64,000 nt of DNA from positions 7,394 through 71,393 of the forward strand of contig DASTLR010000008.1 of NCBI GenBank assembly GCA_035714745.1, in the 5' to 3' direction. Source of the stretch: Minisyncoccota bacterium. GTDB lineage: Bacteria; Patescibacteriota; Minisyncoccia; Phycocordibacterales; UBA6065. The first letter of the stretch is position 1, and every line of letters starts with the position of its first letter. Positions 1 through 64,000 of this stretch are shown here, piece after piece. Both the position numbers and the translations under genes were made by a program. The notes below the pieces were generated by a model. The model saw only the letters and a list, made by a program, of their open reading frames with translations. It had not been told where the DNA came from and made no database searches.

Positions 1-1
1 C

Positions 2-1099
2 TTGGCCCTCGACAGTTACACGGGAAACATCGTCGACCTCTTTGAGGGCCAGAAAGACCTGGGAAAGGGCATTATCCGCACGGTAGGCGACCCTCACGAG
101 AGGCTATCCGAGGACGCCCTGCGTATCATGCGAGCTATACGTATAGCCGCAGAATTAGGGTTTTCCATCGAAAAGAACACCCTGGAAGCCTTGAGAACGC
201 ATGCACCGCTCCTGGGCCATATCGCCAAAGAGCGCATCCGCGACGAATTCACACGGATCATCATGTCGGATACTCCAATGGATGCGTTGAAGATGGCTCG
301 AGACATTGGCATCCTACGGTTTATAGCCCCAGAATTGGAGGAGGGGGTGGGCATGAAACAGCCCCAGGCGCACGCATACGATGTCTGGGAACACCTCCTC
401 CGAACGATACAGCACGCCGCCGACAAGAAATATAGCCTGGAAATTAGGCTCGCGGCGCTCTTTCACGATATCGGCAAACCCAGGACGCGTCGGATTTCAC
501 ATGAAACAGGGCAATATACGTTCTACGGCCACGAGGTTGTCGGCGCCAATATGACGAGAAAAATCCTCAAGGACCTGCGTTTCACCAATAAGGTCATAGA
601 CGAGGTGGTGAAACTGGTCCGCTGGCACATGTTCTTCTCGGATACCGAGCAGATAACCCTGTCTGCCGTCAGGCGCATGGTCGCGAACGTGGGCAAGGAT
701 CGCATCTGGGACCTAATGAACGTGCGCATCTGCGACAGGATCGGTACCGGCCGCCCAAAGGAAAACCCATACCGCCTGCGCAAATACCGGGCGATGGTCG
801 AGGAAGCCCTGCGCGATCCGATCTCCGTCGGCATGCTCAAGATCGACGGCAAAAAGATCATGGAGACCGCCGGCCTGAAGCCTAGCGCAAAGATCGGCCT
901 GATATTGAATGCTCTGATGGAAGAAGTGCTCGAAGAGCCACGAAAGAACACGGAGGAACACTTGATACAGAGAACACGGGAACTGCAAGAACTTCCCGAA
1001 ACAGAGCTGAAAAAGCTGGCAGCCATAGGCAAGGAAAAGAAGATGAAGGCCGAGGAAGAGGAGATAGCCAGGATCAGAGGCAGGCACGGAGTAGAGTAA
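2..1099 (+). CDS. cca: CCA-adding tRNA nucleotidyltransferase, 5'-truncated at window start (polymerase head domain, HD motif FHDIGKP, Lys/Glu-rich tail)
   Basis: ORF translation reads GDPHERL...RIMRAIRIAAELGF followed by an HD domain HD..FHDIGK. The ORF is open to the window edge. Confidence 0.75.
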   Translation: MALDSYTGNIVDLFEGQKDLGKGIIRTVGDPHERLSEDALRIMRAIRIAAELGFSIEKNTLEALRTHAPLLGHIAKERIRDEFTRIIMSDTPMDALKMARDIGILRFIAPELEEGVGMKQPQAHAYDVWEHLLRTIQHAADKKYSLEIRLAALFHDIGKPRTRRISHETGQYTFYGHEVVGANMTRKILKDLRFTNKVIDEVVKLVRWHMFFSDTEQITLSAVRRMVANVGKDRIWDLMNVRICDRIGTGRPKENPYRLRKYRAMVEEALRDPISVGMLKIDGKKIMETAGLKPSAKIGLILNALMEEVLEEPRKNTEEHLIQRTRELQELPETELKKLAAIGKEKKMKAEEEEIARIRGRHGVE

Positions 1100-1548
1100 A
1101 ACGGCTCTACATAGCCGCTTTTTGCTACTTAGGCAGATACAAATAACCGCCTGCACGGAATCCGTACAAGCGGCTCCCAAAGGATCGCTTGATGAGTGTA
1201 GGGCGCTTAACCGCAAGGTTAGCGCGCATAAAATTGTATGATGTCGCCATTTGAACGGCTAACGTCACTGCACTCGTCTGAGAGATCTTTTGGATTGCTG
1301 GGGAGCGAATAAGTCGCGTCACCCGAGATAAGATCGCTGGGCTACGGGACGCCCAGCAAACTAGATTCTTTCGGAAGAATCCACTTTGCTGAGCAGCGCG
1401 CAGACCGATCGCGACCGAAACCAAAACCTTTACCGACCGAACATATTTGGAAGAGCTCGTCCTGGAGATATTCTAGCAGTCATAAAGGACATGTAAAGGA
1501 CAATAGTGTGGATAACTTGTCCCTTATAAAGGACATAAAAAGATGGCT

Positions 1549-2346
1549 CTACAGAGCGATGTCCAGCAATACCGGACAATGGTCCGAGCCCATCACTTCC
1601 GGCAAGATATCTGCCTTCGTTATTTTCTTCTCTAAAGATTTCGAGGTCAGGACGTAGTCGATCCTCCAGCCGACGTTCCTCGCCCGCGCGTTGGCGAAAT
1701 GAGACCACCAGGTGTAGAAGCCGTTGCCTGTGTGAGATATGCGGAAGGTATCGACGAAGCCGGCGTCGACGAATCTCTGGAAGCCCTCGCGCTCCTCGTC
1801 GGTAAAGCCCTTCAGCCCGACGTTCTCCTTTGGCCGGGCTAGGTCGTCCGAGGTATGCGCCACGTTCAGGTCGCCGCAAAAGATGACCGGCTTTTTCTTC
1901 TCCAATTCTTTGCAGTAGGCGAGAAAGGCCGGGTCCCAGTGCTTGTGGCGCAAGGGAATGCGGGTCAGGTCGTCCTTGGCGTTGGGGGTATAGACCGTGA
2001 CGACGTAGAAATCCTTGTATTCAGCCGCTATGACGCGGCCTTCAGTACGCGGATCCCCATATTCGTCAGCGATTAGGCCATATTTCTGGCAAATCTTGTC
2101 CGGAATGCCGTTCATGACGGCCATAGGCTTCTCTCTAGTGAATATGGCCGTGCCGGAATAGCCCTTCTTTTGGGCGGAGTTCCAGTATTCCTCGTAATCT
2201 GGCAAGTCGATCACAGCCTGGCCTTGCTCGGCCTTGGTCTCTTGGAGGCAGAGGATATCGGGACGATATTTCTCTATAAATGGCAAGAAAAGGCCCTTTT
2301 TATGGACAGCGCGGATGCCATTGACGTTCCAGGAGATGATCCTCAT
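1549..2346 (-). CDS. xth: Exodeoxyribonuclease III (ExoIII/APE1 family)
   Basis: MRIISWNVNGIRA...ILCLQETK...SDHCPV, the classic ExoIII signature. Start taken at the internal Met of the 275 aa ORF. Confidence 0.85.
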   Translation of the reverse strand: MRIISWNVNGIRAVHKKGLFLPFIEKYRPDILCLQETKAEQGQAVIDLPDYEEYWNSAQKKGYSGTAIFTREKPMAVMNGIPDKICQKYGLIADEYGDPRTEGRVIAAEYKDFYVVTVYTPNAKDDLTRIPLRHKHWDPAFLAYCKELEKKKPVIFCGDLNVAHTSDDLARPKENVGLKGFTDEEREGFQRFVDAGFVDTFRISHTGNGFYTWWSHFANARARNVGWRIDYVLTSKSLEKKITKADILPEVMGSDHCPVLLDIAL

Positions 2347-2408
2347 CCAGATAGTATAGCAAGAAAGTCCTTGCATTTCTCATTTATATGTGCTATCCTG
2401 GTCAGACC

Positions 2409-2675
2409 ATGCTTTCAACCACCAAGAAAACCAAGGTTATCAGGAGCGTCGGCGTCCACGACAAGGACACGGGCTCGCCCGAGGTACAGATCGCCCTTTT
2501 GACTTCGAAGATCGAGGAACTGGCGAAGCATCTCAAGAAGCACGACAAGGACAAGCACTCCCGCAGGGGACTCCTGGCCATGGTCGCAGACCGCCAGAAT
2601 CATATGAAGTACCTCCAGAAGAAGCACCCAAAGAGATACTCGGCGATCGCAGCAAAGCTCGAGCTCAAGAAGTAA
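2409..2675 (+). CDS. rpsO: 30S ribosomal protein S15
   Basis: MLSTTKKTKVI...HSRRGLLAMVADRQNHMKYLQKK, typical of S15. Start at the internal Met. Confidence 0.9.
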   Translation: MLSTTKKTKVIRSVGVHDKDTGSPEVQIALLTSKIEELAKHLKKHDKDKHSRRGLLAMVADRQNHMKYLQKKHPKRYSAIAAKLELKK

Positions 2676-2785
2676 CGATAACCTCCGCCTCTTGGCGGAT
2701 TGGTTATTTAGGGCTATCGTTAAGCATGGTACGTCGGTTTTTAATACAGACGGTATATCTTATATATCGATAAGCAACTATTTAT

Positions 2786-3400
2786 ATGGCGATCATCAAG
2801 CACAAAGAGCAGCGCGTAGGGGTATTCCTGGACGCGCAGAACCTCTACCACAGCGCCAAGAACCTCCACCGAGGCCGCGTCAATTTCGACAACGTCCTGA
2901 AAGACGCGGTCGGGGACAGGCAGCTCGTCCGGGCCATCGCCTATGTCATCACCACGGAATCAGGCGAAGAATCGGGATTCTTTGAGGCGCTCAACAAGAT
3001 CGGCATCGAGACCAAGACCAAGGACCTGCAGATCTTCTCGTCGGGCTCGAAAAAGGCAGACTGGGACGTCGGCCTGGCTATCGACGCTGTAAAATTAGCG
3101 TCCAAGCTGGATGTAGTGGTGCTCGCCTCGGGCGACGGCGACTTCGTGCCGCTCGTCGAATACCTCAAGATGAACGGCTGCCAGGTCGAGGTCATCACCT
3201 TTGGCAAGTCGGCCTCAGGCAAGCTCAAGGAGGTTGCTGACGACTTCGTCGACCTTGACGAGAATCCGGCCCGCTATGTCATGGGCTCGTACGGAGGCAG
3301 GGCAGACAGGGGCGAAAGGCAACAGGATCGCGCAGACCGCTCCTCGACCCGTGAAGGTCGCGTCGGCGGCATGAGAAAGGTCATCCGCAAGATCCAGTAG
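2786..3400 (+). CDS. NYN-domain (LabA/YacP-like, PIN-like) protein with an Arg-rich C-terminal tail
   Basis: VGVFLDAQNLYHS...VVLASGDGDFVPLVEYL matches the NYN/LabA motif. Confidence 0.6.
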   Translation: MAIIKHKEQRVGVFLDAQNLYHSAKNLHRGRVNFDNVLKDAVGDRQLVRAIAYVITTESGEESGFFEALNKIGIETKTKDLQIFSSGSKKADWDVGLAIDAVKLASKLDVVVLASGDGDFVPLVEYLKMNGCQVEVITFGKSASGKLKEVADDFVDLDENPARYVMGSYGGRADRGERQQDRADRSSTREGRVGGMRKVIRKIQ

Positions 3401-3411
3401 CCGCATGAAGT

Positions 3412-3442
3412 AAAAAACGGCGCGATTCATCGCGCCGTTTTG
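3412..3442 (+). terminator. Rho-independent terminator after the NYN-domain gene
   Basis: ACGGCGCGA-ttca-TCGCGCCGT-TTTT. Confidence 0.6.
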
Positions 3443-3612
3443 ATATGCGGGACAGGAATGCCTATTTTATAGTGGACATCCTGTAGATGCGCTGGCCCCG
3501 CTTGCGGATACGGACGCGCGGCGCCTTTACTCGCGAGCGGTCTGACAGGGCTTTCGCCGAGGACTTCTTTGCGGAGAGCATACGCAGCCTAGTATAGCGT
3601 ATAATACAATCT

Positions 3613-4788
3613 ATGGGACCGCAGGAACAAAACAATAGCCGTGCGCAGGGAGTGCCGAAGCCGCCCGTTACTCCTGCCGCCGCTCGACCGAACGACGACC
3701 TGAACGCCGAAGGCATAGAGCTCGTCGGATCTGCCGTATCGTTCGACAACGAATTCACTACCGGAGCCACGGACGAACGGGAGGCCGCGCCCGTCGTCAT
3801 CCAATCCGCCGACGAAGCCCCACAGGAGCCCGAGAGCCCTGCGCGCGCCGTTCCCCAGTCGCCGACGCCCCCGGTTCCTCCAGCGCCGCCGACGCCAAAA
3901 GCCTCGCAGCAGCCGCGACCAGCTCAGGACGCGCCCCGGAACGATCCGTCGATAAAACCGATCCGTACCTATAGAAGCGACGCGGAAGAGGCGGTCAGAT
4001 ACGGCGGGGCTTCCAAGGTCAGCATGGCCGTCGCGGAGCAGCAGAAGAAGGAAAGGGAAGGAATCATGGATCTATCCCCCCGCCGATCATCGCTGGCAGG
4101 AGCGCTTGCAGCGTTCGGGCTCGTGGCGATCATTGCCGCGGGCGGTGCCTACTACTGGCTTTACCTGTCGCCAGGCGTACGGCAGGACGCGCCGTCGCAG
4201 GCGGCCTCCATATCCACGATGATACCGGCAGCGAAAGCGTCGCTCGTCGTCGTCGAACCAGAGAGCAAGCCGCTCCAGACGATCGCGCGCAAGCTGCAGG
4301 GCGCCGACGCCGGGCTCGGCAACGTCTATGCCATCATCCCTGTCTCTACGGCCACCTCGACCAGCATGGCTCCGGTCTCATCGGTCTTTGCCGGCACCAG
4401 GATGCCGAACCGCCTGCTCCGCTCGCTCGGCGAGCGCTATATGGTCGGACTCTATACCTTCGAGACGCCAAGCCCCTTCATCATCCTGACCGACACCTAT
4501 TTCCAGAACGCCTTCTCGGGAATGCTCGAGTGGGAAAGAGACCTGGCCGAAGATCTCCAGGGCTTCATATCCCTAGCGCATCCGGACGCCGCCTCTGCGG
4601 CCTTGGATAAGGCGTCATTCAAAGACGAAGTGATATCTAACGTCGATACGCGCATACTCCAGGGCGAGGATGGGCAGACCCTCTTGGCCTACGCCTTTGC
4701 GGACAAGGACACGCTCGTCATAGCAACGACCGAGACATCCCTTACATACGCCCTCGAAAGGCTCCTGCAGGTACGTACTATACAGTAA
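3613..4788 (+). CDS. Hypothetical Pro-rich protein with a single TM helix
   Basis: Long ORF with a Pro/Ala-rich N-terminus and one hydrophobic segment (LAGALAAFGLVAIIAAGGAYYWLYL). No motif recognised. Confidence 0.4.
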   Translation: MGPQEQNNSRAQGVPKPPVTPAAARPNDDLNAEGIELVGSAVSFDNEFTTGATDEREAAPVVIQSADEAPQEPESPARAVPQSPTPPVPPAPPTPKASQQPRPAQDAPRNDPSIKPIRTYRSDAEEAVRYGGASKVSMAVAEQQKKEREGIMDLSPRRSSLAGALAAFGLVAIIAAGGAYYWLYLSPGVRQDAPSQAASISTMIPAAKASLVVVEPESKPLQTIARKLQGADAGLGNVYAIIPVSTATSTSMAPVSSVFAGTRMPNRLLRSLGERYMVGLYTFETPSPFIILTDTYFQNAFSGMLEWERDLAEDLQGFISLAHPDAASAALDKASFKDEVISNVDTRILQGEDGQTLLAYAFADKDTLVIATTETSLTYALERLLQVRTIQ

Positions 4789-4806
4789 GCGCGATTATAG
4801 GTATGA

Positions 4807-5193
4807 TTGGCCAATAACTACAGACACATGAATACGGAACACCACAAGAAAGCGCTGGAAAAGGAGCTCAAGACCCTCGAGGCCGAGCTGAAAAGCGTCG
4901 GGCACAAGAATCCGGCGAACCCAAAGGATTGGGAGCCTCGCGCGACCGACGTGGACATCGAATCTTCCGACGTAGCCGACACCGCTGACAATATCGAGAA
5001 CTACGAATCGAACACCGCCATCCTCAAACAGCTGGAGAAACAGTACAATGACGTAAAATCGGCCTTGGACAAGATCAAAAAGGGCACCTACGGCCTCTGC
5101 GAAGTAGACGGCAAGCCGATCGAAGAGGATCGCCTCAAGGCCAATCCGTCCGCGCGCACCTGCATGAAGCACGTCGACCAGGAGAAGCGATAG
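4807..5193 (+). CDS. DksA/TraR-family C4-type zinc-finger protein
   Basis: A coiled-coil N-terminus followed by CEVDGKPIEEDRLKANPSARTCMKH, a C4 zinc finger typical of DksA/TraR. Confidence 0.6.
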   Translation: MANNYRHMNTEHHKKALEKELKTLEAELKSVGHKNPANPKDWEPRATDVDIESSDVADTADNIENYESNTAILKQLEKQYNDVKSALDKIKKGTYGLCEVDGKPIEEDRLKANPSARTCMKHVDQEKR

Positions 5194-5274
5194 CACTCCC
5201 CCTGTACATCTCTCGCGGAAAGTTGTTAAATTTTCTTTATCGTTCCTTTATCTGCCCTTTGCTAGGGTAGAGGG

Positions 5275-6825
5275 ATGAGATTTTCAAAAATAGCCAGCGC
5301 CCAGAATTATCTTTTGCGGCCGCAGATCGTCACGGTCGAGACCGACATATCGAACGGCCTGCATAGCTTTTCGATCGTCGGCCTGCCGGACAAGGCAGTC
5401 GAGGAGGCCCGCGACCGCGTGAGCGCGGCTATCAAGAACTCTGGCTTCAAATCTCCGAAGCAGACGAACACGAAGATCACCGTCTCCCTGGCGCCCGCCG
5501 ATATGAAGAAAGAGGGGCCGCTCTTCGACCTGCCAATCGCCCTCGGCTATCTGACGGCGGCAGACCTCTTGCGCTTCGACCCCGAGGGCAGGCTCTTCGT
5601 CGGCGAGCTAGCCCTCGATGGGAGGCTCAGGCCGATTTCGGGAGCGCTCTCGTACGCGCGGCTGGCGCGAGAGCTGGGCATGCGCGAGATCTTCGTGCCT
5701 ATCGAGAACGCGGCCGAAGCGGCGCTGATCTCGGGCATCGACGTCTATGGGGCCGAGACGCTCGCCCAGGTCGTCTCGCACCTCGACGGATATTCAGGAG
5801 AAAAGCTCTGCGTCACGCCCGCCATCGACCCGCTCTCGCTCGCGCCCGATCGCGAGCCGGCTTCCGACCTCGACGATGTGGTAGGGCAGGACATCGCCAA
5901 GCGCGGCTTGGTAATCGCCGCGGCTGGACGCCACAACATCGCCCTCTTCGGCCCGCCCGGCACTGGCAAGACCATGCTGGCGAGAGCGCTCATGTCCATC
6001 ATGCCGCCCTTATCGCTCCAGGAGATGCTCGAAGTCACCGAGATCCACTCCGTAGCCGGCATATTGGACGGCGCGATCATGACGCGCCCGCCTGTCAGAT
6101 CGCCCCACCATACGTCATCGTATATCGCCATCGTCGGAGGGGGAGGAACCCTGCCAAAGCCCGGCGAGATCACCTTGGCCCACCGCGGCGTGCTCTTTAT
6201 GGACGAGTTCCCCGAGTTCGACAGCCGGGTCATCGAATCGCTGCGACAGCCGCTCGAGGACCGCACCATCTCCTTGGCCAGGGCAAAGGGCAGCGCCAAA
6301 TATCCAGCCGATTTCATCTTGATAGCGGCCCTGAATCCTTGTCCCTGCGGCAACAAGGGCATCATCGGCAAGACTTGCAAATGCACCCTGGGCGACATCA
6401 GGCGCTACGAAAGGCGCATCTCCGGACCGATCATAGACAGGATCGACATGTGGATCGAGGTATCGAAAGTCGAGCACGCCATGCTCATCAGGCACCGGCG
6501 AGGCTCGGCGGAGACCGATGCGGCGCGCCAGACCGTCCTCAGGGCGCGCGAGCTGCAGACGAAGCGGGCCCAAGAGCTCGGCTTAGAAACCGTATCGAAC
6601 TCCGCCGTGGCCGTTCGCGACCTGGCGCGCATCGCGCGGCTCTCCGCATCGGCGCGCGAGACTCTCGAGCGTGCCGCTCGCGTCTATGACCTTTCAGGCC
6701 GCGGATACCACCGCACGGTCAAATTGGCCCGCACCATCGCGGATATTAGCGGGTCCGAAACGATAGAAGCGCCCCACGTGCTGGAGGCGCTCCAATACAG
6801 ACAACGATATTTTATGGGGATTTAG
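5275..6825 (+). CDS. comM: Mg-chelatase-like AAA+ ATPase of the YifB/ComM family
   Basis: An N-terminal Lon-like domain followed by GPPGTGKTMLA, a Walker B box and the ComM C-terminus. Confidence 0.85.
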   Translation: MRFSKIASAQNYLLRPQIVTVETDISNGLHSFSIVGLPDKAVEEARDRVSAAIKNSGFKSPKQTNTKITVSLAPADMKKEGPLFDLPIALGYLTAADLLRFDPEGRLFVGELALDGRLRPISGALSYARLARELGMREIFVPIENAAEAALISGIDVYGAETLAQVVSHLDGYSGEKLCVTPAIDPLSLAPDREPASDLDDVVGQDIAKRGLVIAAAGRHNIALFGPPGTGKTMLARALMSIMPPLSLQEMLEVTEIHSVAGILDGAIMTRPPVRSPHHTSSYIAIVGGGGTLPKPGEITLAHRGVLFMDEFPEFDSRVIESLRQPLEDRTISLARAKGSAKYPADFILIAALNPCPCGNKGIIGKTCKCTLGDIRRYERRISGPIIDRIDMWIEVSKVEHAMLIRHRRGSAETDAARQTVLRARELQTKRAQELGLETVSNSAVAVRDLARIARLSASARETLERAARVYDLSGRGYHRTVKLARTIADISGSETIEAPHVLEALQYRQRYFMGI

Positions 6826-6826
6826 G

Positions 6827-7816
6827 CTAGAAAGGATTCGTCGCCCCGCGGATCTCGAAGTGGACGTGCGGACCGGTAGACTTGCCGGTCGAGCCCAAGA
6901 GGCCGATGGTATCGCCCTGGCCGACAGCCTGGCCCTGGACGACGTCGACTCTGCTCATATGGCCATAGAGAGTCTGGGTGCCGTTCGGATGGGAGATGAC
7001 GACATATGAGCCGTAGCCTCCGTTATAGCCGCCGGAACGCGCCACGATGACGATGCCGCTCGCCGAGGCATGGATGGGCGTGCCTGTAGGCGCAGCCAGG
7101 TCGACGCCGTTATAGCCGTGAAGGCCCTGAGACTTCCTACCGCCATCGATAGGACGGATATAGTAATCCTTGTATACAGGACCGCCGGCGCCGCGCAGGG
7201 CCTCGGTAGGATTGGCGGCGGCCCCAGGGATGGAGGCGGGAGCGGGAGCAAGCTGGGCCTCGCCGTCAGGCACGATGATAGTCGAACCCACGGAAAGCAT
7301 CCCGTCCGCTGGCAGATCGTTATAGGCGATTATGTCATTCATGTCGGCCTTGTATTTCGTGGCTATCGAACGAACGGTGTCGCCTTTAGCGACCTTGTGG
7401 CTGACGCCGTTGATCGGCAGGATGACCAGCTCGTCTCCTTCGCGGATAGGGCCTTTGATATTGTTAGCCCAGATGATGGTATTAGCAGAGACGCCGTACA
7501 TCTTTGCGATCTGAGAAAGGGAATCGCCCTGGCGCACGACATACAGGCTGATCTGGGTCGATCGGCCTTCTTGGATATCTGCCTGGGTGCCGCTCGCGCC
7601 GCTCTCCTGGATCAGGGCCATACCGTTCAGCATGGCGATATCGCCCCCGCCGACGCCTGCCGTAGCGCTCGGGCCGACGTTCGCCTGGAGGACGCCGAGG
7701 ACTTCGGACGAGCGGGCGGCCACCTTTGCGTCAGCTTCTTTATTGCCGATAAGGTCAGAAATAAAAGAAAATACGCCCGCATAGGACGTACATGGCGCGA
7801 ATATGGTAAAAAGCAA
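6827..7816 (-). CDS. Peptidoglycan hydrolase with two LysM domains and an M23 metallopeptidase domain
   Basis: LysM repeats (YVVRQGDSLSQIAKMYGV and HKVAKGDTVRSIATKY) and the M23 motifs HxGVDLAA...GSTGKSTGPHVHFE. Confidence 0.8.
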   Translation of the reverse strand: MLFTIFAPCTSYAGVFSFISDLIGNKEADAKVAARSSEVLGVLQANVGPSATAGVGGGDIAMLNGMALIQESGASGTQADIQEGRSTQISLYVVRQGDSLSQIAKMYGVSANTIIWANNIKGPIREGDELVILPINGVSHKVAKGDTVRSIATKYKADMNDIIAYNDLPADGMLSVGSTIIVPDGEAQLAPAPASIPGAAANPTEALRGAGGPVYKDYYIRPIDGGRKSQGLHGYNGVDLAAPTGTPIHASASGIVIVARSGGYNGGYGSYVVISHPNGTQTLYGHMSRVDVVQGQAVGQGDTIGLLGSTGKSTGPHVHFEIRGATNPF

Positions 7817-8104
7817 AGAAAGCTTTACGCCGTAAAGCCCGATATTAAGCCATATATTTGACCGACGTGGAACAGACGTAGAAATAGTGCTGAAATTATC
7901 CGGGAATCGCGGGGTTTTCTGGCGATATGGCCTTGTTGAGCCATATTTTCAGGTAATCTGAGTTCGGTGTCCCTCCACTATACCTGCCCAGAGGGATACG
8001 TCAATCACATTTGTCCACCTGCTGTCCCCAGAGATATCTACAGCGTTGTATATGGCCTAACAAAGCCATATATTGGAAAATTTAGGCTATGATATAATCG
8101 ACTT

Positions 8105-10048
8105 GTGAACCACCTCGATAGCCTGAACGACCGACAGAGAGAAGCCGTGCTCAAGACCGAGGGTCCCGTGCTTATTCTGGCCGGCGCAGGGGCGGGCAAG
8201 ACCAAGACCATCACCCACCGTATCCTCCACCTCATAAAATCGGGGATAAAGCCCTCGAACATCCTGGCCATCACCTTTACCAATAAGGCTGCCAAAGAGA
8301 TGCGCGAGCGAGTCTTCGCCCTTATCAAGGGGGACAAGGAGTTGAACCTGCCCATATCCTTTGACGAAAGGCCGTTCGTCAGCACCTTCCACTCCCTGGG
8401 CGTCCACATCATCAAGGAGAACGCCCACCGCATAGGCCTGACCCGCCATTTCACCATTTTCGACCGTAGCGACTCGCGGCGGGCGATAAAAGAGGCCGTC
8501 ATGGAGCTCGGCCTCGACCCAAAGCAATACGACCCCAGCGTCATCCTCTCCGTCATCTCGCGGGAGAAGGGAAACGGCATCGGCTTGGACCGTTTTCAGG
8601 ACAGCGTCGGGAACGACTATATGAGAGAGGTCGTCTGGAAGGTCTGGCAGAAGTATGAGGCAGCGCTTCGCAGGGAGAAAGCCCTGGATTTCGACGACCT
8701 CCTTCTGCGCTCGGCCGAGATGCTCGAGAAGCATGCCGAAGTGCGAACTCATTACGAAAAAGCATGGAAGTACGTTCATATCGACGAGTATCAGGACACG
8801 AATAAGGTCCAGTACAAGATCGCCCGGCTCATCAGCGGCGAGACGAAGAACATCTGCGTGGTCGGCGACGTCGACCAGAACATCTACAGCTGGCGAGGCG
8901 CCGATATCAAGAACATCCTGAACTTCGAGCGCGACTATCCGGGAGCGGCCATGGTCACGCTCGAGGAGAACTACCGCTCGACCCAGACCATCCTGGAGGT
9001 GGCGAACCACATCATCCAGAAGAACAAGAACCGCTTCGAGAAGAATCTCTACACCAGGCGCGGGGAAGGAGACAAGATCCTCGTCTATAACGCCTTTGAC
9101 GAGAACGACGAGGCGCGCTTCGTGGCTGAAAAAGCGGCGGCCCTGATCGAGGGCGGCACCGATCCTCGCGAGATCGCCGTCCTTTACCGCGCCAACTTCC
9201 AGTCGCGCGCCTTGGAAGAGGCCATGATCGCCCGTGAAGTCCCATACCAAGTCCTGGGCGTGAAGTTCTTCGAGCGCAAAGAGGTGCGCGACGCGCTCTC
9301 ATACATCCGCGCCGCCCTGAACCGCGACTCGCTCTCGGACCTGCAGCGCGTCATAAACGTGCCCGCGCGCGGCATCGGCAAGGTGACGATAGCAAAGATC
9401 TTCTCGGGCATGATCGACAGCCTCTCGAACGCCCACGCCGAGAAGTGGAAGAATTTCAATCTGATACTCGACGACATCGCCGCCGCGGCCGGACGGGAGA
9501 AGCCGTCCGACCTGATCAAATTCGTCCTCAGGCGAACGGGTCTCGAGGACATGCTCAAGGCCGGCACCGACGAGGACCTGGAGCGCCTGGAGAACGTCCG
9601 CGAGCTGGCGACCCTGGCGACGAAATACGACTTCATGATGCCAGGGGAGGGGGTGTCAAAGCTCCTGGAGGACGCCGCCCTGGCCACCGATCAGGACGAG
9701 ATGGAGGAAGACAAGCCCGCAGCCAGGATGATGACGGTCCATGCCTCGAAAGGCCTGGAATTCGAGCACGTCTTCATCACCGGCCTCGAGCAGGACCTCT
9801 TCCCGCACCGCGGCATGGAGTCGTCGAAGCGCGAGAAGCGCGACGAGGAAGAGGAGCGCCGCCTCTACTACGTGGCTCTCACGCGAGCTAAAAAGAGGCT
9901 GTACCTGAGCCATGCCTCGATGAGGACTATCTTTGGCTCGCGCCAGGTGACCGTGCCGTCAGAGTTCGTCTTCGACATCCCGGAAAAATACCTAGAGACC
10001 GAGGAGCGGGCCCGCATCGGCGGGAAAGTGATATATTTCGACATATGA
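8105..10048 (+). CDS. pcrA: UvrD/PcrA-family ATP-dependent DNA helicase
   Basis: LNDRQREAV...AGAGAGKT, helicase motifs I-VI, the VHASKGLEFEHVF box and the C-terminal YVALTRAK motif. GTG start. Confidence 0.9.
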   Translation: MNHLDSLNDRQREAVLKTEGPVLILAGAGAGKTKTITHRILHLIKSGIKPSNILAITFTNKAAKEMRERVFALIKGDKELNLPISFDERPFVSTFHSLGVHIIKENAHRIGLTRHFTIFDRSDSRRAIKEAVMELGLDPKQYDPSVILSVISREKGNGIGLDRFQDSVGNDYMREVVWKVWQKYEAALRREKALDFDDLLLRSAEMLEKHAEVRTHYEKAWKYVHIDEYQDTNKVQYKIARLISGETKNICVVGDVDQNIYSWRGADIKNILNFERDYPGAAMVTLEENYRSTQTILEVANHIIQKNKNRFEKNLYTRRGEGDKILVYNAFDENDEARFVAEKAAALIEGGTDPREIAVLYRANFQSRALEEAMIAREVPYQVLGVKFFERKEVRDALSYIRAALNRDSLSDLQRVINVPARGIGKVTIAKIFSGMIDSLSNAHAEKWKNFNLILDDIAAAAGREKPSDLIKFVLRRTGLEDMLKAGTDEDLERLENVRELATLATKYDFMMPGEGVSKLLEDAALATDQDEMEEDKPAARMMTVHASKGLEFEHVFITGLEQDLFPHRGMESSKREKRDEEEERRLYYVALTRAKKRLYLSHASMRTIFGSRQVTVPSEFVFDIPEKYLETEERARIGGKVIYFDI

Positions 10049-10866
10049 TCGGCAAGCCGCAGAGATCGATAGCCGCCAAAAAATCCCTTGGCCAGAACTT
10101 CCTCATCTCGCCGCGCGTCGTCGAGGCCATCGCCGCGGCAGGAGAGCTAAGGGCAGAGGACGCCGTGATTGAAATAGGTCCGGGAAAGGGCGTATTGACC
10201 CGCGCGCTGCTCGCGAGCGGCGCGCGGGTCGTCGCCATAGAAAAGGATGACCGCCTTGTTCCCTTGCTCGCTGAAGAATTCAAACAGGAAATTGCCGCGG
10301 GCTGGCTACAGGTCGTTCATGGAGATGTTCTTGAGATCATGGCCGATAGCTCTCCTCTCCCTGAAAGCTGGCAGCTGAAAGCTGAAAGCTATAAAGTCAT
10401 CGCCAACATCCCGTACTACATCACCGGCCAGATCGTCAGGCTCTTCCTCTCGGCCAAGCAGAAGCCCGCGCTCATGGTCCTGATGGTCCAAAAGGAGGTA
10501 GCGGCCAGGGTCATCGCCCGCGACGGCAAGGAGAGCATCCTCTCGCTCTCGGTAAAAGCCTATGCCACGCCAGAGCTCGTCATGAACGTCTCGCGAGGGA
10601 ATTTCTTTCCCGTCCCGAACGTCGACTCGGCGGTCATCAAGCTTACGAATATACAAAACCCCTTTGCGGATAGAGCAGCGGAAGACCGCTTTTTTGAGAT
10701 AGTAAAGGCCGGCTTCTCGCAGAAGCGAAAGAAGCTTATCTCGAACCTGGAGGCGGTCATGCCGCGCGCCGAACTAGAAGCGAGGTTCGCCGCGCTCCGA
10801 CTCGATTCAAACGTGCGTGCCGAGGATGTACCGCTCGAGACGTGGATCGCCCTCGCCTCACGCTAG
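10045..10866 (+). CDS. rsmA: 16S rRNA (adenine1518/1519-N6)-dimethyltransferase
   Basis: KSLGQNFL...EIGPGKG...IANIPY, the KsgA signature. The ATGA start overlaps the pcrA stop. Confidence 0.9.
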   Translation: MIGKPQRSIAAKKSLGQNFLISPRVVEAIAAAGELRAEDAVIEIGPGKGVLTRALLASGARVVAIEKDDRLVPLLAEEFKQEIAAGWLQVVHGDVLEIMADSSPLPESWQLKAESYKVIANIPYYITGQIVRLFLSAKQKPALMVLMVQKEVAARVIARDGKESILSLSVKAYATPELVMNVSRGNFFPVPNVDSAVIKLTNIQNPFADRAAEDRFFEIVKAGFSQKRKKLISNLEAVMPRAELEARFAALRLDSNVRAEDVPLETWIALASR

Positions 10867-11255
10867 AATCCTGAAGATCCGACCGTCGAGGTGATCTTGC
10901 CCATGGCTGGGACGACGCTACAAGACGTGCCCACATAGATCTTGCACTGGCTCCTCGTCGTCGGATCGTACAGACCCAGTACCTTTGCGGCATAGGGGAG
11001 ATTCTTGTTGGCATACTTTTGCGTGCCGGCTTGATAGGTGAGCGTCACTTTGCTCGTGCCAGAAAAGATGGTCATGTAATAAACCCCGCTTGGACTGCAT
11101 GTACAAGGAAAAGAGAGGGGAAAAGTCGCCACAGTCCCTCCAAAAGGTACATCCTTGCCCACAATGTTCCCGAGAGTGAAAGCAAGAGCGCACACCGGCA
11201 GAGCAACGCCCGCAAGGATCGTTGCCGTCAGATATATTCTGCGTCTTATCATGCT
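10863..11255 (-). CDS. Hypothetical small secreted protein with a signal peptide (start at the internal Met MIRRRIYL)
   Basis: N-terminal signal-like segment ILAGVALPVCALA. No known motif. Confidence 0.35.
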   Translation of the reverse strand, partial: SMIRRRIYLTATILAGVALPVCALAFTLGNIVGKDVPFGGTVATFPLSFPCTCSPSGVYYMTIFSGTSKVTLTYQAGTQKYANKNLPYAAKVLGLYDPTTRSQCKIYVGTSCSVVPAMGKITSTVGSSGF

Positions 11256-11302
11256 CCCAGTATACCTCATACTGCAGTCGTGCGTGATATACTGGAGAGA
11301 CC

Positions 11303-12166
11303 ATGCGCGCTCTCCTGGGTTTCTTTGGGACAAAGATCGGCATCGCCGTCCTGGCGGCCATCGTCATCGTCGGCGCGGCAGCCGGATTCAAGTACAGCCG
11401 CTCGGCTCAGGAGAAGCAGAAAGGCGCCGCCACCCTCGTCGTCGAGCAGATCATCAAGGATTCCCTCAAGAACCTGAACGAGATAGAAGGGGACAGCGCC
11501 TTCGTCGCCTCGACCACCGGCCCAGACGACGCCGCTCCCCAGGAGCCGGCAGTGCCCTATACGGCTACCGACCGCTTCTCCCAGCAGATCTTCCGCGAAT
11601 ACATCTCGGCCAAGCAAAACGGCAAAGAGGTCGACGCCGACACCTCTGCCCGCATCGCCGAGAGCGTTCTTGCTCAAGATTATAGCGATAGAACGCCAGC
11701 CTACTCGGTTCTCGACCTCCATATCAGCGCCGACGAATCCGCCTCCTCTCTTAGAACGTACGGAAATAGCCTGGGAGCCATACTTTCAGCCCCGCCGGCG
11801 GCCAAAGAAAATGAATTAGAGATATTCCTCAAGCTCTCGTCAAAGTCGACAGACGACTATGGAAAAGAGCTGGCGGCCATACAAAAGCGCTATATTTCGA
11901 TGCGGACGGCGCTTTTGGCCCTGCCGGCGCCCAAAAGCTTTGCCGCGGCGCAGGTCGACATCCTTAATTCCCTCAACCTCTTCGTCGACGCCATAGACGG
12001 AGCGCTGAATATAGACGCTGACCCAATCGGGGCATTGAACAAGATAGCGCGGCATGACGACGGCATGACGGCCCTCCAAAAGGCCCTCGCTTCGATCAAA
12101 AAGACCTTCGCCGCAAAAGGCATGACCTTCGCGGCCAAAGAAAAAGGATTTATCCTCACAGAATAA
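11303..12166 (+). CDS. Hypothetical membrane-anchored protein
   Basis: An N-terminal TM helix (IGIAVLAAIVIVGAAAGF) followed by a soluble domain. It lies directly upstream of the T4SS-like locus. Confidence 0.4.
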   Translation: MRALLGFFGTKIGIAVLAAIVIVGAAAGFKYSRSAQEKQKGAATLVVEQIIKDSLKNLNEIEGDSAFVASTTGPDDAAPQEPAVPYTATDRFSQQIFREYISAKQNGKEVDADTSARIAESVLAQDYSDRTPAYSVLDLHISADESASSLRTYGNSLGAILSAPPAAKENELEIFLKLSSKSTDDYGKELAAIQKRYISMRTALLALPAPKSFAAAQVDILNSLNLFVDAIDGALNIDADPIGALNKIARHDDGMTALQKALASIKKTFAAKGMTFAAKEKGFILTE

Positions 12167-12195
12167 GGCCACATCGGTGGTATAATTTCCATATC

Positions 12196-14388
12196 ATGAA
12201 AGGCGGACTGCACCAAAAGATCGTTCTCTCGCTTCTCGTGCCCTTGCTCGCCGCCTCGAGCATGGTCTTTGGCACGGAAACCGCCTCTGCCGCCGTCGCG
12301 GGCTGTACCGCCAACGTCATCAGCGCCGCCGTAGGTAAAGGGGCGCTCGGAAAAGTGCTCGGCTCCGTCGTGCCGGTAGGCGACACCGTCACCAACATCG
12401 GCGTGACAGGCAGCTTCACCAAAGACTGCATCCTCACGCCGATCGCCATAAAGATGGCCCGCACCATGGCCAGGAACATCTCGAACAGCATCGTCAATTG
12501 GATCAATAGCGACTTCAAGGGCAAGCCTGCCTTCGTCACCGATTTCGGCAGCCTGGCAAAGGATAGCGCCGACGAGGTCATCGGCAACTTCATCTACGGC
12601 AGCGACTTGAACTTCCTCTGCCAGCCGTTCTCCTTCAAGATCCGCCTGGCCCTGGCCACGAAGTATCAGCAGCCCTTCCAGGAACAGATCCGCTGCCGCG
12701 TGACGGACGTGACCAAGAACGTCTCGAGCTTCGTCAAGGCAAACGGGGGAGCGGGCTGGAACAACTGGCTCGAGATCACCACTCAGCCGCAGAACAACGT
12801 ATACGGCGCATACCTGATGGCCGATTCCCAGCTTGCCCAGAACGTCCAGAGCGCCCTGAACGTCAAGAACGACCAGCTCAAGATGGGCAATGGATTCTTG
12901 GACTTCCAGGTCTGCGAGAAATGGATAGAGCCCGGAAAGTCGAGCGGCATCGTCGCAGACAGCGCAGCGTCGGCCGCGGCCCAGTCCAGCACCTATTCCT
13001 CGAGCCCCTTCAACTCGACGCTCCAGCCGACGAATACGAGTCTGACCGGCGGATCGCTGGGCGCGTCTGGAAATTCTCCACTCCAGGGCGCTAGCGTCGG
13101 CTTCGGCGTTCCTGTGACGGCCAACACCCTGCCTACCTTCAAAGACAGCGCCGGAAAGACCTTTGGAGTCGAGAAAACCTGCAGCAAATGGGTCACAAAG
13201 ACTCCTGGCGCCTATGTCGCCGAGCTCGGCAAGCCTGTGTTGGGCGGCTGGGCGGATCAGCTGAATCTCGCCACCGATATCGATCAGATCGTCGGAGCGC
13301 TCATCAACCACTTCGGGGAGAAGGTCGTGAGCGGCGCCCAAGGCTTCCTCGGGCTGTCGTCAAAGGGCGGCTACGCGCAGAGCAACCTGAACTATGCGCA
13401 GGCTTCCACATTCGCAGACGACGCCTCGAATCCCGAGAATGCCGGCCTGGGCGATGCCGGCGCCGCCGCTTCGGACAGCTTCTCGGCGCTCTTTTCGGCC
13501 ACCCAGGTCAGCCTGGGCGACAGCCTGGCGGCAGGCAAGGCGGTCTCGATGTCGAGCCCCGGCATCGGCAGCTCGGCATGGGTCGTCGACGGGGACACCG
13601 GCACGGCCGCCGCCACTGCCGAGACAGTCAATCCATGGATTGAGGTGGACCTGGGCGAGCCTGCAGAGATCAGGGAGATCCATATCTGGAGCCCTACCGA
13701 CCAGACACCGGCAGAAAGCGTCGGAACCTTTGACGTCGTCGTCTCGAAGTCGCAGGGCGGCCGCGACTGGGTCAGTCCGCAGGCTACGCAGACGGAGACC
13801 AGTCCGAACCCCGCCGTCGTCTCGGTAGGCCAGACCGGCAGATATATCAGGATAGAGCGCTCAAGGAACTCATACGAATGCGGCGACCCAGAGCAGGGCT
13901 CGCAGACCTGCTACTATCCGCTCCGAGTGGGGGAGATCGAGGTCGTCGGCCCTGCCGCCGGTACGGAACAAGACGGCGCAGCCCAGAGCGCGAGCGTCTC
14001 GTTCGGCACGCCGAGCGGGGCCACCTCTATCCGTCCTTCCTCGGCCTTCTCCTTTACCATCCCTGTCAACGCGACCTCCGAGACGAACATCGCCTTCGTA
14101 GAGGTCAGGCTCTACGCCGGAACCGAGCTCGCGCCGTTCGCCTCGGCCTTTTCCAACGGCTCGGTCGGCCTGAAACAGAGCGGCGCCACCCGCAACGTCT
14201 ATCCCGCAGGCGCTCCCGGCGTAGATTTCACGGGCGTTTCGGCCGGTCCGACCTCTGGAACCGCCATCACTGTCGCCGGTACCGCCCTGCCGCCGGGCGC
14301 CACGAGCGCGTACAAGATCGTGCTCACCGCCCGCGACGCAAATAGGGAAATCCTCGATACGGCTACTGTCAATTTCATAGTACAATAG
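12196..14388 (+). CDS. Large secreted protein with an F5/8 type C (discoidin) domain, a putative surface adhesin of the T4SS-like locus
   Basis: Signal peptide MKGG..LLAASSMVFG. The segment SAWVVDGDTGTAAATAETVNPWIEVDLGEPAEIREIHIW..RYIRIERS reads as a discoidin/F5-8C signature. Confidence 0.55.
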   Translation: MKGGLHQKIVLSLLVPLLAASSMVFGTETASAAVAGCTANVISAAVGKGALGKVLGSVVPVGDTVTNIGVTGSFTKDCILTPIAIKMARTMARNISNSIVNWINSDFKGKPAFVTDFGSLAKDSADEVIGNFIYGSDLNFLCQPFSFKIRLALATKYQQPFQEQIRCRVTDVTKNVSSFVKANGGAGWNNWLEITTQPQNNVYGAYLMADSQLAQNVQSALNVKNDQLKMGNGFLDFQVCEKWIEPGKSSGIVADSAASAAAQSSTYSSSPFNSTLQPTNTSLTGGSLGASGNSPLQGASVGFGVPVTANTLPTFKDSAGKTFGVEKTCSKWVTKTPGAYVAELGKPVLGGWADQLNLATDIDQIVGALINHFGEKVVSGAQGFLGLSSKGGYAQSNLNYAQASTFADDASNPENAGLGDAGAAASDSFSALFSATQVSLGDSLAAGKAVSMSSPGIGSSAWVVDGDTGTAAATAETVNPWIEVDLGEPAEIREIHIWSPTDQTPAESVGTFDVVVSKSQGGRDWVSPQATQTETSPNPAVVSVGQTGRYIRIERSRNSYECGDPEQGSQTCYYPLRVGEIEVVGPAAGTEQDGAAQSASVSFGTPSGATSIRPSSAFSFTIPVNATSETNIAFVEVRLYAGTELAPFASAFSNGSVGLKQSGATRNVYPAGAPGVDFTGVSAGPTSGTAITVAGTALPPGATSAYKIVLTARDANREILDTATVNFIVQ

Positions 14389-14393
14389 ACAGG

Positions 14394-16787
14394 ATGAGAA
14401 AGTTCCTGCCCCAATTCCTCCTTGCAACGACCGCGCTCGTCGGAGTAGGCTTCTTTTTCGCGCCGCATGAGGCGCACGCGTTCGAAGCGATAGACACCCT
14501 CGTGAAATTCCTGACCTTCAGCTCGGACATCGTCTATGGCACCCTGGGCAAGCTCTTCTGGTTCGGCACCGTGCCGATCACCAGCTTCGTGCTCTGGCTG
14601 GTCGGCATGATGATCGACCTGGCCACCAACCTCTCTCTGACTAACAATTTCTTTAACGCTCCCGCCATCGCCACGGCATGGAGCATCATCCGCGACCTCT
14701 GCAACATGGTCTTCATCTTCGTCCTGATCTGGGCGGGACTGAGGACCATCCTGAACCTCGGCAACGCGGTGACGGTCAAGAAGACCATCACCGGCGTGGT
14801 CATCGCCGCCCTTTTCATCAACTTCAGCCTCTTCATCACCAAAGCCATTATCGACGTCAGCAATATCGGCACGGCCTGGTTCGTCAAAGGCGTCGAGAAC
14901 GTCGGGGGAGGGACGAGCGTCAGCGATTCCGTGCGAAGCGTCCTCCAGATGAACAAGCTCGTCGAGAACAAGGACGCCGGCAAAGGCGCCTGGAGCCTGC
15001 AGTCGTTCGTCGCAGGCTTCGCCCTGACCATCTTGAACTGCGTCGCCATCTACGTGCTCTTCAAAGTCGCCTTCTTCCTGGTAGCCAGGATCGTATCGTT
15101 CTTCTTCTTGCTCGTCACCGCGCCGCTCGGCTTCGTCGGCGGGCTCGAGATACCGCAGCTCTCGGCCTATTCGAAGAAATGGTGGGACGAGCTCCGCAAC
15201 CAGGCCCTGATGGCCCCGATGTTCTTCCTCATGCTCTATATCACGCTCTACATCGTCGATCAGGTTGACGCTCTCGTCTTTGCCAACGGCGCGGCGAGCT
15301 CGGTCGATCCCGTCACTGGCTCCGGCTTCACCCCCGCGAACTACGTGATGTTCGCCATCATCGTCCTCATGCTCAATAAATGCCTCTCCACCGCCGAGGA
15401 ATACAGCGGCGAGCTCGGCGGCCAGATCGCGGGGTATCTCAAGAGCGCTACCTCATTCGTTGGCGGCGCGGCTCTCATGGGAACGGTGGGCCGGGCAGCT
15501 ACTTGGGCCAAGAATAACAAAAGCTTCCAAAGCCTCGCGGGCAGGAGCGCGATCGCCGGCGCTCTTTATGGCGGGACAACGAAAGTCGCCGAGTCTGGCT
15601 TCGGCGTAAAATCTAATTATAACCAGCTCGCAAAATCCACCGGCCTCAGCTCCATCGATCTGACTAAAAACGCGTTCAAAGGCGCAGACAGCTATGAGAA
15701 ACAGAGGAAATTCGAAATCGATGAGAAGAAGAAATTCGCCAAAACGCTTGGAAAGGGGCCTGAAGGGGAGGCTAACAGGATCGCATACGCCAATCGGCTG
15801 GACAAAGGCGTCTACGCTCAGACTGTCGGCAGGCTGACCGGAGACAAGGCCAACCTCAAGGAAGCCGCAAAGGATATGGCGAAAGACGCGAAGACGGCCA
15901 TGACCAAGGGAGTCAAAGACGACGCCAAGAAGAAAGCGACCGCGAAGCAGAATCAGGTTGTCGTAGCAGAAACCGTCCAGGGTATGCTCAAGAAGCCTAT
16001 GAACAGCGCCGACGTGGGCGAAGTCGACAAGGCAGCTAAATCCGGGAAGAAGCTCCTGGCAGAATTGAGGAAAGACCTCAAAGAAGAGAACAAGGACGAC
16101 TACCTGAAATTCGTAAGCGGATACGAGGAATCAAAAGGAAGAATAGATCCGGAGAGCAAGGCAGACAAAATCGGGATTGACATTGCCCGTCTCCAGACCG
16201 AGAAAATGGAAGCGGAATGGGCGTTGAATAGGAATCCTAAAGACAGAGACGCCGAGAAGAAATTCTCTGAGGTTAATGCAAAGATAGCTGAAAAGACCAA
16301 GGAGAAGGAAGAAGCAGCCGCTCAGGAGTCTAAACAGAGAGAGCGCTTCGCCGAGCTAGCTAAAAAGATAACCGCTGAGGATAGGAAAGAAGCTGCCAAG
16401 AAATTCTCTGGAATCTCCGCCAAAGAATGGACCAAGATAGCCGAGCAACAAGTCGCATACGAAGACGAGATCATCAAGAATATCGATGCCGCTGAAAAGG
16501 CCCTTGATAATGCGCTAGAGAAGGCGGAATACATAGGGACTAAGAAAGAGAACCTCATGGAGGCGCAAAAAGCCCTTGAGACCGTCATCGGAAAGACTCC
16601 GAAGTTCAAGGGCGGCAAAAAAGGTCAGCCGCGAGAAATCGACAAAGATAATCCAGGATCAGGCCTCAAGAAGCAGGCAGCCGATCTTAAAGAGAAGTTC
16701 AATGATAAGAACAAGGAGCTCACTATAGGCAAAGACGAACCAGAGAAAAAAGAGGAGAAACCTCCGGAAGCAGCTCCTTCTAAATAA
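14394..16787 (+). CDS. VirB6/TrbL-like polytopic membrane protein with a Lys/Glu-rich coiled-coil tail of about 400 aa
   Basis: At least six hydrophobic helices in the first 400 aa in a VirB6-like arrangement, followed by a low-complexity K/E/A-rich region. Confidence 0.55.
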   Translation: MRKFLPQFLLATTALVGVGFFFAPHEAHAFEAIDTLVKFLTFSSDIVYGTLGKLFWFGTVPITSFVLWLVGMMIDLATNLSLTNNFFNAPAIATAWSIIRDLCNMVFIFVLIWAGLRTILNLGNAVTVKKTITGVVIAALFINFSLFITKAIIDVSNIGTAWFVKGVENVGGGTSVSDSVRSVLQMNKLVENKDAGKGAWSLQSFVAGFALTILNCVAIYVLFKVAFFLVARIVSFFFLLVTAPLGFVGGLEIPQLSAYSKKWWDELRNQALMAPMFFLMLYITLYIVDQVDALVFANGAASSVDPVTGSGFTPANYVMFAIIVLMLNKCLSTAEEYSGELGGQIAGYLKSATSFVGGAALMGTVGRAATWAKNNKSFQSLAGRSAIAGALYGGTTKVAESGFGVKSNYNQLAKSTGLSSIDLTKNAFKGADSYEKQRKFEIDEKKKFAKTLGKGPEGEANRIAYANRLDKGVYAQTVGRLTGDKANLKEAAKDMAKDAKTAMTKGVKDDAKKKATAKQNQVVVAETVQGMLKKPMNSADVGEVDKAAKSGKKLLAELRKDLKEENKDDYLKFVSGYEESKGRIDPESKADKIGIDIARLQTEKMEAEWALNRNPKDRDAEKKFSEVNAKIAEKTKEKEEAAAQESKQRERFAELAKKITAEDRKEAAKKFSGISAKEWTKIAEQQVAYEDEIIKNIDAAEKALDNALEKAEYIGTKKENLMEAQKALETVIGKTPKFKGGKKGQPREIDKDNPGSGLKKQAADLKEKFNDKNKELTIGKDEPEKKEEKPPEAAPSK

Positions 16788-16793
16788 CCAGCC

Positions 16794-17309
16794 ATGGACA
16801 CACAACAAATAGCTGAAAAGATACTTTCGGTGGGAAAAGCCCATAGCCTGAACCTCGAACAGATCGGCATGCTCGAGAGCATCGTCAGAGACGTCGTTGA
16901 GGGCAGGACTTCAGCTGGGGACTTCGTCAGTAGCATAGAAGACGCACTGAACCTCGAAGACGACGAACTGACTTCGCTTGCCGCTGACATCAACCTTGAA
17001 GTGCTCATGCCTATCAGGGAGAGCCTGATCGAAGATCAGGCGAGCGATACAGAGGAAGACCTGACAGAAAAAGAAACCGACGACACCCGCGAATCCATCC
17101 TCGCCGAGATCGAGAATCCGAGCCCGACCGTCCATCCGATATCTGCCGCCGACCAGACGGTGGCGGGGCCTGCCGCGGCCAGGGAAGTGATCGCCGAGCG
17201 CCTGAGCCAGCCGGTCAGCTCGCCCGCCCAAACGATCGTCGTACCGCCGAAAGCGCCGGAAAAGCCCCGCGGCTACGCCGTAGATCCGTATCGCGAGCCG
17301 ATCAATTAG
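16794..17309 (+). CDS. Hypothetical acidic protein inside the T4SS-like locus
   Basis: Asp/Glu-rich ORF with no TM segment, tightly linked to its neighbours. Confidence 0.4.
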   Translation: MDTQQIAEKILSVGKAHSLNLEQIGMLESIVRDVVEGRTSAGDFVSSIEDALNLEDDELTSLAADINLEVLMPIRESLIEDQASDTEEDLTEKETDDTRESILAEIENPSPTVHPISAADQTVAGPAAAREVIAERLSQPVSSPAQTIVVPPKAPEKPRGYAVDPYREPIN

Positions 17310-17344
17310 ACGGCGGGCCCATGCCGGCATGCTAGACTATAGCC

Positions 17345-17791
17345 ATGCGTTTCCAGGTCCCTCAATTCATCGAGGTCGAGGACAAGATCTTCGGCCCTCT
17401 GACCATCAAGCAGTTCATCTACCTCCTGGGCGGGGCCGGCCTCTCCTTTATCGTCTATAGCTTCGTCGGCAACCTCTTTCTGAGCGCCGTCTTCATCGTG
17501 CCGATCATGGCCTTTGCCCTGGCTCTGGCCTTCTACAAAGTGAACGGCAAGCCCTTCATCAACGTCGTCGAGGCGGCCTTTACTTACTTCGTCAACAGCA
17601 AGCTCTATATCTGGAAGAAGGTCGACAAGGTCCCGGTAGCCAAGAACGCCCCGACCGCGGCAGGCGCCGCCTCGCCCGATTTCTATGTGCCAAAGCTGTC
17701 GGATTCCAAGCTCAAGGACCTGACCTGGTCGCTCGACATCAAGCAGAGCCAGAACCCCGCCCAGAACCAGAAAGGGAAGAGCAATTTCTAG
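17345..17791 (+). CDS. PrgI/VirB3-like small membrane protein
   Basis: Two TM helices (LGGAGLSFIVYSFVGNLFLSAVFIVPIMAFALALAF) sit directly upstream of the VirB4 gene, as in Gram-positive conjugation loci. Confidence 0.5.
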   Translation: MRFQVPQFIEVEDKIFGPLTIKQFIYLLGGAGLSFIVYSFVGNLFLSAVFIVPIMAFALALAFYKVNGKPFINVVEAAFTYFVNSKLYIWKKVDKVPVAKNAPTAAGAASPDFYVPKLSDSKLKDLTWSLDIKQSQNPAQNQKGKSNF

Positions 17792-17807
17792 ATGATATAC
17801 TTCTAAG

Positions 17808-18443
17808 ATGGCAGTGAACGCAAAAACGACCCAGGAATTCGTGCCGATCAAGGAGATCCGCCAGGGTGTGGTCATCCTCAAGGACGATTCCCTGCGGGGC
17901 ATCGTCATAGCCTCGTCCCTGAACTTCGCCCTGAAGTCCGCCGAGGAGCAGCAGTCGATCATCCTGCAGTTCCAGAACTTCCTGAACTCGCTCGATTTCT
18001 CCGTGCAGATCTTCATCCAGTCCCGAAAGCTCGACATCAGGCCCTATATCGCTCTATTAGAGAACAGACTCAAGGAGCAGGTGGGCGACCTCTTGAAAAT
18101 GCAGACGCGCGAGTACATCTCATTCATCAAGAACTTCACCGAGAGCCAGAACATCATGAGCAAGACCTTCTTCGTCGTGGTGCCCTATACTCCGGCACCG
18201 GTGAGCGCCAGCGGCATCGCCGACGTCCTGGGGAAAAAGAAGACGGCGACCGAGACGGCCGAGCAGCGCCTGGCCGAATTCGAGGAGCACAGGAGCCAGC
18301 TGGAGCAGAGGATGGGCGTGGTGACCCAGGGCCTGGTGCGCTGCGGCATCCGCACCATCGAGCTGGGCACCGAGGAGGTCGTCGAGCTCTTCTACAAGAT
18401 CTTTAACCCGGGCGATACGGAAAAGCCTATTCCACTTTCATAA
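17808..18443 (+). pseudogene. virB4: VirB4-family ATPase, N-terminal fragment of about 211 aa, separated from the rest of the gene by a stop plus a +1 frame change
   Basis: TQEFVPIKEIRQGVVILKDDSLRGIV matches the N-terminal motif of Gram-positive VirB4/TraE/Orf16 proteins. The ORF ends at TAA 4 nt before the next ORF, which is in another frame. Confidence 0.55.
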
Positions 18444-18447
18444 TCCT

Positions 18448-20250
18448 ATGGGAATATTCGATTTTCTAAAGAAGAAGAGCAAGGTAGAGATAGCTCCGAT
18501 CCTACCTCAAGAAATATACGAAGCGGGCGTCTTGGAATTAAAAGACGTCATCGCCCCGTCGGCCCTCAAGGTATCGCCGCGCGAGCTCTCCCTGGGTGAC
18601 AAGATCGTCAGGTCCTTCTTCGTCATCTCGTACCCGCGCTTCCTCTCGGAGAGCTGGTTCGCCCCGATCATCAACTTGGACAAGGTCTTCAACATCTCTA
18701 TCTTCATCCACCCGGTCGAGACGGCCAAGGTCCTCCGCCAATTCCAAAAGAAAGTAGCCGAGGTCCAGAGCCAGATCTCCATCAGGGAACAGAAAGGATT
18801 AGTGCGCGATCCGATGCTCGATACGGCATACCAGGACCTGGAATCGCTCCGCGACAACCTCATGCAGGCTCAGGAGAAGCTCTTCGACGTGGGCGTCTAT
18901 ATCTCGATCTACGGCGACAGCGCCAGCGAGCTGGACAAGACCGAGTCCGAGATCAAGTCGATCCTGGAGTCCAAGCTGGTCTACGTCAAGCCGGCCCTCT
19001 TCCAACAGGAGCAGGGCTACAAGAGCAACCTGCCGACAGCCACCGACCAGCTTTTGGTCCATTCCAAGCTGAATTCCAGCCCTCTTTCCAGTCTTTTCCC
19101 GTTCATCTCCTTCGACCTGACCTCGGACAAGGGCATCCTCTACGGCATCAACAGGCATAACTCGTCCCTGGTGCTCTTCGACCGCTTCTCGCTCGAGAAC
19201 TACAACTCCATCACCTTTGCCAAGTCCGGCGCCGGAAAGTCATACGCCACCAAGCTGGAGATCCTGCGAACGCTGATGTTCGACACCGACGTCATCGTCA
19301 TCGACCCCGAGAAAGAATACGAATACCTGGCCGAATCGACGGGAGGCAAATACTTCAACATCTCGCTCAATTCCGAGCATCGCATCAATCCCTTCGACCT
19401 GCCGCTGCCGCGCGAGGACGAGTCGCCAGCCGACGTCCTGCGCTCGAACATCATCAACCTGGTCGGCCTGTTCCGCATCATGATGGGCGGCCTGACGCCC
19501 GAGGAGGACGCCATCATCGACCGCGCCATCACCGAGACCTACGCCCTCAAGGACATCACCCCGGACACTGACTTCTCGCACACCGAGGCGCCGCTGCTCT
19601 CGGACTTCGAGCTGGTGCTCGCCGGCATGGAGGGAGGGGAGTCCCTGGTCCAGCGCCTGACGAAATACACCAAGGGCACCTGGTCCGGCTTCATCAACAG
19701 GCCGACGAACGTCGACATCGGCGCCAAATTCGTGGTCTTCTCGCTCCGCGACATGGAGGACGAGCTCAAGCCGGTGGCCATGTATATCGTCACCCACTAC
19801 ATCTCGAACGCCGTGAGGAAGAACGTCAAGAAGCGCCTGCTCGTCATCGACGAGGCGTGGTGGATGATGAAATCCGAAGACACGGCCTCGTTCCTCCTGG
19901 GCTTGGCCAAGCGCGGACGCAAGTATTTCCTAGGCCTGGCCACCATCACCCAGGACGTCGACGACTTCCTTAAATCGCCGTACGGCCTACCGATCATCAC
20001 CAACTCCTCGATCCAGGTCCTCCTCAAGCAATCGCCGTCGTCGATCGACCGTCTCCAGCAGGTCTTCAATCTCACCGACGAGGAGAAATACCTCCTCCTC
20101 GAGTCCGACGTGGGAGAGGGCATATTCTTCGTCGGCTTGAAACACGTGGCCATAAAGGTCATCGCCTCGTATACCGAGGACCAGATCATCACCTCGGACC
20201 CCGCCCAGATATTGGCTATAAAGGAAGCGAAGAAGAATCTGGCGCAGTAG
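18448..20250 (+). CDS. virB4: VirB4-family ATPase, C-terminal 600 aa piece with a Walker A box
   Basis: IAPSALKVSPRELSLGDKIVRSFFVISYPRF is the VirB4 mid-N-terminal motif. Later come the Walker A box AKSGAGKSY, a Walker B box LLVIDEAWWMM and the C-terminal TraC/VirB4 motifs. Confidence 0.8.
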   Translation: MGIFDFLKKKSKVEIAPILPQEIYEAGVLELKDVIAPSALKVSPRELSLGDKIVRSFFVISYPRFLSESWFAPIINLDKVFNISIFIHPVETAKVLRQFQKKVAEVQSQISIREQKGLVRDPMLDTAYQDLESLRDNLMQAQEKLFDVGVYISIYGDSASELDKTESEIKSILESKLVYVKPALFQQEQGYKSNLPTATDQLLVHSKLNSSPLSSLFPFISFDLTSDKGILYGINRHNSSLVLFDRFSLENYNSITFAKSGAGKSYATKLEILRTLMFDTDVIVIDPEKEYEYLAESTGGKYFNISLNSEHRINPFDLPLPREDESPADVLRSNIINLVGLFRIMMGGLTPEEDAIIDRAITETYALKDITPDTDFSHTEAPLLSDFELVLAGMEGGESLVQRLTKYTKGTWSGFINRPTNVDIGAKFVVFSLRDMEDELKPVAMYIVTHYISNAVRKNVKKRLLVIDEAWWMMKSEDTASFLLGLAKRGRKYFLGLATITQDVDDFLKSPYGLPIITNSSIQVLLKQSPSSIDRLQQVFNLTDEEKYLLLESDVGEGIFFVGLKHVAIKVIASYTEDQIITSDPAQILAIKEAKKNLAQ

Positions 20251-20266
20251 AGGCCTGTGGTACAAT

Positions 20267-21289
20267 ATGCGCATGTCGCGCTTAGCAAAAAGCACTTTCT
20301 TTATCCTATCTTCTCTGGTGTTCTTGGTGTTCTCTGTGCTCTCTGTCTCTTCCGTATCGGCCCAGGGCATCCCCGGCATCTCCGCTCCTCTCATCCTCAC
20401 CATGGAGCCAGCCAATCCCAAGCCGCTCCAGACCGTCAACCTCTCGCTAAAAAGCTTCAGCCTCGACATCGACAAGGCGTCCATATCATGGACCGTCAAC
20501 GGTAAAGTAGCCGCCCGCGGCATAGGCATGAAGGTCTTTAGCGTCCAGGCTGGGTCTTTGGGCTCCTCAAAGACCGTTGAAGCGGTGGTCGCCACCGACT
20601 CCGAGGGCGATTTGAGCCAGACGGCAGTCATCCGTCCGGCCGACCTGACCTTGATATGGCAGGCCGCGTCATACGTTCCGGCTTTTTACAAGGGAAAGGC
20701 CCTGCTTTCCTACGGCGGCGCCTACAAAGTCGTGGCATTGCCCGAGATCCTCGACGCGAACGGGCGAAAGATAGATCCGCGCACGCTCATTTACGCCTGG
20801 AAAAAGAACGAGGCGGCCCAGCAGGAGGCTTCAGGCTATGGAAAATCCTACTTCGTCAGCAGCCAGAGCAGCTTCGTCCGCCAGGGCGACGAGATCGCGG
20901 TCGAAGTGACCTCCCCGGCCGATGGCTTCACCGTCTCGGCGCAGACCACCGTCGTGCCGGTCGCCCCCGAGCTTCATTTCTATGAGGATAGCCCCCTGTA
21001 TGGCGTCGTCTTCGAGAAAGAGGCTGCGGGCAGGATGAAGCTGGCAAACGAGGAGGTCACGCTGGCCGCCGAGCCGTTCTTCTTTTCTGCTGTCGACAAG
21101 GGGAGCGCGCTCCTGGGCTACACGTGGACGCTCGGCGGGGCTGCGGTCCCGGAATTCCAGGATAAGCCCTCGATAACCCTGCGCCGCGCCACGGCGGCGG
21201 CCGGCTCGGCCTCTATCGGCCTGTCGGTAGGGAACAGCGCCAGGCTCCTGCAGGGCGCCGAACAGAGCCTTTTAATACAATATGAATAG
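20267..21289 (+). CDS. Hypothetical secreted protein of the T4SS-like locus
   Basis: Signal peptide LSSLVFLVFSVLSVSSVSAQG. The start is translationally coupled to the virB4 stop. No motif recognised. Confidence 0.45.
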   Translation: MRMSRLAKSTFFILSSLVFLVFSVLSVSSVSAQGIPGISAPLILTMEPANPKPLQTVNLSLKSFSLDIDKASISWTVNGKVAARGIGMKVFSVQAGSLGSSKTVEAVVATDSEGDLSQTAVIRPADLTLIWQAASYVPAFYKGKALLSYGGAYKVVALPEILDANGRKIDPRTLIYAWKKNEAAQQEASGYGKSYFVSSQSSFVRQGDEIAVEVTSPADGFTVSAQTTVVPVAPELHFYEDSPLYGVVFEKEAAGRMKLANEEVTLAAEPFFFSAVDKGSALLGYTWTLGGAAVPEFQDKPSITLRRATAAAGSASIGLSVGNSARLLQGAEQSLLIQYE

Positions 21290-22520
21290 GATGAAAAAAA
21301 CCTTTGCCGCCGTCGCATTCTCGCTCTACCTGGCGTTGGGCTTCGCGGCTGCCGCATCAGCTCAGGTAGATACCAACTACATACCTCTGACGACCGTTCC
21401 CGGCGCCTTTGAAGCCGGCAAGATCACGAACCCGGTAAAGGTAGTGGCGGGCGTCTACGGCATCGCCATCGGCATCGGATCGATCATCGCCGTCGTCATG
21501 ATCATCCTGGCCGGCTTCAAATATATGTACCAGGAGTCGATCGACGGCAAGTCAGACGCCAAAGAGCAGATCACCAACGCCTTCATAGGCCTCTTCGTCA
21601 TCCTCGGCTCGTATATCATCCTCAAGACCATCAATCCCGCGCTCGTCGACTTCGACGTCGAGCTCCGGGGCGGAAGCGGAAAGGTGTCCGGGCTCATCGC
21701 CATACAAAAGGAGCTCGATGCGACTCAATCAAAAGTAGCTCAAGCTAACGCCGCCACAGCCGAGCGGCAAAAAGAAATCGACGCTCTCAAGACTACGACT
21801 CTACCTAACAAGGAAAAAGAGATCCAAGCGATGAAAGACAGGATCGCAGCCGCAGAAAAGACAGCAGGCGGGCCGGGAAAAAAAGCCGTGCTCGACGAAC
21901 TTAATGGCCAACTCGCCAAGCTGGAGGGTGAGAAAGCCCAGATACTCGACACTATCAGCATAAAGACGATTGATAACCTAAAGACCATCGCCCAAAATAA
22001 TGTCACCCTTGGAAGAGACAATGTCTTCAAGAACGAGATCACCTCGCTCACCAAGATAACAGACCCGACCCAGGCTTCGGTTGAGGCAAGGGAATCCCTT
22101 CGAAGACTGGCGGTCCAGACAGACAGCCTTAAACTCGCGATGGAAAAGAAGATAGCCGAGGCCGAAACAATTGACGTAGCGATCGGCTCAAAAAGCGAGG
22201 TGGCTAAGCAAGAGTACTTCAATGCTGCCAACCAGGATTTGACATATATCAATCAATCAAAAAGCCTCATCACCGAAGCTCATGACACAATAAACGCCAA
22301 CTCTGGCGGTACAGACAAGCAAAATTCTGAATACAATGCGCTGCTCAGCAAATATGCGGGCTATGTTAAAGAACTTCAAGATTCCAATAGAAAGGACTTG
22401 GCAGACCGACTCCAAACCGATATTGATAGCGTGACCAAGATAATGAAAATCCGCCAAGCGGTGAATTGCGCGACATATGATGCGGCTCGTCGACAGCAGC
22501 TTACTCTCTGCCAACCATAG
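21282..22520 (+). CDS. VirB2/TrbC-like pilin-fold protein (signal peptide plus two TM helices) with a C-terminal coiled-coil extension of about 280 aa
   Basis: Signal peptide followed by two hydrophobic helices (VVAGVYGIAIGIGSIIAVVMIILAGF and AFIGLFVILGSYIILKTI), which is the TrbC/VirB2 topology. The rest is heptad-rich. Confidence 0.45.
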   Translation: MNRMKKTFAAVAFSLYLALGFAAAASAQVDTNYIPLTTVPGAFEAGKITNPVKVVAGVYGIAIGIGSIIAVVMIILAGFKYMYQESIDGKSDAKEQITNAFIGLFVILGSYIILKTINPALVDFDVELRGGSGKVSGLIAIQKELDATQSKVAQANAATAERQKEIDALKTTTLPNKEKEIQAMKDRIAAAEKTAGGPGKKAVLDELNGQLAKLEGEKAQILDTISIKTIDNLKTIAQNNVTLGRDNVFKNEITSLTKITDPTQASVEARESLRRLAVQTDSLKLAMEKKIAEAETIDVAIGSKSEVAKQEYFNAANQDLTYINQSKSLITEAHDTINANSGGTDKQNSEYNALLSKYAGYVKELQDSNRKDLADRLQTDIDSVTKIMKIRQAVNCATYDAARRQQLTLCQP

Positions 22521-22522
22521 CC

Positions 22523-23749
22523 ATGTCAAAGAAACTGTTCTTCTTCATCATACTGGCGGTCATCGCGGTCCTGGGCGTGGCGGGATGGTGGTTCCTGCGC
22601 CTACAGGTGGCGGCGCCGGCGGTACAGCAGCCTGACCAGACGGGGGAGGACCTCTTTCCTTTTGGCTCGGGAGCGGTAAAGCCGAGCGAGGCCAAGCCTG
22701 CAACCACCACCCAGCCTGTCTCGAACGTCACGGCTCCGACTTCGCCCGCGGCCCAGCCAAGGCTCCGCAAGCTCTCGTCCGAGCCTGCCGTCTCCGCGGC
22801 TTTCGTCTATTCAGCGACGTCGACGCGCGCCGTCCGCTTCGTCGACCGCGCCACGGGCCATATCCTGGAAGCGGCGGTAGATTCGGCCCTTCAGTCCACA
22901 CCGTCGAACGTCACCATCCCCCAGGTCAGGGAAGCGCTGTGGGGAGACAAGGCTTCGTCATTGGTCTATCGCTATCTGAAAGGCTCGACCGTCCAATCGT
23001 TCTACGCCGCTCTTAAATCCGGCACGGCGACGAGCTCCCAGCCGATCGAGGGCATATTCCTGCCGAGCGACATCCGATCGATGGCGGTGACCGGCGGCAA
23101 GATCCTCTATTTCGATCCTTCCGTCGAAAGCGGCCGCCTGATCATGGCGAATATGGACGGATCAAAGAAAGCCACGGTCTGGACCTCTGATTTCGGCGAG
23201 TGGGCAATCTCCTCGGTAAATCCCGCAAAGGCTTTCATATATACCAAACCGAGCGCCTCAGCTAACGGCGTCGGCTACATCGTCGACACTACAAAGGGCA
23301 CGGCTACGAAGGTCGTCGGCGACGCTGCCGGCCTCGAGGGTTCGATCGGCCCGTCCGGCGACTACGTCTTCCTCTCGGCCGCTTCGGGCTCGGGAATCGC
23401 TTCAGCGTCGTATTCGGCCGCCAAAAAGACGGTCAGCCAGCTCTCCCTGAGCACGCTAGCCTCCAAATGCGCCTGGAGCGGCGCATCGAAAAAGACGGTC
23501 TACTGCGGAATCCCTGCGAACCTTGAAAGCGCCGCATACCCTGACGACTGGTACAAGGGCTCCGTCAGCTTCTCTGACAGGCTCTGGAAGATCGACATGG
23601 AAACGGGAGAGACCGAGGTCGTCTTGGACCCCTTCCTCGACAGCCTGAACGAATTCGACATGACGAACCTGACGGTCGATCCGACGGATACCTATCTGGC
23701 CTTTGTGAACAAGAAAGACCTCTCGCTCTGGCTGTACAAGATCAAATAA
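22523..23749 (+). CDS. Hypothetical membrane-anchored extracytoplasmic protein, last gene of the T4SS-like locus
   Basis: N-terminal TM helix FFFIILAVIAVLGVAGWWF, a Pro/Thr-rich linker, then a beta-rich domain. Confidence 0.45.
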   Translation: MSKKLFFFIILAVIAVLGVAGWWFLRLQVAAPAVQQPDQTGEDLFPFGSGAVKPSEAKPATTTQPVSNVTAPTSPAAQPRLRKLSSEPAVSAAFVYSATSTRAVRFVDRATGHILEAAVDSALQSTPSNVTIPQVREALWGDKASSLVYRYLKGSTVQSFYAALKSGTATSSQPIEGIFLPSDIRSMAVTGGKILYFDPSVESGRLIMANMDGSKKATVWTSDFGEWAISSVNPAKAFIYTKPSASANGVGYIVDTTKGTATKVVGDAAGLEGSIGPSGDYVFLSAASGSGIASASYSAAKKTVSQLSLSTLASKCAWSGASKKTVYCGIPANLESAAYPDDWYKGSVSFSDRLWKIDMETGETEVVLDPFLDSLNEFDMTNLTVDPTDTYLAFVNKKDLSLWLYKIK

Positions 23750-23761
23750 GAGGCCGAAAGG

Positions 23762-24505
23762 CTATTTCGCCGCCTTCTCTCGGGCGATCTGCCTCCTGAT
23801 ATAGAGCTCCTGGCCGATCATAAAGAGGTTGCTGGTGATCCAGTAGATCGCCAGGGCGCCGGCGACGTTCCACGAGATGAAGAATATCATCACCGGAAAG
23901 ACGTATTTCATCTGGGCCTGCATGTTGCGCGCCAGGTCCTCGTGAAGCTTGGCTCCCGCCGCCGGCCGAGCCGCGGCTTTTGGGACGGAGATCGAGATCT
24001 GCAAGTACTGCGAGAGCGCGGCGAGCGCGGCCAAAAAGACGCTTTTCTGGGTCACGTCGATGAGGTCGAGGAAATGCGTGCCGATAGCAGGCGGGATGGA
24101 TACCCAGCTATAGAGGAGCTCGGTATGAACGGTCGAGAAACCGGTCGTATAAAAGATCCTATAGAGGGCGATGATGATCGGCAGCTGGATGAAGAGCAAG
24201 AGGATGCTGGAGAAGGGATTTATCTTCTTTTCCTTGTACAATGCCATGGTCTGTATCGCCTGGGCCTGCTTGTCGTCCTTGTATTTCTCCTTTATGGCGG
24301 CGAGCTCGGGCTCGACGGTCTTCATGACGACCTGCGTGCGAGCGGCTTTCTTCGAGATAGGGAAGAGCACCAGCCGAACGATGATGGTAAAGAGGATGAC
24401 GACCATGCCCGCGTCGATCCATGGAGCGAATCGAGCCGAGTTCATCAGGATGACCAGGCCGTTATAGAGGGGGTTATAGACGACCGTCGTATAGAGATAA
24501 TGCAT
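23762..24505 (-). CDS. yidC: Membrane protein insertase YidC (short, Gram-positive type)
   Basis: The YidC/Oxa1 core helices and the conserved rpmH-rnpA-yidC synteny. Confidence 0.85.
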   Translation of the reverse strand: MHYLYTTVVYNPLYNGLVILMNSARFAPWIDAGMVVILFTIIVRLVLFPISKKAARTQVVMKTVEPELAAIKEKYKDDKQAQAIQTMALYKEKKINPFSSILLLFIQLPIIIALYRIFYTTGFSTVHTELLYSWVSIPPAIGTHFLDLIDVTQKSVFLAALAALSQYLQISISVPKAAARPAAGAKLHEDLARNMQAQMKYVFPVMIFFISWNVAGALAIYWITSNLFMIGQELYIRRQIAREKAAK

Positions 24506-24526
24506 ATTGATGAGTATAGACGCTGA

Positions 24527-24847
24527 TTATAGCACCCGAGAGAGCAGGGAGTGGACCTCGGCGGAGAGCCGCTCAGCGGGCGCCGTCAGAGCCTCCTTCT
24601 TCGGCATGAACATCACGAACGCCGGCTCTGCCGAGCGCAGGCGCTCCATGTCGAGCACGCCGTAGACGCGGCGGCGGGCGCGGTTGCGCTCGACGGCGGT
24701 CTTGAAGACCTTCTTTGACGCAGAAACGGCGAACTTGAGCCGTTTCGCGGGAATATAGCGCAAAGAAACAAGCGTCCCAAAGACGCTTTTTCCTTGCGCG
24801 AGGCATTCGATCTCACCAGACGCGAGTCGATCGCCCTTCTTGAGCAT
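24527..24847 (-). CDS. rnpA: Ribonuclease P protein component
   Basis: Basic 106 aa protein (RNRARRRVYG) in the canonical position between rpmH and yidC. Confidence 0.85.
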   Translation of the reverse strand: MLKKGDRLASGEIECLAQGKSVFGTLVSLRYIPAKRLKFAVSASKKVFKTAVERNRARRRVYGVLDMERLRSAEPAFVMFMPKKEALTAPAERLSAEVHSLLSRVL

Positions 24848-24984
24848 TAGACGTTCACTATCCTGGCTCGGCCTTTGTGTCGCCTGCGAGCCATGACCTT
24901 CTTTCCGGTCGGAGTGCTCTTGCGAGCGAGGAATCCGTGAGCGCGGGCTCGCTTTCGGTTACGGGTTTTGTATACGATCGCCAT
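24847..24984 (-). CDS. rpmH: 50S ribosomal protein L34
   Basis: My hand translation of the minus strand gives MAIVYKTRNRKRARAHGFLARKSTPTGKKVMARRRHKGRARIVNV. It is absent from the ORF track because it is shorter than 60 aa. Its stop overlaps the rnpA start (TAATG). Confidence 0.85.
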   Translation of the reverse strand: MAIVYKTRNRKRARAHGFLARKSTPTGKKVMARRRHKGRARIVNV

Positions 24985-25094
24985 AAAAATCTTGTTAACA
25001 GCTTGTGAACATATTATTAACATATTTACTTCGCATTCACAAGTACTAAAATTCCTTAAAGCGACTATACTTAATCCACTTCATCCGAGAGATC

Positions 25095-26438
25095 ATGGAT
25101 ACTAAAAAACTTTGGGAGAACGTGTCGGGCGCCATCGAGCTCCAGGTGTCGAAAGCGACCTTTAATACCTGGTTCCGCGACACCCACATCCACAAGATCG
25201 ACGAAGGGGTAGTGTACGTGGCGGTCCCTAATCCCTTTGTAAAGGACTGGCTCTCTGAGAAGCTCCACAAGGTCATCCTGAAATACCTCCGAGACTTCGG
25301 CAGCGACGTCAGGTCCATAGAATACGTCATCTCCAAGACTCCCGAGCGAAAAGAGCCCGTAGAAGACGCCTCGAGGCCTTCGCCGGTCTTCGAGTTGCCT
25401 CTCCAGGAGCACTATATAAACAAAGAGGATAACCTCAATCCTAAATATACGTTCGATTCATTCGTGGTCGGGCCCTTTAACGAGCTTGCCCATGCAGCCG
25501 CACAGGCGGTCCTCAAGAGCCCCGGAGTGGCCTATAACCCTCTTTTCATCTATGGCGATACCGGGCGAGGCAAGACGCACATCATGCAGGCAGTCGGGAA
25601 CGCTATAAAAGCCAACTATCCCGATAAAAAGGTCTTCTACGTCACCTCCGAGCGCTTCGCGGTCGACTACATGAACTCGCTCCAGCTGGGAACCGCAAAT
25701 AAATTCAAAGAACGCTATAGGAAATACGATGTCCTTATCATGGACGACGTACAGTTCTTCGCCAGCAAGGAAAAGATCCAAGAGGAGTTCTTCCACCTTT
25801 TCAATACCCTCAAAGAGAACAACAAACAGCTGATCTGCTCGTCCGATCGCCATCCGAACAACATCCCTGAGCTCGAAGACCGCATAAAATCGCGCTTTAA
25901 TGCCGGCATGATCGTCGACGTGGCCGCCCCGGACCTGGAATCCAGGCTCTCCATCCTGAAGGCGAAGCTATCGAAGCAGGGCATCAGCCTGCCGGCAGAG
26001 CTCATCGAATATATAGCCACCACTATAGAAGGTAACGTCCGCGAGCTTGAAGGAGTCATCAACTCGATCGCCATGCAGACCCAGCTAAAGGGCAGGGAGC
26101 TGAATATCATCGAGATCAAGGGCATCCTCAAGAACAATGCGAAACCAAAGAAATCCGTCTCGGTAAAAGATGTGGTGAAGGTCGTGACCGACTTCTATAA
26201 CATCGAGGAGAACAACATTTACGAAAAGACCCGTAAAAAGGAGGTGGTCAAACCGCGCCAGGTCATCATGTACCTCTTGCGAGAGGACTTGAATATCTCG
26301 TACCCCTCCATCGGCGAGAAATTAGGAGGCCGCGACCATACCACCGTCATCCATTCGTGCGAAAAGATAAAGGAAGACATAAAATCCAACCAAACGCTGG
26401 TGCAGGAGCTGAATCATATACGATCGCTTATCCTCTAG
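25095..26438 (+). CDS. dnaA: Chromosomal replication initiator DnaA
   Basis: The DnaA N-terminus, an AAA+ domain (GDTGRGKTH), a sensor box and a C-terminal DnaA-box-binding domain. Confidence 0.95.
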
Positions 26439-26721
26439 GGCGCGGCATGCGTTGGGGAAAAAGCTGTGGAGAAGCGGGAAAGAGCGCGGGGATAACCTTG
26501 AAAATCGAAAGAGGGAAATGGGGACAAAAAAAGGATAACTTCCCGGAAAACGACGAAACAAAATTAGTTGTTCGAACGTAGTGGGGGATATCCACCGATG
26601 GGCCCGGAGCTATTTTTTAAAGGACCCTTTGCCAGAGCGCTGTAAAAAGTTATTCACATATCAACACCGGTAATAGTAATAGTAGTTTTCTTTTAAGAAT
26701 ATTAAGAGATATAGTAGGGAC
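26439..26721. promoter_or_regulatory. Candidate oriC: DnaA-box cluster plus an AT-rich unwinding element in the dnaA-dnaN spacer
   Basis: DnaA-box-like 9-mers GGGATAACC, AGGATAACT, ATATCCACC and TTATTCACA (consensus TTATCCACA). The 45-nt AT-rich tract taatagtaatagtagttttcttttaagaatattaag lies just before dnaN. Confidence 0.55.
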
Positions 26722-27822
26722 ATGAAAATCGAATGCATCAAAGACAAGCTGATCGACGGAATCTCCAAAGCTGATCGACTGACCGGCAAGAACCTCTCAT
26801 TGCCTATCCTGGCGTGCATCTATCTCAAGGCCGTAAAGAATACCTTGGTCATCCGCGCAACCAACCTGGATTGCGGCATAGAGGTCAGGATCCCCGCTAA
26901 AGTCGAAGCCGAGGGCGAGGTAGCCCTCCAGGGAGCGGTTCTAAACTCCCTTTTGGCCGGACTGCCTCGCGAAAAGAATATCGTTTTGCAGTCGAAAGAC
27001 GGAAATCTCCTGGTATCGACTTCGGCGAATACGACCCTTATAAAGACGTTCTCTCCGGACGAATTCCCTACGATCCCAAAGCTTGATACCCAGCGCACCA
27101 TCGAGATGAGCCCTAAAGTCCTCGTAAAAGGCTTTAAATCGGTCGTATACAGCGCTTCTCAATCGACGGTGAAGCCTGAGCTGTCGAGCGTCTACGTCTA
27201 CAAGGACGGGGCGGACCTGGTCTTCGTCTCGACCGATTCGTTCCGCCTGGCCGAAAAGAGGATAAAAGTGAAGGAGGATATGGATTTTCCTTCAGTCATC
27301 ATTCCTGGCAAGAATGTGAACGACATAATCAGGACCCTGGAGAGCTCTACCGAAGACGTCAGAGTGCTCTTTGATAAGAACCAGATCGCTTTCGAGGGCA
27401 AGGACGTCTACCTGATGTCCCGCGTCATCGACGCGACGTTCCCGGATTACAAGCAGATCATCCCAAAGGTTTTTGTCACCGAGGTAGTGGTCCTCAAGCA
27501 GGACTTCGTGGATTCGCTCAAGACCTCGCACGTGTTCTCGGATAAATTCAATCAGGTCAACGTGAAGGCCCTGCCTTCCAAGAAGTCGTTCATCATCTCG
27601 ACCAAGAACAGCGATATCGGGGAATATACGAATACCATCGATTCCAGTGTCACCGGGCAGGATGTCGAGATCAATTTCAACCATAAGTATCTTTCGGATT
27701 GCTTCCAGTCTATCGACGCCGATAGCCTCTCTATCTCGATCAGCGGCGCCAACAAGCCATTGGTCATGAGGGGGGTTTCCGACAAGTCCTTCACCTATCT
27801 GGTGATGCCTATGAATAGGTAA
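26722..27822 (+). CDS. dnaN: DNA polymerase III beta sliding clamp
   Basis: 366 aa with the three-domain beta-clamp pattern, downstream of dnaA. Confidence 0.9.
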   Translation: MKIECIKDKLIDGISKADRLTGKNLSLPILACIYLKAVKNTLVIRATNLDCGIEVRIPAKVEAEGEVALQGAVLNSLLAGLPREKNIVLQSKDGNLLVSTSANTTLIKTFSPDEFPTIPKLDTQRTIEMSPKVLVKGFKSVVYSASQSTVKPELSSVYVYKDGADLVFVSTDSFRLAEKRIKVKEDMDFPSVIIPGKNVNDIIRTLESSTEDVRVLFDKNQIAFEGKDVYLMSRVIDATFPDYKQIIPKVFVTEVVVLKQDFVDSLKTSHVFSDKFNQVNVKALPSKKSFIISTKNSDIGEYTNTIDSSVTGQDVEINFNHKYLSDCFQSIDADSLSISISGANKPLVMRGVSDKSFTYLVMPMNR

Positions 27823-27858
27823 TCGACAGGCTTTGATTCGGGGCTTGTCTACCGCTCC

Positions 27859-28110
27859 ATGTTCAATATCTCTGATTATTTCAAGAAATTCGCCCGCCTG
27901 GAGGGCGAATCTCTGCTTCAAAAAGAAGCCATCGAACAGGCTCTGAAAGAAGTGTGCGGCATCCCGCATGCGGGCTACAGCCTAAAAAAAGGGGTCCTGA
28001 CCGTCAAAGGTTCGCCTATGTTGAAGTCAGTGGTCTTTACCAAGAAGCAGCAGCTTCTTGCGGCTCTACAGGCGTCGCTGCCGCAGGGCAGGATCACCGA
28101 CGTCCGCTAG
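27859..28110 (+). CDS. DUF721-domain small protein (DciA-like fold), 83 aa
   Basis: KKGVLTVKGSPMLKSVVFTKKQQLLAALQASLPQGRITDVR matches the DUF721 C-terminal pattern (GvLvV..s.....L.....ll..L...L....i.d). It sits in the dnaN-adjacent position typical of DUF721 genes. Confidence 0.45.
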   Translation: MFNISDYFKKFARLEGESLLQKEAIEQALKEVCGIPHAGYSLKKGVLTVKGSPMLKSVVFTKKQQLLAALQASLPQGRITDVR

Positions 28111-30681
28111 CTATCGTCCCTCTATCGCGACTTTCAGCGTGACCGTCGTATCTCTTTTGTTATAGATGGAGTCCTGAGTCGAGACGCGTACGGTGTTAGT
28201 CTCGCGGATGCTGCCGATATCCTTTGGCGCGAAGCGGAAGATGAATGGTTGACGGTCAAGGGTAGCGGCGAACTGGTCGTTGATATAGAGCGAGGCTTTC
28301 TGGACCGAGTATGGCCCAGTCGAATTGACCAGGATGGAGATCGGCTCGTTCAAGCCGTATGTTCGCGCTGGGTCGATTCCTTGGATAGTGACGGTCGAGG
28401 CGCTCGACTGGGTATGGAGATTGTCGGTGGCCGTCGGAATGACCGCGCTGGTCTGGTCGGTATAGCCATTTCTGAGCGCCCAGGCGCGCACAGGCGTCTC
28501 CCAGCGGATGAATTGAGGGTCGTCCTCTGGATGGGCGGGTGGCGGGCCGAGGGGATCGTTCTTGTCGACCCAATAGAGGATGTCATGGATCGATTGCACC
28601 GCTACCTCCTTGCGCGTTTCCGGCGGCGTGAATTCCGTCGCCAGCTTGCCGGTGACGGTGTCTATGGTATAGGTCTGGCCCCCTTGCCAGATGCCTCTCA
28701 TGACAGGCTTGAGAACGGAGGGGTCGGCGGGCGTCGGCGGCACGAAGCTCTCGTCAGGCAGAGTCGCGAGCGCCTGATGCATGAACGAGCTCCACATCGG
28801 CGCCACGATCTGGCCGGCGACCTTCTTGACCATGGGGCTGTTGTCGTTATTGCCTGCCCAGACGCCCACGACGATGTTCGGGGCATAGCCGACAGTCCAT
28901 GCGTCGCGCGAATCGTTCGTCGTACCTGTCTTTGCCGCTACGTCTCGATCGGGGAAGTAGAGCACGGAATTGGGGCTGTAGGCGGGCGTGCGGGCCTGGT
29001 TGTCCGAGAGAATGCTCGATATGGTCTCGGCCACGTTCGCCGGCAGGACGCGGCTCTGCTTGTCGCGGGGCAGGGCCACCTCGGAGCCTTTGGAGTCGAA
29101 GACGTGCAGGACCGGCTTGTAAGGGACGCGCACGCCGTCGTTGGCGAAGATGCCGTAGGCGCTCGTCATCTCTAGGAGCGATATCTCGCCGCCTCCCAGC
29201 ACCAAGGTCAGGCCGTATTGGTCGGCGTTCGTCAGGCTGGTGATGCCCATGTCCTTTGCCAGGGCGAGCGACGGCTTGATGCCGGCCAGATAGAGCGTCT
29301 TGATAGCCGGGATGTTGATCGACTGGGCCAGAGCCTCGCGCATGGTGATCGGTCCGCGGAACTTGTCGTCGTAGTTCTGTGGGTTATAGCAGACCTTTGG
29401 GTCGATTGAGGGGTCGATCGGCTTGCTCTGTCCCGTCTCGTCCATCAAGCACTGCGTGCTGAATTCCGTCTCTAGGTCAAAGAGCACGGTGTCGGGGGTA
29501 AAGCCCTTGATGAAGGCCTCGGAATAGATGATCGGCTTCATGGTCGAGCCGGGCTGGCGGTTCTTGGAGACGGCGACGTTGAATTCTCCGTCGATGGCCT
29601 TGTCGAAATAGTCGCGCGAGCCGACCATGGCCAGGATGCCGCCGGTCTTTGGGTCCAAGGCGACCAGGGCGGCGTTCGAAGCGGTGAAGTTCTTCTCGTT
29701 CGACAGCGCGGTGGTCTTTACCAGGTCCTCGGCCTTGGTCTGGAGGTCGGCGTCCAGGGTAGTGATGACCTTGTAGCCGCCGTCATCCAAGGAGCCTGCG
29801 CCCAAGATCTTCTCCAGATAGTCTTTGACGAAGAACACGAAGTGCGGCGCCTTGATGCCGAGGTTGTTCTTGGGCTGGAATTTGACCTGCTCGGCCTTTG
29901 CTTCGGCATATTGCGCGTCGGTGATGAAGTGGAGGTCGAGCATCTTGCGCAGGACGGTGTTCTTGCGCGCCTCCAGCTGGGCCACGTTCTTGCCGTAGGG
30001 GGAATAATAGGTCGTCGCCTGGGGGATGGCGGCCAGGTAGGCGGCCTCTGCCAAAGTCACGTCCCTGGCGTCCTTGCCGAAGAATTGCCGAGAAGCCTCC
30101 TCGACGCCATAGACGCTGCCGCCGTAGGGATTCTCGTTCAGATAGCTCGTCAGGATGGCGTCCTTGCTGAGGGTCTTGTCCAGTTTGATCGCCAGGACCC
30201 ATTCCTTGAGCTTGCGCGAGATGGTCTTGTCGCCGGTCAGCAAGGTATTCTTGACCACCTGTTGGGTGATGGTCGAGCCGCCCTGGCTGTAGCCGCCGGA
30301 AACGATGTTGGCGAGGATGGCGCGGATGATCGAGGTGATCTTGATGCCGTGGTGCTGATAGAAAGTCTCGTCCTCGATCGCCACCGTGGCGTTCTTTATG
30401 TAGGGCGAGATGTCGGCGGAAGGCAGGAGGGTGCGCTTGATGCCGTCGTGCAGGTCGTAGAGCAGGACCGTGCCGGTCTTGTCGTAGATCTTGGTCGATT
30501 CGGTGACCTTGCGGTTCTCGAAGGAGGACAGGTCAGGCAGGCGGAACGAGGAGATCCATAAGATCAAGACGCTGAGGAACACGAAGATCACAGAGAACGT
30601 CAGAATGAGGATGTCGCGTTTGGTGTGGGCTTTGACGTGCTGCCTGAGCCAGCGCAGGCGCCTGAAGGTCGTTTTTTTCAT
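28111..30681 (-). CDS. mrcA: Class A penicillin-binding protein (PBP1A: glycosyltransferase plus transpeptidase) with a C-terminal extension of about 220 aa
   Basis: N-terminal TM helix, GT51 motifs (EDETFYQHHGI, GGSTITQQ), transpeptidase motifs STMKP, SxN and KTGT. Confidence 0.85.
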   Translation of the reverse strand: MKKTTFRRLRWLRQHVKAHTKRDILILTFSVIFVFLSVLILWISSFRLPDLSSFENRKVTESTKIYDKTGTVLLYDLHDGIKRTLLPSADISPYIKNATVAIEDETFYQHHGIKITSIIRAILANIVSGGYSQGGSTITQQVVKNTLLTGDKTISRKLKEWVLAIKLDKTLSKDAILTSYLNENPYGGSVYGVEEASRQFFGKDARDVTLAEAAYLAAIPQATTYYSPYGKNVAQLEARKNTVLRKMLDLHFITDAQYAEAKAEQVKFQPKNNLGIKAPHFVFFVKDYLEKILGAGSLDDGGYKVITTLDADLQTKAEDLVKTTALSNEKNFTASNAALVALDPKTGGILAMVGSRDYFDKAIDGEFNVAVSKNRQPGSTMKPIIYSEAFIKGFTPDTVLFDLETEFSTQCLMDETGQSKPIDPSIDPKVCYNPQNYDDKFRGPITMREALAQSINIPAIKTLYLAGIKPSLALAKDMGITSLTNADQYGLTLVLGGGEISLLEMTSAYGIFANDGVRVPYKPVLHVFDSKGSEVALPRDKQSRVLPANVAETISSILSDNQARTPAYSPNSVLYFPDRDVAAKTGTTNDSRDAWTVGYAPNIVVGVWAGNNDNSPMVKKVAGQIVAPMWSSFMHQALATLPDESFVPPTPADPSVLKPVMRGIWQGGQTYTIDTVTGKLATEFTPPETRKEVAVQSIHDILYWVDKNDPLGPPPAHPEDDPQFIRWETPVRAWALRNGYTDQTSAVIPTATDNLHTQSSASTVTIQGIDPARTYGLNEPISILVNSTGPYSVQKASLYINDQFAATLDRQPFIFRFAPKDIGSIRETNTVRVSTQDSIYNKRDTTVTLKVAIEGR

Positions 30682-30719
30682 GTGTATTAGTATGATACAG
30701 TATTTCTATATATACCAAT

Positions 30720-31931
30720 ATGGATAGTACGAAGGAGATCCAGTCTTTTGTGACGCGCGGAATCGAGAACGTCTTTCCTTCCCGCGAAGCGCTCGCGGCC
30801 GCGCTTTCGCGCGCGCATGCGGAAGGCAAAAGGCTGACGATCTATCTGGGCATCGATCCGACCGGCCCCACCCTCCATATCGGCCATGCTATCCCCCTCA
30901 TGAAGCTGGGCGCCCTACAGAAGATGGGCCACCGCATCATCCTCCTTATGGGCGATTTCACGGCCATGATAGGCGACCCGACCGACAAGATGGCTGCCCG
31001 CAAGCAGCTCACACGCAAGGAGGTGCTGAACAACCTGAAGCTCTACAAGAAGCAGGCCTCGGTCTTCCTCTCTTTTAGCGGCAGGAACAAGGCCGAGATC
31101 AAGTACAACAGCAAATGGTTGGGCAAGATGTCGTTCGAGGACGTGGTCAGGCTGGCTTCGAACATGACCGTCGACCAGATGCTCAAGCGCGACATGTTCA
31201 GAGCGCGCATGGACGCGGGCAAGCCGGTCTATCTCCACGAGTTCCTGTACCCCTTGATGCAGGGTTACGATTCCGTGGCTATGGACGTCGACGCCGAGAT
31301 AGGCGGCAATGACCAGACCTTCAACATGCTGGCCGGGCGCGACCTGATGCGCTCGCTGCGGGACAAAGAGAAGTTCGTCATCGCTACCAAGCTCCTGGTC
31401 GACCCGACCGGCAAGAAGATGGGCAAGACCGAGGGCAATATGATCACCCTGGCAGACGAGCCCGCCGATATGTTCGGCAAGGTCATGAGCTGGAGCGATC
31501 CGCTCATCATCCCAGGCTTTGAGCTCTGCACGCGCGCTTCGGACGCCGAGATCGCTGCCGAGAGAGCTCTCTTGGACGGCGGAGCCAATCCTCGCGACTC
31601 AAAGGCGAAGCTCGCTCACGCCATCGTCGAACTCTACCGGGGCAGGGAGGCCGCCGACAAGGCCCACGAATCGTTCTTCTCCGCCTTCTCCAAGGGCGGT
31701 ATGCCGGATGACGTTCCGATGGCGGCTGTCGCCAAGGGTGCGTCGCTCGCCGATACGCTGGTCGCGCACCAGATAGTCTCCTCAAAGACCGAATTCAGGC
31801 GCCTCCTGACCGAAGGGGCCATCAAAGACCTGGCGAGCGGCCGTCAGCTCGGCCCGGAGGACCAGCTCGTCTCGTCGGACCTCGACCTCAAGATAGGCAA
31901 GCACCGCTTCCTCAAGATCAGGGCAAAATAG
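30720..31931 (+). CDS. tyrS: Tyrosine--tRNA ligase
   Basis: HIGH motif (LHIGHAIPL), KMSKS-type motif (KMGKT) and a C-terminal S4-like domain. Length typical of TyrRS. Confidence 0.8.
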   Translation: MDSTKEIQSFVTRGIENVFPSREALAAALSRAHAEGKRLTIYLGIDPTGPTLHIGHAIPLMKLGALQKMGHRIILLMGDFTAMIGDPTDKMAARKQLTRKEVLNNLKLYKKQASVFLSFSGRNKAEIKYNSKWLGKMSFEDVVRLASNMTVDQMLKRDMFRARMDAGKPVYLHEFLYPLMQGYDSVAMDVDAEIGGNDQTFNMLAGRDLMRSLRDKEKFVIATKLLVDPTGKKMGKTEGNMITLADEPADMFGKVMSWSDPLIIPGFELCTRASDAEIAAERALLDGGANPRDSKAKLAHAIVELYRGREAADKAHESFFSAFSKGGMPDDVPMAAVAKGASLADTLVAHQIVSSKTEFRRLLTEGAIKDLASGRQLGPEDQLVSSDLDLKIGKHRFLKIRAK

Positions 31932-31969
31932 AGAAAAGCCCCGGATTTCCGGGGCTTTTCTATGGAGGG

Positions 31970-32215
31970 CTACCAGCTGTCCTCCTCCGTAATGAAGTCT
32001 TTGATAGGGTCATCCTCCTCGCCGGACTCTTCCTCGTCGAGGAGGTCGTCGCCCAGCTCCGCTACCTCTTCCTCGTCGTCATCGGAGGCGATCTTCTTTG
32101 GGCTTGGGTCGTCCTCCGCCTCGTCCTCGTCGTCCTTGAGCCTGACCGGCTTCTCGTCGAGCTCGCTGATGTCTCGCTGTGGCGCTTCTGCTGGTTGTGT
32201 TCTCTTTCGCGGCAT
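31970..32215 (-). CDS. Hypothetical highly acidic small protein (Asp/Glu about 45%)
   Basis: 81 aa ORF rich in Asp/Glu and followed by a terminator-like hairpin. The call is uncertain. Confidence 0.3.
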   Translation of the reverse strand: MPRKRTQPAEAPQRDISELDEKPVRLKDDEDEAEDDPSPKKIASDDDEEEVAELGDDLLDEEESGEEDDPIKDFITEEDSW

Positions 32216-32291
32216 GTGTTTTTTCTTGAATATCGCTATTTGTAGCAGATCCCTTTTTGTTTGGGAAGCTTGCCTTCTGTGGAAAAGTATT

Positions 32292-32780
32292 TTATGAGAG
32301 CCTTTCGCAGGCGAAGCAGGTCAGGCCGACGGCGATAGCGTCGTATTCGTCGTCGTAGCGGATGGCGTCGGCGCCCTTTTTGACGTCGATGAGGCGGGGG
32401 ATCATGGCGATGACCTGTTTCTTGTCGCTCTTGCCGTGGCCGGTGACCGCTACCTTTATCTGGCCGGGGCCGTACTCGTAGACTTTCAAGCCGTGACGCG
32501 CCGCCGCGGCCAGTATGACGCCGCGGACCTCCGCCACTTTGGTGGCGGTCTTCTGGTTGACGCTGAAGAAGAGCGTCTCGAGGCAGAGCGCCTGCGGCGC
32601 GTAGAGGGCGATGACGCGGTCGAGCTCGGTCGCCACCAGGCCCAGGCGCTGGTCGTGGGGGAGGGCCTTGTCGGTCTGGAAGCACTCAGAATAGACGAGC
32701 GATTCGCGCTCGCGGGGATTCTTTTCGAGGATAGCGACCCCGAGGCGCTCGTACCCTGGGTCGATGGCGATGATGCGCAT
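32292..32780 (-). CDS. ruvC: Crossover junction endodeoxyribonuclease RuvC
   Basis: MRIIAIDPGYERLGVA plus the catalytic Asp/Glu pattern. Confidence 0.9.
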   Translation of the reverse strand: MRIIAIDPGYERLGVAILEKNPRERESLVYSECFQTDKALPHDQRLGLVATELDRVIALYAPQALCLETLFFSVNQKTATKVAEVRGVILAAAARHGLKVYEYGPGQIKVAVTGHGKSDKKQVIAMIPRLIDVKKGADAIRYDDEYDAIAVGLTCFACERLS

Positions 32781-32789
32781 GCGCCTATT

Positions 32790-33317
32790 CTACTCTACAT
32801 TCGTGAACACCTCCTGCACCTCTTCGTTCGCCTCCAGCGCCTCGACGAGCTTCTGTAGCAGCTCGAGGTCTGCGTCCGAGAGGTCGACGCTCATGGTGGC
32901 CTTCCATGCGGCGCCTTCGCGGGCAAATGCCCATGAGGCGCTGCCTGGGGCCGCCAGGGCGTAGCCGTTGTCGGCCAGGATGTGCTTGACCTCTTGGGCG
33001 GCTTTGTTCTTGTTCGTCGTCAGGGCCTCTATCATCAGGGCGCAGCCGCCCGGGCCGTACGCCTCATAGATGATGGATTCCAGGGCCTGGCCAGGCTCGG
33101 AGGCTTTCTTGACCGCGCGCTCGATGACCTCGTTCGTCACGTCCTCGGATTTGGCGCGGTCGATGAGGGCGCGCAGCGAGGGCGAGTTCCTGTCGCCTTT
33201 GACTTTCTGCGCCTCGGCGGAGATGAGCTTGGAATATTTAGAGTAGAGCTTAGACTTCGCTCCGTCGGTCTTGGCTTTCTTGTCCTTGATCTGCTTCCAT
33301 TTATTGTGTCCGGCCAT
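32790..33317 (-). CDS. yebC: YebC/PmpR-family transcriptional regulator (short form)
   Basis: MAGHNKWKQIKDKKAKTDGAKSKLYSK matches the YebC N-terminus. Syntenic with ruvC as in many bacteria. Confidence 0.8.
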   Translation of the reverse strand: MAGHNKWKQIKDKKAKTDGAKSKLYSKYSKLISAEAQKVKGDRNSPSLRALIDRAKSEDVTNEVIERAVKKASEPGQALESIIYEAYGPGGCALMIEALTTNKNKAAQEVKHILADNGYALAAPGSASWAFAREGAAWKATMSVDLSDADLELLQKLVEALEANEEVQEVFTNVE

Positions 33318-33364
33318 ATTTTTAACTTATGACTAACAACCTACAACGTACAACGGAAACCTGG

Positions 33365-34387
33365 CTATAACAACTTCTTGTTGTGGGTTGTCTGGTGTCT
33401 GTTGTCGGTTATCTTCATATGCCCATACGCCTTCTCGGTGACCTTGCGGCCGCGCGGGGTGCGCTCGATGAGGCCCAGCTGGAGGAGATATGGCTCGTGC
33501 ACCTCTTCGATGGTTGCTTCCTCCTCGGCTAGGGAGGCGGCCAGAGTGTTCAGGCCCACCGGCCCGCCGCCGAATTTGTCGATGAGGGTGCGCAGGAGCT
33601 CGCGGTCGGCCTGGGTCAGGCCCAGCTCGTCGATGCCGAGCATGGAGAGGGCGCGGTCGACGATCTCGACCGAGACGGTCGCCTTTTCCACCTGGGCCAG
33701 GTCGCGCACGCGCTTGAGGAGGAAGTTTGCCGTCCTCGGCGTGAAGCGGCTGCGCTGGGCGATCTTCTCCGACGATTTTTCGTCGATGTCGATCTTCAGG
33801 AGCTTGGCCGAGCGGTGGATGATGGTCTGGATCTCCTTGTCCGTATAGAATTCCAGCCTAAAGGTGCCGCCCGAGAAGCGCGAGCGCAGCGGAGCCGAGA
33901 GCATGGCCACGCGCGTGGTGGCGGCGATGAGGGTGAAGGGAGGGAGCTCCAGCTGGATGGTGCGGGCGCTCGGGCCCTTGCCGATGATGATGTCGAGCGA
34001 GCCCGACTCCATGGCGGGGTAGAGGACTTCCTCGATGTTCTTGTTCAGGCGGTGGATCTCGTCGATGAAGAGGATGTCGCCCGCAGCCAGGTTCGTCAGG
34101 ATGGAAGCCAGGTCGCCGACCTTCTCGATGGCCGGACCCGAGGTGGCCTTTAGCTGGGAGGCTGTCTCTTTGGCGATCAGATGGGCCAGGGTGGTCTTGC
34201 CCAGGCCGGGAGGGCCATAGAAAAGGACGTGCTCGGGCGGGTGCTTGCGCTCGGCGGCGGCCTTCAAAAGGACCTTGAGGTTCTCCTTGATGGTCTTTTG
34301 ACCGATATATTCGTCCCAGGACGACGGGCGCAGGGTCGTATCCAGGAAGAGCTCGTCGGCGCTGATGTTCTTGGGAGTACTTGACAT
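33365..34387 (-). CDS. ruvB: Holliday junction branch-migration ATPase RuvB
   Basis: LDEYIGQ...VLFYGPPGLGKTTLA...DEIHRL plus a winged-helix C-terminus. Confidence 0.95.
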   Translation of the reverse strand: MSSTPKNISADELFLDTTLRPSSWDEYIGQKTIKENLKVLLKAAAERKHPPEHVLFYGPPGLGKTTLAHLIAKETASQLKATSGPAIEKVGDLASILTNLAAGDILFIDEIHRLNKNIEEVLYPAMESGSLDIIIGKGPSARTIQLELPPFTLIAATTRVAMLSAPLRSRFSGGTFRLEFYTDKEIQTIIHRSAKLLKIDIDEKSSEKIAQRSRFTPRTANFLLKRVRDLAQVEKATVSVEIVDRALSMLGIDELGLTQADRELLRTLIDKFGGGPVGLNTLAASLAEEEATIEEVHEPYLLQLGLIERTPRGRKVTEKAYGHMKITDNRHQTTHNKKLL

Positions 34388-34705
34388 ATAGGATGCTTTG
34401 TGCTAAGATACCACCGTAGTCGATTCTCGGCCTTTTCCGATCATTCCAGGGTATAAATCTCTAAGCAATTAAACCTTCGGTTTACTGGGCGAAACTCATA
34501 GGACGCTCTGGTTAGACTCCGGTCTTCCTACTGGGGCTATCCTACGACCTCGCCCTAGCTTTCGATGCACTTCGCAAGTATTGCTTAGAGATTTATGCTC
34601 TGGAACTTTCTTTTTCCATACTACTCCTCCCATCTGCGGACGCAATACTCGTTTTCCAAGGGAACACGGGGCCGAAGGGCAGGCAACTAGCTCTCATTCC
34701 TCTCG

Positions 34706-35050
34706 TTACGCCGCCTTTTTGAATGACGACCTCTTTTCTTCGTTCAAGGCCTCTTCAAGGACGTGGTGAAGGCGCTGAAGCTCCATCTCGTGAGCCTTGT
34801 GCTCGTTCTGGAACTTCGCCAGCTCGCGCTGGGCGATGAGGAGCGCCGCTTTGTCGCGCTGCAGGTTCCTTTCGTGCTCGCGCTTCTTCTCCTCGGCTTC
34901 CTTGAGGCCGGCTTCAGAGGCGCGGATGGCTTCGTTGAGCTTTTGTACGGCGACTTCTTTCTCTTGGAATTCGTGCGCGCTCCTATCCATGGCCGCCTCG
35001 AGCGCGTGGACCTGCGCGGTGATGTTCTGTGATTGTATACCCATAGGCAT
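34706..35050 (-). CDS. Hypothetical coiled-coil protein (about 114 aa) co-transcribed downstream of pilB
   Basis: Start at the internal MPMGIQ 10 nt after the pilB stop, with a GGAGG ribosome-binding site. The upstream part of the tracked 196 aa ORF is a low-complexity Ser/Arg artefact. Confidence 0.45.
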   Translation of the reverse strand: MPMGIQSQNITAQVHALEAAMDRSAHEFQEKEVAVQKLNEAIRASEAGLKEAEEKKREHERNLQRDKAALLIAQRELAKFQNEHKAHEMELQRLHHVLEEALNEEKRSSFKKAA

Positions 35051-35060
35051 TCTTTGATTA

Positions 35061-36737
<1,677 letters not shown>

Positions 36738-36905
36738 GGAGATATTTTAGCACGACCCTGCTCGGCTTTGTGATTTTGGAGGGTATGGATATTCGCCTGC
36801 TGGCGAATTCCTCGTGCTCGCCCCGTCGGGCTCGCAAGCCCCTCCAAGATCACAAAGCCGAGCAAGGAAGCGGTGGAACGCCTTCGTGGACCTGCCGGAG
36901 CAGTA

Positions 36906-36934
36906 TTGACAGCATGGTATTAAAGGTGTATAAT
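36906..36934 (+). promoter_or_regulatory. Consensus sigma70-type promoter (TTGACA, 17 nt spacer, TATAAT) upstream of the lipoprotein gene
   Basis: The sequence reads TTGACAgcatggtattaaaggtgTATAAT. Confidence 0.5.
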
Positions 36935-36994
36935 AGAAGAAGTGAGCGTGGTATGGCGCCGCGCTTCGGAAATCCTGGTCGGTCTCCTTTTTCC

Positions 36995-37393
36995 ATGAAA
37001 ACCTCGAAATTCGTTCTTTTTAGCGTGATGGCGGCGGTCGCATTCCTTTCTTTTGGCTGCGCGCATCGGGCCGATCCGAACTGGCGGCCGTCGGCCCGGG
37101 TCGACTTCGTCAATTCGACGCCGGGCGCCCACGTCCGCGTGCGGGACAACTACGACAACACGTGGAGTCCCTTCGTTCCGTATGGCCAGAGCGTCTGGGT
37201 GCCGCTCCATATGAGCTACTACTCCGTCATCGCCTCGGCGACGGTGGAAGTGGTGGCGAACGGACGGAGCAGCATGCTGCCCTATCAGAACAGCTGGAGC
37301 ACCGGGCAGGGCGGGATCTTTTACGCCAACGTCCTGGTCCAGGGCGGCGGCCGGGGTCCAAGCGTCTCGCTCGTAGCCTCGACGGCGTATTGA
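36995..37393 (+). CDS. Hypothetical lipoprotein or secreted protein
   Basis: Signal peptide MKTSKFVLFSVMAAVAFLSFGC with a Cys at the cleavage position. Internal start of the tracked 207 aa ORF. Confidence 0.45.
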   Translation: MKTSKFVLFSVMAAVAFLSFGCAHRADPNWRPSARVDFVNSTPGAHVRVRDNYDNTWSPFVPYGQSVWVPLHMSYYSVIASATVEVVANGRSSMLPYQNSWSTGQGGIFYANVLVQGGGRGPSVSLVASTAY

Positions 37394-37477
37394 GCGGCGG
37401 TTTCGGCCCAAGCGCCTGCTTTTCGAAGGCTCGCCTCGCGCGGGCCTTTTTCATTTCTCTGTGTATATAATGCAGGC

Positions 37478-37915
37478 ATGATATCGAGAAGCCTGGAAGA
37501 GACGGCAAAGATCGCTGCCGATCTGGCAAAGAGCCTGGAGCCGGCGGCAGGCGGGGGAGCGACGGTCGTCGCCCTCTCGGGCGACCTGGGCGCGGGCAAG
37601 ACTACGTTCGCAAAGGCGTTCGCGGCGGCTCTCGGCCTGCGTCCAGAGGACGTCACCAGCCCGACCTTCGTCATCGAGAAGCGCTTCGATATCGGCGACC
37701 ATGCGCATTTCCGCCGCTTCATCCATATAGACGCCTATCGGCTGGAGAAAGCCGGCGAGGTCATGCGCCTGGGCTGGGCCGAGACCGTGGCCGATCCGGC
37801 GAACCTCGTCCTCATCGAATGGCCCGAGAACATCGGCGACGCCCTGCCGGCGGACGCGGTGCGGGTCAACTTTGCATATGTGAGCGAAGAGGCAAGGGAG
37901 ATAGTCGTTCAATAA
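37478..37915 (+). CDS. tsaE: tRNA threonylcarbamoyladenosine biosynthesis ATPase TsaE (YjeE)
   Basis: VALSGDLGAGKTTFAKAF...LIEW, the TsaE signature. Confidence 0.8.
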   Translation: MISRSLEETAKIAADLAKSLEPAAGGGATVVALSGDLGAGKTTFAKAFAAALGLRPEDVTSPTFVIEKRFDIGDHAHFRRFIHIDAYRLEKAGEVMRLGWAETVADPANLVLIEWPENIGDALPADAVRVNFAYVSEEAREIVVQ

Positions 37916-37946
37916 AAAAGCCGCTCATAGAGCGGACCGGAGGGTT

Positions 37947-38429
37947 TTACGAAACGAACGGAGGCAAAGAGTTCCAAAGAGCAGACCAGCTGTCGCTAGC
38001 GAGAGCTGTGAAGTGCTCCCTGAATTCCAGAGAAAGCGGGCTTGAATCGCCGAGGGGGTCGCCTTTCGCAAGATCGTTGATCCGTAGAACGCACATATGG
38101 CAGAGCGGCAGGTCTTCGAGGCGACCGGAAGCATACAGCATGCAGGCGGCGCGGTAGAGGTCATTGGCGCCGACGATCCAGCCGACCCAGAATTTTTCCT
38201 TTACTAGGTCGGCCCGCCCATAGCGCGCGGCTTTTTCATCTTCGTGGATGTTGTGTCGAATTTCCCAACGCTCGACGGTTTGGGGGCCTTTGCCGGGCTG
38301 TAAGTCGCTTTCACGGCTTAAGCTTGTCAGGTGCCGCTCGAAAAGGACGGCTAGGATTTCGTCAGGTTTGAATGAGGCCATAAGGGGAGGTTCTGGTCCG
38401 TATTCTCCATACATTGAAGACGGGGTCAA
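37947..38429 (-). CDS. Hypothetical protein, weakly supported
   Basis: 160 aa ORF filling the tsaE-polA gap. No motif recognised. Confidence 0.25.
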   Translation of the reverse strand: MTPSSMYGEYGPEPPLMASFKPDEILAVLFERHLTSLSRESDLQPGKGPQTVERWEIRHNIHEDEKAARYGRADLVKEKFWVGWIVGANDLYRAACMLYASGRLEDLPLCHMCVLRINDLAKGDPLGDSSPLSLEFREHFTALASDSWSALWNSLPPFVS

Positions 38430-38469
38430 GGACCATAGCGTTGCTTCAAAAATGAGCTATGCTGTAGCC

Positions 38470-40899
38470 ATGTCCAAACGCCTCATCCTCCTCGACTCTC
38501 ACGCCATCCTCCATCGGGCGTACCACGCCCTGCCTGACTTCGCTACCTCGAAAGGCGAGGCTACGGGCGCTCTCTATGGCCTCTGCACCATGATCCTCTC
38601 GGCCGTGGAGAAGCTCAAGCCTGACTATATCGTGGCGGCCTACGACTTGCCCAAGCCGACCCATCGCCACGAGGCCTACAAGGACTACAAAGCCGGTCGG
38701 GCAAAGACCGACGACGCGCTGGTCCAGCAGATCATCCGCTCGCGCGACATCTTTGCCGCCCTCGGCATCCCTGTCTATGATAAGGAAGGCTTCGAGGCCG
38801 ACGACATCCTGGGCACCATCGTCGAGAAGACCCGTCCTCAGTGGGAGAAGAAAGGCGACCTGGAGGTCATTATCGCTTCAGGGGACATGGATACCCTGCA
38901 GCTGGTCTCGGGCGAGAAGGTGCGCGTCTATACTCTGAAGAAAGGCATCAAGGATACCATCATCTACGACGAGGAGAGCGTGCGCGAGAGGTTCGGCTTT
39001 GGGCCGGAGCTTTTGCCGGACTACAAGGGCCTGCGCGGCGATCCATCGGACAATATCATCGGCATCAAGGGCATCGGCGAAAAGACCGCCACCGCCCTCA
39101 TCACTGCTTTCGGCGGCATCGAGGGCATGTACAAGGCCCTGAAAAAAGACAAGGGATCCTTTGCCAAGAAAGCCGGCCTGACGCCGCGCCTAGTCCAGAT
39201 CATCGAAGAGGGCCAGGAGGACGCGGAATTCTCCAAGGTCCTGGCTACTATCCGCCGCGACGCGCCGATCGACTGGGCCTTGCCGGCCCAGACCTGGCGC
39301 GAGGCCATCGACGTCGAGAGGGCGACCAAGCTCTTTGCCGAGCTGGAGTTCCGCGCTATGGCGACGCGGTTAAAGCACGTCCTGGGAAGGGATGTCTTGG
39401 CAGAAGCCGAACGGAATGACTCTGCGGAGGCTTCCGCAGCGCGACGGCGCGAGGACGAGGGCCTGGTCCATCAGGACCAGAGCCCGTACTCCGCAGAGTC
39501 ATTCCGCGAGGCTGCTGTCATGCTCTGGCTGGTCAAATCCGACATGACCGACCCGTCGCCCCAGGACATCATGGAATTCACCGGCGCCAAGACCTTTGAC
39601 GAGGCGTACCAGACCCTCGCCGCCGAGGTCAAGAAGCGCGGCCTCTCGCGCGTCTGGGAAGAGATCGAGAAGCCGCTTATGCCCATCGTCGACAAGATGA
39701 AGGGGGACGGGGTGAAGATCGACGTCGCGTATCTGGAGAAGCTGGGCGCCGAATACCACAAGGAGCTGGCGACCATCGAGAAGTCTATCCATCGCATGGC
39801 CGGCGTCGAATTTAACATCGCCTCGCCGAAGCAGCTGGGGGAGGTCCTCTTCGTCAAGCTGGGCCTGAAGCCCTCGAGCGGCCGCCAAAAGAAAACGGCC
39901 GGCGGCGCCCTCTCGACCAAGGAGTCTGAGCTCGAAAAGCTGGCGGACGAGCATCCGATCATCGACGAGATCCTCAAATACCGTGAGCTGGCCAAGCTTC
40001 TGGGCACCTATATCGATACTATCCCGACCTATGTAGACGAGAACGACCGCATCCACCCGACCTCCATTCAGGCCGGCGCCGCTACCGGCCGCATGGCCAC
40101 CAAGGACCCGGCCATCCAGAACATCCCGAACCGCACCGACCTGGGCCGCCGCATCCGGAACGCCTTTATCGCCGAGAAGGGTTGGAAGCTGGTCGCCTTT
40201 GATTACTCCCAAATCGAGCTCCGCATCGCCGCCTTCCTTTCACAGGACGAGACGTTCGTCGACATCTTCCGCAGGGGAGAGGACGTCCACGCCGCCGTGG
40301 CGGCCCAGGTCTTTGGCGTGCCGGTCGATTCCGTGACCAAGGCCATGCGCTCCCAGGCAAAGGTCATAAACTTCGGCGTGATGTACGGCATGGGCGTGAC
40401 GGCCTTGCAGAAGAACATGGGCGTCGACCGCAAGGCGGCCCAAAAGTTCTACAACGACTATTTCGAGAGGTTCCACGGCCTGGCCGGCTACCTGGCCGCC
40501 GTAAAGGCCGAGGCCGCGCGCAAGGGCTATACCGAGACCTATTTCGGCCGCCGCCGCTACTTCGAGGGCCTCAGGTCAAGGCTGCCCTTCATCCGCGCCG
40601 CCGCCGAGCGCATGGCCATCAACGCGCCCATCCAGGGCACCGAGGCCGATATCGTCAAGCTGGCCATGGTCAGGATCGACGAGTACATCCGCGCGAAAAA
40701 GCTGGGCGATCAGGCCCGCATCCTCATGCAGGTGCACGACGAGATCGTCATCGAGGCCAAGGACGCCGTGGTACGGAAGATCGTTCCGGACATCAAGGAG
40801 ATCATGGAGGGCATCATCCCGCCCAAGGACATCCAGGGCATCACCATCGTCGCCGAGGCCAAAGCAGGGGAGAATTGGGGGGAGATGGAGAAGGTATAA
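38470..40899 (+). CDS. polA: DNA polymerase I (5'-3' exonuclease plus polymerase domains)
   Basis: MSKRLILLDSHAILHRAYHA is the 5'-nuclease N-terminus. Polymerase motifs A, B (RSQAKVINFGVMYG) and C (QVHDE). The start is chosen at an internal Met; the upstream part of the tracked ORF overlaps the promoter region. Confidence 0.9.
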   Translation: MSKRLILLDSHAILHRAYHALPDFATSKGEATGALYGLCTMILSAVEKLKPDYIVAAYDLPKPTHRHEAYKDYKAGRAKTDDALVQQIIRSRDIFAALGIPVYDKEGFEADDILGTIVEKTRPQWEKKGDLEVIIASGDMDTLQLVSGEKVRVYTLKKGIKDTIIYDEESVRERFGFGPELLPDYKGLRGDPSDNIIGIKGIGEKTATALITAFGGIEGMYKALKKDKGSFAKKAGLTPRLVQIIEEGQEDAEFSKVLATIRRDAPIDWALPAQTWREAIDVERATKLFAELEFRAMATRLKHVLGRDVLAEAERNDSAEASAARRREDEGLVHQDQSPYSAESFREAAVMLWLVKSDMTDPSPQDIMEFTGAKTFDEAYQTLAAEVKKRGLSRVWEEIEKPLMPIVDKMKGDGVKIDVAYLEKLGAEYHKELATIEKSIHRMAGVEFNIASPKQLGEVLFVKLGLKPSSGRQKKTAGGALSTKESELEKLADEHPIIDEILKYRELAKLLGTYIDTIPTYVDENDRIHPTSIQAGAATGRMATKDPAIQNIPNRTDLGRRIRNAFIAEKGWKLVAFDYSQIELRIAAFLSQDETFVDIFRRGEDVHAAVAAQVFGVPVDSVTKAMRSQAKVINFGVMYGMGVTALQKNMGVDRKAAQKFYNDYFERFHGLAGYLAAVKAEAARKGYTETYFGRRRYFEGLRSRLPFIRAAAERMAINAPIQGTEADIVKLAMVRIDEYIRAKKLGDQARILMQVHDEIVIEAKDAVVRKIVPDIKEIMEGIIPPKDIQGITIVAEAKAGENWGEMEKV

Positions 40900-40906
40900 T
40901 CAAGCG

Positions 40907-41626
40907 ATGCTCTACGTCATCCACGGCACCGACATCGAGAAGGCGCGCGAGAAATCGCATGCGCTGTTCGAGGCGCTCCGGGCGAAGAAGCCGGACGCTT
41001 CGGCGGGCATCGTGCGCGGCGAGGAGGTGACGCCGGAAAAGATCGAGGAGTGGACCCAGACGCAGGGATTGTTCGAGAACAAGCAGATCATCTTCCTGGA
41101 TAGGACGCTCGAGAATCCCGACATCCGCGAGGTCATGCTCGACCGGATCGACGCCATCCGGGAATCGCCGAACATCTTCATCTTCTTCGAGGGCAAGCTT
41201 ACGAAGGAAGTCCTGAAAAAGCTGGAGAAGCGCGCCGAAAAGATCACCGAATACGAGGCCGCCGCGGGCGGCACGGCGAAAAAGGATGGCTCATTCTTTG
41301 CCCTGGCCGACGCTCTGGGCTCGCGCGACAAGAGATCTCTCTGGATCCTCCTCCGCGAAGCCCTTGATCAAGACGCCGCGCCCGAGGAGATCCACGGCAT
41401 CCTCTTTTGGCAGGCAAAGTCGCTCGCTCTGGCGGCACGCTGCGCCTCGGCGGGCGAGGCCGGCCTCAATCCCTTTGTCTATGGCAAAGCCAAGCGCTTC
41501 GTCTCGAACTTCAAGCCGGGAGAGGTCGACGCCCTCCTTACGAAGCTCGTTTCCATGTATCATCGCGCCCATCGCGGCCAGGCGGATTTCGCCGTGGAGC
41601 TGGAGAAGCTGGCGCTCGATATCTAG
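40907..41626 (+). CDS. Putative DNA polymerase III delta subunit (HolA-like, short form)
   Basis: Position downstream of polA and a weak resemblance to the HolA N-terminus and helical domains. Uncertain. Confidence 0.4.
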   Translation: MLYVIHGTDIEKAREKSHALFEALRAKKPDASAGIVRGEEVTPEKIEEWTQTQGLFENKQIIFLDRTLENPDIREVMLDRIDAIRESPNIFIFFEGKLTKEVLKKLEKRAEKITEYEAAAGGTAKKDGSFFALADALGSRDKRSLWILLREALDQDAAPEEIHGILFWQAKSLALAARCASAGEAGLNPFVYGKAKRFVSNFKPGEVDALLTKLVSMYHRAHRGQADFAVELEKLALDI

Positions 41627-41697
41627 CGGCCGCTCCGCGCCTTTTGGAGCAAGAAAAAGCCCCGCGCGATGCGGGGCCGGTAGTTCGACTCTCTTGG

Positions 41698-42168
41698 CTA
41701 GCCGTTGGCAAAGGCCGGGTCGAAAGCCGCGAAGCGCGACTTGGGCGCCGGGGCGAATCGCGGAGCGGCGGGACGGGGATAGTTCGCGGCGGTCCTCGGG
41801 AGGATCCTCCGGAAACCCCATTCTTCGATCGAGAACAGAAAATCGGTGACAGGTTCGCAGATGATCCGCTCGTTCCCGTCGGCGCCGACGATGCGGCCCT
41901 TGGCGACGCAGATACCGCCCGAGGCGACGGTGCGCTTTCGGGTGCTGCGCTCGCTCTGGGGGATGGCGTCCAGGAGGCTCCGTGACAGGGGGAATTTCTT
42001 GGAAGGATCGTCGACGTGGCAGGCCACGAGGATGTTTCCCGAGATCGCTTGTCCGCTTTCAGTGCAGCTGGTCATGGTGTGTGCTTCGAAGAGCTCGCGA
42101 TAGACCCTCGCGCAGGGTATGTTCCGTGGATGTACGGAGCAACCCGTATAGACTAGCTCCGAGGCCAT
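41698..42168 (-). CDS. Hypothetical Cys-rich protein
   Basis: 156 aa ORF followed by its own rho-independent terminator on the minus strand (41654-41677). Confidence 0.35.
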   Translation of the reverse strand: MASELVYTGCSVHPRNIPCARVYRELFEAHTMTSCTESGQAISGNILVACHVDDPSKKFPLSRSLLDAIPQSERSTRKRTVASGGICVAKGRIVGADGNERIICEPVTDFLFSIEEWGFRRILPRTAANYPRPAAPRFAPAPKSRFAAFDPAFANG

Positions 42169-42243
42169 AGAAAGTCAAAGCGCCATGGAAATTCTGCGGT
42201 TCTGTGGTACTATCGCGATACGACGGCGGCCGTACGGCCATAC

Positions 42244-42316
42244 CCGCCCATAGCTCAGTCGGTAGAGCAGCTCCCTTTTAAGGAGAGGGTCCCAGGTTCG
42301 ATTCCTGGTGGGCGGA
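42244..42316 (+). tRNA. tRNA-Lys (anticodon UUU)
   Basis: Cloverleaf folded by hand: acceptor CCGCCCA/TGGGCGG, D arm GCTC-AGTCGGTA-GAGC, anticodon loop CUUUUAA, T loop TTCGATT. No encoded CCA. Confidence 0.8.
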
Positions 42317-42329
42317 CTAAGTGTTCCCT

Positions 42330-42803
42330 ATGAAGCGCCAGATCTGCATCCTCCTCCACGATATCCGCTCGGTCTACAACGTCGGGGCGATCTTTCGCAC
42401 CGCGGATGCGGTCGGCGTCTCAAAGATCTATCTGACGGGCTATTCGCCGACGCCTCTGGATCGCTTTGGCCAGCCGCGCTCTGATTTCGCCAAATGCGCC
42501 CTGGGCGCCGAGCGCTCTGTGCCGTGGGAATACGCCAAGACTCCGGACGATATCGTCGCAAGGCTCAAGGCCGATGGTTTTTCGCTCCTCTGCGTCGAAC
42601 AGGCTCCGCGATCGGTCGATTATAAAAAAGCGGAGCCGCCGGCCCGCTCGCTCGTGGTCTTTGGCAATGAGGTCGCAGGAATATCGAAAGAGTTGCTCGA
42701 GATCTGCGACGTCGTGGCCGAGATCCCTATGCGCGGCGAAAAGGAGTCGCTGAACGTCTCGGTCTCCGCCGGTATCGTCCTCTTTCGCTGGTTCGACAGA
42801 TAG
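42330..42803 (+). CDS. trmH: SpoU/TrmH-family RNA 2'-O-methyltransferase
   Basis: ILLHDIRSVYNVGAIFRTADAVGV...VFGNEVAGIS...ESLNVSVSAGIVLF matches the SPOUT motifs. Confidence 0.75.
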   Translation: MKRQICILLHDIRSVYNVGAIFRTADAVGVSKIYLTGYSPTPLDRFGQPRSDFAKCALGAERSVPWEYAKTPDDIVARLKADGFSLLCVEQAPRSVDYKKAEPPARSLVVFGNEVAGISKELLEICDVVAEIPMRGEKESLNVSVSAGIVLFRWFDR

Positions 42804-42812
42804 GCGTCCGCG

Positions 42813-43631
42813 CTAGTATGTCAGGGCGTCGACGACCTTGCCTTTGGCGTCGACGAGCTTGATGATGTCGCTCGAATCGCCCCACAGCTCGACGGTCTGG
42901 CCCAGGAATATCCTCCATTCGTTCGTGTAGAAGCCCGATTCTTCGCCGTGGCGGGCGGCGCACTCTTTGTAGGTCATCGTTCCCGAATACGCCGATTTGC
43001 GGAGGGCGGGGACGAGACGAGACGCGCCCGACAGATAGCTGCTGCAGGCGTCGACGCGGAAGTTGCCGCCCACAGGAGAGACGCCGGTCGAGACGACGAC
43101 GCGGTCTCCGGGAGCGAGCCAGATGTCCTGCTTGGCCGCCGACTGGGGCAGGGGAATAGTGCCGTCGAAATAGCCGCCTTCCAGGGTCAGGCCGGATATC
43201 TTGATAGGCGTGCTCGCTAGGCCGCTCGCCACTAGGCGCAGGTATTCGGCGTTCGGGTCCTTGGCCCGCGCTCCGGCCACGCCGTCGAACGACAGGCTGT
43301 GAGTCAGGACGGAGGTGGCGTGGATGCGCTCGGCCTCTTTCGATTTGGCGAAGAAGTTCTCGATGGCGGTCTCGGCGTGCCTGATGACTTCGGCAGGCGC
43401 GTCGGGCAGGTTGAGGGTCGCTTTTGCCGCGCTTGGCGCTCCGGCGTAGTAGCGGCCGTAGACCTCGCCGGTGTCGACCGGGGCCAGGGGCTTGATGTAC
43501 GCCCCTTCGTGAGCGCTCTGCCTATCGGCTCCGCCGTTCCAGAACCAGATGATGCCGATGACAGCCAGCCCGCCCAGGAGCCAGCCAAATTCTTCCCACA
43601 GCTTTGAAAAGAGGCCTTTGATGATATCCAT
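42813..43631 (-). CDS. Hypothetical membrane-anchored protein (start at the internal MDIIKGLF)
   Basis: TM helix WLLGGLAVIGIIWFW followed by an extracytoplasmic domain. The upstream Ala/Pro-rich extension of the tracked ORF is judged spurious. Confidence 0.45.
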   Translation of the reverse strand: MDIIKGLFSKLWEEFGWLLGGLAVIGIIWFWNGGADRQSAHEGAYIKPLAPVDTGEVYGRYYAGAPSAAKATLNLPDAPAEVIRHAETAIENFFAKSKEAERIHATSVLTHSLSFDGVAGARAKDPNAEYLRLVASGLASTPIKISGLTLEGGYFDGTIPLPQSAAKQDIWLAPGDRVVVSTGVSPVGGNFRVDACSSYLSGASRLVPALRKSAYSGTMTYKECAARHGEESGFYTNEWRIFLGQTVELWGDSSDIIKLVDAKGKVVDALTY

Positions 43632-43635
43632 GCCG

Positions 43636-44550
43636 CTAAGTATAGAGCTTCTGGTGGCCATCGCAATAATGTCCGCTCCTGCCGCCGACGACCAGGCGGC
43701 GGATGGTGCCGTGGCAGCCGCGCCGGCCGCAGGGCTCGCCGGTCCGGCGGTAGGCGTTATGACGGCCCTGAAAGGCGCCGCGCTCGCCATGGATGTTGCG
43801 ATAGTCTGACATCGAGTCTCCGCCGAAGTCGATGCCGCTCGCGAGCGTCTCGCGCATGGCAGAGAACATCAGAGGGAGCTTCGCGGCAGGGATGGCCCGC
43901 ACGATCGAGAGGGGATGGACGCCCGCGCGCCAAAGGATCTCGTCCGAATAGATGTTGCCGATGCCCGAGACCGTCTGGTGGTCCATGAGCACAGTCTTTA
44001 TCGGGCCCTCCGGTCGGGCAAGCAGGGCGGATTTGAAATCGGCTACAGTAAAATCCGGGTCGAGAGGCTCGGGTCCGTGCTCGGAAAGGTGGACCGATTG
44101 GGACATAGAGGCTGTCTCTACCAGGGTGACCTTGGCGAATTTGCGCATATCGCAGAGGGCCAGGCTGTAGCCGTTGGTGAAATTCAGGATGAAATGGACG
44201 AAGCGATTGAAGGGGTCGTCTCTCAATGGTCCCGGATCGGTCGCGACCCATGCTTTGCTTTTCTGCACGTACCTGCCGTACATGACGTGCCCCGTCATCT
44301 TCATATGGATGAGGATAGTCTTGCCATTCGACAGATGGATTAGCACGTTCTTGCCGCGGCGCGAGGTGTCGGCGATGATCGCTCCACGCACGGCTTTTCG
44401 GAAGCGGGCAAAGAACGCTGGGTCGGCGATGTTGTCCTTGCCGACGTGGAAGGCACTGCCATAGTCAGTCCAAGCGTCCTTGATGGTCAGGCCCAGGGCC
44501 AGCTTTTTGATGCCATTGACCGTCGTCTGTACTTCAGGCAGTTCGGGCAT
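43636..44550 (-). CDS. mutM: Formamidopyrimidine-DNA glycosylase (Fpg/Nei family)
   Basis: MPELPEVQT N-terminus, an H2TH domain and a C-terminal CxxC zinc finger. Confidence 0.85.
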   Translation of the reverse strand: MPELPEVQTTVNGIKKLALGLTIKDAWTDYGSAFHVGKDNIADPAFFARFRKAVRGAIIADTSRRGKNVLIHLSNGKTILIHMKMTGHVMYGRYVQKSKAWVATDPGPLRDDPFNRFVHFILNFTNGYSLALCDMRKFAKVTLVETASMSQSVHLSEHGPEPLDPDFTVADFKSALLARPEGPIKTVLMDHQTVSGIGNIYSDEILWRAGVHPLSIVRAIPAAKLPLMFSAMRETLASGIDFGGDSMSDYRNIHGERGAFQGRHNAYRRTGEPCGRRGCHGTIRRLVVGGRSGHYCDGHQKLYT

Positions 44551-44584
44551 ATGGCAAAGGCTATCGCACCTTGGCCTTATTTAC

Positions 44585-44610
44585 AAAAAAAAGAGCGCGC
44601 GGGCGCTCTT
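44585..44610 (-). terminator. Rho-independent terminator ending the Mur ligase / small-ORF transcript
   Basis: The minus strand reads AAGAGCGCccgcGCGCTCTT followed by TTTTTTTT. Confidence 0.6.
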
Positions 44611-44627
44611 GTCGAGATGGTCGGCGG

Positions 44628-44822
44628 CTAGTGCCGCGAACGATATATCATGACGGCGACCGCCGCCGCAAAGGCGAGGGCCGCGATGAGGACGAGATAT
44701 CCCTTGCGGAAGACGGCGATGATGTCGCCCATGCCTTCGTCTGATTCGGCGTCTCGGCCGAGATGATCCTGTTCGAAATGGTCGTGGAGGGGCATTCGGG
44801 GAGGGGTGAGGGTCTGCGCCAA
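44628..44822 (-). CDS. Hypothetical small membrane protein
   Basis: 64 aa with a C-terminal TM helix, 14 nt downstream of the Mur ligase gene. Confidence 0.25.
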   Translation of the reverse strand: MAQTLTPPRMPLHDHFEQDHLGRDAESDEGMGDIIAVFRKGYLVLIAALAFAAAVAVMIYRSRH

Positions 44823-44835
44823 GACTACTCCCGCT

Positions 44836-46104
44836 TCACCGCTTCGTCAATTTCTCCAACTCCTCGCGCGCGACTGCGGCGTCGCTCCAAGGGACCTTGG
44901 TGTTCTTTGGCCCCATGATGTAGGGATCGGTGCCCTTGCCGGTGATGAGCACGGCGTCGCCTGGGCGGGCCATGCGCAGGGCGGTATGGATGGCCTCGCG
45001 GCGGTCCATGACGAGGTAGGGGGTCTTTGTGGTGATGGCGCTGGCCATGTCCGCGACGATCTTCATTGGGTCGTCGTCGTAGGGGTCCTCGTTGGTCAGG
45101 ATGATCTCGTCGCAGTCGCGCTCGGCGATGCGGGCCATCTCGTCGCGCTTCCAGACGTCGCGGCCGCCGCCTGTATTGCCCAAGACGCAGATGCGGCGCG
45201 AGCCCCGGTAGACTTTGTAAAGCTTTTCGAGCGAGTCCGGCGTGTGGGCATAGTCGACAACGACTGTGAAGTCCTGACCGGCGTCCACCTTCTCCACTCT
45301 GCCGCGGATTCCTGCCAGCTTCTCGATGGCCCGCTTGCAGGCCTCGAGCGTCACGCCGAGCTCCTGGGCCATATAGATCGCCGCTAGCTCGTTCAGTATA
45401 TTGAATTCGCCCGAGAGGTTCGAATGGATTTTCGTTCCATGCACGGTCATGTCGAAGCCCTCCTTGTGGAGCTCGTAGGGCTGGGCGTCGGCCAGGGAGT
45501 AGCCGATGCGCAGGTCGAAGTCCTTGGCCATGAAGCGAGGCGTTTCCTTGTCCTCTGCGTTCGCCACCAGGATGCGCTCAGGCTTGCGGGAGCGCGAGAC
45601 GGCCTCGGCGATGGCGAGCTTGGCCTGTACGTAGCTCTCGTACGAGCCGTGCGCCTCGATGTGCTCGGGGGCCAGGTTGGTAAAGATCAAGCCATCGAAG
45701 TCGATGAACCTATGGCGGTGCAGGGCTGCTCCCTGGGAAGTGACCTCGACGACGGCATGGCTGCAGCCCGCGTTGACGGCCCGGCGCAGGAAGCGCTGGA
45801 GGAACATGCGCCCCGGCATGGACATCTTGAAGAGGTTCTCCTCGCTCCTCTCGCCGACCTTGAAGCGGATGGTGTTCGAGAGGGCGGTCTTGTACCCGGC
45901 CTCTTCGAGGATGGCGTTCAGGATCTCGGTGACGGACGACTTGCCCTTGGTGCCCGTGACGGCGATGACGGTCAGGCGCCGCGAAGGGAAGCGATATGCC
46001 AGAGCGGCAACGAGCGCCATGGAATAGTGATAGAACGGCTGGGCCCAGGCAAAGACCTTTCGTGGTATGAGGGCGCGGACGCGGTAGAGGATGGAGTCGA
46101 GCAT
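44836..46104 (-). CDS. murE: Mur ligase family protein, MurE-like (UDP-MurNAc-tripeptide synthetase)
   Basis: P-loop TGTKGKSS, a Mur ligase central domain and a MurE-like C-terminus (ITGKGTDPYIMGPK...WSD..VARE). The short N-terminus leaves MurE versus another Mur ligase unresolved. Confidence 0.6.
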   Translation of the reverse strand: MLDSILYRVRALIPRKVFAWAQPFYHYSMALVAALAYRFPSRRLTVIAVTGTKGKSSVTEILNAILEEAGYKTALSNTIRFKVGERSEENLFKMSMPGRMFLQRFLRRAVNAGCSHAVVEVTSQGAALHRHRFIDFDGLIFTNLAPEHIEAHGSYESYVQAKLAIAEAVSRSRKPERILVANAEDKETPRFMAKDFDLRIGYSLADAQPYELHKEGFDMTVHGTKIHSNLSGEFNILNELAAIYMAQELGVTLEACKRAIEKLAGIRGRVEKVDAGQDFTVVVDYAHTPDSLEKLYKVYRGSRRICVLGNTGGGRDVWKRDEMARIAERDCDEIILTNEDPYDDDPMKIVADMASAITTKTPYLVMDRREAIHTALRMARPGDAVLITGKGTDPYIMGPKNTKVPWSDAAVAREELEKLTKR

Positions 46105-46107
46105 GGT

Positions 46108-46674
46108 TTATTTGCCTAGGATCTTGAGGGCTTTCTTGACTCTCTCGCCAGTGTCGGTGATGGATTGATCAACTGATTTGAGGGCTTCGCGAGCCTCGGC
46201 GTGCTTGAAGCCCAGGGCTTTAAGGGCCTCTAGGGCGTCGACTTCGTCGCGGAGCGAGATGCCGTCGCTCTCTTCGCCGCCGAACTTGCCCTTGAGCTCA
46301 AGGACGATCTTGTCGGCGAGCTTCTTGCCCACGCCGGAGACCTTGGTCAGGTGAGAGGTGTCGCCGGTCGAGACGGCCTTGCGGATGTTCGCCACCGACG
46401 AGACGTTCAGGATGCCCAGGGCGGTCTTTGGCCCGATGCCCGAGACCGAGATGAGGAGCTCGAAGAAGCCGAGCTCGTCCTTTGTAGGGAAGCCGAAAAG
46501 GGTGTGGGCGTCCTCGCGCACGGCCAGGTGGGTCCAGAGGGATATCTCGCGGCCCTCGCGCGCCTGTTCGGCTGTCGCCGCTGTGACGAAGGCCTTGTAG
46601 CCGACGCCGGCCACGTCCACGACCAGGGCGCGCTCCTCCTTGTCTATGATGGTGCCTTTTATATGGGTGATCAC
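46108..46674 (-). CDS. ruvA: Holliday junction DNA helicase RuvA
   Basis: ITHIKGTIIDKEERALVVDVAGVGY, an HhH domain (SGIGPKTALGIL) and a C-terminal domain III. Probable GTG start within the tracked ORF. Confidence 0.85.
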   Translation of the reverse strand: MITHIKGTIIDKEERALVVDVAGVGYKAFVTAATAEQAREGREISLWTHLAVREDAHTLFGFPTKDELGFFELLISVSGIGPKTALGILNVSSVANIRKAVSTGDTSHLTKVSGVGKKLADKIVLELKGKFGGEESDGISLRDEVDALEALKALGFKHAEAREALKSVDQSITDTGERVKKALKILGK

Positions 46675-47115
46675 GCGCCCAGTATAGCAAATACCACGCA
46701 AAATACCGTCCGGAGACGGTATTTCGGGCCTGCTTCAGCTTCGATGCTGTACGGGGGCTTTCGCTCCACAGGTCTAGCAAGTATAGGGCGTCGGCAGGGC
46801 TTGAGTCGATATGAAATAAGTTATTGAATTTTCTTTATCATTTCTTTATCGCTGATTTCCTAGATTCGCCATCCTATCTATACTGGGAGGGGACGTAGAA
46901 GGAGTAGAGGCGGCATGATAAGGAGGTTCAGACTCCTGCCGCTTGCCGTGGTAATCGTTCAAAGAGTCGAGCATATTTCAGAATATTCCCACAGAGGCGA
47001 CGATGAATATTGGCCTTTGGTCCGGCAGAACGTGACGGTCGTTCTGAGACGTGTCGGCAACGGCGCCACACATTTCTATAGCGTCATGGATTAGCGCGCG
47101 GTTCAGGCCCTAAAC

Positions 47116-47144
47116 TTGCATTTAGAGCGCTCTGCTGGTAGAGT
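47116..47144 (+). promoter_or_regulatory. Putative rpsT promoter (TTGCAT, 17 nt spacer, TAGAGT)
   Basis: Sequence elements sit 12 nt upstream of the rpsT ATG. Confidence 0.4.
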
Positions 47145-47155
47145 AACCGCCACAT

Positions 47156-47419
47156 ATGGCAATCACATCTTCAGCGAAAAAGGCGCTCAGGGCTTCGAAA
47201 AAGAAGCGCGTCTTCAATATCAGGCACCGCGACGCCGTCTCTGATGTCGTCAAAGAAATCAAGAAGCTGGTGGCGGCAGGCAACAAGGGCGAGGCCATGA
47301 AGCTCCTCCCAAAGGCCTACGCAGAGCTCGACAAGGCGGCAAAGACCAATTACCTGAAAGCCAACACGGCATCCCGCAAGAAATCCCGCCTCTCGGCCCT
47401 GATCAGGAAGGCGAAATAA
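47156..47419 (+). CDS. rpsT: 30S ribosomal protein S20
   Basis: MAITSSAKKALRASKKKRVFNIRH, the S20 signature. Confidence 0.9.
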   Translation: MAITSSAKKALRASKKKRVFNIRHRDAVSDVVKEIKKLVAAGNKGEAMKLLPKAYAELDKAAKTNYLKANTASRKKSRLSALIRKAK

Positions 47420-47446
47420 GAAAGCAAGAAAGCGGATCAAGGCAAG

Positions 47447-47480
47447 AAAAATCCCCGGCTCTCCGGGGATTTCTCTATTC
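47447..47480 (+). terminator. Rho-independent terminator after rpsT
   Basis: The stem ATCCCCGG, loop ctct, stem CCGGGGAT is followed by a TTCTCTATTC run. Confidence 0.6.
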
Positions 47481-47638
47481 AGGAATCGACCCTTACAGGG
47501 TCAGTGTCCTGTTTGGATTTTCTTTTCGCTCGGAGAGCTCAAGAAAATCTCAAACAGGCTTCTATTCCTGCACGGACGCCCGCTGGGCGTCCTCTTGAGC
47601 ACCATATGAAAAGATCCCTTGTGAGGGACCTTTTCATA

Positions 47639-47713
47639 TGGTGCTCTCGGCAGGAATCGAACCTGCATTTCTTCCTTCGCAGGGAAGTGTCCTATCCATT
47701 GAACGACAAGAGC
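47639..47713 (-). tRNA. tRNA-Arg with anticodon GCG (genomically encoded G34), CCA encoded
   Basis: Hand-folded cloverleaf: acceptor GCTCTTG/CGAGAGC, a perfect 5-bp anticodon stem CTTCC/GGAAG, loop CUGCGAA, T loop TTCGATT and a 3' ACCA. Confidence 0.7.
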
Positions 47714-47776
47714 GCGAAACCGCCTCTGACTGCTCTAACTTACAGGAAAACGGCCAAAAGTAAACTCGGCGCCGGA

Positions 47777-48235
47777 TCAGAAGCCCAGCCTCTCGAAGAC
47801 GGTATGCATGAAATTCTGGGGGAACTTCTCTGATCTCAGGTGCCGCTCGAGGTGCTCGCGGAGGTCGTCGAGGCCGTCATGCATGATCGGCACGGTGATC
47901 AAGGGGACGATGGGCTTCTTCGAGCGTAGGACCAGGCGCGGGCCGTGGTGGTGCTCCTCGTCGACCGAGAACGATTCGAGCTCGGCGTAGGGGAAGAGGG
48001 TCTTGCCGATGACGACGCCCCTGTCCGTGACCTCGACCGAGACGACGTTCGGCGGCCGCGAGGCGAAGACCGCCAGGGTGAAGGCCGCGATGGCCAAGAC
48101 GACGCCGAAGAGGATGTCGCCCAGGATGATGGCCGTGACGACCAGGGCGGCGGTGATGATGCCGACGGTCCAGTACCAGTCGTTCGACTTTTCGAAGTGG
48201 ATGTATTCAGGCGTCTGCCACGAGAATTTCGCCAT
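47777..48235 (-). CDS. Hypothetical membrane protein (two TM helices plus a cytoplasmic domain)
   Basis: Hydrophobic hairpin WYWTVGIITAALVVTAIILGDILFGVVLAIAAFTLAVF followed by a soluble domain. Confidence 0.45.
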   Translation of the reverse strand: MAKFSWQTPEYIHFEKSNDWYWTVGIITAALVVTAIILGDILFGVVLAIAAFTLAVFASRPPNVVSVEVTDRGVVIGKTLFPYAELESFSVDEEHHHGPRLVLRSKKPIVPLITVPIMHDGLDDLREHLERHLRSEKFPQNFMHTVFERLGF

Positions 48236-48314
48236 GCGGGAATTATACCACCAATCTTTGCCCCGCGGTCGGCTTTGTTGTAAGTTGTAGGGGCGGCAAA
48301 GAGCGATACTTGAC

Positions 48315-48401
48315 GGATAGGTGCCGGAGTGGTCTAACGGAACAGTCTTGAAAACTGTCGTCCCTTTACGGGGACCGTGAGTTCGAATCTCACCCTATCC
48401 G
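48315..48401 (+). tRNA. tRNA-Ser (anticodon UGA), type II with a long variable arm
   Basis: Acceptor GGATAGG/CCTATCC, anticodon stem ACAGT/ACTGT, loop CUUGAAA, variable arm CGTCCCTTTACGGGGACC and a T loop TTCGAAT. Confidence 0.8.
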
Positions 48402-48412
48402 CATAACGTCAT

Positions 48413-48817
48413 ATGAGACTCCTAGGCATCGATTACGGCAAGAAGAGAGTGGGCGTGGCCCTGTCTGACGACAAGGGCTTGATGGCGTTCCCAAAGGCGG
48501 TTTTGCCGAACGACAACTATCTCTTTACCGAGGTGCGCCGGCTGATCGAGTCGAACGAGATCGATACGGTGGTGGTAGGGGAGTCGAAGGATTACGCTAT
48601 GAGGGACAATTCCATTATGTCCAAGGCGCGCGCGTTCGCCGATGAGCTCAAGCGCGAGCTCGACGTCGTAGTGGTATACGAGCCGGAGCTCCTGACCTCG
48701 CACCAGGCCGCGCAGACCGGGCACGCTTTGGGAAAAACGGATATGATAGACGCGTCTGCGGCCGCGATTATCTTGCAAAGCTACATAGACAGGAAGAAGG
48801 AAGGGGAGAGAATTTAG
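48413..48817 (+). CDS. ruvX: Putative pre-16S rRNA nuclease / Holliday junction resolvase-like YqgF (RuvX)
   Basis: MRLLGIDYGKKRVGVALSD matches the YqgF/RuvX N-terminal motif. Confidence 0.85.
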   Translation: MRLLGIDYGKKRVGVALSDDKGLMAFPKAVLPNDNYLFTEVRRLIESNEIDTVVVGESKDYAMRDNSIMSKARAFADELKRELDVVVVYEPELLTSHQAAQTGHALGKTDMIDASAAAIILQSYIDRKKEGERI

Positions 48818-48842
48818 AATCTGGGATTTAGAATTTAGAATC

Positions 48843-49250
48843 TTGAACATGATTTCATACGACGATTTCGCAAAGGTGGAGATAAAGGCAGGCAAGATCC
48901 TCTCGGCCGAAAAGGTTCCCGAGACCGACAAGCTGCTCAAGCTCTCGGTCGATTTCGGCCCGCTGGCCCAGACCGTCGCTACGCTCTCGGTCGACGGCGC
49001 CCCGGCGGCCGAAGTGCAGATGACCGAGATGAAGCGCGACGTTCGCCAGATTGTCTCGGGCATCTCGATGTATTTCCCTGACCCTCAGGCCCTCGTCGGC
49101 AGGAAGTGCATGTTCGTCACCAACCTGGAGCCGCGCACCATCAAAGGCCTGCAGTCGAATGGCATGCTTTTTGCTCTGTCGACGAACGACGGCAAGTTCT
49201 CGCTCCTCGAGCCAGGCGCCGATATCCCCGAGGGCACCAAGGCCAAATAA
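48843..49250 (+). CDS. tRNA-binding protein (CsaA/Trbp111-type OB fold)
   Basis: FAKVEIKAGKILSAEKVPETDKLLKLSVDFG matches the MetRS-C/EMAP-like tRNA-binding domain. Confidence 0.7.
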   Translation: MNMISYDDFAKVEIKAGKILSAEKVPETDKLLKLSVDFGPLAQTVATLSVDGAPAAEVQMTEMKRDVRQIVSGISMYFPDPQALVGRKCMFVTNLEPRTIKGLQSNGMLFALSTNDGKFSLLEPGADIPEGTKAK

Positions 49251-49251
49251 T

Positions 49252-49872
49252 ATGTTCGAATTCCTGCAGCCGCAGCACCTGATCGCCGTCGCGGGCCTGG
49301 CCGGCGTCATCGCCGCCGTTTTCGCCGAGTCGGGGCTATTCTTTGGCTTCTTTTTGCCGGGCGATTCGCTCCTCTTTACCGCGGGCCTGGTGGCTTCGCA
49401 GGGCGCGCTCGATATCTGGTGGCTGGTCATAGGCTGCGCCATAGCCGCCATAGTGGGCGACAGCGTGGGCTACGCATTCGGCAAGAGGGTGGGACCCGCG
49501 CTCTTCTCGCGCGAGGATTCTCTCTTCTTCCATAAAAAGCATGCCGAACGGGCCAAGGCCTTCTATGGCCGGCACGGCCGCAAGGCGATCGTCCTGGCCC
49601 GCTTCGTGCCGATCGTCAGGACCTTTGCCCCTATCGTGGCGGGCGTCGGCGGCATGGCCTATCGCACCTTTGTCGCTTTTAACGTCATCGGCGGCGTGGT
49701 ATGGACCTTCCTTCTGACCCTGGCCGGCTATTTTCTGGGTCGGGCCTTTCCCCAGACCGAGAGGTATCTCTCGTATATCGTCGTCGGCATCATCGCCGTC
49801 TCGCTCGTGCCTGTAGCGGTCGAATGGCTCCGCGGCCGCGCCGCCGCTCGAAAGGCCGCTGCGGACCTGTAG
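49252..49872 (+). CDS. DedA/SNARE-associated family membrane protein
   Basis: ESGLFFGFFLPGDSLLFTAG...RFVPIVRTF, typical of DedA. Internal start of the tracked ORF. Confidence 0.8.
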   Translation: MFEFLQPQHLIAVAGLAGVIAAVFAESGLFFGFFLPGDSLLFTAGLVASQGALDIWWLVIGCAIAAIVGDSVGYAFGKRVGPALFSREDSLFFHKKHAERAKAFYGRHGRKAIVLARFVPIVRTFAPIVAGVGGMAYRTFVAFNVIGGVVWTFLLTLAGYFLGRAFPQTERYLSYIVVGIIAVSLVPVAVEWLRGRAAARKAAADL

Positions 49873-49884
49873 TATAATCTGTGG

Positions 49885-50880
49885 GTGAATTCTTTCATCA
49901 AAAAGGCGTTTCCCGTCCCTCGCGCCCTCATCATGGCCGACGTCTCGGTCGATACGAACGACGGCGAGCTGCGCTTCTTTGAATTCTCGCGCAAGGCGGG
50001 CACGCTCCGCCCGAAACGCTGCGGCGTCCTGGAGTTCCCGCGCACCCATGGCCCGGGCAGCGAGGAGAACGCCGCCCAGGCGGCTGCCGCCCTCAAGAAG
50101 TTCGCCGAGAGGTACGGCTATCAGACTGTCCAGTGCGTCATCCACGAGGGCGACGCCTATATCTTCAAGCAGAAGGTCCCGACGACCGATCCCTCGCTCC
50201 TGCGCGCCGCCATCGAAGCCTCGCTCGAAGAGAACGTGCCGATGCCTCCCGCCGAGGCGATCTTCGAGTATGACGTCCTCGCCATAGACAAGGTCCGCGG
50301 AGAGAGCACGGTCGTAGTCTCGGCCGTCTCGGAGAAGGTGGTCGAGAGATATCGAGCCCTCCTCGAGTCTGGGACGCTCGCGCCCGTCTCGTTCGAGACC
50401 GAGTCGCACGCCATCGCCCGCGCCTCTATACGCAAGGGAGACCAGGCTACCCACGCCGTCCTTTGCATCAAGGGCCACCATACCGTGGTCTTTATCGCCG
50501 AGAGGGGCAAGGTCTCGTTCAGCTCCTCTATAGAGGTGGGGTCGGCCGACATCGAGGCCGCCAGCGCCAAGGACCCCGGCTCATTCGACGCCCTCTTGCC
50601 CGTGTTCTCGACGCTGCAGGACGAGCTTGGAAAGATATTGACCTATCATAAGGCCGCCGCCAAGAAAGAAGGGGTCGAGCAGGATATCGCCGATGTCATC
50701 CTGCTGGGCAGCTGCGCCCGCATCCCGGGGTTCTCGCGCTATATATCCTTGGCGTCCAAGCTGCCCGTGCGCGTCGGCTCGGTCTGGGCGAACGCTCTGT
50801 CGCCCGAGAGCGAGGTGCCCGACCTGGATGAAAAGAGCTCGCTCGACTATGCGGCCCTGATCGGCATGTATCTGAACTGA
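49885..50880 (+). CDS. pilM: Type IV pilus assembly protein PilM (actin-like ATPase fold)
   Basis: 331 aa with the PilM architecture, directly followed by pilN- and pilO-like genes. Confidence 0.7.
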   Translation: MNSFIKKAFPVPRALIMADVSVDTNDGELRFFEFSRKAGTLRPKRCGVLEFPRTHGPGSEENAAQAAAALKKFAERYGYQTVQCVIHEGDAYIFKQKVPTTDPSLLRAAIEASLEENVPMPPAEAIFEYDVLAIDKVRGESTVVVSAVSEKVVERYRALLESGTLAPVSFETESHAIARASIRKGDQATHAVLCIKGHHTVVFIAERGKVSFSSSIEVGSADIEAASAKDPGSFDALLPVFSTLQDELGKILTYHKAAAKKEGVEQDIADVILLGSCARIPGFSRYISLASKLPVRVGSVWANALSPESEVPDLDEKSSLDYAALIGMYLN

Positions 50881-50881
50881 T

Positions 50882-51418
50882 ATGCTCACCTTTCTCCCGC
50901 GCACATACAGGATCGAGGTCGAACGCGAATATCGCCGCCGCGTCTATGCGGTCGCCGCCTGGCTCTTGGCGTTGCTCATGCTCGTCGGGGCGGCCCTGGT
51001 CCTGCCGACGTACGCGAGGCTCTCTTCCGAGAAGGCCGCGGCCGAGGCCGCACTGCGGGCGGCGTCTCAGTCCGCCGGCGGGGATGCGAGCCTCGTCGAT
51101 ACGCGGTTGGCCGACCTTCAGGACAAGGCCAAGGCCCTCGACGACCTGGCTGCAAGGCGGAGCCTTGTCTGGGCCGTGGAGCGGGTCGCGGCCGCTCGGG
51201 AGCAGGCCGGCGTCTCCATCACCGGGCTCGGCATAAAAAGAGGAGGGGGCGCCGGCTCGATCAGCGTCTCGGGCACGGCATCGTCCAGAGAGGCGCTCGT
51301 CGCCTTTACCAAGGCCCTCCAGGCGGAGCCGTCGTTCAAGGACGTCTCCTTGCCGGTATCCGCCCTGGCAAAGAGCGTCAGCTTGCCGTTCTCGCTCGGC
51401 ATCGACACGAATCTCTGA
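50882..51418 (+). CDS. pilN: PilN-like bitopic protein
   Basis: N-terminal TM helix plus a coiled coil, in the pilM-pilN-pilO gene order. Confidence 0.5.
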   Translation: MLTFLPRTYRIEVEREYRRRVYAVAAWLLALLMLVGAALVLPTYARLSSEKAAAEAALRAASQSAGGDASLVDTRLADLQDKAKALDDLAARRSLVWAVERVAAAREQAGVSITGLGIKRGGGAGSISVSGTASSREALVAFTKALQAEPSFKDVSLPVSALAKSVSLPFSLGIDTNL

Positions 51419-51422
51419 TCCC

Positions 51423-51974
51423 ATGTATATCCGCACCAGCTACAAAGCGTCTCTCGTCATCGCTCTCGCCGCCGCGGTCGCGCTGGCGGCGGCATGGGGC
51501 TTTATCGCCTACCGCTCTTCCGTCCTGCGGGATCAGATCGTCGGCCTCGAGGAGAAGGCGGCGGCGGCTTTGGCTCGCGGGCAGCGGGCGCAGGAGGCTC
51601 GCGCAGCCTTGCGCGAGACTGGGGCTGCTATCCGCTCCGTAGATGCCCGCTTCCTCTCAAAGGACGACATCCCAGGTTTTATCAGCCTAGTAGAAAGCCA
51701 AGGCGCCGCTGCCGGGGTAAAGGCTGACGTCGGCTCGATCGACCTGGACGAGAAGGGCGACCTCTCGGAGCTCAAGACCCTGCGCTTGCGCCTGACCGCC
51801 AAGGGGGCATGGAAGGACTGCGTGGCCTACGCCGCCGCTCTCGAGGACCTGCCGTACGCCGTCCAGGTGGACGCGCTGGCCCTTTCCAAGGCGGCGGGGG
51901 CGGCAGGCGTCTGGAATATGACCGTCGAGATGACGGCCTTGGTAGACTTACAGAGAACCGATGAGACGATTTAA
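51423..51974 (+). CDS. pilO: PilO-like bitopic protein
   Basis: N-terminal TM helix, a coiled coil and a C-terminal PilO-like domain, in operon position. Confidence 0.45.
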   Translation: MYIRTSYKASLVIALAAAVALAAAWGFIAYRSSVLRDQIVGLEEKAAAALARGQRAQEARAALRETGAAIRSVDARFLSKDDIPGFISLVESQGAAAGVKADVGSIDLDEKGDLSELKTLRLRLTAKGAWKDCVAYAAALEDLPYAVQVDALALSKAAGAAGVWNMTVEMTALVDLQRTDETI

Positions 51975-52236
51975 CCTTCACATCCGCAGGCTAGGAGAGG
52001 ATCCCGCTTCCGACTGGCATCGATGCCTGGCGCTGTTCGCCGCATGCCTAGTCTTTGCGGCGCTCGTCGATGGGGCTCTCTATCTGACCCTGGCGCGCGG
52101 GGCGTCCGAGCTTCAGGCCGTCTCGGCGATCCAGGCGCCTGCCGCGCCGTCGACGCCCGTGCGCCTTGGCGCCGCGGCAGCCGAAAAGGCGCCGAGGACG
52201 GTCTCTCCGGCCGCCCAGAGAGACCCATCGCTCTAG
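51961..52236 (+). CDS. Hypothetical small membrane protein (possible PilP-like anchor)
   Basis: 91 aa with one TM helix, overlapping the pilO stop. Confidence 0.3.
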   Translation: MRRFNLHIRRLGEDPASDWHRCLALFAACLVFAALVDGALYLTLARGASELQAVSAIQAPAAPSTPVRLGAAAAEKAPRTVSPAAQRDPSL

Positions 52237-52280
52237 GCTTGCCTGGACAATGTCCGGCGAAAGCGCTTTGATGGGCCGAC

Positions 52281-52353
52281 GCCCCCGTAGTTCAATGGAT
52301 CAGAACACTGGACTTCTAAGCCAGTTATGTTGGTTCGATTCCAACCGGGGGCA
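52281..52353 (+). tRNA. tRNA-Arg (anticodon UCU)
   Basis: Acceptor GCCCCCG/CGGGGGC, anticodon loop CUUCUAA and a T loop TTCGATT. Confidence 0.75.
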
Positions 52354-52370
52354 CACGCGAAATGTACGCG

Positions 52371-52394
52371 AAAAGCCGGCATGTGCCGGCTTTT
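52371..52394. terminator. Bidirectional rho-independent terminator between convergent tRNA genes
   Basis: AAAA-GCCGGC-atgt-GCCGGC-TTTT. Confidence 0.6.
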
Positions 52395-52397
52395 CAG

Positions 52398-52473
52398 TGG
52401 TGCGCCCTGAGGGACTTGAACCCCCGACCTTCTCAGTGTAAATGAGCTGCTCTACCAACTGAGCTAAGGGCGC
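52398..52473 (-). tRNA. tRNA-Val (anticodon UAC), CCA encoded
   Basis: Acceptor GCGCCCT/AGGGCGC, D arm GCTC-AGTTGGTA-GAGC, anticodon loop UUUACAC and a 3' ACCA. Confidence 0.8.
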
Positions 52474-52602
52474 ATGGTATATGGCTGCGATGAGCTACGA
52501 CAGAGAAACAATAACGGATTTCGCCCGAAAACTCAAATAAACGCCGTTTTCTTGCTCATTTTTGGCTCGTATGTTAGATTGGTGTCCTATCACGCAACCC
52601 GC

Positions 52603-53040
52603 ATGGAAAGCAAAGTAATCACCTCTCCGGTAGACATGAAGGCCCGAGTAGCCCTCGGCCTCCGCTCGGGCGACACCGTCCGCGTCTGGCAAAAGATCAA
52701 GGAGGGCGACAAGACCCGCCTCCAGGCCTTCGAGGGCCTCATCCTCTCCCGCAAGCACGGCGACGAAGCCGGCGGCACCTTCACCGTCCGCAAGGTCATC
52801 GACGGCGTCGGCGTCGAGAGGATCTTTCCGCTCTATTCGCCCCTCATCGACGAGGTCGAGGTCATCCGCAGGTCCAAGGTCCGCAGGTCGAAGCTCTACT
52901 TCGTCCGCGAGAAGGCGGCCAAGGCCGTCAGGAAGCAGATGCGAAACCTCCGCGCCGAGAAGCCGGGCAAGGACACCAAGGCAGGCAAGCTAGAGGAGCC
53001 AGAGGCTCCTGCAGCAGCTCCAGAGGCGCCGGCGAAGTAA
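52603..53040 (+). CDS. rplS: 50S ribosomal protein L19
   Basis: [38 protein letters not shown] matches L19. Internal start of the tracked ORF. Confidence 0.9.
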
Positions 53041-53060
53041 TCTCCATACAGCGCAAACGA

Positions 53061-53085
53061 AAAACAGCCCGCGGGCTGTTTTTCT
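53061..53085 (+). terminator. Rho-independent terminator after rplS
   Basis: AAAAA-CAGCCCGCGGGCTG-TTTTTC. Confidence 0.65.
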
Positions 53086-53095
53086 CTGTCTTGGG

Positions 53096-53177
53096 TGCGC
53101 GGAAGAGGACTTGAACCTCCATGCCTTGCGGCGCTACCACCTCAAGGTAGTGTGTCTGCCAATTCCACCATCCGCGC
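53096..53177 (-). tRNA. tRNA-Leu (anticodon GAG), type II
   Basis: Acceptor GCGCGGA/TCCGCGC, a 3-bp D stem, anticodon stem CTACC/GGTAG, loop UUGAGGU, a 13-nt variable arm and a T loop TTCAAGT. Confidence 0.75.
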
Positions 53178-53258
53178 ATGTATGTCGAACCGTCCCGACG
53201 TGCGGCCATAATAGCCGATTGCTCACATTTTATCAATATCCGTCCTATACTAGGCGGT

Positions 53259-53735
53259 ATGAACGAAAAGAAGCTGCGGGTCATATTCGTGGCGAGCCTC
53301 TGCCTCAAGGCCTTGGGCGCCGCTCTCCAGATCGGCCTGGGCTCGCTTCTGCTCGTCACGGGCAGGGTCAGTTCCCTCATAGCCGCGGCCGCCGCGAACG
53401 AGCTTATCGAGGATCCTAACGATTTCTTTGCCCGCCATGCCGCGTCGGCGCTCTCGCACTTCTCGCCCCACCTGCAATACGTCGGGGCCGCGTACCTCCT
53501 CCTCCACGGCGCGGCAAAGGTCGTCCTGATCTGGGCGCTGATAAAAGAGAAGCTCTGGGCCTATCCCGCCTCGCTCGCCCTCTTCTCGCTCTTCATCGTC
53601 TACCAGCTGGTCCATGCCACGTGGGGAAGCCTGTTCCCCTTGGCTGCTTTCGCCGCCTTCGAAGTGTTCCTCCTCTGGCTCATCTGGCACGAATACCACT
53701 ACGTCCTCCGCAAGCGCGGACTGCCAATAGAATAG
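53259..53735 (+). CDS. DUF2127-like membrane protein
   Basis: Four hydrophobic helices, start at the internal MNEKK. The N-terminal extension of the tracked ORF overlaps tRNA-Leu. Confidence 0.45.
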   Translation: MNEKKLRVIFVASLCLKALGAALQIGLGSLLLVTGRVSSLIAAAAANELIEDPNDFFARHAASALSHFSPHLQYVGAAYLLLHGAAKVVLIWALIKEKLWAYPASLALFSLFIVYQLVHATWGSLFPLAAFAAFEVFLLWLIWHEYHYVLRKRGLPIE

Positions 53736-53824
53736 GGGAGGGACGGCCAGAGCTCGATTTTACGGCCTGAATCTGATATAACTGTCTTGCTCCGACAGCC
53801 CGTTCCCGCCGCGCGCGAGCAGCA

Positions 53825-53897
53825 TGGTGCCTATAGTTTAGTGGTAAAACTCCGGATTGTGGTCCCGGCATTGTGGGTTCGATTCCCACTAGGCACC
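53825..53897 (+). tRNA. tRNA-His (anticodon GUG) with a G(-1) extra base; boundary of the AT-rich island
   Basis: G-1 plus acceptor GTGCCTA/TAGGCAC, anticodon loop UUGUGGU, T loop TTCGATT and discriminator C. Confidence 0.75.
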
Positions 53898-55490
53898 CCT
53901 TAAGTCTGTTATTCCGATAGTCTCTCGGAAAGCAGGACTCTTTTCTGCAAAAGCCTTTTCCATTGGGAAAGGTTTTTGCTTGTTATTGAGGCAAAGCGTA
54001 CCAGTGGCAATCAACGCCTCCATAATTGGGCTAGGGACAGCTTTAGCGATCTTGCGGTCAGATACCTCAAATCTCTCCCAAAATATGCTCAAGTACGTCC
54101 TTTTAAGCTCTGGAGAAGCCTGTTGGTAAGCCTCGCCTAGGTTTCGAGCAAGAAGTATTACCTTCTGAATTACATCAACTTTGATGTTCTTATTGGCATC
54201 GAGCTTGGCGAGTTCGCTTCCACAAGAAACTATTATCTCCCTTTGTCTTTCTTTGATTCGAGTGAAGTCGTTATCATCAAGTACGCCAGAGATAAGCTTT
54301 TCCTCAGCGAGCTGGAGTTTTGATTCGGCGGCAGACTTAGTCGCCAGAATCTTTCGCTTCTCACGTTCCGTATCCTGCTTTTTCAGTGAATAGATGAACT
54401 TGACCCTCTCAAGCAGACGCTCAATGAACTTCTCAGAGAACTGAATTCCTCGAAAGTGTTCGACTACCTGATCTTCGAGGTCTTTTACGTTAACTCCTCG
54501 ATCGTTATCTGGAATAACGAATGGTTTCTGTTTATTCGTTGCATAAGGACGATAGTAGCTTTTATCCTTTTTCTTCTCATGGTTCTCGCCTATGAATCTC
54601 AAACCGCTTATAGCTGAGAACACATAGCCACGAAGAAGGAAATCATATTTTCGCCTCCGGCAGACACCATGACCATTATTCAATCGAACTTGTCGGCATC
54701 TTTCAAAGACTTCCTGAGATGTGAGAGGCGTGTGTTTACCCATTTTTCTCATTTCACCCCAGACCATTTCTCCATGGTAAAAAGGGTTTGCAATAATCTT
54801 AAACATATTCGCCAGACCGAGCTTTCCTCCCGTGTGTGATGTAAGTCCTTTCTTGAAAATCCATTCTCGCAATTCGAGCATTGGATGGTTACCCGTAGCG
54901 TACTTTCGGAAAAGTTCTGTAACAACCGGACCTTTTATTGGATCAACGACGATAATGCGTTTATCGGGATTATTTTCTTCGCCGACATTGAGATAACCAA
55001 GCGTAGCTCGCGTAGGCCACCAGCCGTCATTAAACCGCTGTTGCATGCTCTTCTTGGTCTTACGAGACGTTATCTGTGATTGAAGCTGATTAACGCCTGC
55101 AATGATCGTATCCATGAAGTTTCCCTCTGGAGTATCTTCAATTCCTGGCTGGGAGATAGAAACGAGCGTCGCAGAGTATTTCTTCAGAAGTGCCTTTATG
55201 GTGGTGTGATCGTTCACGTTGCGGGCAAGCCTGTCGGTATCGAGTACGAAGACCGCCCTGATATCTTTCTCTTGCACACGAACGAGCATATCCTGAAGAG
55301 CGGGACGATTCATTGTTGTAGCTGACTTACCAGCATCTACGAAGACCCCATTGTCCGTCAGTTCGTATTTACCGCTTTCTGTAATTGTTTTCTTACAGAG
55401 ATCCTCCTGTGTAGCAAGCGAATAACGCCCGCCCTTTGCCTGCTCCTCTGTGGAGACACGGCAATATATAACTGCTTTATCTTTGGTCAT
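53889..55490 (-). CDS. Large serine recombinase (resolvase/invertase N-terminal domain, recombinase domain and zinc ribbon)
   Basis: AVIYCRVSTEEQ with the catalytic Ser, resolvase domain motifs and a long C-terminal recombinase region. Its 3' end overlaps the tRNA-His 3' end by about 9 nt. Confidence 0.85.
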   Translation of the reverse strand: MTKDKAVIYCRVSTEEQAKGGRYSLATQEDLCKKTITESGKYELTDNGVFVDAGKSATTMNRPALQDMLVRVQEKDIRAVFVLDTDRLARNVNDHTTIKALLKKYSATLVSISQPGIEDTPEGNFMDTIIAGVNQLQSQITSRKTKKSMQQRFNDGWWPTRATLGYLNVGEENNPDKRIIVVDPIKGPVVTELFRKYATGNHPMLELREWIFKKGLTSHTGGKLGLANMFKIIANPFYHGEMVWGEMRKMGKHTPLTSQEVFERCRQVRLNNGHGVCRRRKYDFLLRGYVFSAISGLRFIGENHEKKKDKSYYRPYATNKQKPFVIPDNDRGVNVKDLEDQVVEHFRGIQFSEKFIERLLERVKFIYSLKKQDTEREKRKILATKSAAESKLQLAEEKLISGVLDDNDFTRIKERQREIIVSCGSELAKLDANKNIKVDVIQKVILLARNLGEAYQQASPELKRTYLSIFWERFEVSDRKIAKAVPSPIMEALIATGTLCLNNKQKPFPMEKAFAEKSPAFRETIGITDLRGA

Positions 55491-55987
55491 TGTTTATAGA
55501 TGAACTCCATTGGGACGAATCCCTTCCGTGAAGTGAATTGCCCGTCGAGTATTCTGATCTCTCGTACTCCCAATGAAGAATTGCTAAGTACCAACACTTT
55601 CGTTCCCGCCTTAACAAAATAGGCTTCATTGTTGCCGATAAGCTCGATCAGTCCATCTGAATCGTTAGCGATTGCAGACTTTGAGTATTTATCAAATGCT
55701 TCCTTGGTTGAAGGAACCATGACTTCGTCTTTTCCTTCGATTCTGAGATAACCCTCTTCACCCACGCTTACTCGAGTAGAAGTTTGAGGAGTGGAGGTTA
55801 CTGCACGCTCACTTACATTGTTAGATGCCTTAGCGAGAGATATGGTTATAAATAAAAAGAAGATCAGTGCGACGACAGCAAGAGGATGCCTACGTGCCCA
55901 TGATCTTAAATCTGCCTTACAATTCGGACATCGTTTCGCTTTCTTAGGGATATCCGTCTGACACTCCTTACATTTTTTTGTTTCCAC
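55487..55987 (-). CDS. Hypothetical zinc-ribbon membrane protein, translationally coupled to the recombinase
   Basis: N-terminal CKECQ..CPNC zinc ribbon, a TM helix and an extracytoplasmic domain. The stop overlaps the recombinase start (ATGA). Confidence 0.4.
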   Translation of the reverse strand: METKKCKECQTDIPKKAKRCPNCKADLRSWARRHPLAVVALIFFLFITISLAKASNNVSERAVTSTPQTSTRVSVGEEGYLRIEGKDEVMVPSTKEAFDKYSKSAIANDSDGLIELIGNNEAYFVKAGTKVLVLSNSSLGVREIRILDGQFTSRKGFVPMEFIYKQ

Positions 55988-56256
55988 GTGATTAGAAATA
56001 AACGATTAATCCCGTGGAAAGCTCCCACACAAAAAACCTGCCACAGGTAGGAACCGAAGTCCCTCGTGAAGGTTTCCCCGCACGGCCAGTTAGACAACCC
56101 TATGACAGGCTCTTTATGTCTAACTGGACTTATAGCCATGCTCTGGAGAAAACTCCAGAGGTTAGGCTCATGAACGCTATTTAGTTGTAAGGTAATTATG
56201 CTCTTTTTCATCCTTTTTGCCAAAATGACTTTGAAACGCTGACGCCTATACGTTTT

Positions 56257-56472
56257 TTAGTTGTCGGCTATAGGCGGTTTAGTCGCTTCTGACTGAGAGT
56301 CGCCAGTTTCCTTTTTGACGTTATCCACCAAGACCGCCCGTCTTTCTCTCATGTATCTCTCAAAAATGCTGTAAACCAGTTGATTAATGGACACCTTTTC
56401 ACAAAGAGCATCAATTTTGAGAAATGAATGCTGTTCGCGGGTAACTTTTATGTGTTTGGTGAACTTGAACAT
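56257..56472 (-). CDS. Hypothetical small protein (71 aa)
   Basis: ORF in the island followed by a hairpin. No motif recognised. Confidence 0.3.
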   Translation of the reverse strand: MFKFTKHIKVTREQHSFLKIDALCEKVSINQLVYSIFERYMRERRAVLVDNVKKETGDSQSEATKPPIADN

Positions 56473-56842
56473 GTAATTAAGTTGTTAACGCTATAGGGTA
56501 GGCGGAGCCCATATCCCTCGTCGGTAAATAATTGAAAGGTGTTACTCAGATTTCTCTCTGCACCTTTTGTAGAAAGACTTAAAGTGAATGGCGGTCTTCA
56601 CCCGAAGCTTCTCGGTTTCCCCGATGGCTTTCTTTAACGCCACACCTTCTACTTCATTCATGTGGCGGGAATCGCGAACCCTATAGGTATAGGCATCGCC
56701 CTGTATCGCGGCACTTTTTTAACGACGCACACCGCTCTACCCCTCACGTCGGAACTGAAAAGAGCCCTAATTTAGAAGGGCAGACCAGTACCCCCTAAAT
56801 CAGGGCTCGTTTCAGAGCTTAATTACTGGTCTGTCCCAAATA

Positions 56843-56981
56843 TTACTTATTGCCTTTCAATTCAGCCTCAATGAGCTCGATTGCCTCCTGGAGAAGAAGA
56901 TCAGCAACTCGGCGAGCCAAAGTAACCTCTGGGTCTTTTACCCAAGTAGGCTCTTCTATTCGCTTATCCTGCTTCTTTGCC
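56843..56981 (-). CDS. Hypothetical small protein (46 aa) followed by a strong hairpin terminator
   Basis: My hand translation gives MAKKQDKRIEEPTWVKDPEVTLARRVADLLLQEAIELIEAELKGNK. It is followed by nested inverted repeats at 56761-56837. Below the ORF-track size cutoff. Confidence 0.3.
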
Positions 56982-57059
56982 ATAATTTATTATTTGCAGG
57001 GCGATTATAAAAAAGCAGAGCAAGTTCATTGCTCCGCTTAAAGGGGGTGGTTAAGAGGG

Positions 57060-57752
57060 TTATAGTTTTCTACTCTTTATTTTGGCCATTATTTTTCTTG
57101 CCTGCGAGAGAGACACTCTCAAATGTCCGGCCATTTTTTCATCACCGCAATCAGGATTTGCCTTCAAAAACTCCTTGGCTTCCCATTCGAGGTTTTTTGT
57201 TTTTTCTTCTTTCGGTTTAACTTTTTTTGAGAGTGGATGCTTCGATGAAATTGAGTTCTTAAGACTCCTGTCGATTTCTGACCAATTGTCCTCAATGTAT
57301 TTAATGAGCTCAGGTTTGCTAGCCCCAGGTTCGACGTAGATTTCTGCGTAAGCGAAATTCTCGATGTCATCACCAGCATTTTTTATTTTATGAGAAACTC
57401 CCAAGGATGTATTCGAAATCCCTCCGAACAGGGTTTTTTCTACTATTGCCGCTACGACCAAGCCGTTATCAAAATTAAATTTTTTTGATACCGAATCATA
57501 CAACTCTGATTGTGCTTCCAGGAAAATCCTCTGAGTTTCTGGTTGGCGTATGGTATGACCTGCCAGTTTCATACCTCGCGTCAGTTTTATTTGTTCGATG
57601 TCGGAGAGCCATTTCCGAAACTCTTGAACAGTTTTAACCTCGTTTCTAAAAGGCAAAAAAGCTACCTTAAGTGCGTCTATGTCCTCATCCAGGTCGATTT
57701 TGAGCATCAATTTATCTACCCACTCTTCTAGTCTGTTGGCTGGTCTCTCCAT
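57060..57752 (-). CDS. Hypothetical protein with a possible C-terminal helix-turn-helix
   Basis: 230 aa. The C-terminal segment EKMAGHLRVSLSQARKIMAKIK resembles an HTH. Confidence 0.4.
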   Translation of the reverse strand: MERPANRLEEWVDKLMLKIDLDEDIDALKVAFLPFRNEVKTVQEFRKWLSDIEQIKLTRGMKLAGHTIRQPETQRIFLEAQSELYDSVSKKFNFDNGLVVAAIVEKTLFGGISNTSLGVSHKIKNAGDDIENFAYAEIYVEPGASKPELIKYIEDNWSEIDRSLKNSISSKHPLSKKVKPKEEKTKNLEWEAKEFLKANPDCGDEKMAGHLRVSLSQARKIMAKIKSRKL

Positions 57753-57805
57753 AGCTTAATCTTATGTCATTTTGGACGTGCATAAAATGACAAAAGGAAT
57801 AGTAT

Positions 57806-58942
57806 GTGGGTATGCCAGATATTCCCAAACAGTATTTTCTATACTATTTCCCTTACCTCACAATGAGAGATGTCGAGGAGATAGATTTTGGATTTATCAA
57901 GATTTGGAACTTTGATAAGAAGAAGGATGCTTATATCTCTGACCCTGCTCTTAAGGCAAAAATTACACAGATTCTTGCTAACTACCAATCCCAGTTTTAT
58001 CCAGTTAGAGGTATTGGAATAGCTTCTATTGGTACTAATGATTTTAGGAAATTTACACCTGAAGAGGCGGCGGATCTTCATACTGCAAAATACATTCTTT
58101 TCATTTCCGCTCTTGCATATAACAACCTCCATACTGCAAATGTAAATATCGGACACGCTATGTTTAGTTCGGAAAATTTCGAGAGCATGATATTTAGCAT
58201 GGTCTTAGACAGTGAGTACATGTCTGAACCTGGAGGATTCGTCATAAATATGCTTCATGGAGGTATTGAGATAAGTAAGAATCTCCAAAAGACACCCTCT
58301 TACATATTAAATCCGTCTCGCCTGAATTTAGATGTGGATTTGTTTAATACACTCATCAAACTAAGGAAGCGTAGGCCAAAATTCTTTAAAAGATTAATAT
58401 CGGCAATCGAAGTTTTCTATGAAAGCTATTACAATTCGCCTCAAGTCAGTGAAAAGGCACGTATCTTGCTCCTTACAAGTGCTTTTGAGATGCTTTTACA
58501 GTCTGAACCTGGGGCAGGCAGAGAAAAGACAAAAAACTTTATCGCTTTGCATGCTAACGTTCCCGAAGATCGAAAATATTCTTATTACTCCGAGAGAAGA
58601 GGTGGTGTAGTCAGGGAGAGCGGAACCCGAAAGGAAATATGGGCTGATAGGTTTTTTAGTCTTCGAAATCATATTGCTCACGGAGATATCGTTCCTAAGA
58701 CAGAATTTCTTTATAAGTCACAAAGGCACTTCGATATTGCCCCGCTATTCTTTGTCTTTACTCTTAAAAAGAAAATAGACCTGTATTTAAGGAGAGATAT
58801 CTTTGGTGACGAAATTGAGTGGAAGAAGTGGACAGATGAAAATACAATCCCTATTACGGAGTATGAGGGGTTTGCGTACAATGCAACTAAAGGGAAATTG
58901 AGAAAACTTTTTAATAAACTAAGAAAGAGGAAACGCCCATGA
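57806..58942 (+). CDS. HEPN-motif protein (Rx4H), putative abortive-infection or RNase-type defence protein
   Basis: LRNHIAHGD contains the R-x4-H HEPN catalytic motif in the C-terminal third. 378 aa with a basic tail. Confidence 0.45.
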   Translation: MGMPDIPKQYFLYYFPYLTMRDVEEIDFGFIKIWNFDKKKDAYISDPALKAKITQILANYQSQFYPVRGIGIASIGTNDFRKFTPEEAADLHTAKYILFISALAYNNLHTANVNIGHAMFSSENFESMIFSMVLDSEYMSEPGGFVINMLHGGIEISKNLQKTPSYILNPSRLNLDVDLFNTLIKLRKRRPKFFKRLISAIEVFYESYYNSPQVSEKARILLLTSAFEMLLQSEPGAGREKTKNFIALHANVPEDRKYSYYSERRGGVVRESGTRKEIWADRFFSLRNHIAHGDIVPKTEFLYKSQRHFDIAPLFFVFTLKKKIDLYLRRDIFGDEIEWKKWTDENTIPITEYEGFAYNATKGKLRKLFNKLRKRKRP

Positions 58943-59658
58943 AAAACCTACCCAAAGTAAAAAACAATTCCCAGACCGATCCCTTGGAGTCGGTTGAGTT
59001 ATCTGGAAAGCAAATAAAAGATGTCATTGAGTCCTCCGGAGTAAATCTAGTCGCCAGTTTTATTCCTGGACTTGGCAAGTTTCTTGAATGTATAGACTAT
59101 GCAAACCAAAAAATAAGAGAAGAGAAACTGAATAATGTATTAAAGATTTTCATATCTCATTTCGATTCATTGGATGAGGCTCTCGCTCAAATTAAGAAAC
59201 TCGTCAGCAATCGATCTGGAATTATTTTGTTTCAAAAAATAATACAGATCGTAGACAACGGGTCTTCTGATGATGAATGGTTAAACATACTAGCAAACAT
59301 ACTGAAAAACATAGCGGAGGAAGATATTACTAAACACTTTGATGAAAGGAGTTATTTTCTCGCACAAATTGATCGCCTAACACCACAGGCCTTGATTATT
59401 ATTAGTAAATACGACCTCTGGATGCAGGCTCATATCCAAGATACAACCACTACTAGCGGACAAACAGCCTCTGGTAATTGGAGTGAGCAAGTTACTGGTT
59501 TTCTCAAAACAAAAATTGGAATTTCTGATGGTCAGACTGGAGCTAGGATCAATCATTCCTTCCGTGAACTGGAATCGGCGGGGATGATTAAATTGGAAGG
59601 ACACCAAATCAGGCTCACCCCTGTTGGTAACGAGATTCGCCGAATGATGAAAAAATAA
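58939..59658 (+). CDS. Hypothetical protein, overlapping partner of the HEPN gene
   Basis: The start overlaps the HEPN gene stop (ATGA). No motif recognised. Confidence 0.4.
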   Translation: MKNLPKVKNNSQTDPLESVELSGKQIKDVIESSGVNLVASFIPGLGKFLECIDYANQKIREEKLNNVLKIFISHFDSLDEALAQIKKLVSNRSGIILFQKIIQIVDNGSSDDEWLNILANILKNIAEEDITKHFDERSYFLAQIDRLTPQALIIISKYDLWMQAHIQDTTTTSGQTASGNWSEQVTGFLKTKIGISDGQTGARINHSFRELESAGMIKLEGHQIRLTPVGNEIRRMMKK

Positions 59659-59663
59659 ATTCA

Positions 59664-60437
59664 ATGAAAGAAGGAACTTGTAAATTATGTCTGGAATACA
59701 AAAAGTTATGCAAAGAATCTCATATAATTCCGAAGTCTTTATATAGACTTCTAGCTGGAGAAAATAATCAACTGATATATATCAACGAGGAGAAATCGAA
59801 ACCTAAATACAATAGCGAATACGAAGGCGGTATTTTGTGTGAGAATTGCGATAACAAAGTGATTGGGTTACTTGATGACTATGCGGCAAAATTCATCTAC
59901 GGCGAGTTTCCAAATAAAGGGACTTCGGGGACGGAATGGATAGAAGGGCGTGAGACTGTAATTCGAGAAAACGATCCGAGTTACGATTATTCGCGTTTTA
60001 AACTATTTCTGCTTTCTGTTTTATGGAGAGCTAGTATCTCTTCGAGACCTTTCTTTCAAAAACTGAAGCTTCCTTCCGCCATAGAAGAAGATTTGAGGCA
60101 AAGAATCCTTACGGGTAGCCCAGGACAACCAGACGAATATCCATGTTTCATACACTTGCCCCCATTAATCACTCAACCGGACGGAAGGCGTGGTTTTGAG
60201 ACGTTCTACATGCAAACTATGTCTCCAATTTATATGGATAGGGGTGAGCTGAAAATGTGTGAGTTCATCATTCAAGGTATGCACTATTACTTCATAATTG
60301 CTCGTCCTGCGAACATGAATGTTCTTCCTTCGGTTGATACAAACAGACTAACCATGGCTTTTAGTAAGCCTGAGGAACATACCCAAATTATTCAAACCAT
60401 ACTCGATTTTATGAAGGGGCATCCTAAACGGAAATGA
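59664..60437 (+). CDS. HNH-like nuclease domain protein (CxxC..ESHIIP..CxxC N-terminus)
   Basis: GTCKLCLEYKKLCKESHIIPKS ... CENCDNK resembles an HNH zinc-finger nuclease core. Confidence 0.4.
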   Translation: MKEGTCKLCLEYKKLCKESHIIPKSLYRLLAGENNQLIYINEEKSKPKYNSEYEGGILCENCDNKVIGLLDDYAAKFIYGEFPNKGTSGTEWIEGRETVIRENDPSYDYSRFKLFLLSVLWRASISSRPFFQKLKLPSAIEEDLRQRILTGSPGQPDEYPCFIHLPPLITQPDGRRGFETFYMQTMSPIYMDRGELKMCEFIIQGMHYYFIIARPANMNVLPSVDTNRLTMAFSKPEEHTQIIQTILDFMKGHPKRK

Positions 60438-60487
60438 AACTAATGCACATTTGTTGACTATACCCCTAGGGGGTATATACTTTCGAC

Positions 60488-60757
60488 ATGACAAAAAATC
60501 CATCGAAAACAAAATTATCTCGTCGTCTCAAAATCGTTGAGGGTCAAATCAGAGGCCTTCAAGAGATGATCGAAAAGGACGCGTATTGTATAGACGTCAT
60601 CACCCAAACCTCGGCCGTGAAGCAAGCTCTCTCGGGTATTGAGGACGCTCTTATGGAACATCACCTCTCTACCTGTGCTGTAGATCAGATGCAGGGCGGC
60701 AAGTCTGAGAAAACTAAGCAAGAAATCCTTAAGGTCTATAGGCTTAAGCGAAAATAA
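60488..60757 (+). CDS. csoR: CsoR/RcnR-family metal-sensing transcriptional repressor
   Basis: RLKIVEGQIRGLQEMIEKDAYCIDVITQ...H...C, the CsoR Cys-His-Cys signature. Lies directly upstream of copA. Confidence 0.8.
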   Translation: MTKNPSKTKLSRRLKIVEGQIRGLQEMIEKDAYCIDVITQTSAVKQALSGIEDALMEHHLSTCAVDQMQGGKSEKTKQEILKVYRLKRK

Positions 60758-60760
60758 TCT

Positions 60761-63052
60761 ATGTATACCCAAACCTACAAAGTAAAAGGAATGCATTGTG
60801 CCTCATGTGCAGGCATAATCGAAAAAACCTTCAAAAAAACGGAGGGTGTGAAATCTGCTGAGGTAAATTACGGAACTGAGACTGCAAAAGTCGCTTTTGA
60901 TACTTCTAAAGTAAATCCACACCGCCTTTCAGAGAAAATCGAGAAATTGGGGTACTCTCTCGTCGTGCCTTCCGCAGAGGATATGAATATGTCGTCATCT
61001 GAACACGCGGCTCACCTAGGTCTCAACCAATCTAAAAAAGAAAAGCTTATTGAGATAAAAGATATGCAAAGCAAGGTCTTTTCCGTCATCCCACTCGCAG
61101 TCTTTAGTATCTTCGTCATGGGATGGGATATTCTCGCTCAGTTCGGCGTTCTGCCCGAAATGAGTCGAACGATATATGAGTTCTTCCACCACCTACTCCC
61201 AATATTCGCGACATACACTCTTTTCGTAGTCGGCAAGCCGTACCTTATGGGCATGTTCCGTTTCTTCCGCTATGGCAAGGCGAACATGGACACGCTCATA
61301 GGCATAGGAACGTCAGTGGCTTTTCTCTATAGCTTTATTGTTACTGCATTTGAAGAATCTCTCGCTCCATATATTAACGTTGAGCATAATTATTACGACG
61401 TAACGATTGTCGTCATCACATTCATTGCTCTCGGTAAATACCTTGAAGCCCGTGCAAAGGTGAAAACAGGCGATGCAATCGAAAAGCTTGTTGGCCTTCA
61501 GGCAAAGACCGCTTTGGTTATAAGGGACGGCAAGGAGCAAGAGATCGCCGTATCGGATGTAAGGCATGGAGACCTCATCATCGTAAAGCCAGGTGCAAAG
61601 ATCCCTGTAGATGGAGTTGTAGTTGAGGGTGCTTCATTTATAGATGAATCAATGATCACGGGTGAACCAATGCCCGTCGAGAAGAAAGTAGGAGATTCTG
61701 TCGTGGCGGGTACCATAAACACTAATAGCACTTTTACATTCAAGGCTACAAAAGTCGGTTCTGAAACGCTTATTGCTCATATCATAAAAATGGTAGAGGA
61801 AGCTCAGGGCAGTAAAGCTCCCATTCAAGCCCTCGCAGATAAAATATCGGCTGTATTCGTCCCCATAGTCCTCGTAGTCGCTTTTGTTACCCTTGGAGTG
61901 TGGTTACTTGTTGGAACAAGCTCTTTTGGTTTCTCTCAGGCTCTCTCATACGGATTAACTTCATTTGTAGGCATACTTGTCATCGCTTGCCCATGTGCCC
62001 TCGGCCTTGCCACTCCCACCGCAATCATCGTCGGCGTAGGTAAAGGTGCTAAGGAGGGCATCCTCATTAAGGACGCCGCTACGCTCGAAAAGCTCCACAA
62101 AGTTGATACCATCGTCGTAGATAAGACGGGTACGATCACCAGAGGCAAACCAGAACTTACGAGCATACAGAACCACTCAAAGCTTCCTGACGATAAGATC
62201 ATTTCTATCCTTACTTCTCTCGAAAGCAAATCGGAGCATCCTATAGCTCACGCTGTCATTGAATATGCCAAGGCTAAGTCTATTAGTCTCGTACCTGTTG
62301 AAAAACCAGAGATCATCAAGGGTAAAGGAATCAAAGGGACTATCTCGGGTACAGAATATTTCGCAGGCAACACGAGGCTTCTTTCCGATCTCGGCCTTTC
62401 GATCGATACCCAAAAGCTCGAGGTTGATACGAAAGAAGGAAAGACGCCTGTCATACTCTCAACCAAGAGCGAAATTCTAGCTGTCGTCATGGTCGCAGAT
62501 GCCGTGAAGAACGAAGCAGTGGAAGCAGTTAAGAGCCTTCACAAGCTTGGTATCAAAATCGTTATGCTCACGGGCGATAATAAACATACCGCTCAAGCTA
62601 TCGCAAAAGAGGTCGGCATTGATGATGTGGTCGCTGAAGTGTTGCCAGACGACAAACTTAATAAGATCAAAGAACTTCAAGAAGCGGGTCATATCGTAGC
62701 TATGGCGGGAGACGGCGTTAATGACGCTCCTGCTCTCGCTCAGGCGGATGTCGGCATTGCTATGGGCACAGGAACCGATGTCGCTATAGAGACCGCAGGC
62801 ATTACGCTTCTTCATGGAGATATTTCAAAGCTTGTGAAAGCAATACGGCTCTCGAAGTTAACAATGCGAGGCATCAAGCAGAATCTTTTCTGGGCGTTTA
62901 TCTATAACGTAGTCGGCATTCCTCTCGCCGCAGGATTATTCTTCCCATTCTTCGGGTGGCTTCTCAGTCCCGTATTCGCAGGTCTCGCTATGGCGTTCTC
63001 AAGCGTTTCAGTCGTTGGAAATTCGCTTCGCCTTAAAGCTAAAAACTTATAA
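60761..63052 (+). CDS. copA: Copper-translocating P1B-type ATPase
   Basis: N-terminal heavy-metal-associated (HMA) domain GMHCASCA, a TM CPC motif (ACPCALG), DKTGT phosphorylation site and GDGVNDAP. Confidence 0.9.
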
Positions 63053-63055
63053 TCA

Positions 63056-64000
63056 TGAAAACATACACTTTCCACATCCAAGGAATGCACTGTAAAGCAT
63101 GTATAGCTCTTACCGAAAGTGAACTCGGCGATATTCAGGAGATCACGCACGCTAAAGCATCGCTTGATAATCACACAGTGACAATTTCTGGTGAATTTGG
63201 AGACAAAACTCCTGAAGAGATAGCGAACAGCCTTACGTCAGTTCTCAAACCACACGGCTACACACTTTCTGTCGAGAAACAGAATCATGTAGTTAATTGG
63301 TCGCAGTTTAAAGTAGCCCTCCCAATCGCGGCCGCATTTGTCGCCGTATTTATCATTCTCCAAAAGCTTGGAATAGTGAATCTCGTGACCACGTCGAATG
63401 TCGGATACGGGACGGCGTTTCTAATCGGTATGATTGCTTCAGTATCAACTTGCATGGCAGTCGTGGGTGGACTTGTTCTCTCCATGTCGGCCAACTATGC
63501 GAAAGAGAATGATAAAGTTCGCCCGCAAGTTCTTTTCCATATCGGCAGACTTGTATCATTCTTCGTGCTTGGTGGCGTAATTGGGGCTATCGGGTCAGCA
63601 TTTCAGCTTAACGGAACAGGTACATTCATTTTGAGTCTCCTTGTTGCGATAATCCTTTTGATCCTTGGCATAAACCTGCTTGATATATTCCCGTGGGCAA
63701 AGAAGCTTCAACCTTCGCTTCCAAGCTTTATAACGAATCATGTTCGAGGCTTGAAAAAAATAAACCACACACTTACACCCCTTCTTATCGGCGTTGCCAC
63801 CTTCTTCCTTCCATGTGGGTTCACTCAATCCATGCAAATATACTCGCTCACAACGGGTAGTTTCTGGACTGGAGCGATGACGATGTTTTTCTTTGCACTT
63901 GGAACGCTTCCTGTACTCGCGATTCTATCCTTTAGCTCGATGGGAATACACGACAAGGTGAAGTCGGGCATCTTCTTCAAATCGGCAGGTCTCATCGTAT
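63056..64000 (+). CDS. HMA-domain (GMHCKAC) protein fused to a multi-TM domain with paired TM cysteines (CcdA/TauE-like); 3'-truncated at the window end
   Basis: My hand translation from the ATG at 63056 gives MKTYTFHIQGMHCKACIALTE followed by six or more TM helices including FFLPCGF. No stop before the window end. Confidence 0.5.

Follow-up and report, generated by a model that had tools for sequence, protein, structure and literature searches.

The question raised by this locus is why the base composition of a Paceibacterota chromosome (Patescibacteria/CPR) should change abruptly at the end of a tRNA gene, and by what means the AT-rich DNA beyond that point came to be there. The window, the whole stretch of 64,000 nucleotides that was analysed, very probably holds most of a 10,685-bp integrative genomic island, inserted into the chromosome at the last bases of tRNA-His by its own large serine recombinase. 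As an island it is ordinary; the unusual variant is its integration module.

Composition and boundaries of the island

A sequence-only reading of this DNA had described a fall in GC content from about 60% to about 40% at the 3' end of tRNA-His, and recalculation of GC content and codon usage confirmed the step (0.59 to 0.43). Over 500-nt windows GC lies at 0.60-0.62 up to position 53749 and at 0.47-0.42 from position 53750; over longer spans it is 0.586 for 1..53826 and 0.430 for 53900..64000, and the step-down sits exactly at the end of the tRNA gene. Mean GC at third codon positions (GC3) is 0.42 for 11 island genes and 0.80 for 18 flanking host genes, with ranges that do not overlap (Mann-Whitney p = 1e-5). 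On the source contig, whose locus is designated L001, GC returns to 0.60 at about L001 13800. The island spans window position 53900 to window-equivalent 64584 (about 10.7 kb) and is foreign in composition with sharp edges on both sides (Table 1). It does continue past the window, as had been supposed, by 584 bases that add a single gene, for a cupredoxin-like protein, but no large unseen cargo is left.

An assembly chimera, in which the assembler fused DNA of two organisms unlike in GC content at a conserved tRNA and there is no island at all, would likewise place an abrupt change of composition exactly at a tRNA gene, and several short contigs do stop 58-260 nt beyond the junction. This explanation is already contradicted by the assemblies and is extremely improbable: sequence of GC 0.60 with syntenic host genes returns 10.7 kb further on, within a single 306-kb contig that holds host genes of like composition on both island flanks; the left junction is identical across assemblies from five or more samples, and so is the right junction across two; and homologous recombinases occur at the same tRNA in other genomes.

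Presence and absence of the island were compared among related Paceibacterota of other species, in which tRNA-His lies downstream of rplS, with variable DNA of 0.1 to 6 kb after it (a mere 100 bp in L023) and DUF2914, FolD, SIMPL and NusG beyond. Between tRNA-His and DUF2914 these relatives have other content or none. Uninterrupted loci read CACCC followed directly by ATCGTT, and the same host arm is present at attR of the L012 and L095 islands. Decayed relatives occupy the same site, one with an 87-aa recombinase remnant (L026) and two with the far-end element only (L012 and L008), and the region downstream of rplS is a hot spot used by at least two recombinase clades. Both boundaries, the independent assemblies and these relatives support the earlier proposal of an AT-rich island integrated at tRNA-His. 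Little on mobile elements of Patescibacteria was found in the literature searched, and the locus provides a fully delimited CPR island with both junctions and its hot spot downstream of rplS.

Table 1. Features of the island and its attachment sites, in window positions or, where marked, positions of the source locus L001 (L001 12295..13314 corresponds to window-equivalent 63055..64074).
Feature	Position	Strand	Evidence or remark
tRNA-His(GUG), integration target	53827..53899	+	ARAGORN (gtg); Rfam tRNA 53827..53897, 62.4 bits
attL core ACCCC, last tRNA-His bases	53895..53899	+	junction comparison
Large serine recombinase, integrated form, 533 aa	53889..55490	-	Pfam Resolvase, Recombinase
Zinc-ribbon protein, 166 aa, predicted membrane anchor	55487..55987	-	weak Pfam DZR match; NCBI name; phrog_14275 1.4e-08
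LOOT RNA (Rfam RF03000), full length	56049..56168	-	covariance model 84.1 bits
71-aa ORF	56257..56472	-	ORF only
230-aa hypothetical protein	57060..57752	-	sub-threshold matches only; NCBI name 'hypothetical'
Apea-like HEPN family protein	57806..58942	+	start 57806 (GTG, 378 aa) or 57863 (ATG, 359 aa)
239-aa hypothetical protein	58939..59658	+	phrog_15873 (unknown function) 7.5e-21
257-aa protein, large uncharacterised family	59664..60437	+	four invariant Cys, S-H-I-x-P motif
CsoR-family copper-sensing repressor	60488..60757	+	PF02583 1.2e-23
CopA-type P1B copper-exporting ATPase (predicted), 763 aa	60761..63052	+	E1-E2_ATPase, Hydrolase, HMA
HMA-fused DsbD_2 gene, 339 aa	63055..64000, cut by window end; full 63055..64074	+	
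Cupredoxin-like gene	L001 13333..13725, beyond window		Cupredoxin_1 9.2e-09
33-aa recombinase tail segment	L001 about 13722..13819, beyond window	-	
attR, core ACCCC	L001 13820..13824 = window-equivalent 64580..64584		

The attachment site and its recombinase

The only segment common to both island junctions is ACCCC; in L001, L091 and L095 alike the two junctions share GGGT/ACCC. A 20-nt direct repeat of the tRNA-His 3' end had been expected downstream and is absent: with up to three mismatches allowed, the rest of the locus contains no second copy of the tRNA 3' end, and no direct repeat of at least 12 nt links the two island ends. The lack of a long tRNA repeat follows from the nature of the enzyme, since none is expected for a serine recombinase, and short att sites sharing ACCC(C) without long direct repeats are what large serine recombinases leave. 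The reconstructed att sites have weak dyad symmetry, at 9-11 of 22 positions.

The recombinase has a Resolvase domain (PF00239, residues 6-156, E 2.3e-29) and, after this catalytic domain, a Recombinase domain (PF07508, E 2.7e-09, 37.7 bits against a cut-off of 21.1). The catalytic serine lies in RVST, and R11-V12-S13-T14 is nearly invariant in the alignment of homologues. A PHROG integrase family matches at 1.8e-71; the best named relatives in NCBIfam, CcrB, CcrC and XisF, all score far below cut-off. The 374 homologues collected are mostly from Patescibacteria, and IMG/VR holds just one close relative. A zinc-ribbon domain with four cysteines (PF13408), found in most other homologues, was not detected in this recombinase or in its closest homologues, P0002-P0011; the alignment has SAISG...YRPY here and CNKCG...YHCN in P0012, so that the zinc-ribbon cysteines are replaced. 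Recombinase activity is not guaranteed in view of this Cys-less subclade, which has at least 11 full-length members (P0001-P0011). No recombination directionality factor was identified.

Most islands that target tRNA genes use tyrosine integrases (PMC4383910; PMC7192596), and the element might be read as an island or prophage of that kind, which restores the tRNA and leaves a displaced tRNA fragment, with the serine recombinase a mere passenger (a resolvase or invertase). There is, however, no tyrosine integrase among the island ORFs, the displaced fragment and the repeat are wanting at the thresholds given above, no phage structural family is matched, and the ORF of the serine recombinase reads in frame through the junction both here and in many homologous islands, all of which leaves such a reading with hardly any probability.

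For an island inserted by its own serine recombinase, that enzyme is predicted to recombine attP of the island circle with a chromosomal attB consisting of the acceptor end of tRNA-His and the sequence after it. Strand exchange would take place within the shared core ACCC(C), and exchange inside this core would leave the tRNA intact and form no long repeat. Neither an empty attB nor a circular attP junction of this island was found: the JGI metagenome collection, in which the source population may not be represented, gave no match to the predicted attB pattern, and the circular-form protein, the 565-aa recombinase described below, is absent among 15 billion predicted proteins. Both are weak negatives.

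A recombinase gene divided by the attachment site

The 533-aa recombinase ORF had been noticed to overlap the end of the tRNA gene, and it does so by 9-11 nt, with its stop codon (53889-53891) inside the tRNA. The overlap had been taken to mark the attachment site; the site is confirmed, but the real cause of the overlap is that the recombinase gene spans attP. When the circle junction is reconstructed, an uninterrupted recombinase ORF of 565 aa is obtained, ending ...TDLRG-RDRSAILEIFSDRAYLDMIKERLEYVGSFSNAS, while the integrated form ends ...TDLRG-A-stop, the last codon (Ala) and the stop being tRNA antisense sequence beyond the shared core. The reading frame thus crosses the attachment site. 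In the integrated state a conserved 33-aa tail is exchanged for one tRNA-antisense codon and a stop, and the segment for the last 33 residues lies 10.7 kb away at the opposite island end.

The in-frame split is conserved. The tail motif keeps its frame at the distal end in L001, L091 and L095, three independent islands that differ in cargo, and, with its conserved stop, in the remnants L026, L012 and L008; in P0010/L097 and in eight homologues of greater distance no gap separates it from the recombinase. Codon positions 1/2/3 account for 38/32/75 of the differences among four tails and for 2/2/12 of those between the L001 and L026 tails. Recombinase ORFs end 11-63 nt inside a tRNA gene in L091, L092, L095, L017, L027, L039, L048, L104, L106, L107, L111 and L184. 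In four of six cases attR has an in-frame ATG at a distance of 0-2 codons from the junction, and a tail peptide of 32-38 aa might be made there.

Whether this arrangement has a function can be argued in two ways. The split may be incidental, attP merely overlapping the 3' end of a gene whose 33-aa tail is dispensable and is conserved through binding of the recombinase to the attP arm. About 6% of the protein is detached by integration, every recognised Pfam domain stays in the 533-aa ORF, homologues tolerate very different tRNA-antisense tails, and an attP half-site itself predicts some conservation beside the core. That conservation nevertheless runs about 95 nt to the conserved stop, far past a half-site of about 25 bp, and third codon positions take most of the substitutions; the peptide motif also occurs in distant homologues, at about 42-45% overall identity and with unrelated DNA, and the tail is kept in frame in the three independent islands, so that we judge an incidental split unlikely.

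Alternatively the split may be functional, the circle making the full-length enzyme and the integrated copy a tail-less one, as a state-dependent switch of activity or direction which, with the LOOT RNA leader described below, would form the core of a widespread Patescibacteria family of islands at tRNA 3' ends. We offer this tentatively, as something possible rather than probable. A C-terminal helix of a serine integrase would then be encoded across attP, and the exchange of tails may alter the activity or the direction of the recombinase.

The island may still be able to excise. The contrary view is of a fixed remnant, no longer mobile, in which truncation on integration inactivates the recombinase in the manner of a 'suicidal' integrase and the element only supplies copper resistance. 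It would account for the failure to detect an excised form or an empty site in the JGI metagenomes and the protein collection, and it accords with the decayed relatives at the same site (L026, L012, L008) and with a recombinase that has lost its zinc-ribbon cysteines. Set against it, neither the recombinase ORF nor the distal tail segment is disrupted and the two join in frame, the Cys-less subclade retains its full-length members, and composition is wholly un-ameliorated (GC3 0.42 against 0.80), which points to recent arrival of the island. On balance we regard loss of mobility as doubtful. No transfer genes were found in the island, and any account of how it moves between cells is conjectural.

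As a separate observation on the tail, its conservation could partly reflect constraint on attP DNA.

An RNA motif in the mobility module

On the minus strand the mobility module comprises a LOOT RNA, a gene for a small membrane protein and the recombinase gene, in that order. The LOOT RNA matches its Rfam entry over the full length (model positions 1-121 of 121), and its 84.1 bits far exceed the gathering score of 46.4. The zinc-ribbon gene, on the same strand, follows it at 61 nt, and the zinc-ribbon ORF overlaps the start of the recombinase by 4 nt, from which it follows that the two genes are probably co-transcribed. The description of the intervening gene product as a zinc-ribbon membrane protein holds, by a weak DZR match and the NCBI name. 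LOOT RNAs were also found in L091, L092, L095, L097, L108 and L111, and in the five closest islands a small membrane-protein ORF always follows the RNA at 54-77 nt. The RNA is conserved across related islands as a component of the recombinase module. Rfam classes the motif as an sRNA, whereas in these islands, which target tRNA genes, it belongs with the recombinase. The literature searched yielded nothing about its function or its genomic context, and an orphan RNA motif gains a concrete genetic context.

Comparison with known integration systems

Islands and prophages of large serine recombinases (phiC31, Bxb1, A118, SCCmec CcrAB, XisF) resemble this element in the Resolvase and Recombinase domains of the enzyme, the position of its gene at the island edge, the few bases shared by the junctions and the lack of long repeats. 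They differ in that here the target is a tRNA 3' end, the integrase ORF contains attP, the subclade has lost the zinc-ribbon cysteines and the host is a CPR bacterium. Targeting of tRNA by serine integrases is rarely reported: t(m)RNA genes are used by 44.5% of tyrosine but only 4.9% of serine integrases (PMC7192596), and a survey saw such targeting in 14 of 297 cases, with the statement that 'experimental proof will be required' (PMC7192596). Where the literature treats such targeting as unproven, the present family supplies numerous independent examples (His, Lys, Asn, Glu) whose junctions are exact. Islander-type tRNA islands likewise have an integrase gene beside the tRNA at one end, a preserved tRNA and foreign cargo, but here both the tyrosine integrase and the displaced tRNA fragment are lacking, and the shared segment is only 4-5 nt.

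The divided gene has a parallel in the SSV-type (type I, 'suicidal') integrases of archaeal viruses and plasmids, in which attP also lies within the integrase coding sequence, the att site is translated (PMC7253208), and insertion at a tRNA gene parts the integrase gene to opposite ends of the element. Those enzymes are tyrosine recombinases, 'so far restricted to archaea' (PMC7253208), and their split yields two inactive pseudogenes; here, by contrast, a bacterial serine recombinase is involved, and the last 33 residues alone are detached, leaving all recognised domains in one ORF. If the functional split is real it would be a bacterial serine-family counterpart of the SSV-type integrases. 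In mycobacteriophage BPs and its relatives attP lies within a gene whose product differs at its C-terminus between the free and integrated states (PMC4557955). This integration-dependent immunity shares with the present island an attP in a gene and a state-dependent C-terminus, but there a repressor is remodelled, the integrase is of the tyrosine type and the consequence has been demonstrated, whereas here it is the integrase itself that is altered. A gene that crosses attP gives two natural forms of the enzyme, and comparison of the 565-aa and 533-aa proteins could reveal a new directional control of serine integrases, enzymes in wide use for genome engineering.

Cargo genes

The HEPN protein carries the motif R287-N-x-I-x-H292-G, an instance of Rx4-6H, in which R287, N288, H292 and G293 are invariant among 30 homologues (RNxIxHG). 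This part of the sequence-only reading stands, with the qualification that the protein's own match to PF18739 (16.7 bits) is below the cut-off of 24.4; five of the 30 homologues match that family (best 7.8e-07). The Apea-like HEPN protein is probably, to judge from its sequence, a defence or abortive-infection RNase. The following 239-aa gene, said to be an overlapping partner, does overlap the HEPN gene by 4 nt, but the partnership found no support: two other contexts of HEPN homologues, compared by length and Pfam content alone, have neighbours unlike the 239-aa and 257-aa proteins. A 65%-identical copy of the 239-aa protein is present in the reduced island of L008.

Other functional labels gained no support. 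The call of the 257-aa protein as an HNH-like nuclease is backed by a motif and nothing more; the protein has no Pfam match at E up to 5, HNH_5 is matched by two of 52 homologues (best E 0.032), and no PDB sequence match to a nuclease was obtained. The 71-aa ORF, a supposed small regulator, has no Pfam, NCBIfam, PADLOC or PHROG match. PADLOC returned no meaningful match to a defence system among the cargo proteins, its only hit, to Cas12a in the 230-aa protein, being a spurious fragment match (15.9 bits). The element was also considered as a prophage and rejected, its PHROG matches being to an integrase and families of unknown function only, with no structural, packaging or lysis genes in 10.7 kb.

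The copper genes are as the earlier reading had them. The CsoR repressor matches PF02583 at 83.7 bits (cut-off 22.8), with a RicR-like NCBIfam match below cut-off (2.3e-19), and its translation has the Cys-His-Cys ligands (C...H-x3-C, with ..AYC.. and ..H-L-S-T-C..). CopA has E1-E2 ATPase (3.7e-59) and HMA (1.1e-16) domains, the motifs CPC, DKTGT and GDGVNDAP, and a CxxC in its N-terminal HMA domain, and the HMA-fused membrane protein combines DsbD_2 (2.1e-34) with HMA (4.7e-09). CopA, this membrane protein and the cupredoxin-like protein would form a copper-efflux set under CsoR control and would be expected to confer copper tolerance. As in known CsoR-CopA operons, a CsoR-family repressor immediately precedes a P1B ATPase of the CPC type that carries an HMA domain at its N-terminus, but here the operon is extended by the HMA-DsbD_2 and cupredoxin-like proteins and is carried as mobile cargo. 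The cassette is a case of metal resistance moving among CPR genomes of very different base composition; in L039 a copper cassette with 46-68% protein identity lies at the same tRNA-His site behind a recombinase of a different clade.

The AT-rich block at the tRNA-His 3' end is a serine-integrase island that, viewed as an island, is ordinary, and whose integration module is an unusual variant, set apart by three traits: its tRNA target, an attP inside the integrase ORF, and its association with LOOT RNA.

Extent and composition

The island and most of its annotation from the sequence-only reading are confirmed with high confidence. The shift in composition claimed there is borne out by GC in 500-nt windows, which stays at 0.60-0.62 through position 53749 and is 0.42-0.47 starting at 53750 (means 0.586 over 1..53826 and 0.430 over 53900..64000), and by GC3 (0.36-0.49 in 11 island genes versus 0.74-0.85 in 18 flanking host genes). 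The coordinates and description of the overlap between tRNA and recombinase are likewise correct, because the GC step, the placement of the tRNA, the recombinase domains and a stop codon inside tRNA-His (cta on the plus strand, 53889-53891) were all found. GC also dips elsewhere in the window, less deeply (to 0.49-0.56, the background being about 0.60), at 1..3000, 15000..18000, 25000..28000 and 46500..49000.

The island had been described as running beyond the window, and it does. The source scaffold, found through an exact-protein match (306 kb; ERZ28572737, BAND20-1_SAMN13481442 scaffold_10), is treated here as locus L001, which includes 10 kb beyond CopA and in which window coordinate equals L001 coordinate + 50760. 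The source samples include SRR10585489, SRR10585493 and the runs of SAMN13481430, 13481434, 13481438 and 13481442. GC is back to 0.60 at about L001 13800, past the HMA-DsbD_2 and cupredoxin-like genes, and the right end lies at window-equivalent 64584, giving an island of 10,685 bp. The host genes to its right encode DUF2238, PG_binding_1, DUF2914, FolD, SIMPL, SecE, NusG and L11. The island proteins are filed in NCBI under Candidatus Paceibacterota (HEU0080821-27), and ribosomal protein L19 is at most 91% identical to that of Candidatus Paceibacterota MAGs. The left junction sequence recurs identically in contigs of four further assemblies (L088, L089, L090, L005) and the right junction in L002, an independent Logan assembly; the island is thus not a misassembly.

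Coordinates and supporting matches of features in the window, in L001 and in compared islands
Feature	Sequence	Coordinates	Strand	Support
tRNA-His(gtg)	window	53827..53899	+	ARAGORN
tRNA-His	window	53827..53897		Rfam, 62.4 bits
Recombinase ORF, 533 aa	window	53889..55490	-	Resolvase E 2.3e-29; Recombinase E 2.7e-09
Island	window	53900..64584 (equivalent)		
LOOT RNA (RF03000), full-length	window	56049..56168	-	Rfam, 84.1 bits (gathering 46.4)
Stretch between 71-aa and 230-aa ORFs	window	56473..57059		
257-aa protein	window	59664..60437	+	
CsoR-family repressor				Cys...His-x3-Cys pattern in translation
CopA				HMA, CPC, DKTGT motifs
HMA + DsbD_2 membrane protein, 339 aa		after CopA		
Cupredoxin-like ORF, 130 aa, uncalled in source		beyond HMA-DsbD_2 gene		PF13473 9.2e-09
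Right-end element	L001	13745..13823		
In-frame ATG site at attR	L001	13825..13833	-	
LOOT RNA	L091	9557..9676		
LOOT RNA	L092	4548..4667		
LOOT RNA	L095	7877..7997		
LOOT RNA	L097	3227..3338		
LOOT RNA, distant island	L108	7498..7619		
LOOT RNA, distant island	L111	76..199		
Group I intron match (RF00028)	L108	11585..11833	-	55.5 bits
'tRNA-Stop(tta)' call	window	42244..42317	+	ARAGORN

The integration site in relatives

Gene order in related species runs tRNA-Arg/Val, rplS, tRNA-Leu, sometimes DUF2127, and tRNA-His, followed by 0.1-6 kb of variable DNA, beyond which stand DUF2238 or PG_binding in some genomes and then DUF2914, p204, p187, FolD, SIMPL and NusG; in L023 only 100 bp separate tRNA-His from DUF2914. 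Of these tRNA-His loci, 48 extend far enough downstream; in four of them (L017, L027, L039, L048) stands an intact recombinase gene of a second clade, distant from that of the window (21-24% identity), with an ORF that ends inside tRNA-His after reading 11-62 nt into it. L039 also holds a CsoR-CopA-HMA_DsbD-cupredoxin cassette with 46-68% protein identity to the copper cassette of the island, and L026 retains an 87-aa remnant of the window's recombinase clade (78% identity). Among recombinase homologues on long contigs, the three closest (P0005, P0004, P0013) all adjoin rplS, each with different cargo, and their ORFs extend 32-56 nt into tRNA-His. The variable content and the repeated recombinase insertions therefore identify tRNA-His as an integration hot spot at which the island block is not ancestral, in agreement with its earlier description as an integrated element.

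Attachment sites

The proposal that a 20-nt repeat of the tRNA 3' end marks the second attachment site did not hold: the tRNA itself is the sole match in 22 kb at up to 3 mismatches, and general repeat searches returned nothing connecting the island ends, with no repeat of 12 nt or more between them. The right end carries an element of about 80 nt that is conserved in L026 (86%), L012 and L008, similarity among these and L001 ending after CTCGACCC(C). The left junction, attL, reads TAGGCACCCC joined to TTAAGTCTG, and the right junction, attR, GTCTCGACCCC joined to GTGGCATC; the two overlap in ACCCC. In the islands of L091 and L095 the bases common to both junctions, read in the sense of the recombinase gene, are GGGT (ACCC on the tRNA strand). 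Of the uninterrupted loci, L022 passes from CACCC into ATCGTT, L044 has ATCGTT and L023 ATCAAT, and the sequence after tRNA-His in L022 and L044 matches the host arm at attR of L012 and L095. The common ACCC(C) core and the uninterrupted loci therefore place the exchange within the last bases of the tRNA. The predicted empty host site, attB, would read ...GATTCCCACTAGGCACCCCGTGGCATCTCGAGGGGTGACC..., and the predicted attP of the excised circle ...CCGACCTGTCTCGACCCCTTAAGTCTGTTATTCCGATAG...; their dyad symmetry is weak (9-11 of 22 matches, no clear centre) and is not counted as evidence. The attB pattern had no match in JGI metagenomes, a collection that may not contain this population, and none of the four contigs with the flanking DUF2127 protein shows an empty site: each is either occupied or stops shortly after entering the island.

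A recombinase gene that spans attP

If the island ends are fused, right to left, to mimic the excised circle, the recombinase ORF lengthens to 565 aa, its C-terminus reading ...TDLRG up to the junction and RDRSAILEIFSDRAYLDMIKERLEYVGSFSNAS from there to the stop. Translated in this frame, the right-end elements of L026, L012 and L008 yield near-identical peptides with a conserved stop (GRDRSAILEIFSDRAYLDTVKERLDYLVSFA, GRDRSAILEVLGDREYLNIVGEKLEYVALFA and GDRSVILDTFSDVKYLNNLKERFDYLSTFA, respectively). Differences at codon positions 1/2/3 number 38/32/75 over the four tail segments (L001, L026, L012, L008) and 2/2/12 between L001 and L026, and this codon-position bias, together with the in-frame motif in other islands, is evidence that the right-end segment is coding. 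In L091 and L095 the tail motif lies at the far end of the island, on the recombinase strand and in frame through the common GGT codon. Its distance upstream from the start codon of the recombinase gene is 6.5 and 8.2 kb, respectively, and from the 3' junction of that gene 8.1 and 9.8 kb. The motif is contiguous with the recombinase in P0010 (on L097) and in eight more distant homologues. L097 is a 6.4-kb JGI contig without a tRNA, in attP form, with genes including SMODS, SLATT_6 and HTH_17 and a LOOT RNA; a terminal overlap, which would mark a circular contig, is absent. With the ORF split at attP, integration thus swaps the conserved 33-residue tail for one tRNA-antisense codon (Ala) and a stop.

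Read heuristically, the C-termini of 119 recombinase homologues fall into those with a tRNA-antisense signature (55), a stop at most three residues from the junction glycine (33), the contiguous tail motif (9), a second tail type, VVEDVRT (5), and others (17); the ORFs of metagenome and IMG/VR relatives run into tRNA genes for His, Lys, Asn and Glu. An exact search of the protein collection for the 565-aa circular-form protein gave no match. An in-frame ATG stands 0-2 codons upstream of the attR junction in four of six islands (L001, L026, L012, L095), in the contexts MPRG-RDRS.., MG-RDRS.. and MG-QGG.. (hyphen at the junction), and a free tail peptide of 32-38 aa could therefore arise in the integrated state. 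This ATG overlaps the CCCAT that is read just after tRNA-His in uninterrupted loci in three of the four; in L001 it lies deeper in a different host arm, with no Shine-Dalgarno sequence evident.

Around residues 285-320, four zinc-ribbon cysteines kept in the rest of the family are lost in this recombinase and its closest homologues, P0002-P0011 (SAISG/YRPY in the window versus CNKCG/YHCN in cysteine-bearing members), and Pfam Zn_ribbon_recom was undetected in all of these. The tails of P0014 and P0020 contain the pre-junction segment twice (..VILSPVRG RGRNVSIRQTKLPDS VILTPEKG DYWESNPD), apparently a relic of tandem insertions at a single tRNA. The ORF of a related recombinase in L108 has its end within a group I intron match, which probably marks a tRNA gene with an intron that ARAGORN missed.

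In a published survey, tRNA-targeting serine integrases account for 14 of 297 cases, for which 'experimental proof will be required' (PMC7192596). An attP within the integrase ORF is known for archaeal SSV-type integrases, 'so far restricted to archaea', which resemble the present system in this respect but are tyrosine rather than serine recombinases (PMC7253208). The remodelling of a gene product upon integration is shared with mycobacteriophage BPs (PMC4557955). A limited literature search, which says nothing on the literature at large, found no serine integrase gene spanning attP.

LOOT RNA in the mobility module

All five islands whose recombinase is intact and of the window's clade (L001, L091, L092, L095, L097) contain LOOT RNA, as do two more distant islands (L108, L111), and an Rfam search of the second-clade islands and remnants found none. 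In each of the five closest, a small membrane-anchored protein is encoded 54-77 nt downstream of the RNA on the same strand; the five proteins are mutually non-homologous, and in three of the islands the recombinase gene follows that ORF directly. The arrangement fits a leader or small RNA of the mobility module. A limited literature search found nothing on the function of LOOT RNA.

Cargo and other features

The family of the 378-aa HEPN protein comprises about 75 hypothetical proteins in which the RNxIxHG motif is invariant. Of 30 members, five reach PF18739 (Apea-like HEPN); the family profile had no match among PDB sequences. The suggestion that this gene and its overlapping partner form a conserved two-gene system was rejected, as in the two other contexts examined the called genes beside the homologue differ from those of the 239-aa and 257-aa proteins encoded after the HEPN gene in length and Pfam content, the two properties compared. 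Relatives of the 239-aa protein are all hypothetical. The 257-aa protein is one of a very large family, with 3139 representatives at E up to 0.001. Its structure is predicted with confidence, but it falls in no Pfam family and has no neighbour among solved structures. PADLOC found no known defence system in the cargo, which also contains no phage structural genes. The roughly 590 nt between the 71-aa and 230-aa ORFs hold no convincing gene, the source calling a 39-aa ORF only, and no Rfam match at gathering threshold.

Elsewhere in the window, the 'tRNA-Stop(tta)' call is a register error: the fold from 42245 is a canonical cloverleaf whose anticodon loop, CTTTTAA, is that of tRNA-Lys(UUU). 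ARAGORN makes the same call in L014.

What the first reader, a model, noticed from the sequence alone, without database searches (positions are those of the whole stretch)
57806..60437. Candidate defence module on the island: a HEPN (Rx4H) protein with a translationally coupled partner, then an HNH-like nuclease
The 378 aa protein carries LRNHIAHGD, the catalytic R-x4-H HEPN motif seen in Abi and toxin RNases. Its stop overlaps the start of an uncharacterised 239 aa gene, a typical two-gene toxin-antitoxin or Abi layout. The next gene has a CxxC...ESHIIP...CxxC HNH-like core. None of the three matched a named family from my reading, so this may be an uncharacterised anti-phage or anti-MGE system carried by the island.
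Basis: inference. Interest (0 to 1): 0.6.

Follow-up and report, generated by a model that had tools for sequence, protein, structure and literature searches.

The report
Three independent island cargo genes
The three tightly packed genes are real and one is a genuine HEPN-type RNase related to the known single-protein phage-defence factor ApeA, but they are three unrelated, separately mobile cargo genes of an integrative island, not a conserved three-gene defence system.

Summary
ORFs A (57806-58942, 378 aa), B (58939-59658, 239 aa) and C (59664-60437, 257 aa) exist. A and B overlap by ATGA. The LRNHIAHG and CxxC...SHIIP...CxxC motifs are present.

- **Island:** All three genes sit on a low-GC island with a large serine recombinase, integrated at tRNA-His.
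- **Linkage:** It is not conserved. Across 53 loci (A in 20, B in 16, C in 17) no two families ever co-occur, by tblastn or profile HMM. In a close relative, B alone forms the low-GC islet at the same tRNA-His.
- **C:** The HNH call has no significant sequence or fold support.
- **B:** It has no recognisable family.

Most likely A acts alone, like ApeA, as an RNase coupled to its own sensor domain. B and C are orphan accessory genes with phage-borne relatives.

By-product: a LOOT RNA lies in this island and in six related loci, four of which also carry a large serine recombinase.

The parts
53827..53899 (+). tRNA-His(GTG); the integration site and left boundary of the low-GC island
   Evidence: ARAGORN and Rfam tRNA at 62.4 bits. 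Synteny with L020-L022 runs up to this tRNA and stops. In those relatives the same tRNA is also followed by low-GC DNA carrying B.
53889..55490 (-). Large serine recombinase (533 aa), the island's integrase. Its 3' end overlaps the 3' end of tRNA-His.
   Evidence: Pfam Resolvase 2.3e-29 and Recombinase 2.7e-09. Homologous recombinases occur in several loci that carry A, B or C homologs.
55487..55987 (-). 166-aa protein with a zinc ribbon and a hydrophobic segment, upstream of the recombinase and overlapping it by 4 nt
   Evidence: Pfam DZR 2.6e-4, below the cutoff. phrog_14275 at 1.4e-08, function unknown.
56049..56168 (-). LOOT structured RNA (Rfam RF03000), part of the island backbone
   Evidence: 84.1 bits against a gathering score of 46.4, full length. 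Six more copies occur in loci fetched through A, B or C. 26 of 38 pairs show compensatory changes.
57060..57752 (-). 230-aa gene divergent from A. By eye its C-terminus looks like a helix-turn-helix. No homolog was found in any related locus.
   Evidence: ORF. No significant Pfam, NCBIfam or PHROG hit; the single PADLOC hit (Cas12a model, E 5.3e-4, 15.9 bits) is weak and partial and I take it to be chance. Absent from all fetched loci.
57806..58942 (+). Gene A: a single-protein Apea-like HEPN ribonuclease candidate. It has an N-terminal alpha/beta domain (about 1-175), a HEPN helical core (about 177-330) carrying R287-N-H-I-A-H292-G, and a C-terminal hairpin plus helix.
58939..59658 (+). Gene B: an orphan family of about 240-290 aa that occurs on its own. 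It has a conserved TTTTSGQT motif and a possible C-terminal winged helix. Function unknown.
   Evidence: 23 close homologs and 172 representative clusters. No Pfam, PADLOC or NCBIfam family. phrog_15873 at 7.5e-21. Only weak MarR-like hits, E 0.13-2. It is the sole low-GC gene at tRNA-His in L022.
59664..60437 (+). Gene C: an orphan family with an N-terminal Cys4 module plus invariant His (C6, C9, H20, C59, C62), a conserved FKLFLLSxLWRxSIS helix, and an alpha/beta body with no solved relative. The nuclease assignment is unproven.
60454..60481 (+). Sigma-70-like promoter match (TTGACT-16-TATACT) between C and the cop genes. It suggests A-B-C and csoR-copA are separate transcription units.
   Evidence: 10 of 12 matches, the joint-best score among the sites found. 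This is a consensus match only. Promoter-like sites are not enriched in the region (8 found, 17.8 expected).
60488..63052 (+). CsoR-type metal-sensing repressor (60488-60757) and copper P-type ATPase (60761-63052): further island cargo unrelated to A-C
   Evidence: Pfam Trns_repr_metal 1.2e-23. The ATPase is assigned from the translation (HMA domain with CxxC, CPC, DKTGT and GDGxND motifs, read by eye). GC is 0.44-0.46 against a backbone of about 0.6.

Best explanation
The locus is the cargo region of an integrative island in a Candidatus Paceibacterota genome. The island carries a large serine recombinase and is inserted at tRNA-His. A, B and C are three evolutionarily independent genes, each individually mobile, that have ended up packed head to tail here and are probably co-transcribed. 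They do not form one system.

**Gene A.** A is a self-contained HEPN ribonuclease of the Apea-like family. Its C-terminal four-helix HEPN core carries the invariant R287-N-x3-H292 catalytic motif. I infer that two subunits dimerise through the HEPN cores to build a composite RNase site, as in other HEPN proteins. I also infer that the roughly 175-residue N-terminal alpha/beta domain keeps the enzyme off until it senses an infection-derived signal. A would then cleave tRNA or invader RNA, as shown for ApeA. It needs no antitoxin.

**Genes B and C.** These are orphan accessory genes with relatives in phages and prophages.
- B is a protein of unknown fold with a possible C-terminal winged helix (weak, non-significant hits only).
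- C has a Cys4 zinc module with an invariant histidine, on a body with no known structural relative. It could be a nuclease, but that is unproven.

**Shown versus inferred.** Shown: the ORFs, motif conservation, the HEPN fold, the island, and the absence of conserved linkage. Inferred: RNase activity, the sensor role of the N-terminal domain, and a defence role for any of the three.
For: **HEPN identity of A**
- Invariant RNxxxHG plus E228, R219 and Y209-N210.
- Pfam HEPN_Apea aligns residues 197-297 to profile positions 3-101.
- 9 of 30 family members match it, best E 7.8e-7. P0031 and P0033 carry PF18739 precomputed.
- Model pLDDT is 92. The motif lies at the end of helix 275-291, which is followed by helix 308-328.

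**A works alone**
- No conserved neighbour in 20 loci.
- ApeA is a single-protein system with its active site on H3 and a ligand pocket between the N-terminal and HEPN domains (10.64898/2026.01.26.701840; 10.64898/2026.03.20.713152).

**Defence-type and mobile context**
- Around A: AAA_21 x4, N6_N4_Mtase x3, Resolvase x3, DUF4238 x2, AAA_15 x2, DUF4209 x2 and XhoI.
- Around C: HEPN_AbiU2, AAA_13, DUF4238, AAA_15/21, Gp49/HTH pairs, RVT_1 and prophage genes.

**Independence of B**
- It is the sole low-GC islet 33 nt after tRNA-His in L022.
- It occurs in temperate Lactobacillaceae phages between the regulator and terminase genes.
- Other contexts are varied.

**Island**
-.
Against: - No A-family member hits any PADLOC model.
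- A is about 200 residues shorter than the characterised ApeA proteins. Its N-terminal domain is mixed alpha/beta, whereas ApeA is described as predominantly helical. The sensor analogy is therefore an extrapolation.
- The ATGA overlap with a good Shine-Dalgarno sequence, and the lack of any terminator within A-B-C, mean the three are probably co-expressed here. A lineage-specific functional link cannot be excluded.
- No experimental data exist for any of the three families.
- The context samples are MAG and metagenome fragments, and some are only 2-3 kb long.
Confidence: 0.6

Rival explanations
1. A and B form a two-gene toxin-antitoxin or Abi pair. A would be the HEPN toxin and B its translationally coupled antitoxin or regulator.
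Against: - No A homolog in 20 loci has a B-like neighbour, and no B homolog in 16 or more loci has an A-like neighbour, by BLAST or profile HMM.
- B exists as a single-gene islet and as a solitary phage gene.
- B matched no Pfam family, MNT nucleotidyltransferase families included.
- Overlapping or nearly abutting unrelated genes are the norm in these genomes.
Confidence: 0.07
2. A-B-C is a newly assembled, lineage-specific three-component system. The genes cooperate in this genome even though the combination is not conserved elsewhere. For example, B could act as a DNA-binding sensor or regulator, with A as the RNase and C as the DNase effector.
For: Same strand, overlap or 5-nt spacing, no internal terminator, similar GC of 0.38-0.39, and a separate promoter-like site only after C.
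Against: There is no co-occurrence anywhere else. Each family is widespread on its own. C's nuclease nature is unsupported. Similar GC is expected for any cargo from low-GC CPR donors; the other loci have GC of 0.34-0.45.
Confidence: 0.1
3. A is not an anti-phage gene. It would be an addiction or stabilisation toxin of the island, or an RNA-processing enzyme. The HEPN fold does not imply defence.
For: HEPN domains also occur in TA toxins and RNA-processing enzymes (PMC3710099). Serine recombinases recur next to A homologs. No PADLOC model matches.
Against: There is no conserved antitoxin partner. The closest domain family is that of ApeA, a validated defence protein. The neighbourhoods are rich in R-M and Abi-type genes.
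Confidence: 0.15
4. C is a stand-alone HNH/EndoVII-type (beta-beta-alpha-metal) nuclease that acts as a defence or homing endonuclease. This is compatible with the best explanation for A and B.
For: - Invariant C6xxC9...H20...C59xxC62 with D/E at position 63 in most members.
- Single members give marginal hits to Endonuclease_7 (0.037) and HNH_5 (0.095).
- Relatives occur in prophages and defence-island settings.
Against: - No significant Pfam, PADLOC or PDB-profile match for the protein or its family.
- hhalign of the N-terminal profile against T4 endonuclease VII gives 0.8% probability.
- About 39 residues separate the His from the second CxxC, far more than I recall for T4 endonuclease VII.
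- The Asn after the second CxxC is not conserved.
Confidence: 0.25

Closest known systems
ApeA, the single-gene HEPN anti-phage system (Gao et al. 2020; mechanism in bioRxiv 10.64898/2026.01.26.701840 and 10.64898/2026.03.20.713152)
   Same: - The same HEPN subfamily at Pfam level (HEPN_Apea, PF18739).
- An Rx4H catalytic motif on the H3-equivalent helix.
- A single protein with no conserved partner gene.
- A C-terminal HEPN domain preceded by an N-terminal region with no known homologs.
- Found in variable or defence-island contexts.
   Different: - A is 378 aa, against about 580 aa for ApeA.
- A has one roughly 175-aa mixed alpha/beta N-terminal domain, not separate N-terminal and Mid domains.
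- The window protein is below the Pfam cutoff.
- No family member matches any PADLOC model.
- The family is concentrated in CPR/Patescibacteria, with scattered members in other phyla.
- Oligomeric state, ligand and RNA targets are unknown.
HepT/MNT (HEPN-MNT) type II/VII toxin-antitoxin systems
   Different: Those toxins are about 130-140 aa and always pair with an adjacent MNT nucleotidyltransferase. A has a large extra domain and no conserved neighbour. B matched no Pfam family, MNT families included.
HepS (Gifsy-1 prophage HEPN protein; PDB entry 9oik shows it bound to the phage lambda J tail tip) and AbiA (C-terminal HEPN)
   Different: They have different accessory domains; the AbiA entry is described as an abortive-infection DNA polymerase. 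There is no detectable sequence relationship to A.
HNH/endonuclease VII beta-beta-alpha-metal nucleases (compared with protein C)
   Same: A Cys4 pattern flanking a conserved His in an [S/D]HIIP-like motif.
   Different: No significant profile or fold match. The spacing is unusual. About 170 further residues have no known structural relative.
tRNA- or tmRNA-targeting integrative islands with large serine recombinases
   Same: The recombinase gene abuts the 3' end of tRNA-His here and of tmRNA in L029. Cargo is low-GC and variable.
   Different: This island carries a LOOT RNA near the recombinase. As far as I know that has not been described.

Membership tests
HEPN superfamily | Conserved Rx4-6H motif | tested here: met
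   R287 and H292, with N288 and G293, are invariant in 30 homologs at 33-50% identity.
HEPN superfamily | Four-helix up-down bundle core with the motif on the H3-equivalent helix | tested here: met
HEPN superfamily | Metal-independent RNase activity from a dimeric composite site | not testable with these tools
   This needs biochemistry or a multimer structure prediction.
Pfam PF18739 HEPN_Apea | Score at or above the gathering threshold (24.4 bits) | tested here: inconclusive
   The window protein scores 16.7 bits, E 0.01. Of 30 family members, 9 match, best E 7.8e-7. Two (P0031, P0033) carry the precomputed assignment.
ApeA defence system | A single gene with no conserved partner | tested here: met
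   No conserved neighbour in 20 loci.
ApeA defence system | ApeA-type N-terminal and Mid domains at about 580 aa, recognised by defence-finder models | tested here: not met
   A is 378 aa with one alpha/beta N-terminal domain. No PADLOC model, of ApeA or anything else, matches A or any of 30 relatives. That PADLOC-DB 2.0 contains an ApeA model is my own recollection.
ApeA defence system | Ligand-activated tRNA or phage-RNA cleavage that confers phage resistance | not testable with these tools
   Experimental.
HEPN-MNT / two-gene TA or Abi pair (A+B) | A cognate partner conserved next to the toxin across genomes | tested here: not met
   A and B co-occur in none of the 53 fetched loci, which include 20 A loci and 16 B loci. 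B occurs alone at tRNA-His in L022.
Three-gene defence system (A+B+C) | Recurrent co-localisation of the components | tested here: not met
   No pairwise co-occurrence among 53 loci, by tblastn or profile HMM.
HNH / EndoVII nucleases (protein C) | A significant sequence-profile match to an HNH family | tested here: not met
   Pfam gives no hit for C. Among 38 members there are only single marginal hits, at 0.037 and 0.095. The PDB profile search gives none. hhalign against T4 EndoVII gives 0.8%.
HNH / EndoVII nucleases (protein C) | Beta-beta-alpha-metal fold with a catalytic His and Zn-binding Cys4 | tested here: inconclusive
Genomic island (integrative element) | Insertion next to a tRNA, a recombinase, deviant composition, and a synteny break against relatives | tested here: met
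   The right boundary lies beyond the window, and no att repeat was found.

The most novel reading that the evidence does not exclude
B and/or C are new single-gene immunity or superinfection-exclusion proteins. Together with the short Apea-like HEPN protein A, they would travel as interchangeable cargo on a previously unrecognised family of CPR/Patescibacteria integrative elements. These elements are marked by a LOOT RNA and, in most copies seen here, by a large serine recombinase. If so, LOOT would gain its first biological context (a regulator or structural RNA of a mobile element). CPR bacteria, thought to be poor in known defences, would be shown to have their own defence repertoire that current finders miss.
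Probability: 0.2. Interest if true: 0.6.

Novelty: new variant of a known kind. Interest (0 to 1): 0.35.

Why it matters
**What the result corrects.** The proposed three-gene 'system' is an accidental neighbourhood. It should not enter a catalogue as a new multi-gene defence module.

**What remains of interest.**
- Protein A represents a compact family with an Apea-like HEPN domain and its own N-terminal domain. The family is centred on CPR/Patescibacteria, and PADLOC models miss it entirely. As I recall the literature, CPR genomes are reported to be poor in known defence systems, so divergent single-protein effectors like this may be part of the explanation. A different putative sensor domain on a known effector is also useful for understanding how HEPN RNases are switched on.
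- B and C are well-conserved orphan families shared between CPR islands, other phyla and phages. They are reasonable candidates for functional screens.
- The LOOT RNA link gives a testable context for an orphan RNA family.

Tried and rejected
- **C related to DUF4238.** The SHIIPxFxYK motif resembles HYVPxFYLxxF, and a DUF4238 gene follows a C homolog in L033. hhalign gives 0.1% probability, so I rejected this.
- **C as EndoVII/HNH by sequence.** An N-terminal profile against PDB sequences returned only a chance-level SENP7 match, E 0.015. hhalign against T4 EndoVII gave 0.8%.
- **B classification.**
  - Pfam scans of 22 close and 62 distant members found nothing.
  - A PDB profile search gave only MarR-like hits at E 0.13-2.
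  - NCBIfam TscT at E 0.011 is far below its cutoff.
- **Searches that returned nothing or failed.**
  - A PADLOC scan of B and C family members gave isolated marginal hits only.
  - Plasmids (A) and phages (C) by tblastn gave no match.
- **Local features in the window.**
  - No att-like direct repeats for the island.
  - No tandem repeats or Rfam elements inside A-B-C that would suggest a type III antitoxin.
- **Homology among the 240-255 aa genes next to LOOT.** Not detectable by BLASTP.
- **'Suppressor tRNA' at 42244-42317.** Re-reading it in canonical numbering gives tRNA-Lys(UUU), so it is probably an ARAGORN register shift.
Full report
**1. Observation**

- A's TGA stop overlaps B's ATG (ATGA), with a GAGG-type Shine-Dalgarno sequence upstream. 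B and C are 5 nt apart.
- A carries FFSLRNHIAHGD. C carries CKLC...KESHIIPK...CENC.
- Identical proteins are on record from a MAG named Candidatus Paceibacterota.

**2. The island**

- GC falls from about 0.60 to 0.38-0.46 at 53.9 kb and stays low to the end of the window.
- The break coincides with tRNA-His (53827-53899). Its 3' end is overlapped by the 3' end of a 533-aa large serine recombinase with Resolvase and Recombinase domains.
- The backbone at 48.4-53.9 kb (RuvX, tRNA-binding protein, VTT, PilM, tRNAs, rplS, tRNA-Leu, tRNA-His) is syntenic with three related loci, L020-L022. Synteny stops at tRNA-His.
- Downstream of C, a promoter-like site precedes a CsoR-type repressor and a copper P-type ATPase. 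The 'island' part of the finding holds.
- The right end lies outside the window, and I found no att repeat.

**3. Protein A is a HEPN protein of the Apea-like family**

- In an alignment of 30 homologs (33-50% identity), R287, N288, H292 and G293 are invariant. So are E228, R219 and Y209-N210.
- The window protein matches Pfam HEPN_Apea below threshold: 16.7 bits against a cutoff of 24.4, residues 197-297 on profile positions 3-101. Nine of 30 relatives match it, best E 7.8e-7, and two carry the precomputed assignment.
- An AlphaFold model built from the family alignment is confident (pLDDT 92.1, pTM 0.91). It shows three parts:
  - an N-terminal alpha/beta domain (about 1-175);
  - a helical domain whose helices 191-207, 216-231, 275-291 and 308-328 form the candidate HEPN core, with the RNHIAH motif at the end of helix 275-291;
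  - a C-terminal hairpin plus helix.
  - AbiA, Cas13b and three HepT toxins;
  - TTHA0636, 4nqf, AF0298 and HI0074;
  - HepS, at 17% identity over 121 residues.

**4. What is known about that family**

- ApeA/BMEI1217 was defined as a HEPN family with the Rx4H motif, sometimes embedded in R-M operons (PMC3710099).
- ApeA is a validated single-gene defence system. Two 2026 preprints describe it (10.64898/2026.01.26.701840; 10.64898/2026.03.20.713152):
  - **Architecture:** it has N-terminal, Mid and split HEPN domains, with the active site on H3.
  - **Assembly:** it forms dimers that assemble into rings.
  - **Targets:** it cleaves tRNA anticodon loops or ssRNA-phage genomes.
  - **Activation:** it is switched on by a ligand bound in a pocket between the N-terminal and HEPN domains.
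- Protein A shares the domain subfamily, the single-gene habit and the 'unknown N-terminal region plus C-terminal HEPN' plan.
- It differs in being about 200 residues shorter, with a different N-terminal domain. Neither it nor any of 30 relatives matches any PADLOC model.
- I therefore treat it as working like ApeA, but not as a member of ApeA proper.

**5. The three genes are not a system**

- I collected 19 genome loci and one viral contig with A homologs. They come from Saccharibacteria, Paceibacterota, Roizmanbacteria, WWE3 and scattered non-CPR phyla.
- I collected 16 loci with B homologs and 17 with C homologs.
- Neither tblastn with the window proteins nor hmmsearch with family profiles over all ORFs finds any locus holding two of the three families.
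- All-against-all clustering of genes within 4 kb of A homologs finds no conserved partner. Only serine recombinases and a few sporadic families recur.
- The clearest case is L022, a relative sharing the window's backbone. The B gene alone forms the low-GC islet (0.36 against 0.56-0.58), starting 33 nt after the same tRNA-His.
- In L020/L021, B again follows tRNA-His, with a different upstream ORF.
- Tight spacing is not informative here. In L020, 9 of 18 same-strand junctions between unrelated genes are overlaps or gaps of 16 nt or less.
- A, B and C are probably co-transcribed in this genome, since no terminator-like site lies inside them. That appears to be a local accident of cargo packing.

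**6. Protein B**

- The family is compact and well conserved (TTTTSGQT, INHSFRELE).
- A profile search extends it to 172 representative clusters. Nearly all are 240-290 aa and cover the whole profile.
- No Pfam, NCBIfam or PADLOC family matches the window protein or its relatives.
- The only hints are non-significant MarR/GntR-like winged-helix matches at the C-terminus, E 0.13-2.
- It belongs to phrog_15873, function unknown.
- Relatives sit in temperate Latilactobacillus and Lacticaseibacillus phages, between the regulator and the HNH/terminase genes. I regard that as a typical slot for accessory genes.
- Other contexts vary. One relative is next to a GmrSD_N+HNH gene.
- Function is unknown.

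**7. Protein C**

- C6, C9, H20, C59 and C62 are invariant. S19, I21, P23 and a central helix (Y109, K113, F115, S118, W121, R122) are highly conserved.
- BFVD holds one full-length structural relative, an uncharacterised myovirus protein (E 2e-11, TM 0.66).
- Sequence profiles give no HNH or EndoVII support. There is no link to DUF4238.
- C homologs occur alone, often in defence-like or prophage settings:
  - next to HEPN_AbiU2;
  - between an AAA_13 ATPase and DUF4238;
  - beside AAA_15/21;
  - near Gp49/HTH pairs, an RT gene and methylases.
- A nuclease role is possible but unproven.

**8. Context of A homologs**

- Among 103 neighbouring proteins, the most frequent families are AAA_21 (4), N6_N4_Mtase (3), Resolvase/Recombinase (3), DUF4238 (2), AAA_15 (2) and DUF4209 (2), plus XhoI and a C5 methylase.
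- This is the variable, defence-and-mobilome kind of neighbourhood expected for a defence gene, with no fixed operon.

**9. By-product: LOOT RNA**

- A full-length LOOT RNA (RF03000, 84 bits against a gathering score of 46) lies at 56049-56168 (-), between the 71-aa gene and the zinc-ribbon/recombinase genes.
- Six more copies occur in loci that I had fetched through three unrelated proteins: L005, L009 and L013 via A, L023 via B, and L029 and L033 via C.
- Four of those six loci also carry a large serine recombinase. In L005, L023 and L029 it lies within about 1.5 kb of LOOT, and in L009 about 7.5 kb away.
- In L029 the recombinase abuts a tmRNA gene, just as the window's recombinase abuts tRNA-His.
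- The seven copies show compensatory changes at 26 of 38 predicted pairs.
- This fits a shared element type with exchangeable cargo, which also explains why A, B and C meet here.

**10. Verdict**

- The HEPN and island parts of the interpretation are supported.
- The toxin-antitoxin and three-gene-module parts are not.
- The HNH part is unproven.
- The best-supported mechanism is a stand-alone, ApeA-like, sensor-coupled HEPN RNase (A) sitting beside two unrelated orphan accessory genes.
- Novelty: a new variant of a known kind. Interest: moderate to low (0.35).

Noticed in passing
window 56049-56168 (-); also L005 7741-7856, L009 10050-10170, L013 2039-2161, L023 1837-1964, L029 3071-3192, L033 1436-1558: Full-length LOOT RNA (Rfam RF03000) at 66-90 bits against a gathering score of 46.4. 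It occurs in this island and in six loci fetched through three unrelated proteins. In the window and in L005, L023 and L029 it lies within about 1.5 kb of a large serine recombinase. Compensatory changes occur at 26 of 38 pairs. As I recall, LOOT was known only from unclassified metagenomic DNA and has no assigned function. Here it appears to be part of the backbone of CPR integrative elements.
   Followed up: partly
window 42244-42317 (+): ARAGORN calls a tRNA 'Stop' with anticodon TTA. Read in canonical numbering (8-nt D loop, 5-nt variable loop), the anticodon loop is C-U-UUU-A-A, which is tRNA-Lys(UUU). This is probably a one-base register shift rather than an ochre suppressor.
   Followed up: partly
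L022 2518-3338; L021 5240-6735: In related Paceibacterota genomes, the B homolog (65% identity) lies immediately downstream of the same tRNA-His and is low-GC like the window's copy. There is no recombinase, A or C. The tRNA-His flank is therefore a recurrent hotspot, and B can be a one-gene islet.
   Followed up: yes
L029 105-2043: A C-homolog island whose large serine recombinase gene ends inside the 3' end of a tmRNA gene, next to smpB. This is the same geometry as recombinase and tRNA-His in the window. The island also carries an AAA_15/21 ATPase plus a 223-aa gene, and ThiF and JAB genes.
   Followed up: no
L005 11099-11340 (-): A group I intron (Rfam, 71.7 bits) directly after the serine recombinase gene of an island carrying an A homolog. 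It may lie within the element's target gene.
   Followed up: no
window 60488-63052 (+): A CsoR-type repressor and a copper-exporting P-type ATPase are carried on the same low-GC island, with their own promoter-like site at 60454-60481. The island thus mixes metal resistance with putative defence cargo.
   Followed up: no
L054 4872-5678 (OQ240259.1) and L055 4917-5777 (OP869845.1): Relatives of B (24-34% identity) are annotated as hypothetical proteins in temperate Latilactobacillus and Lacticaseibacillus phages. In the Latilactobacillus phage the gene lies just upstream of the annotated HNH and terminase genes, a typical position for accessory genes; the Lacticaseibacillus record annotates all neighbours as hypothetical.
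   Followed up: partly
window 59700-59760 (protein C residues 13-32): The conserved 'LxxSHIIPxFxYKxL' segment of C gives a chance-level match (E 0.015) to 'ELVERSHIFSSFFYKCL' in human SENP7 structures 3eay and 7r2e. I take it to be coincidence.
   Followed up: no
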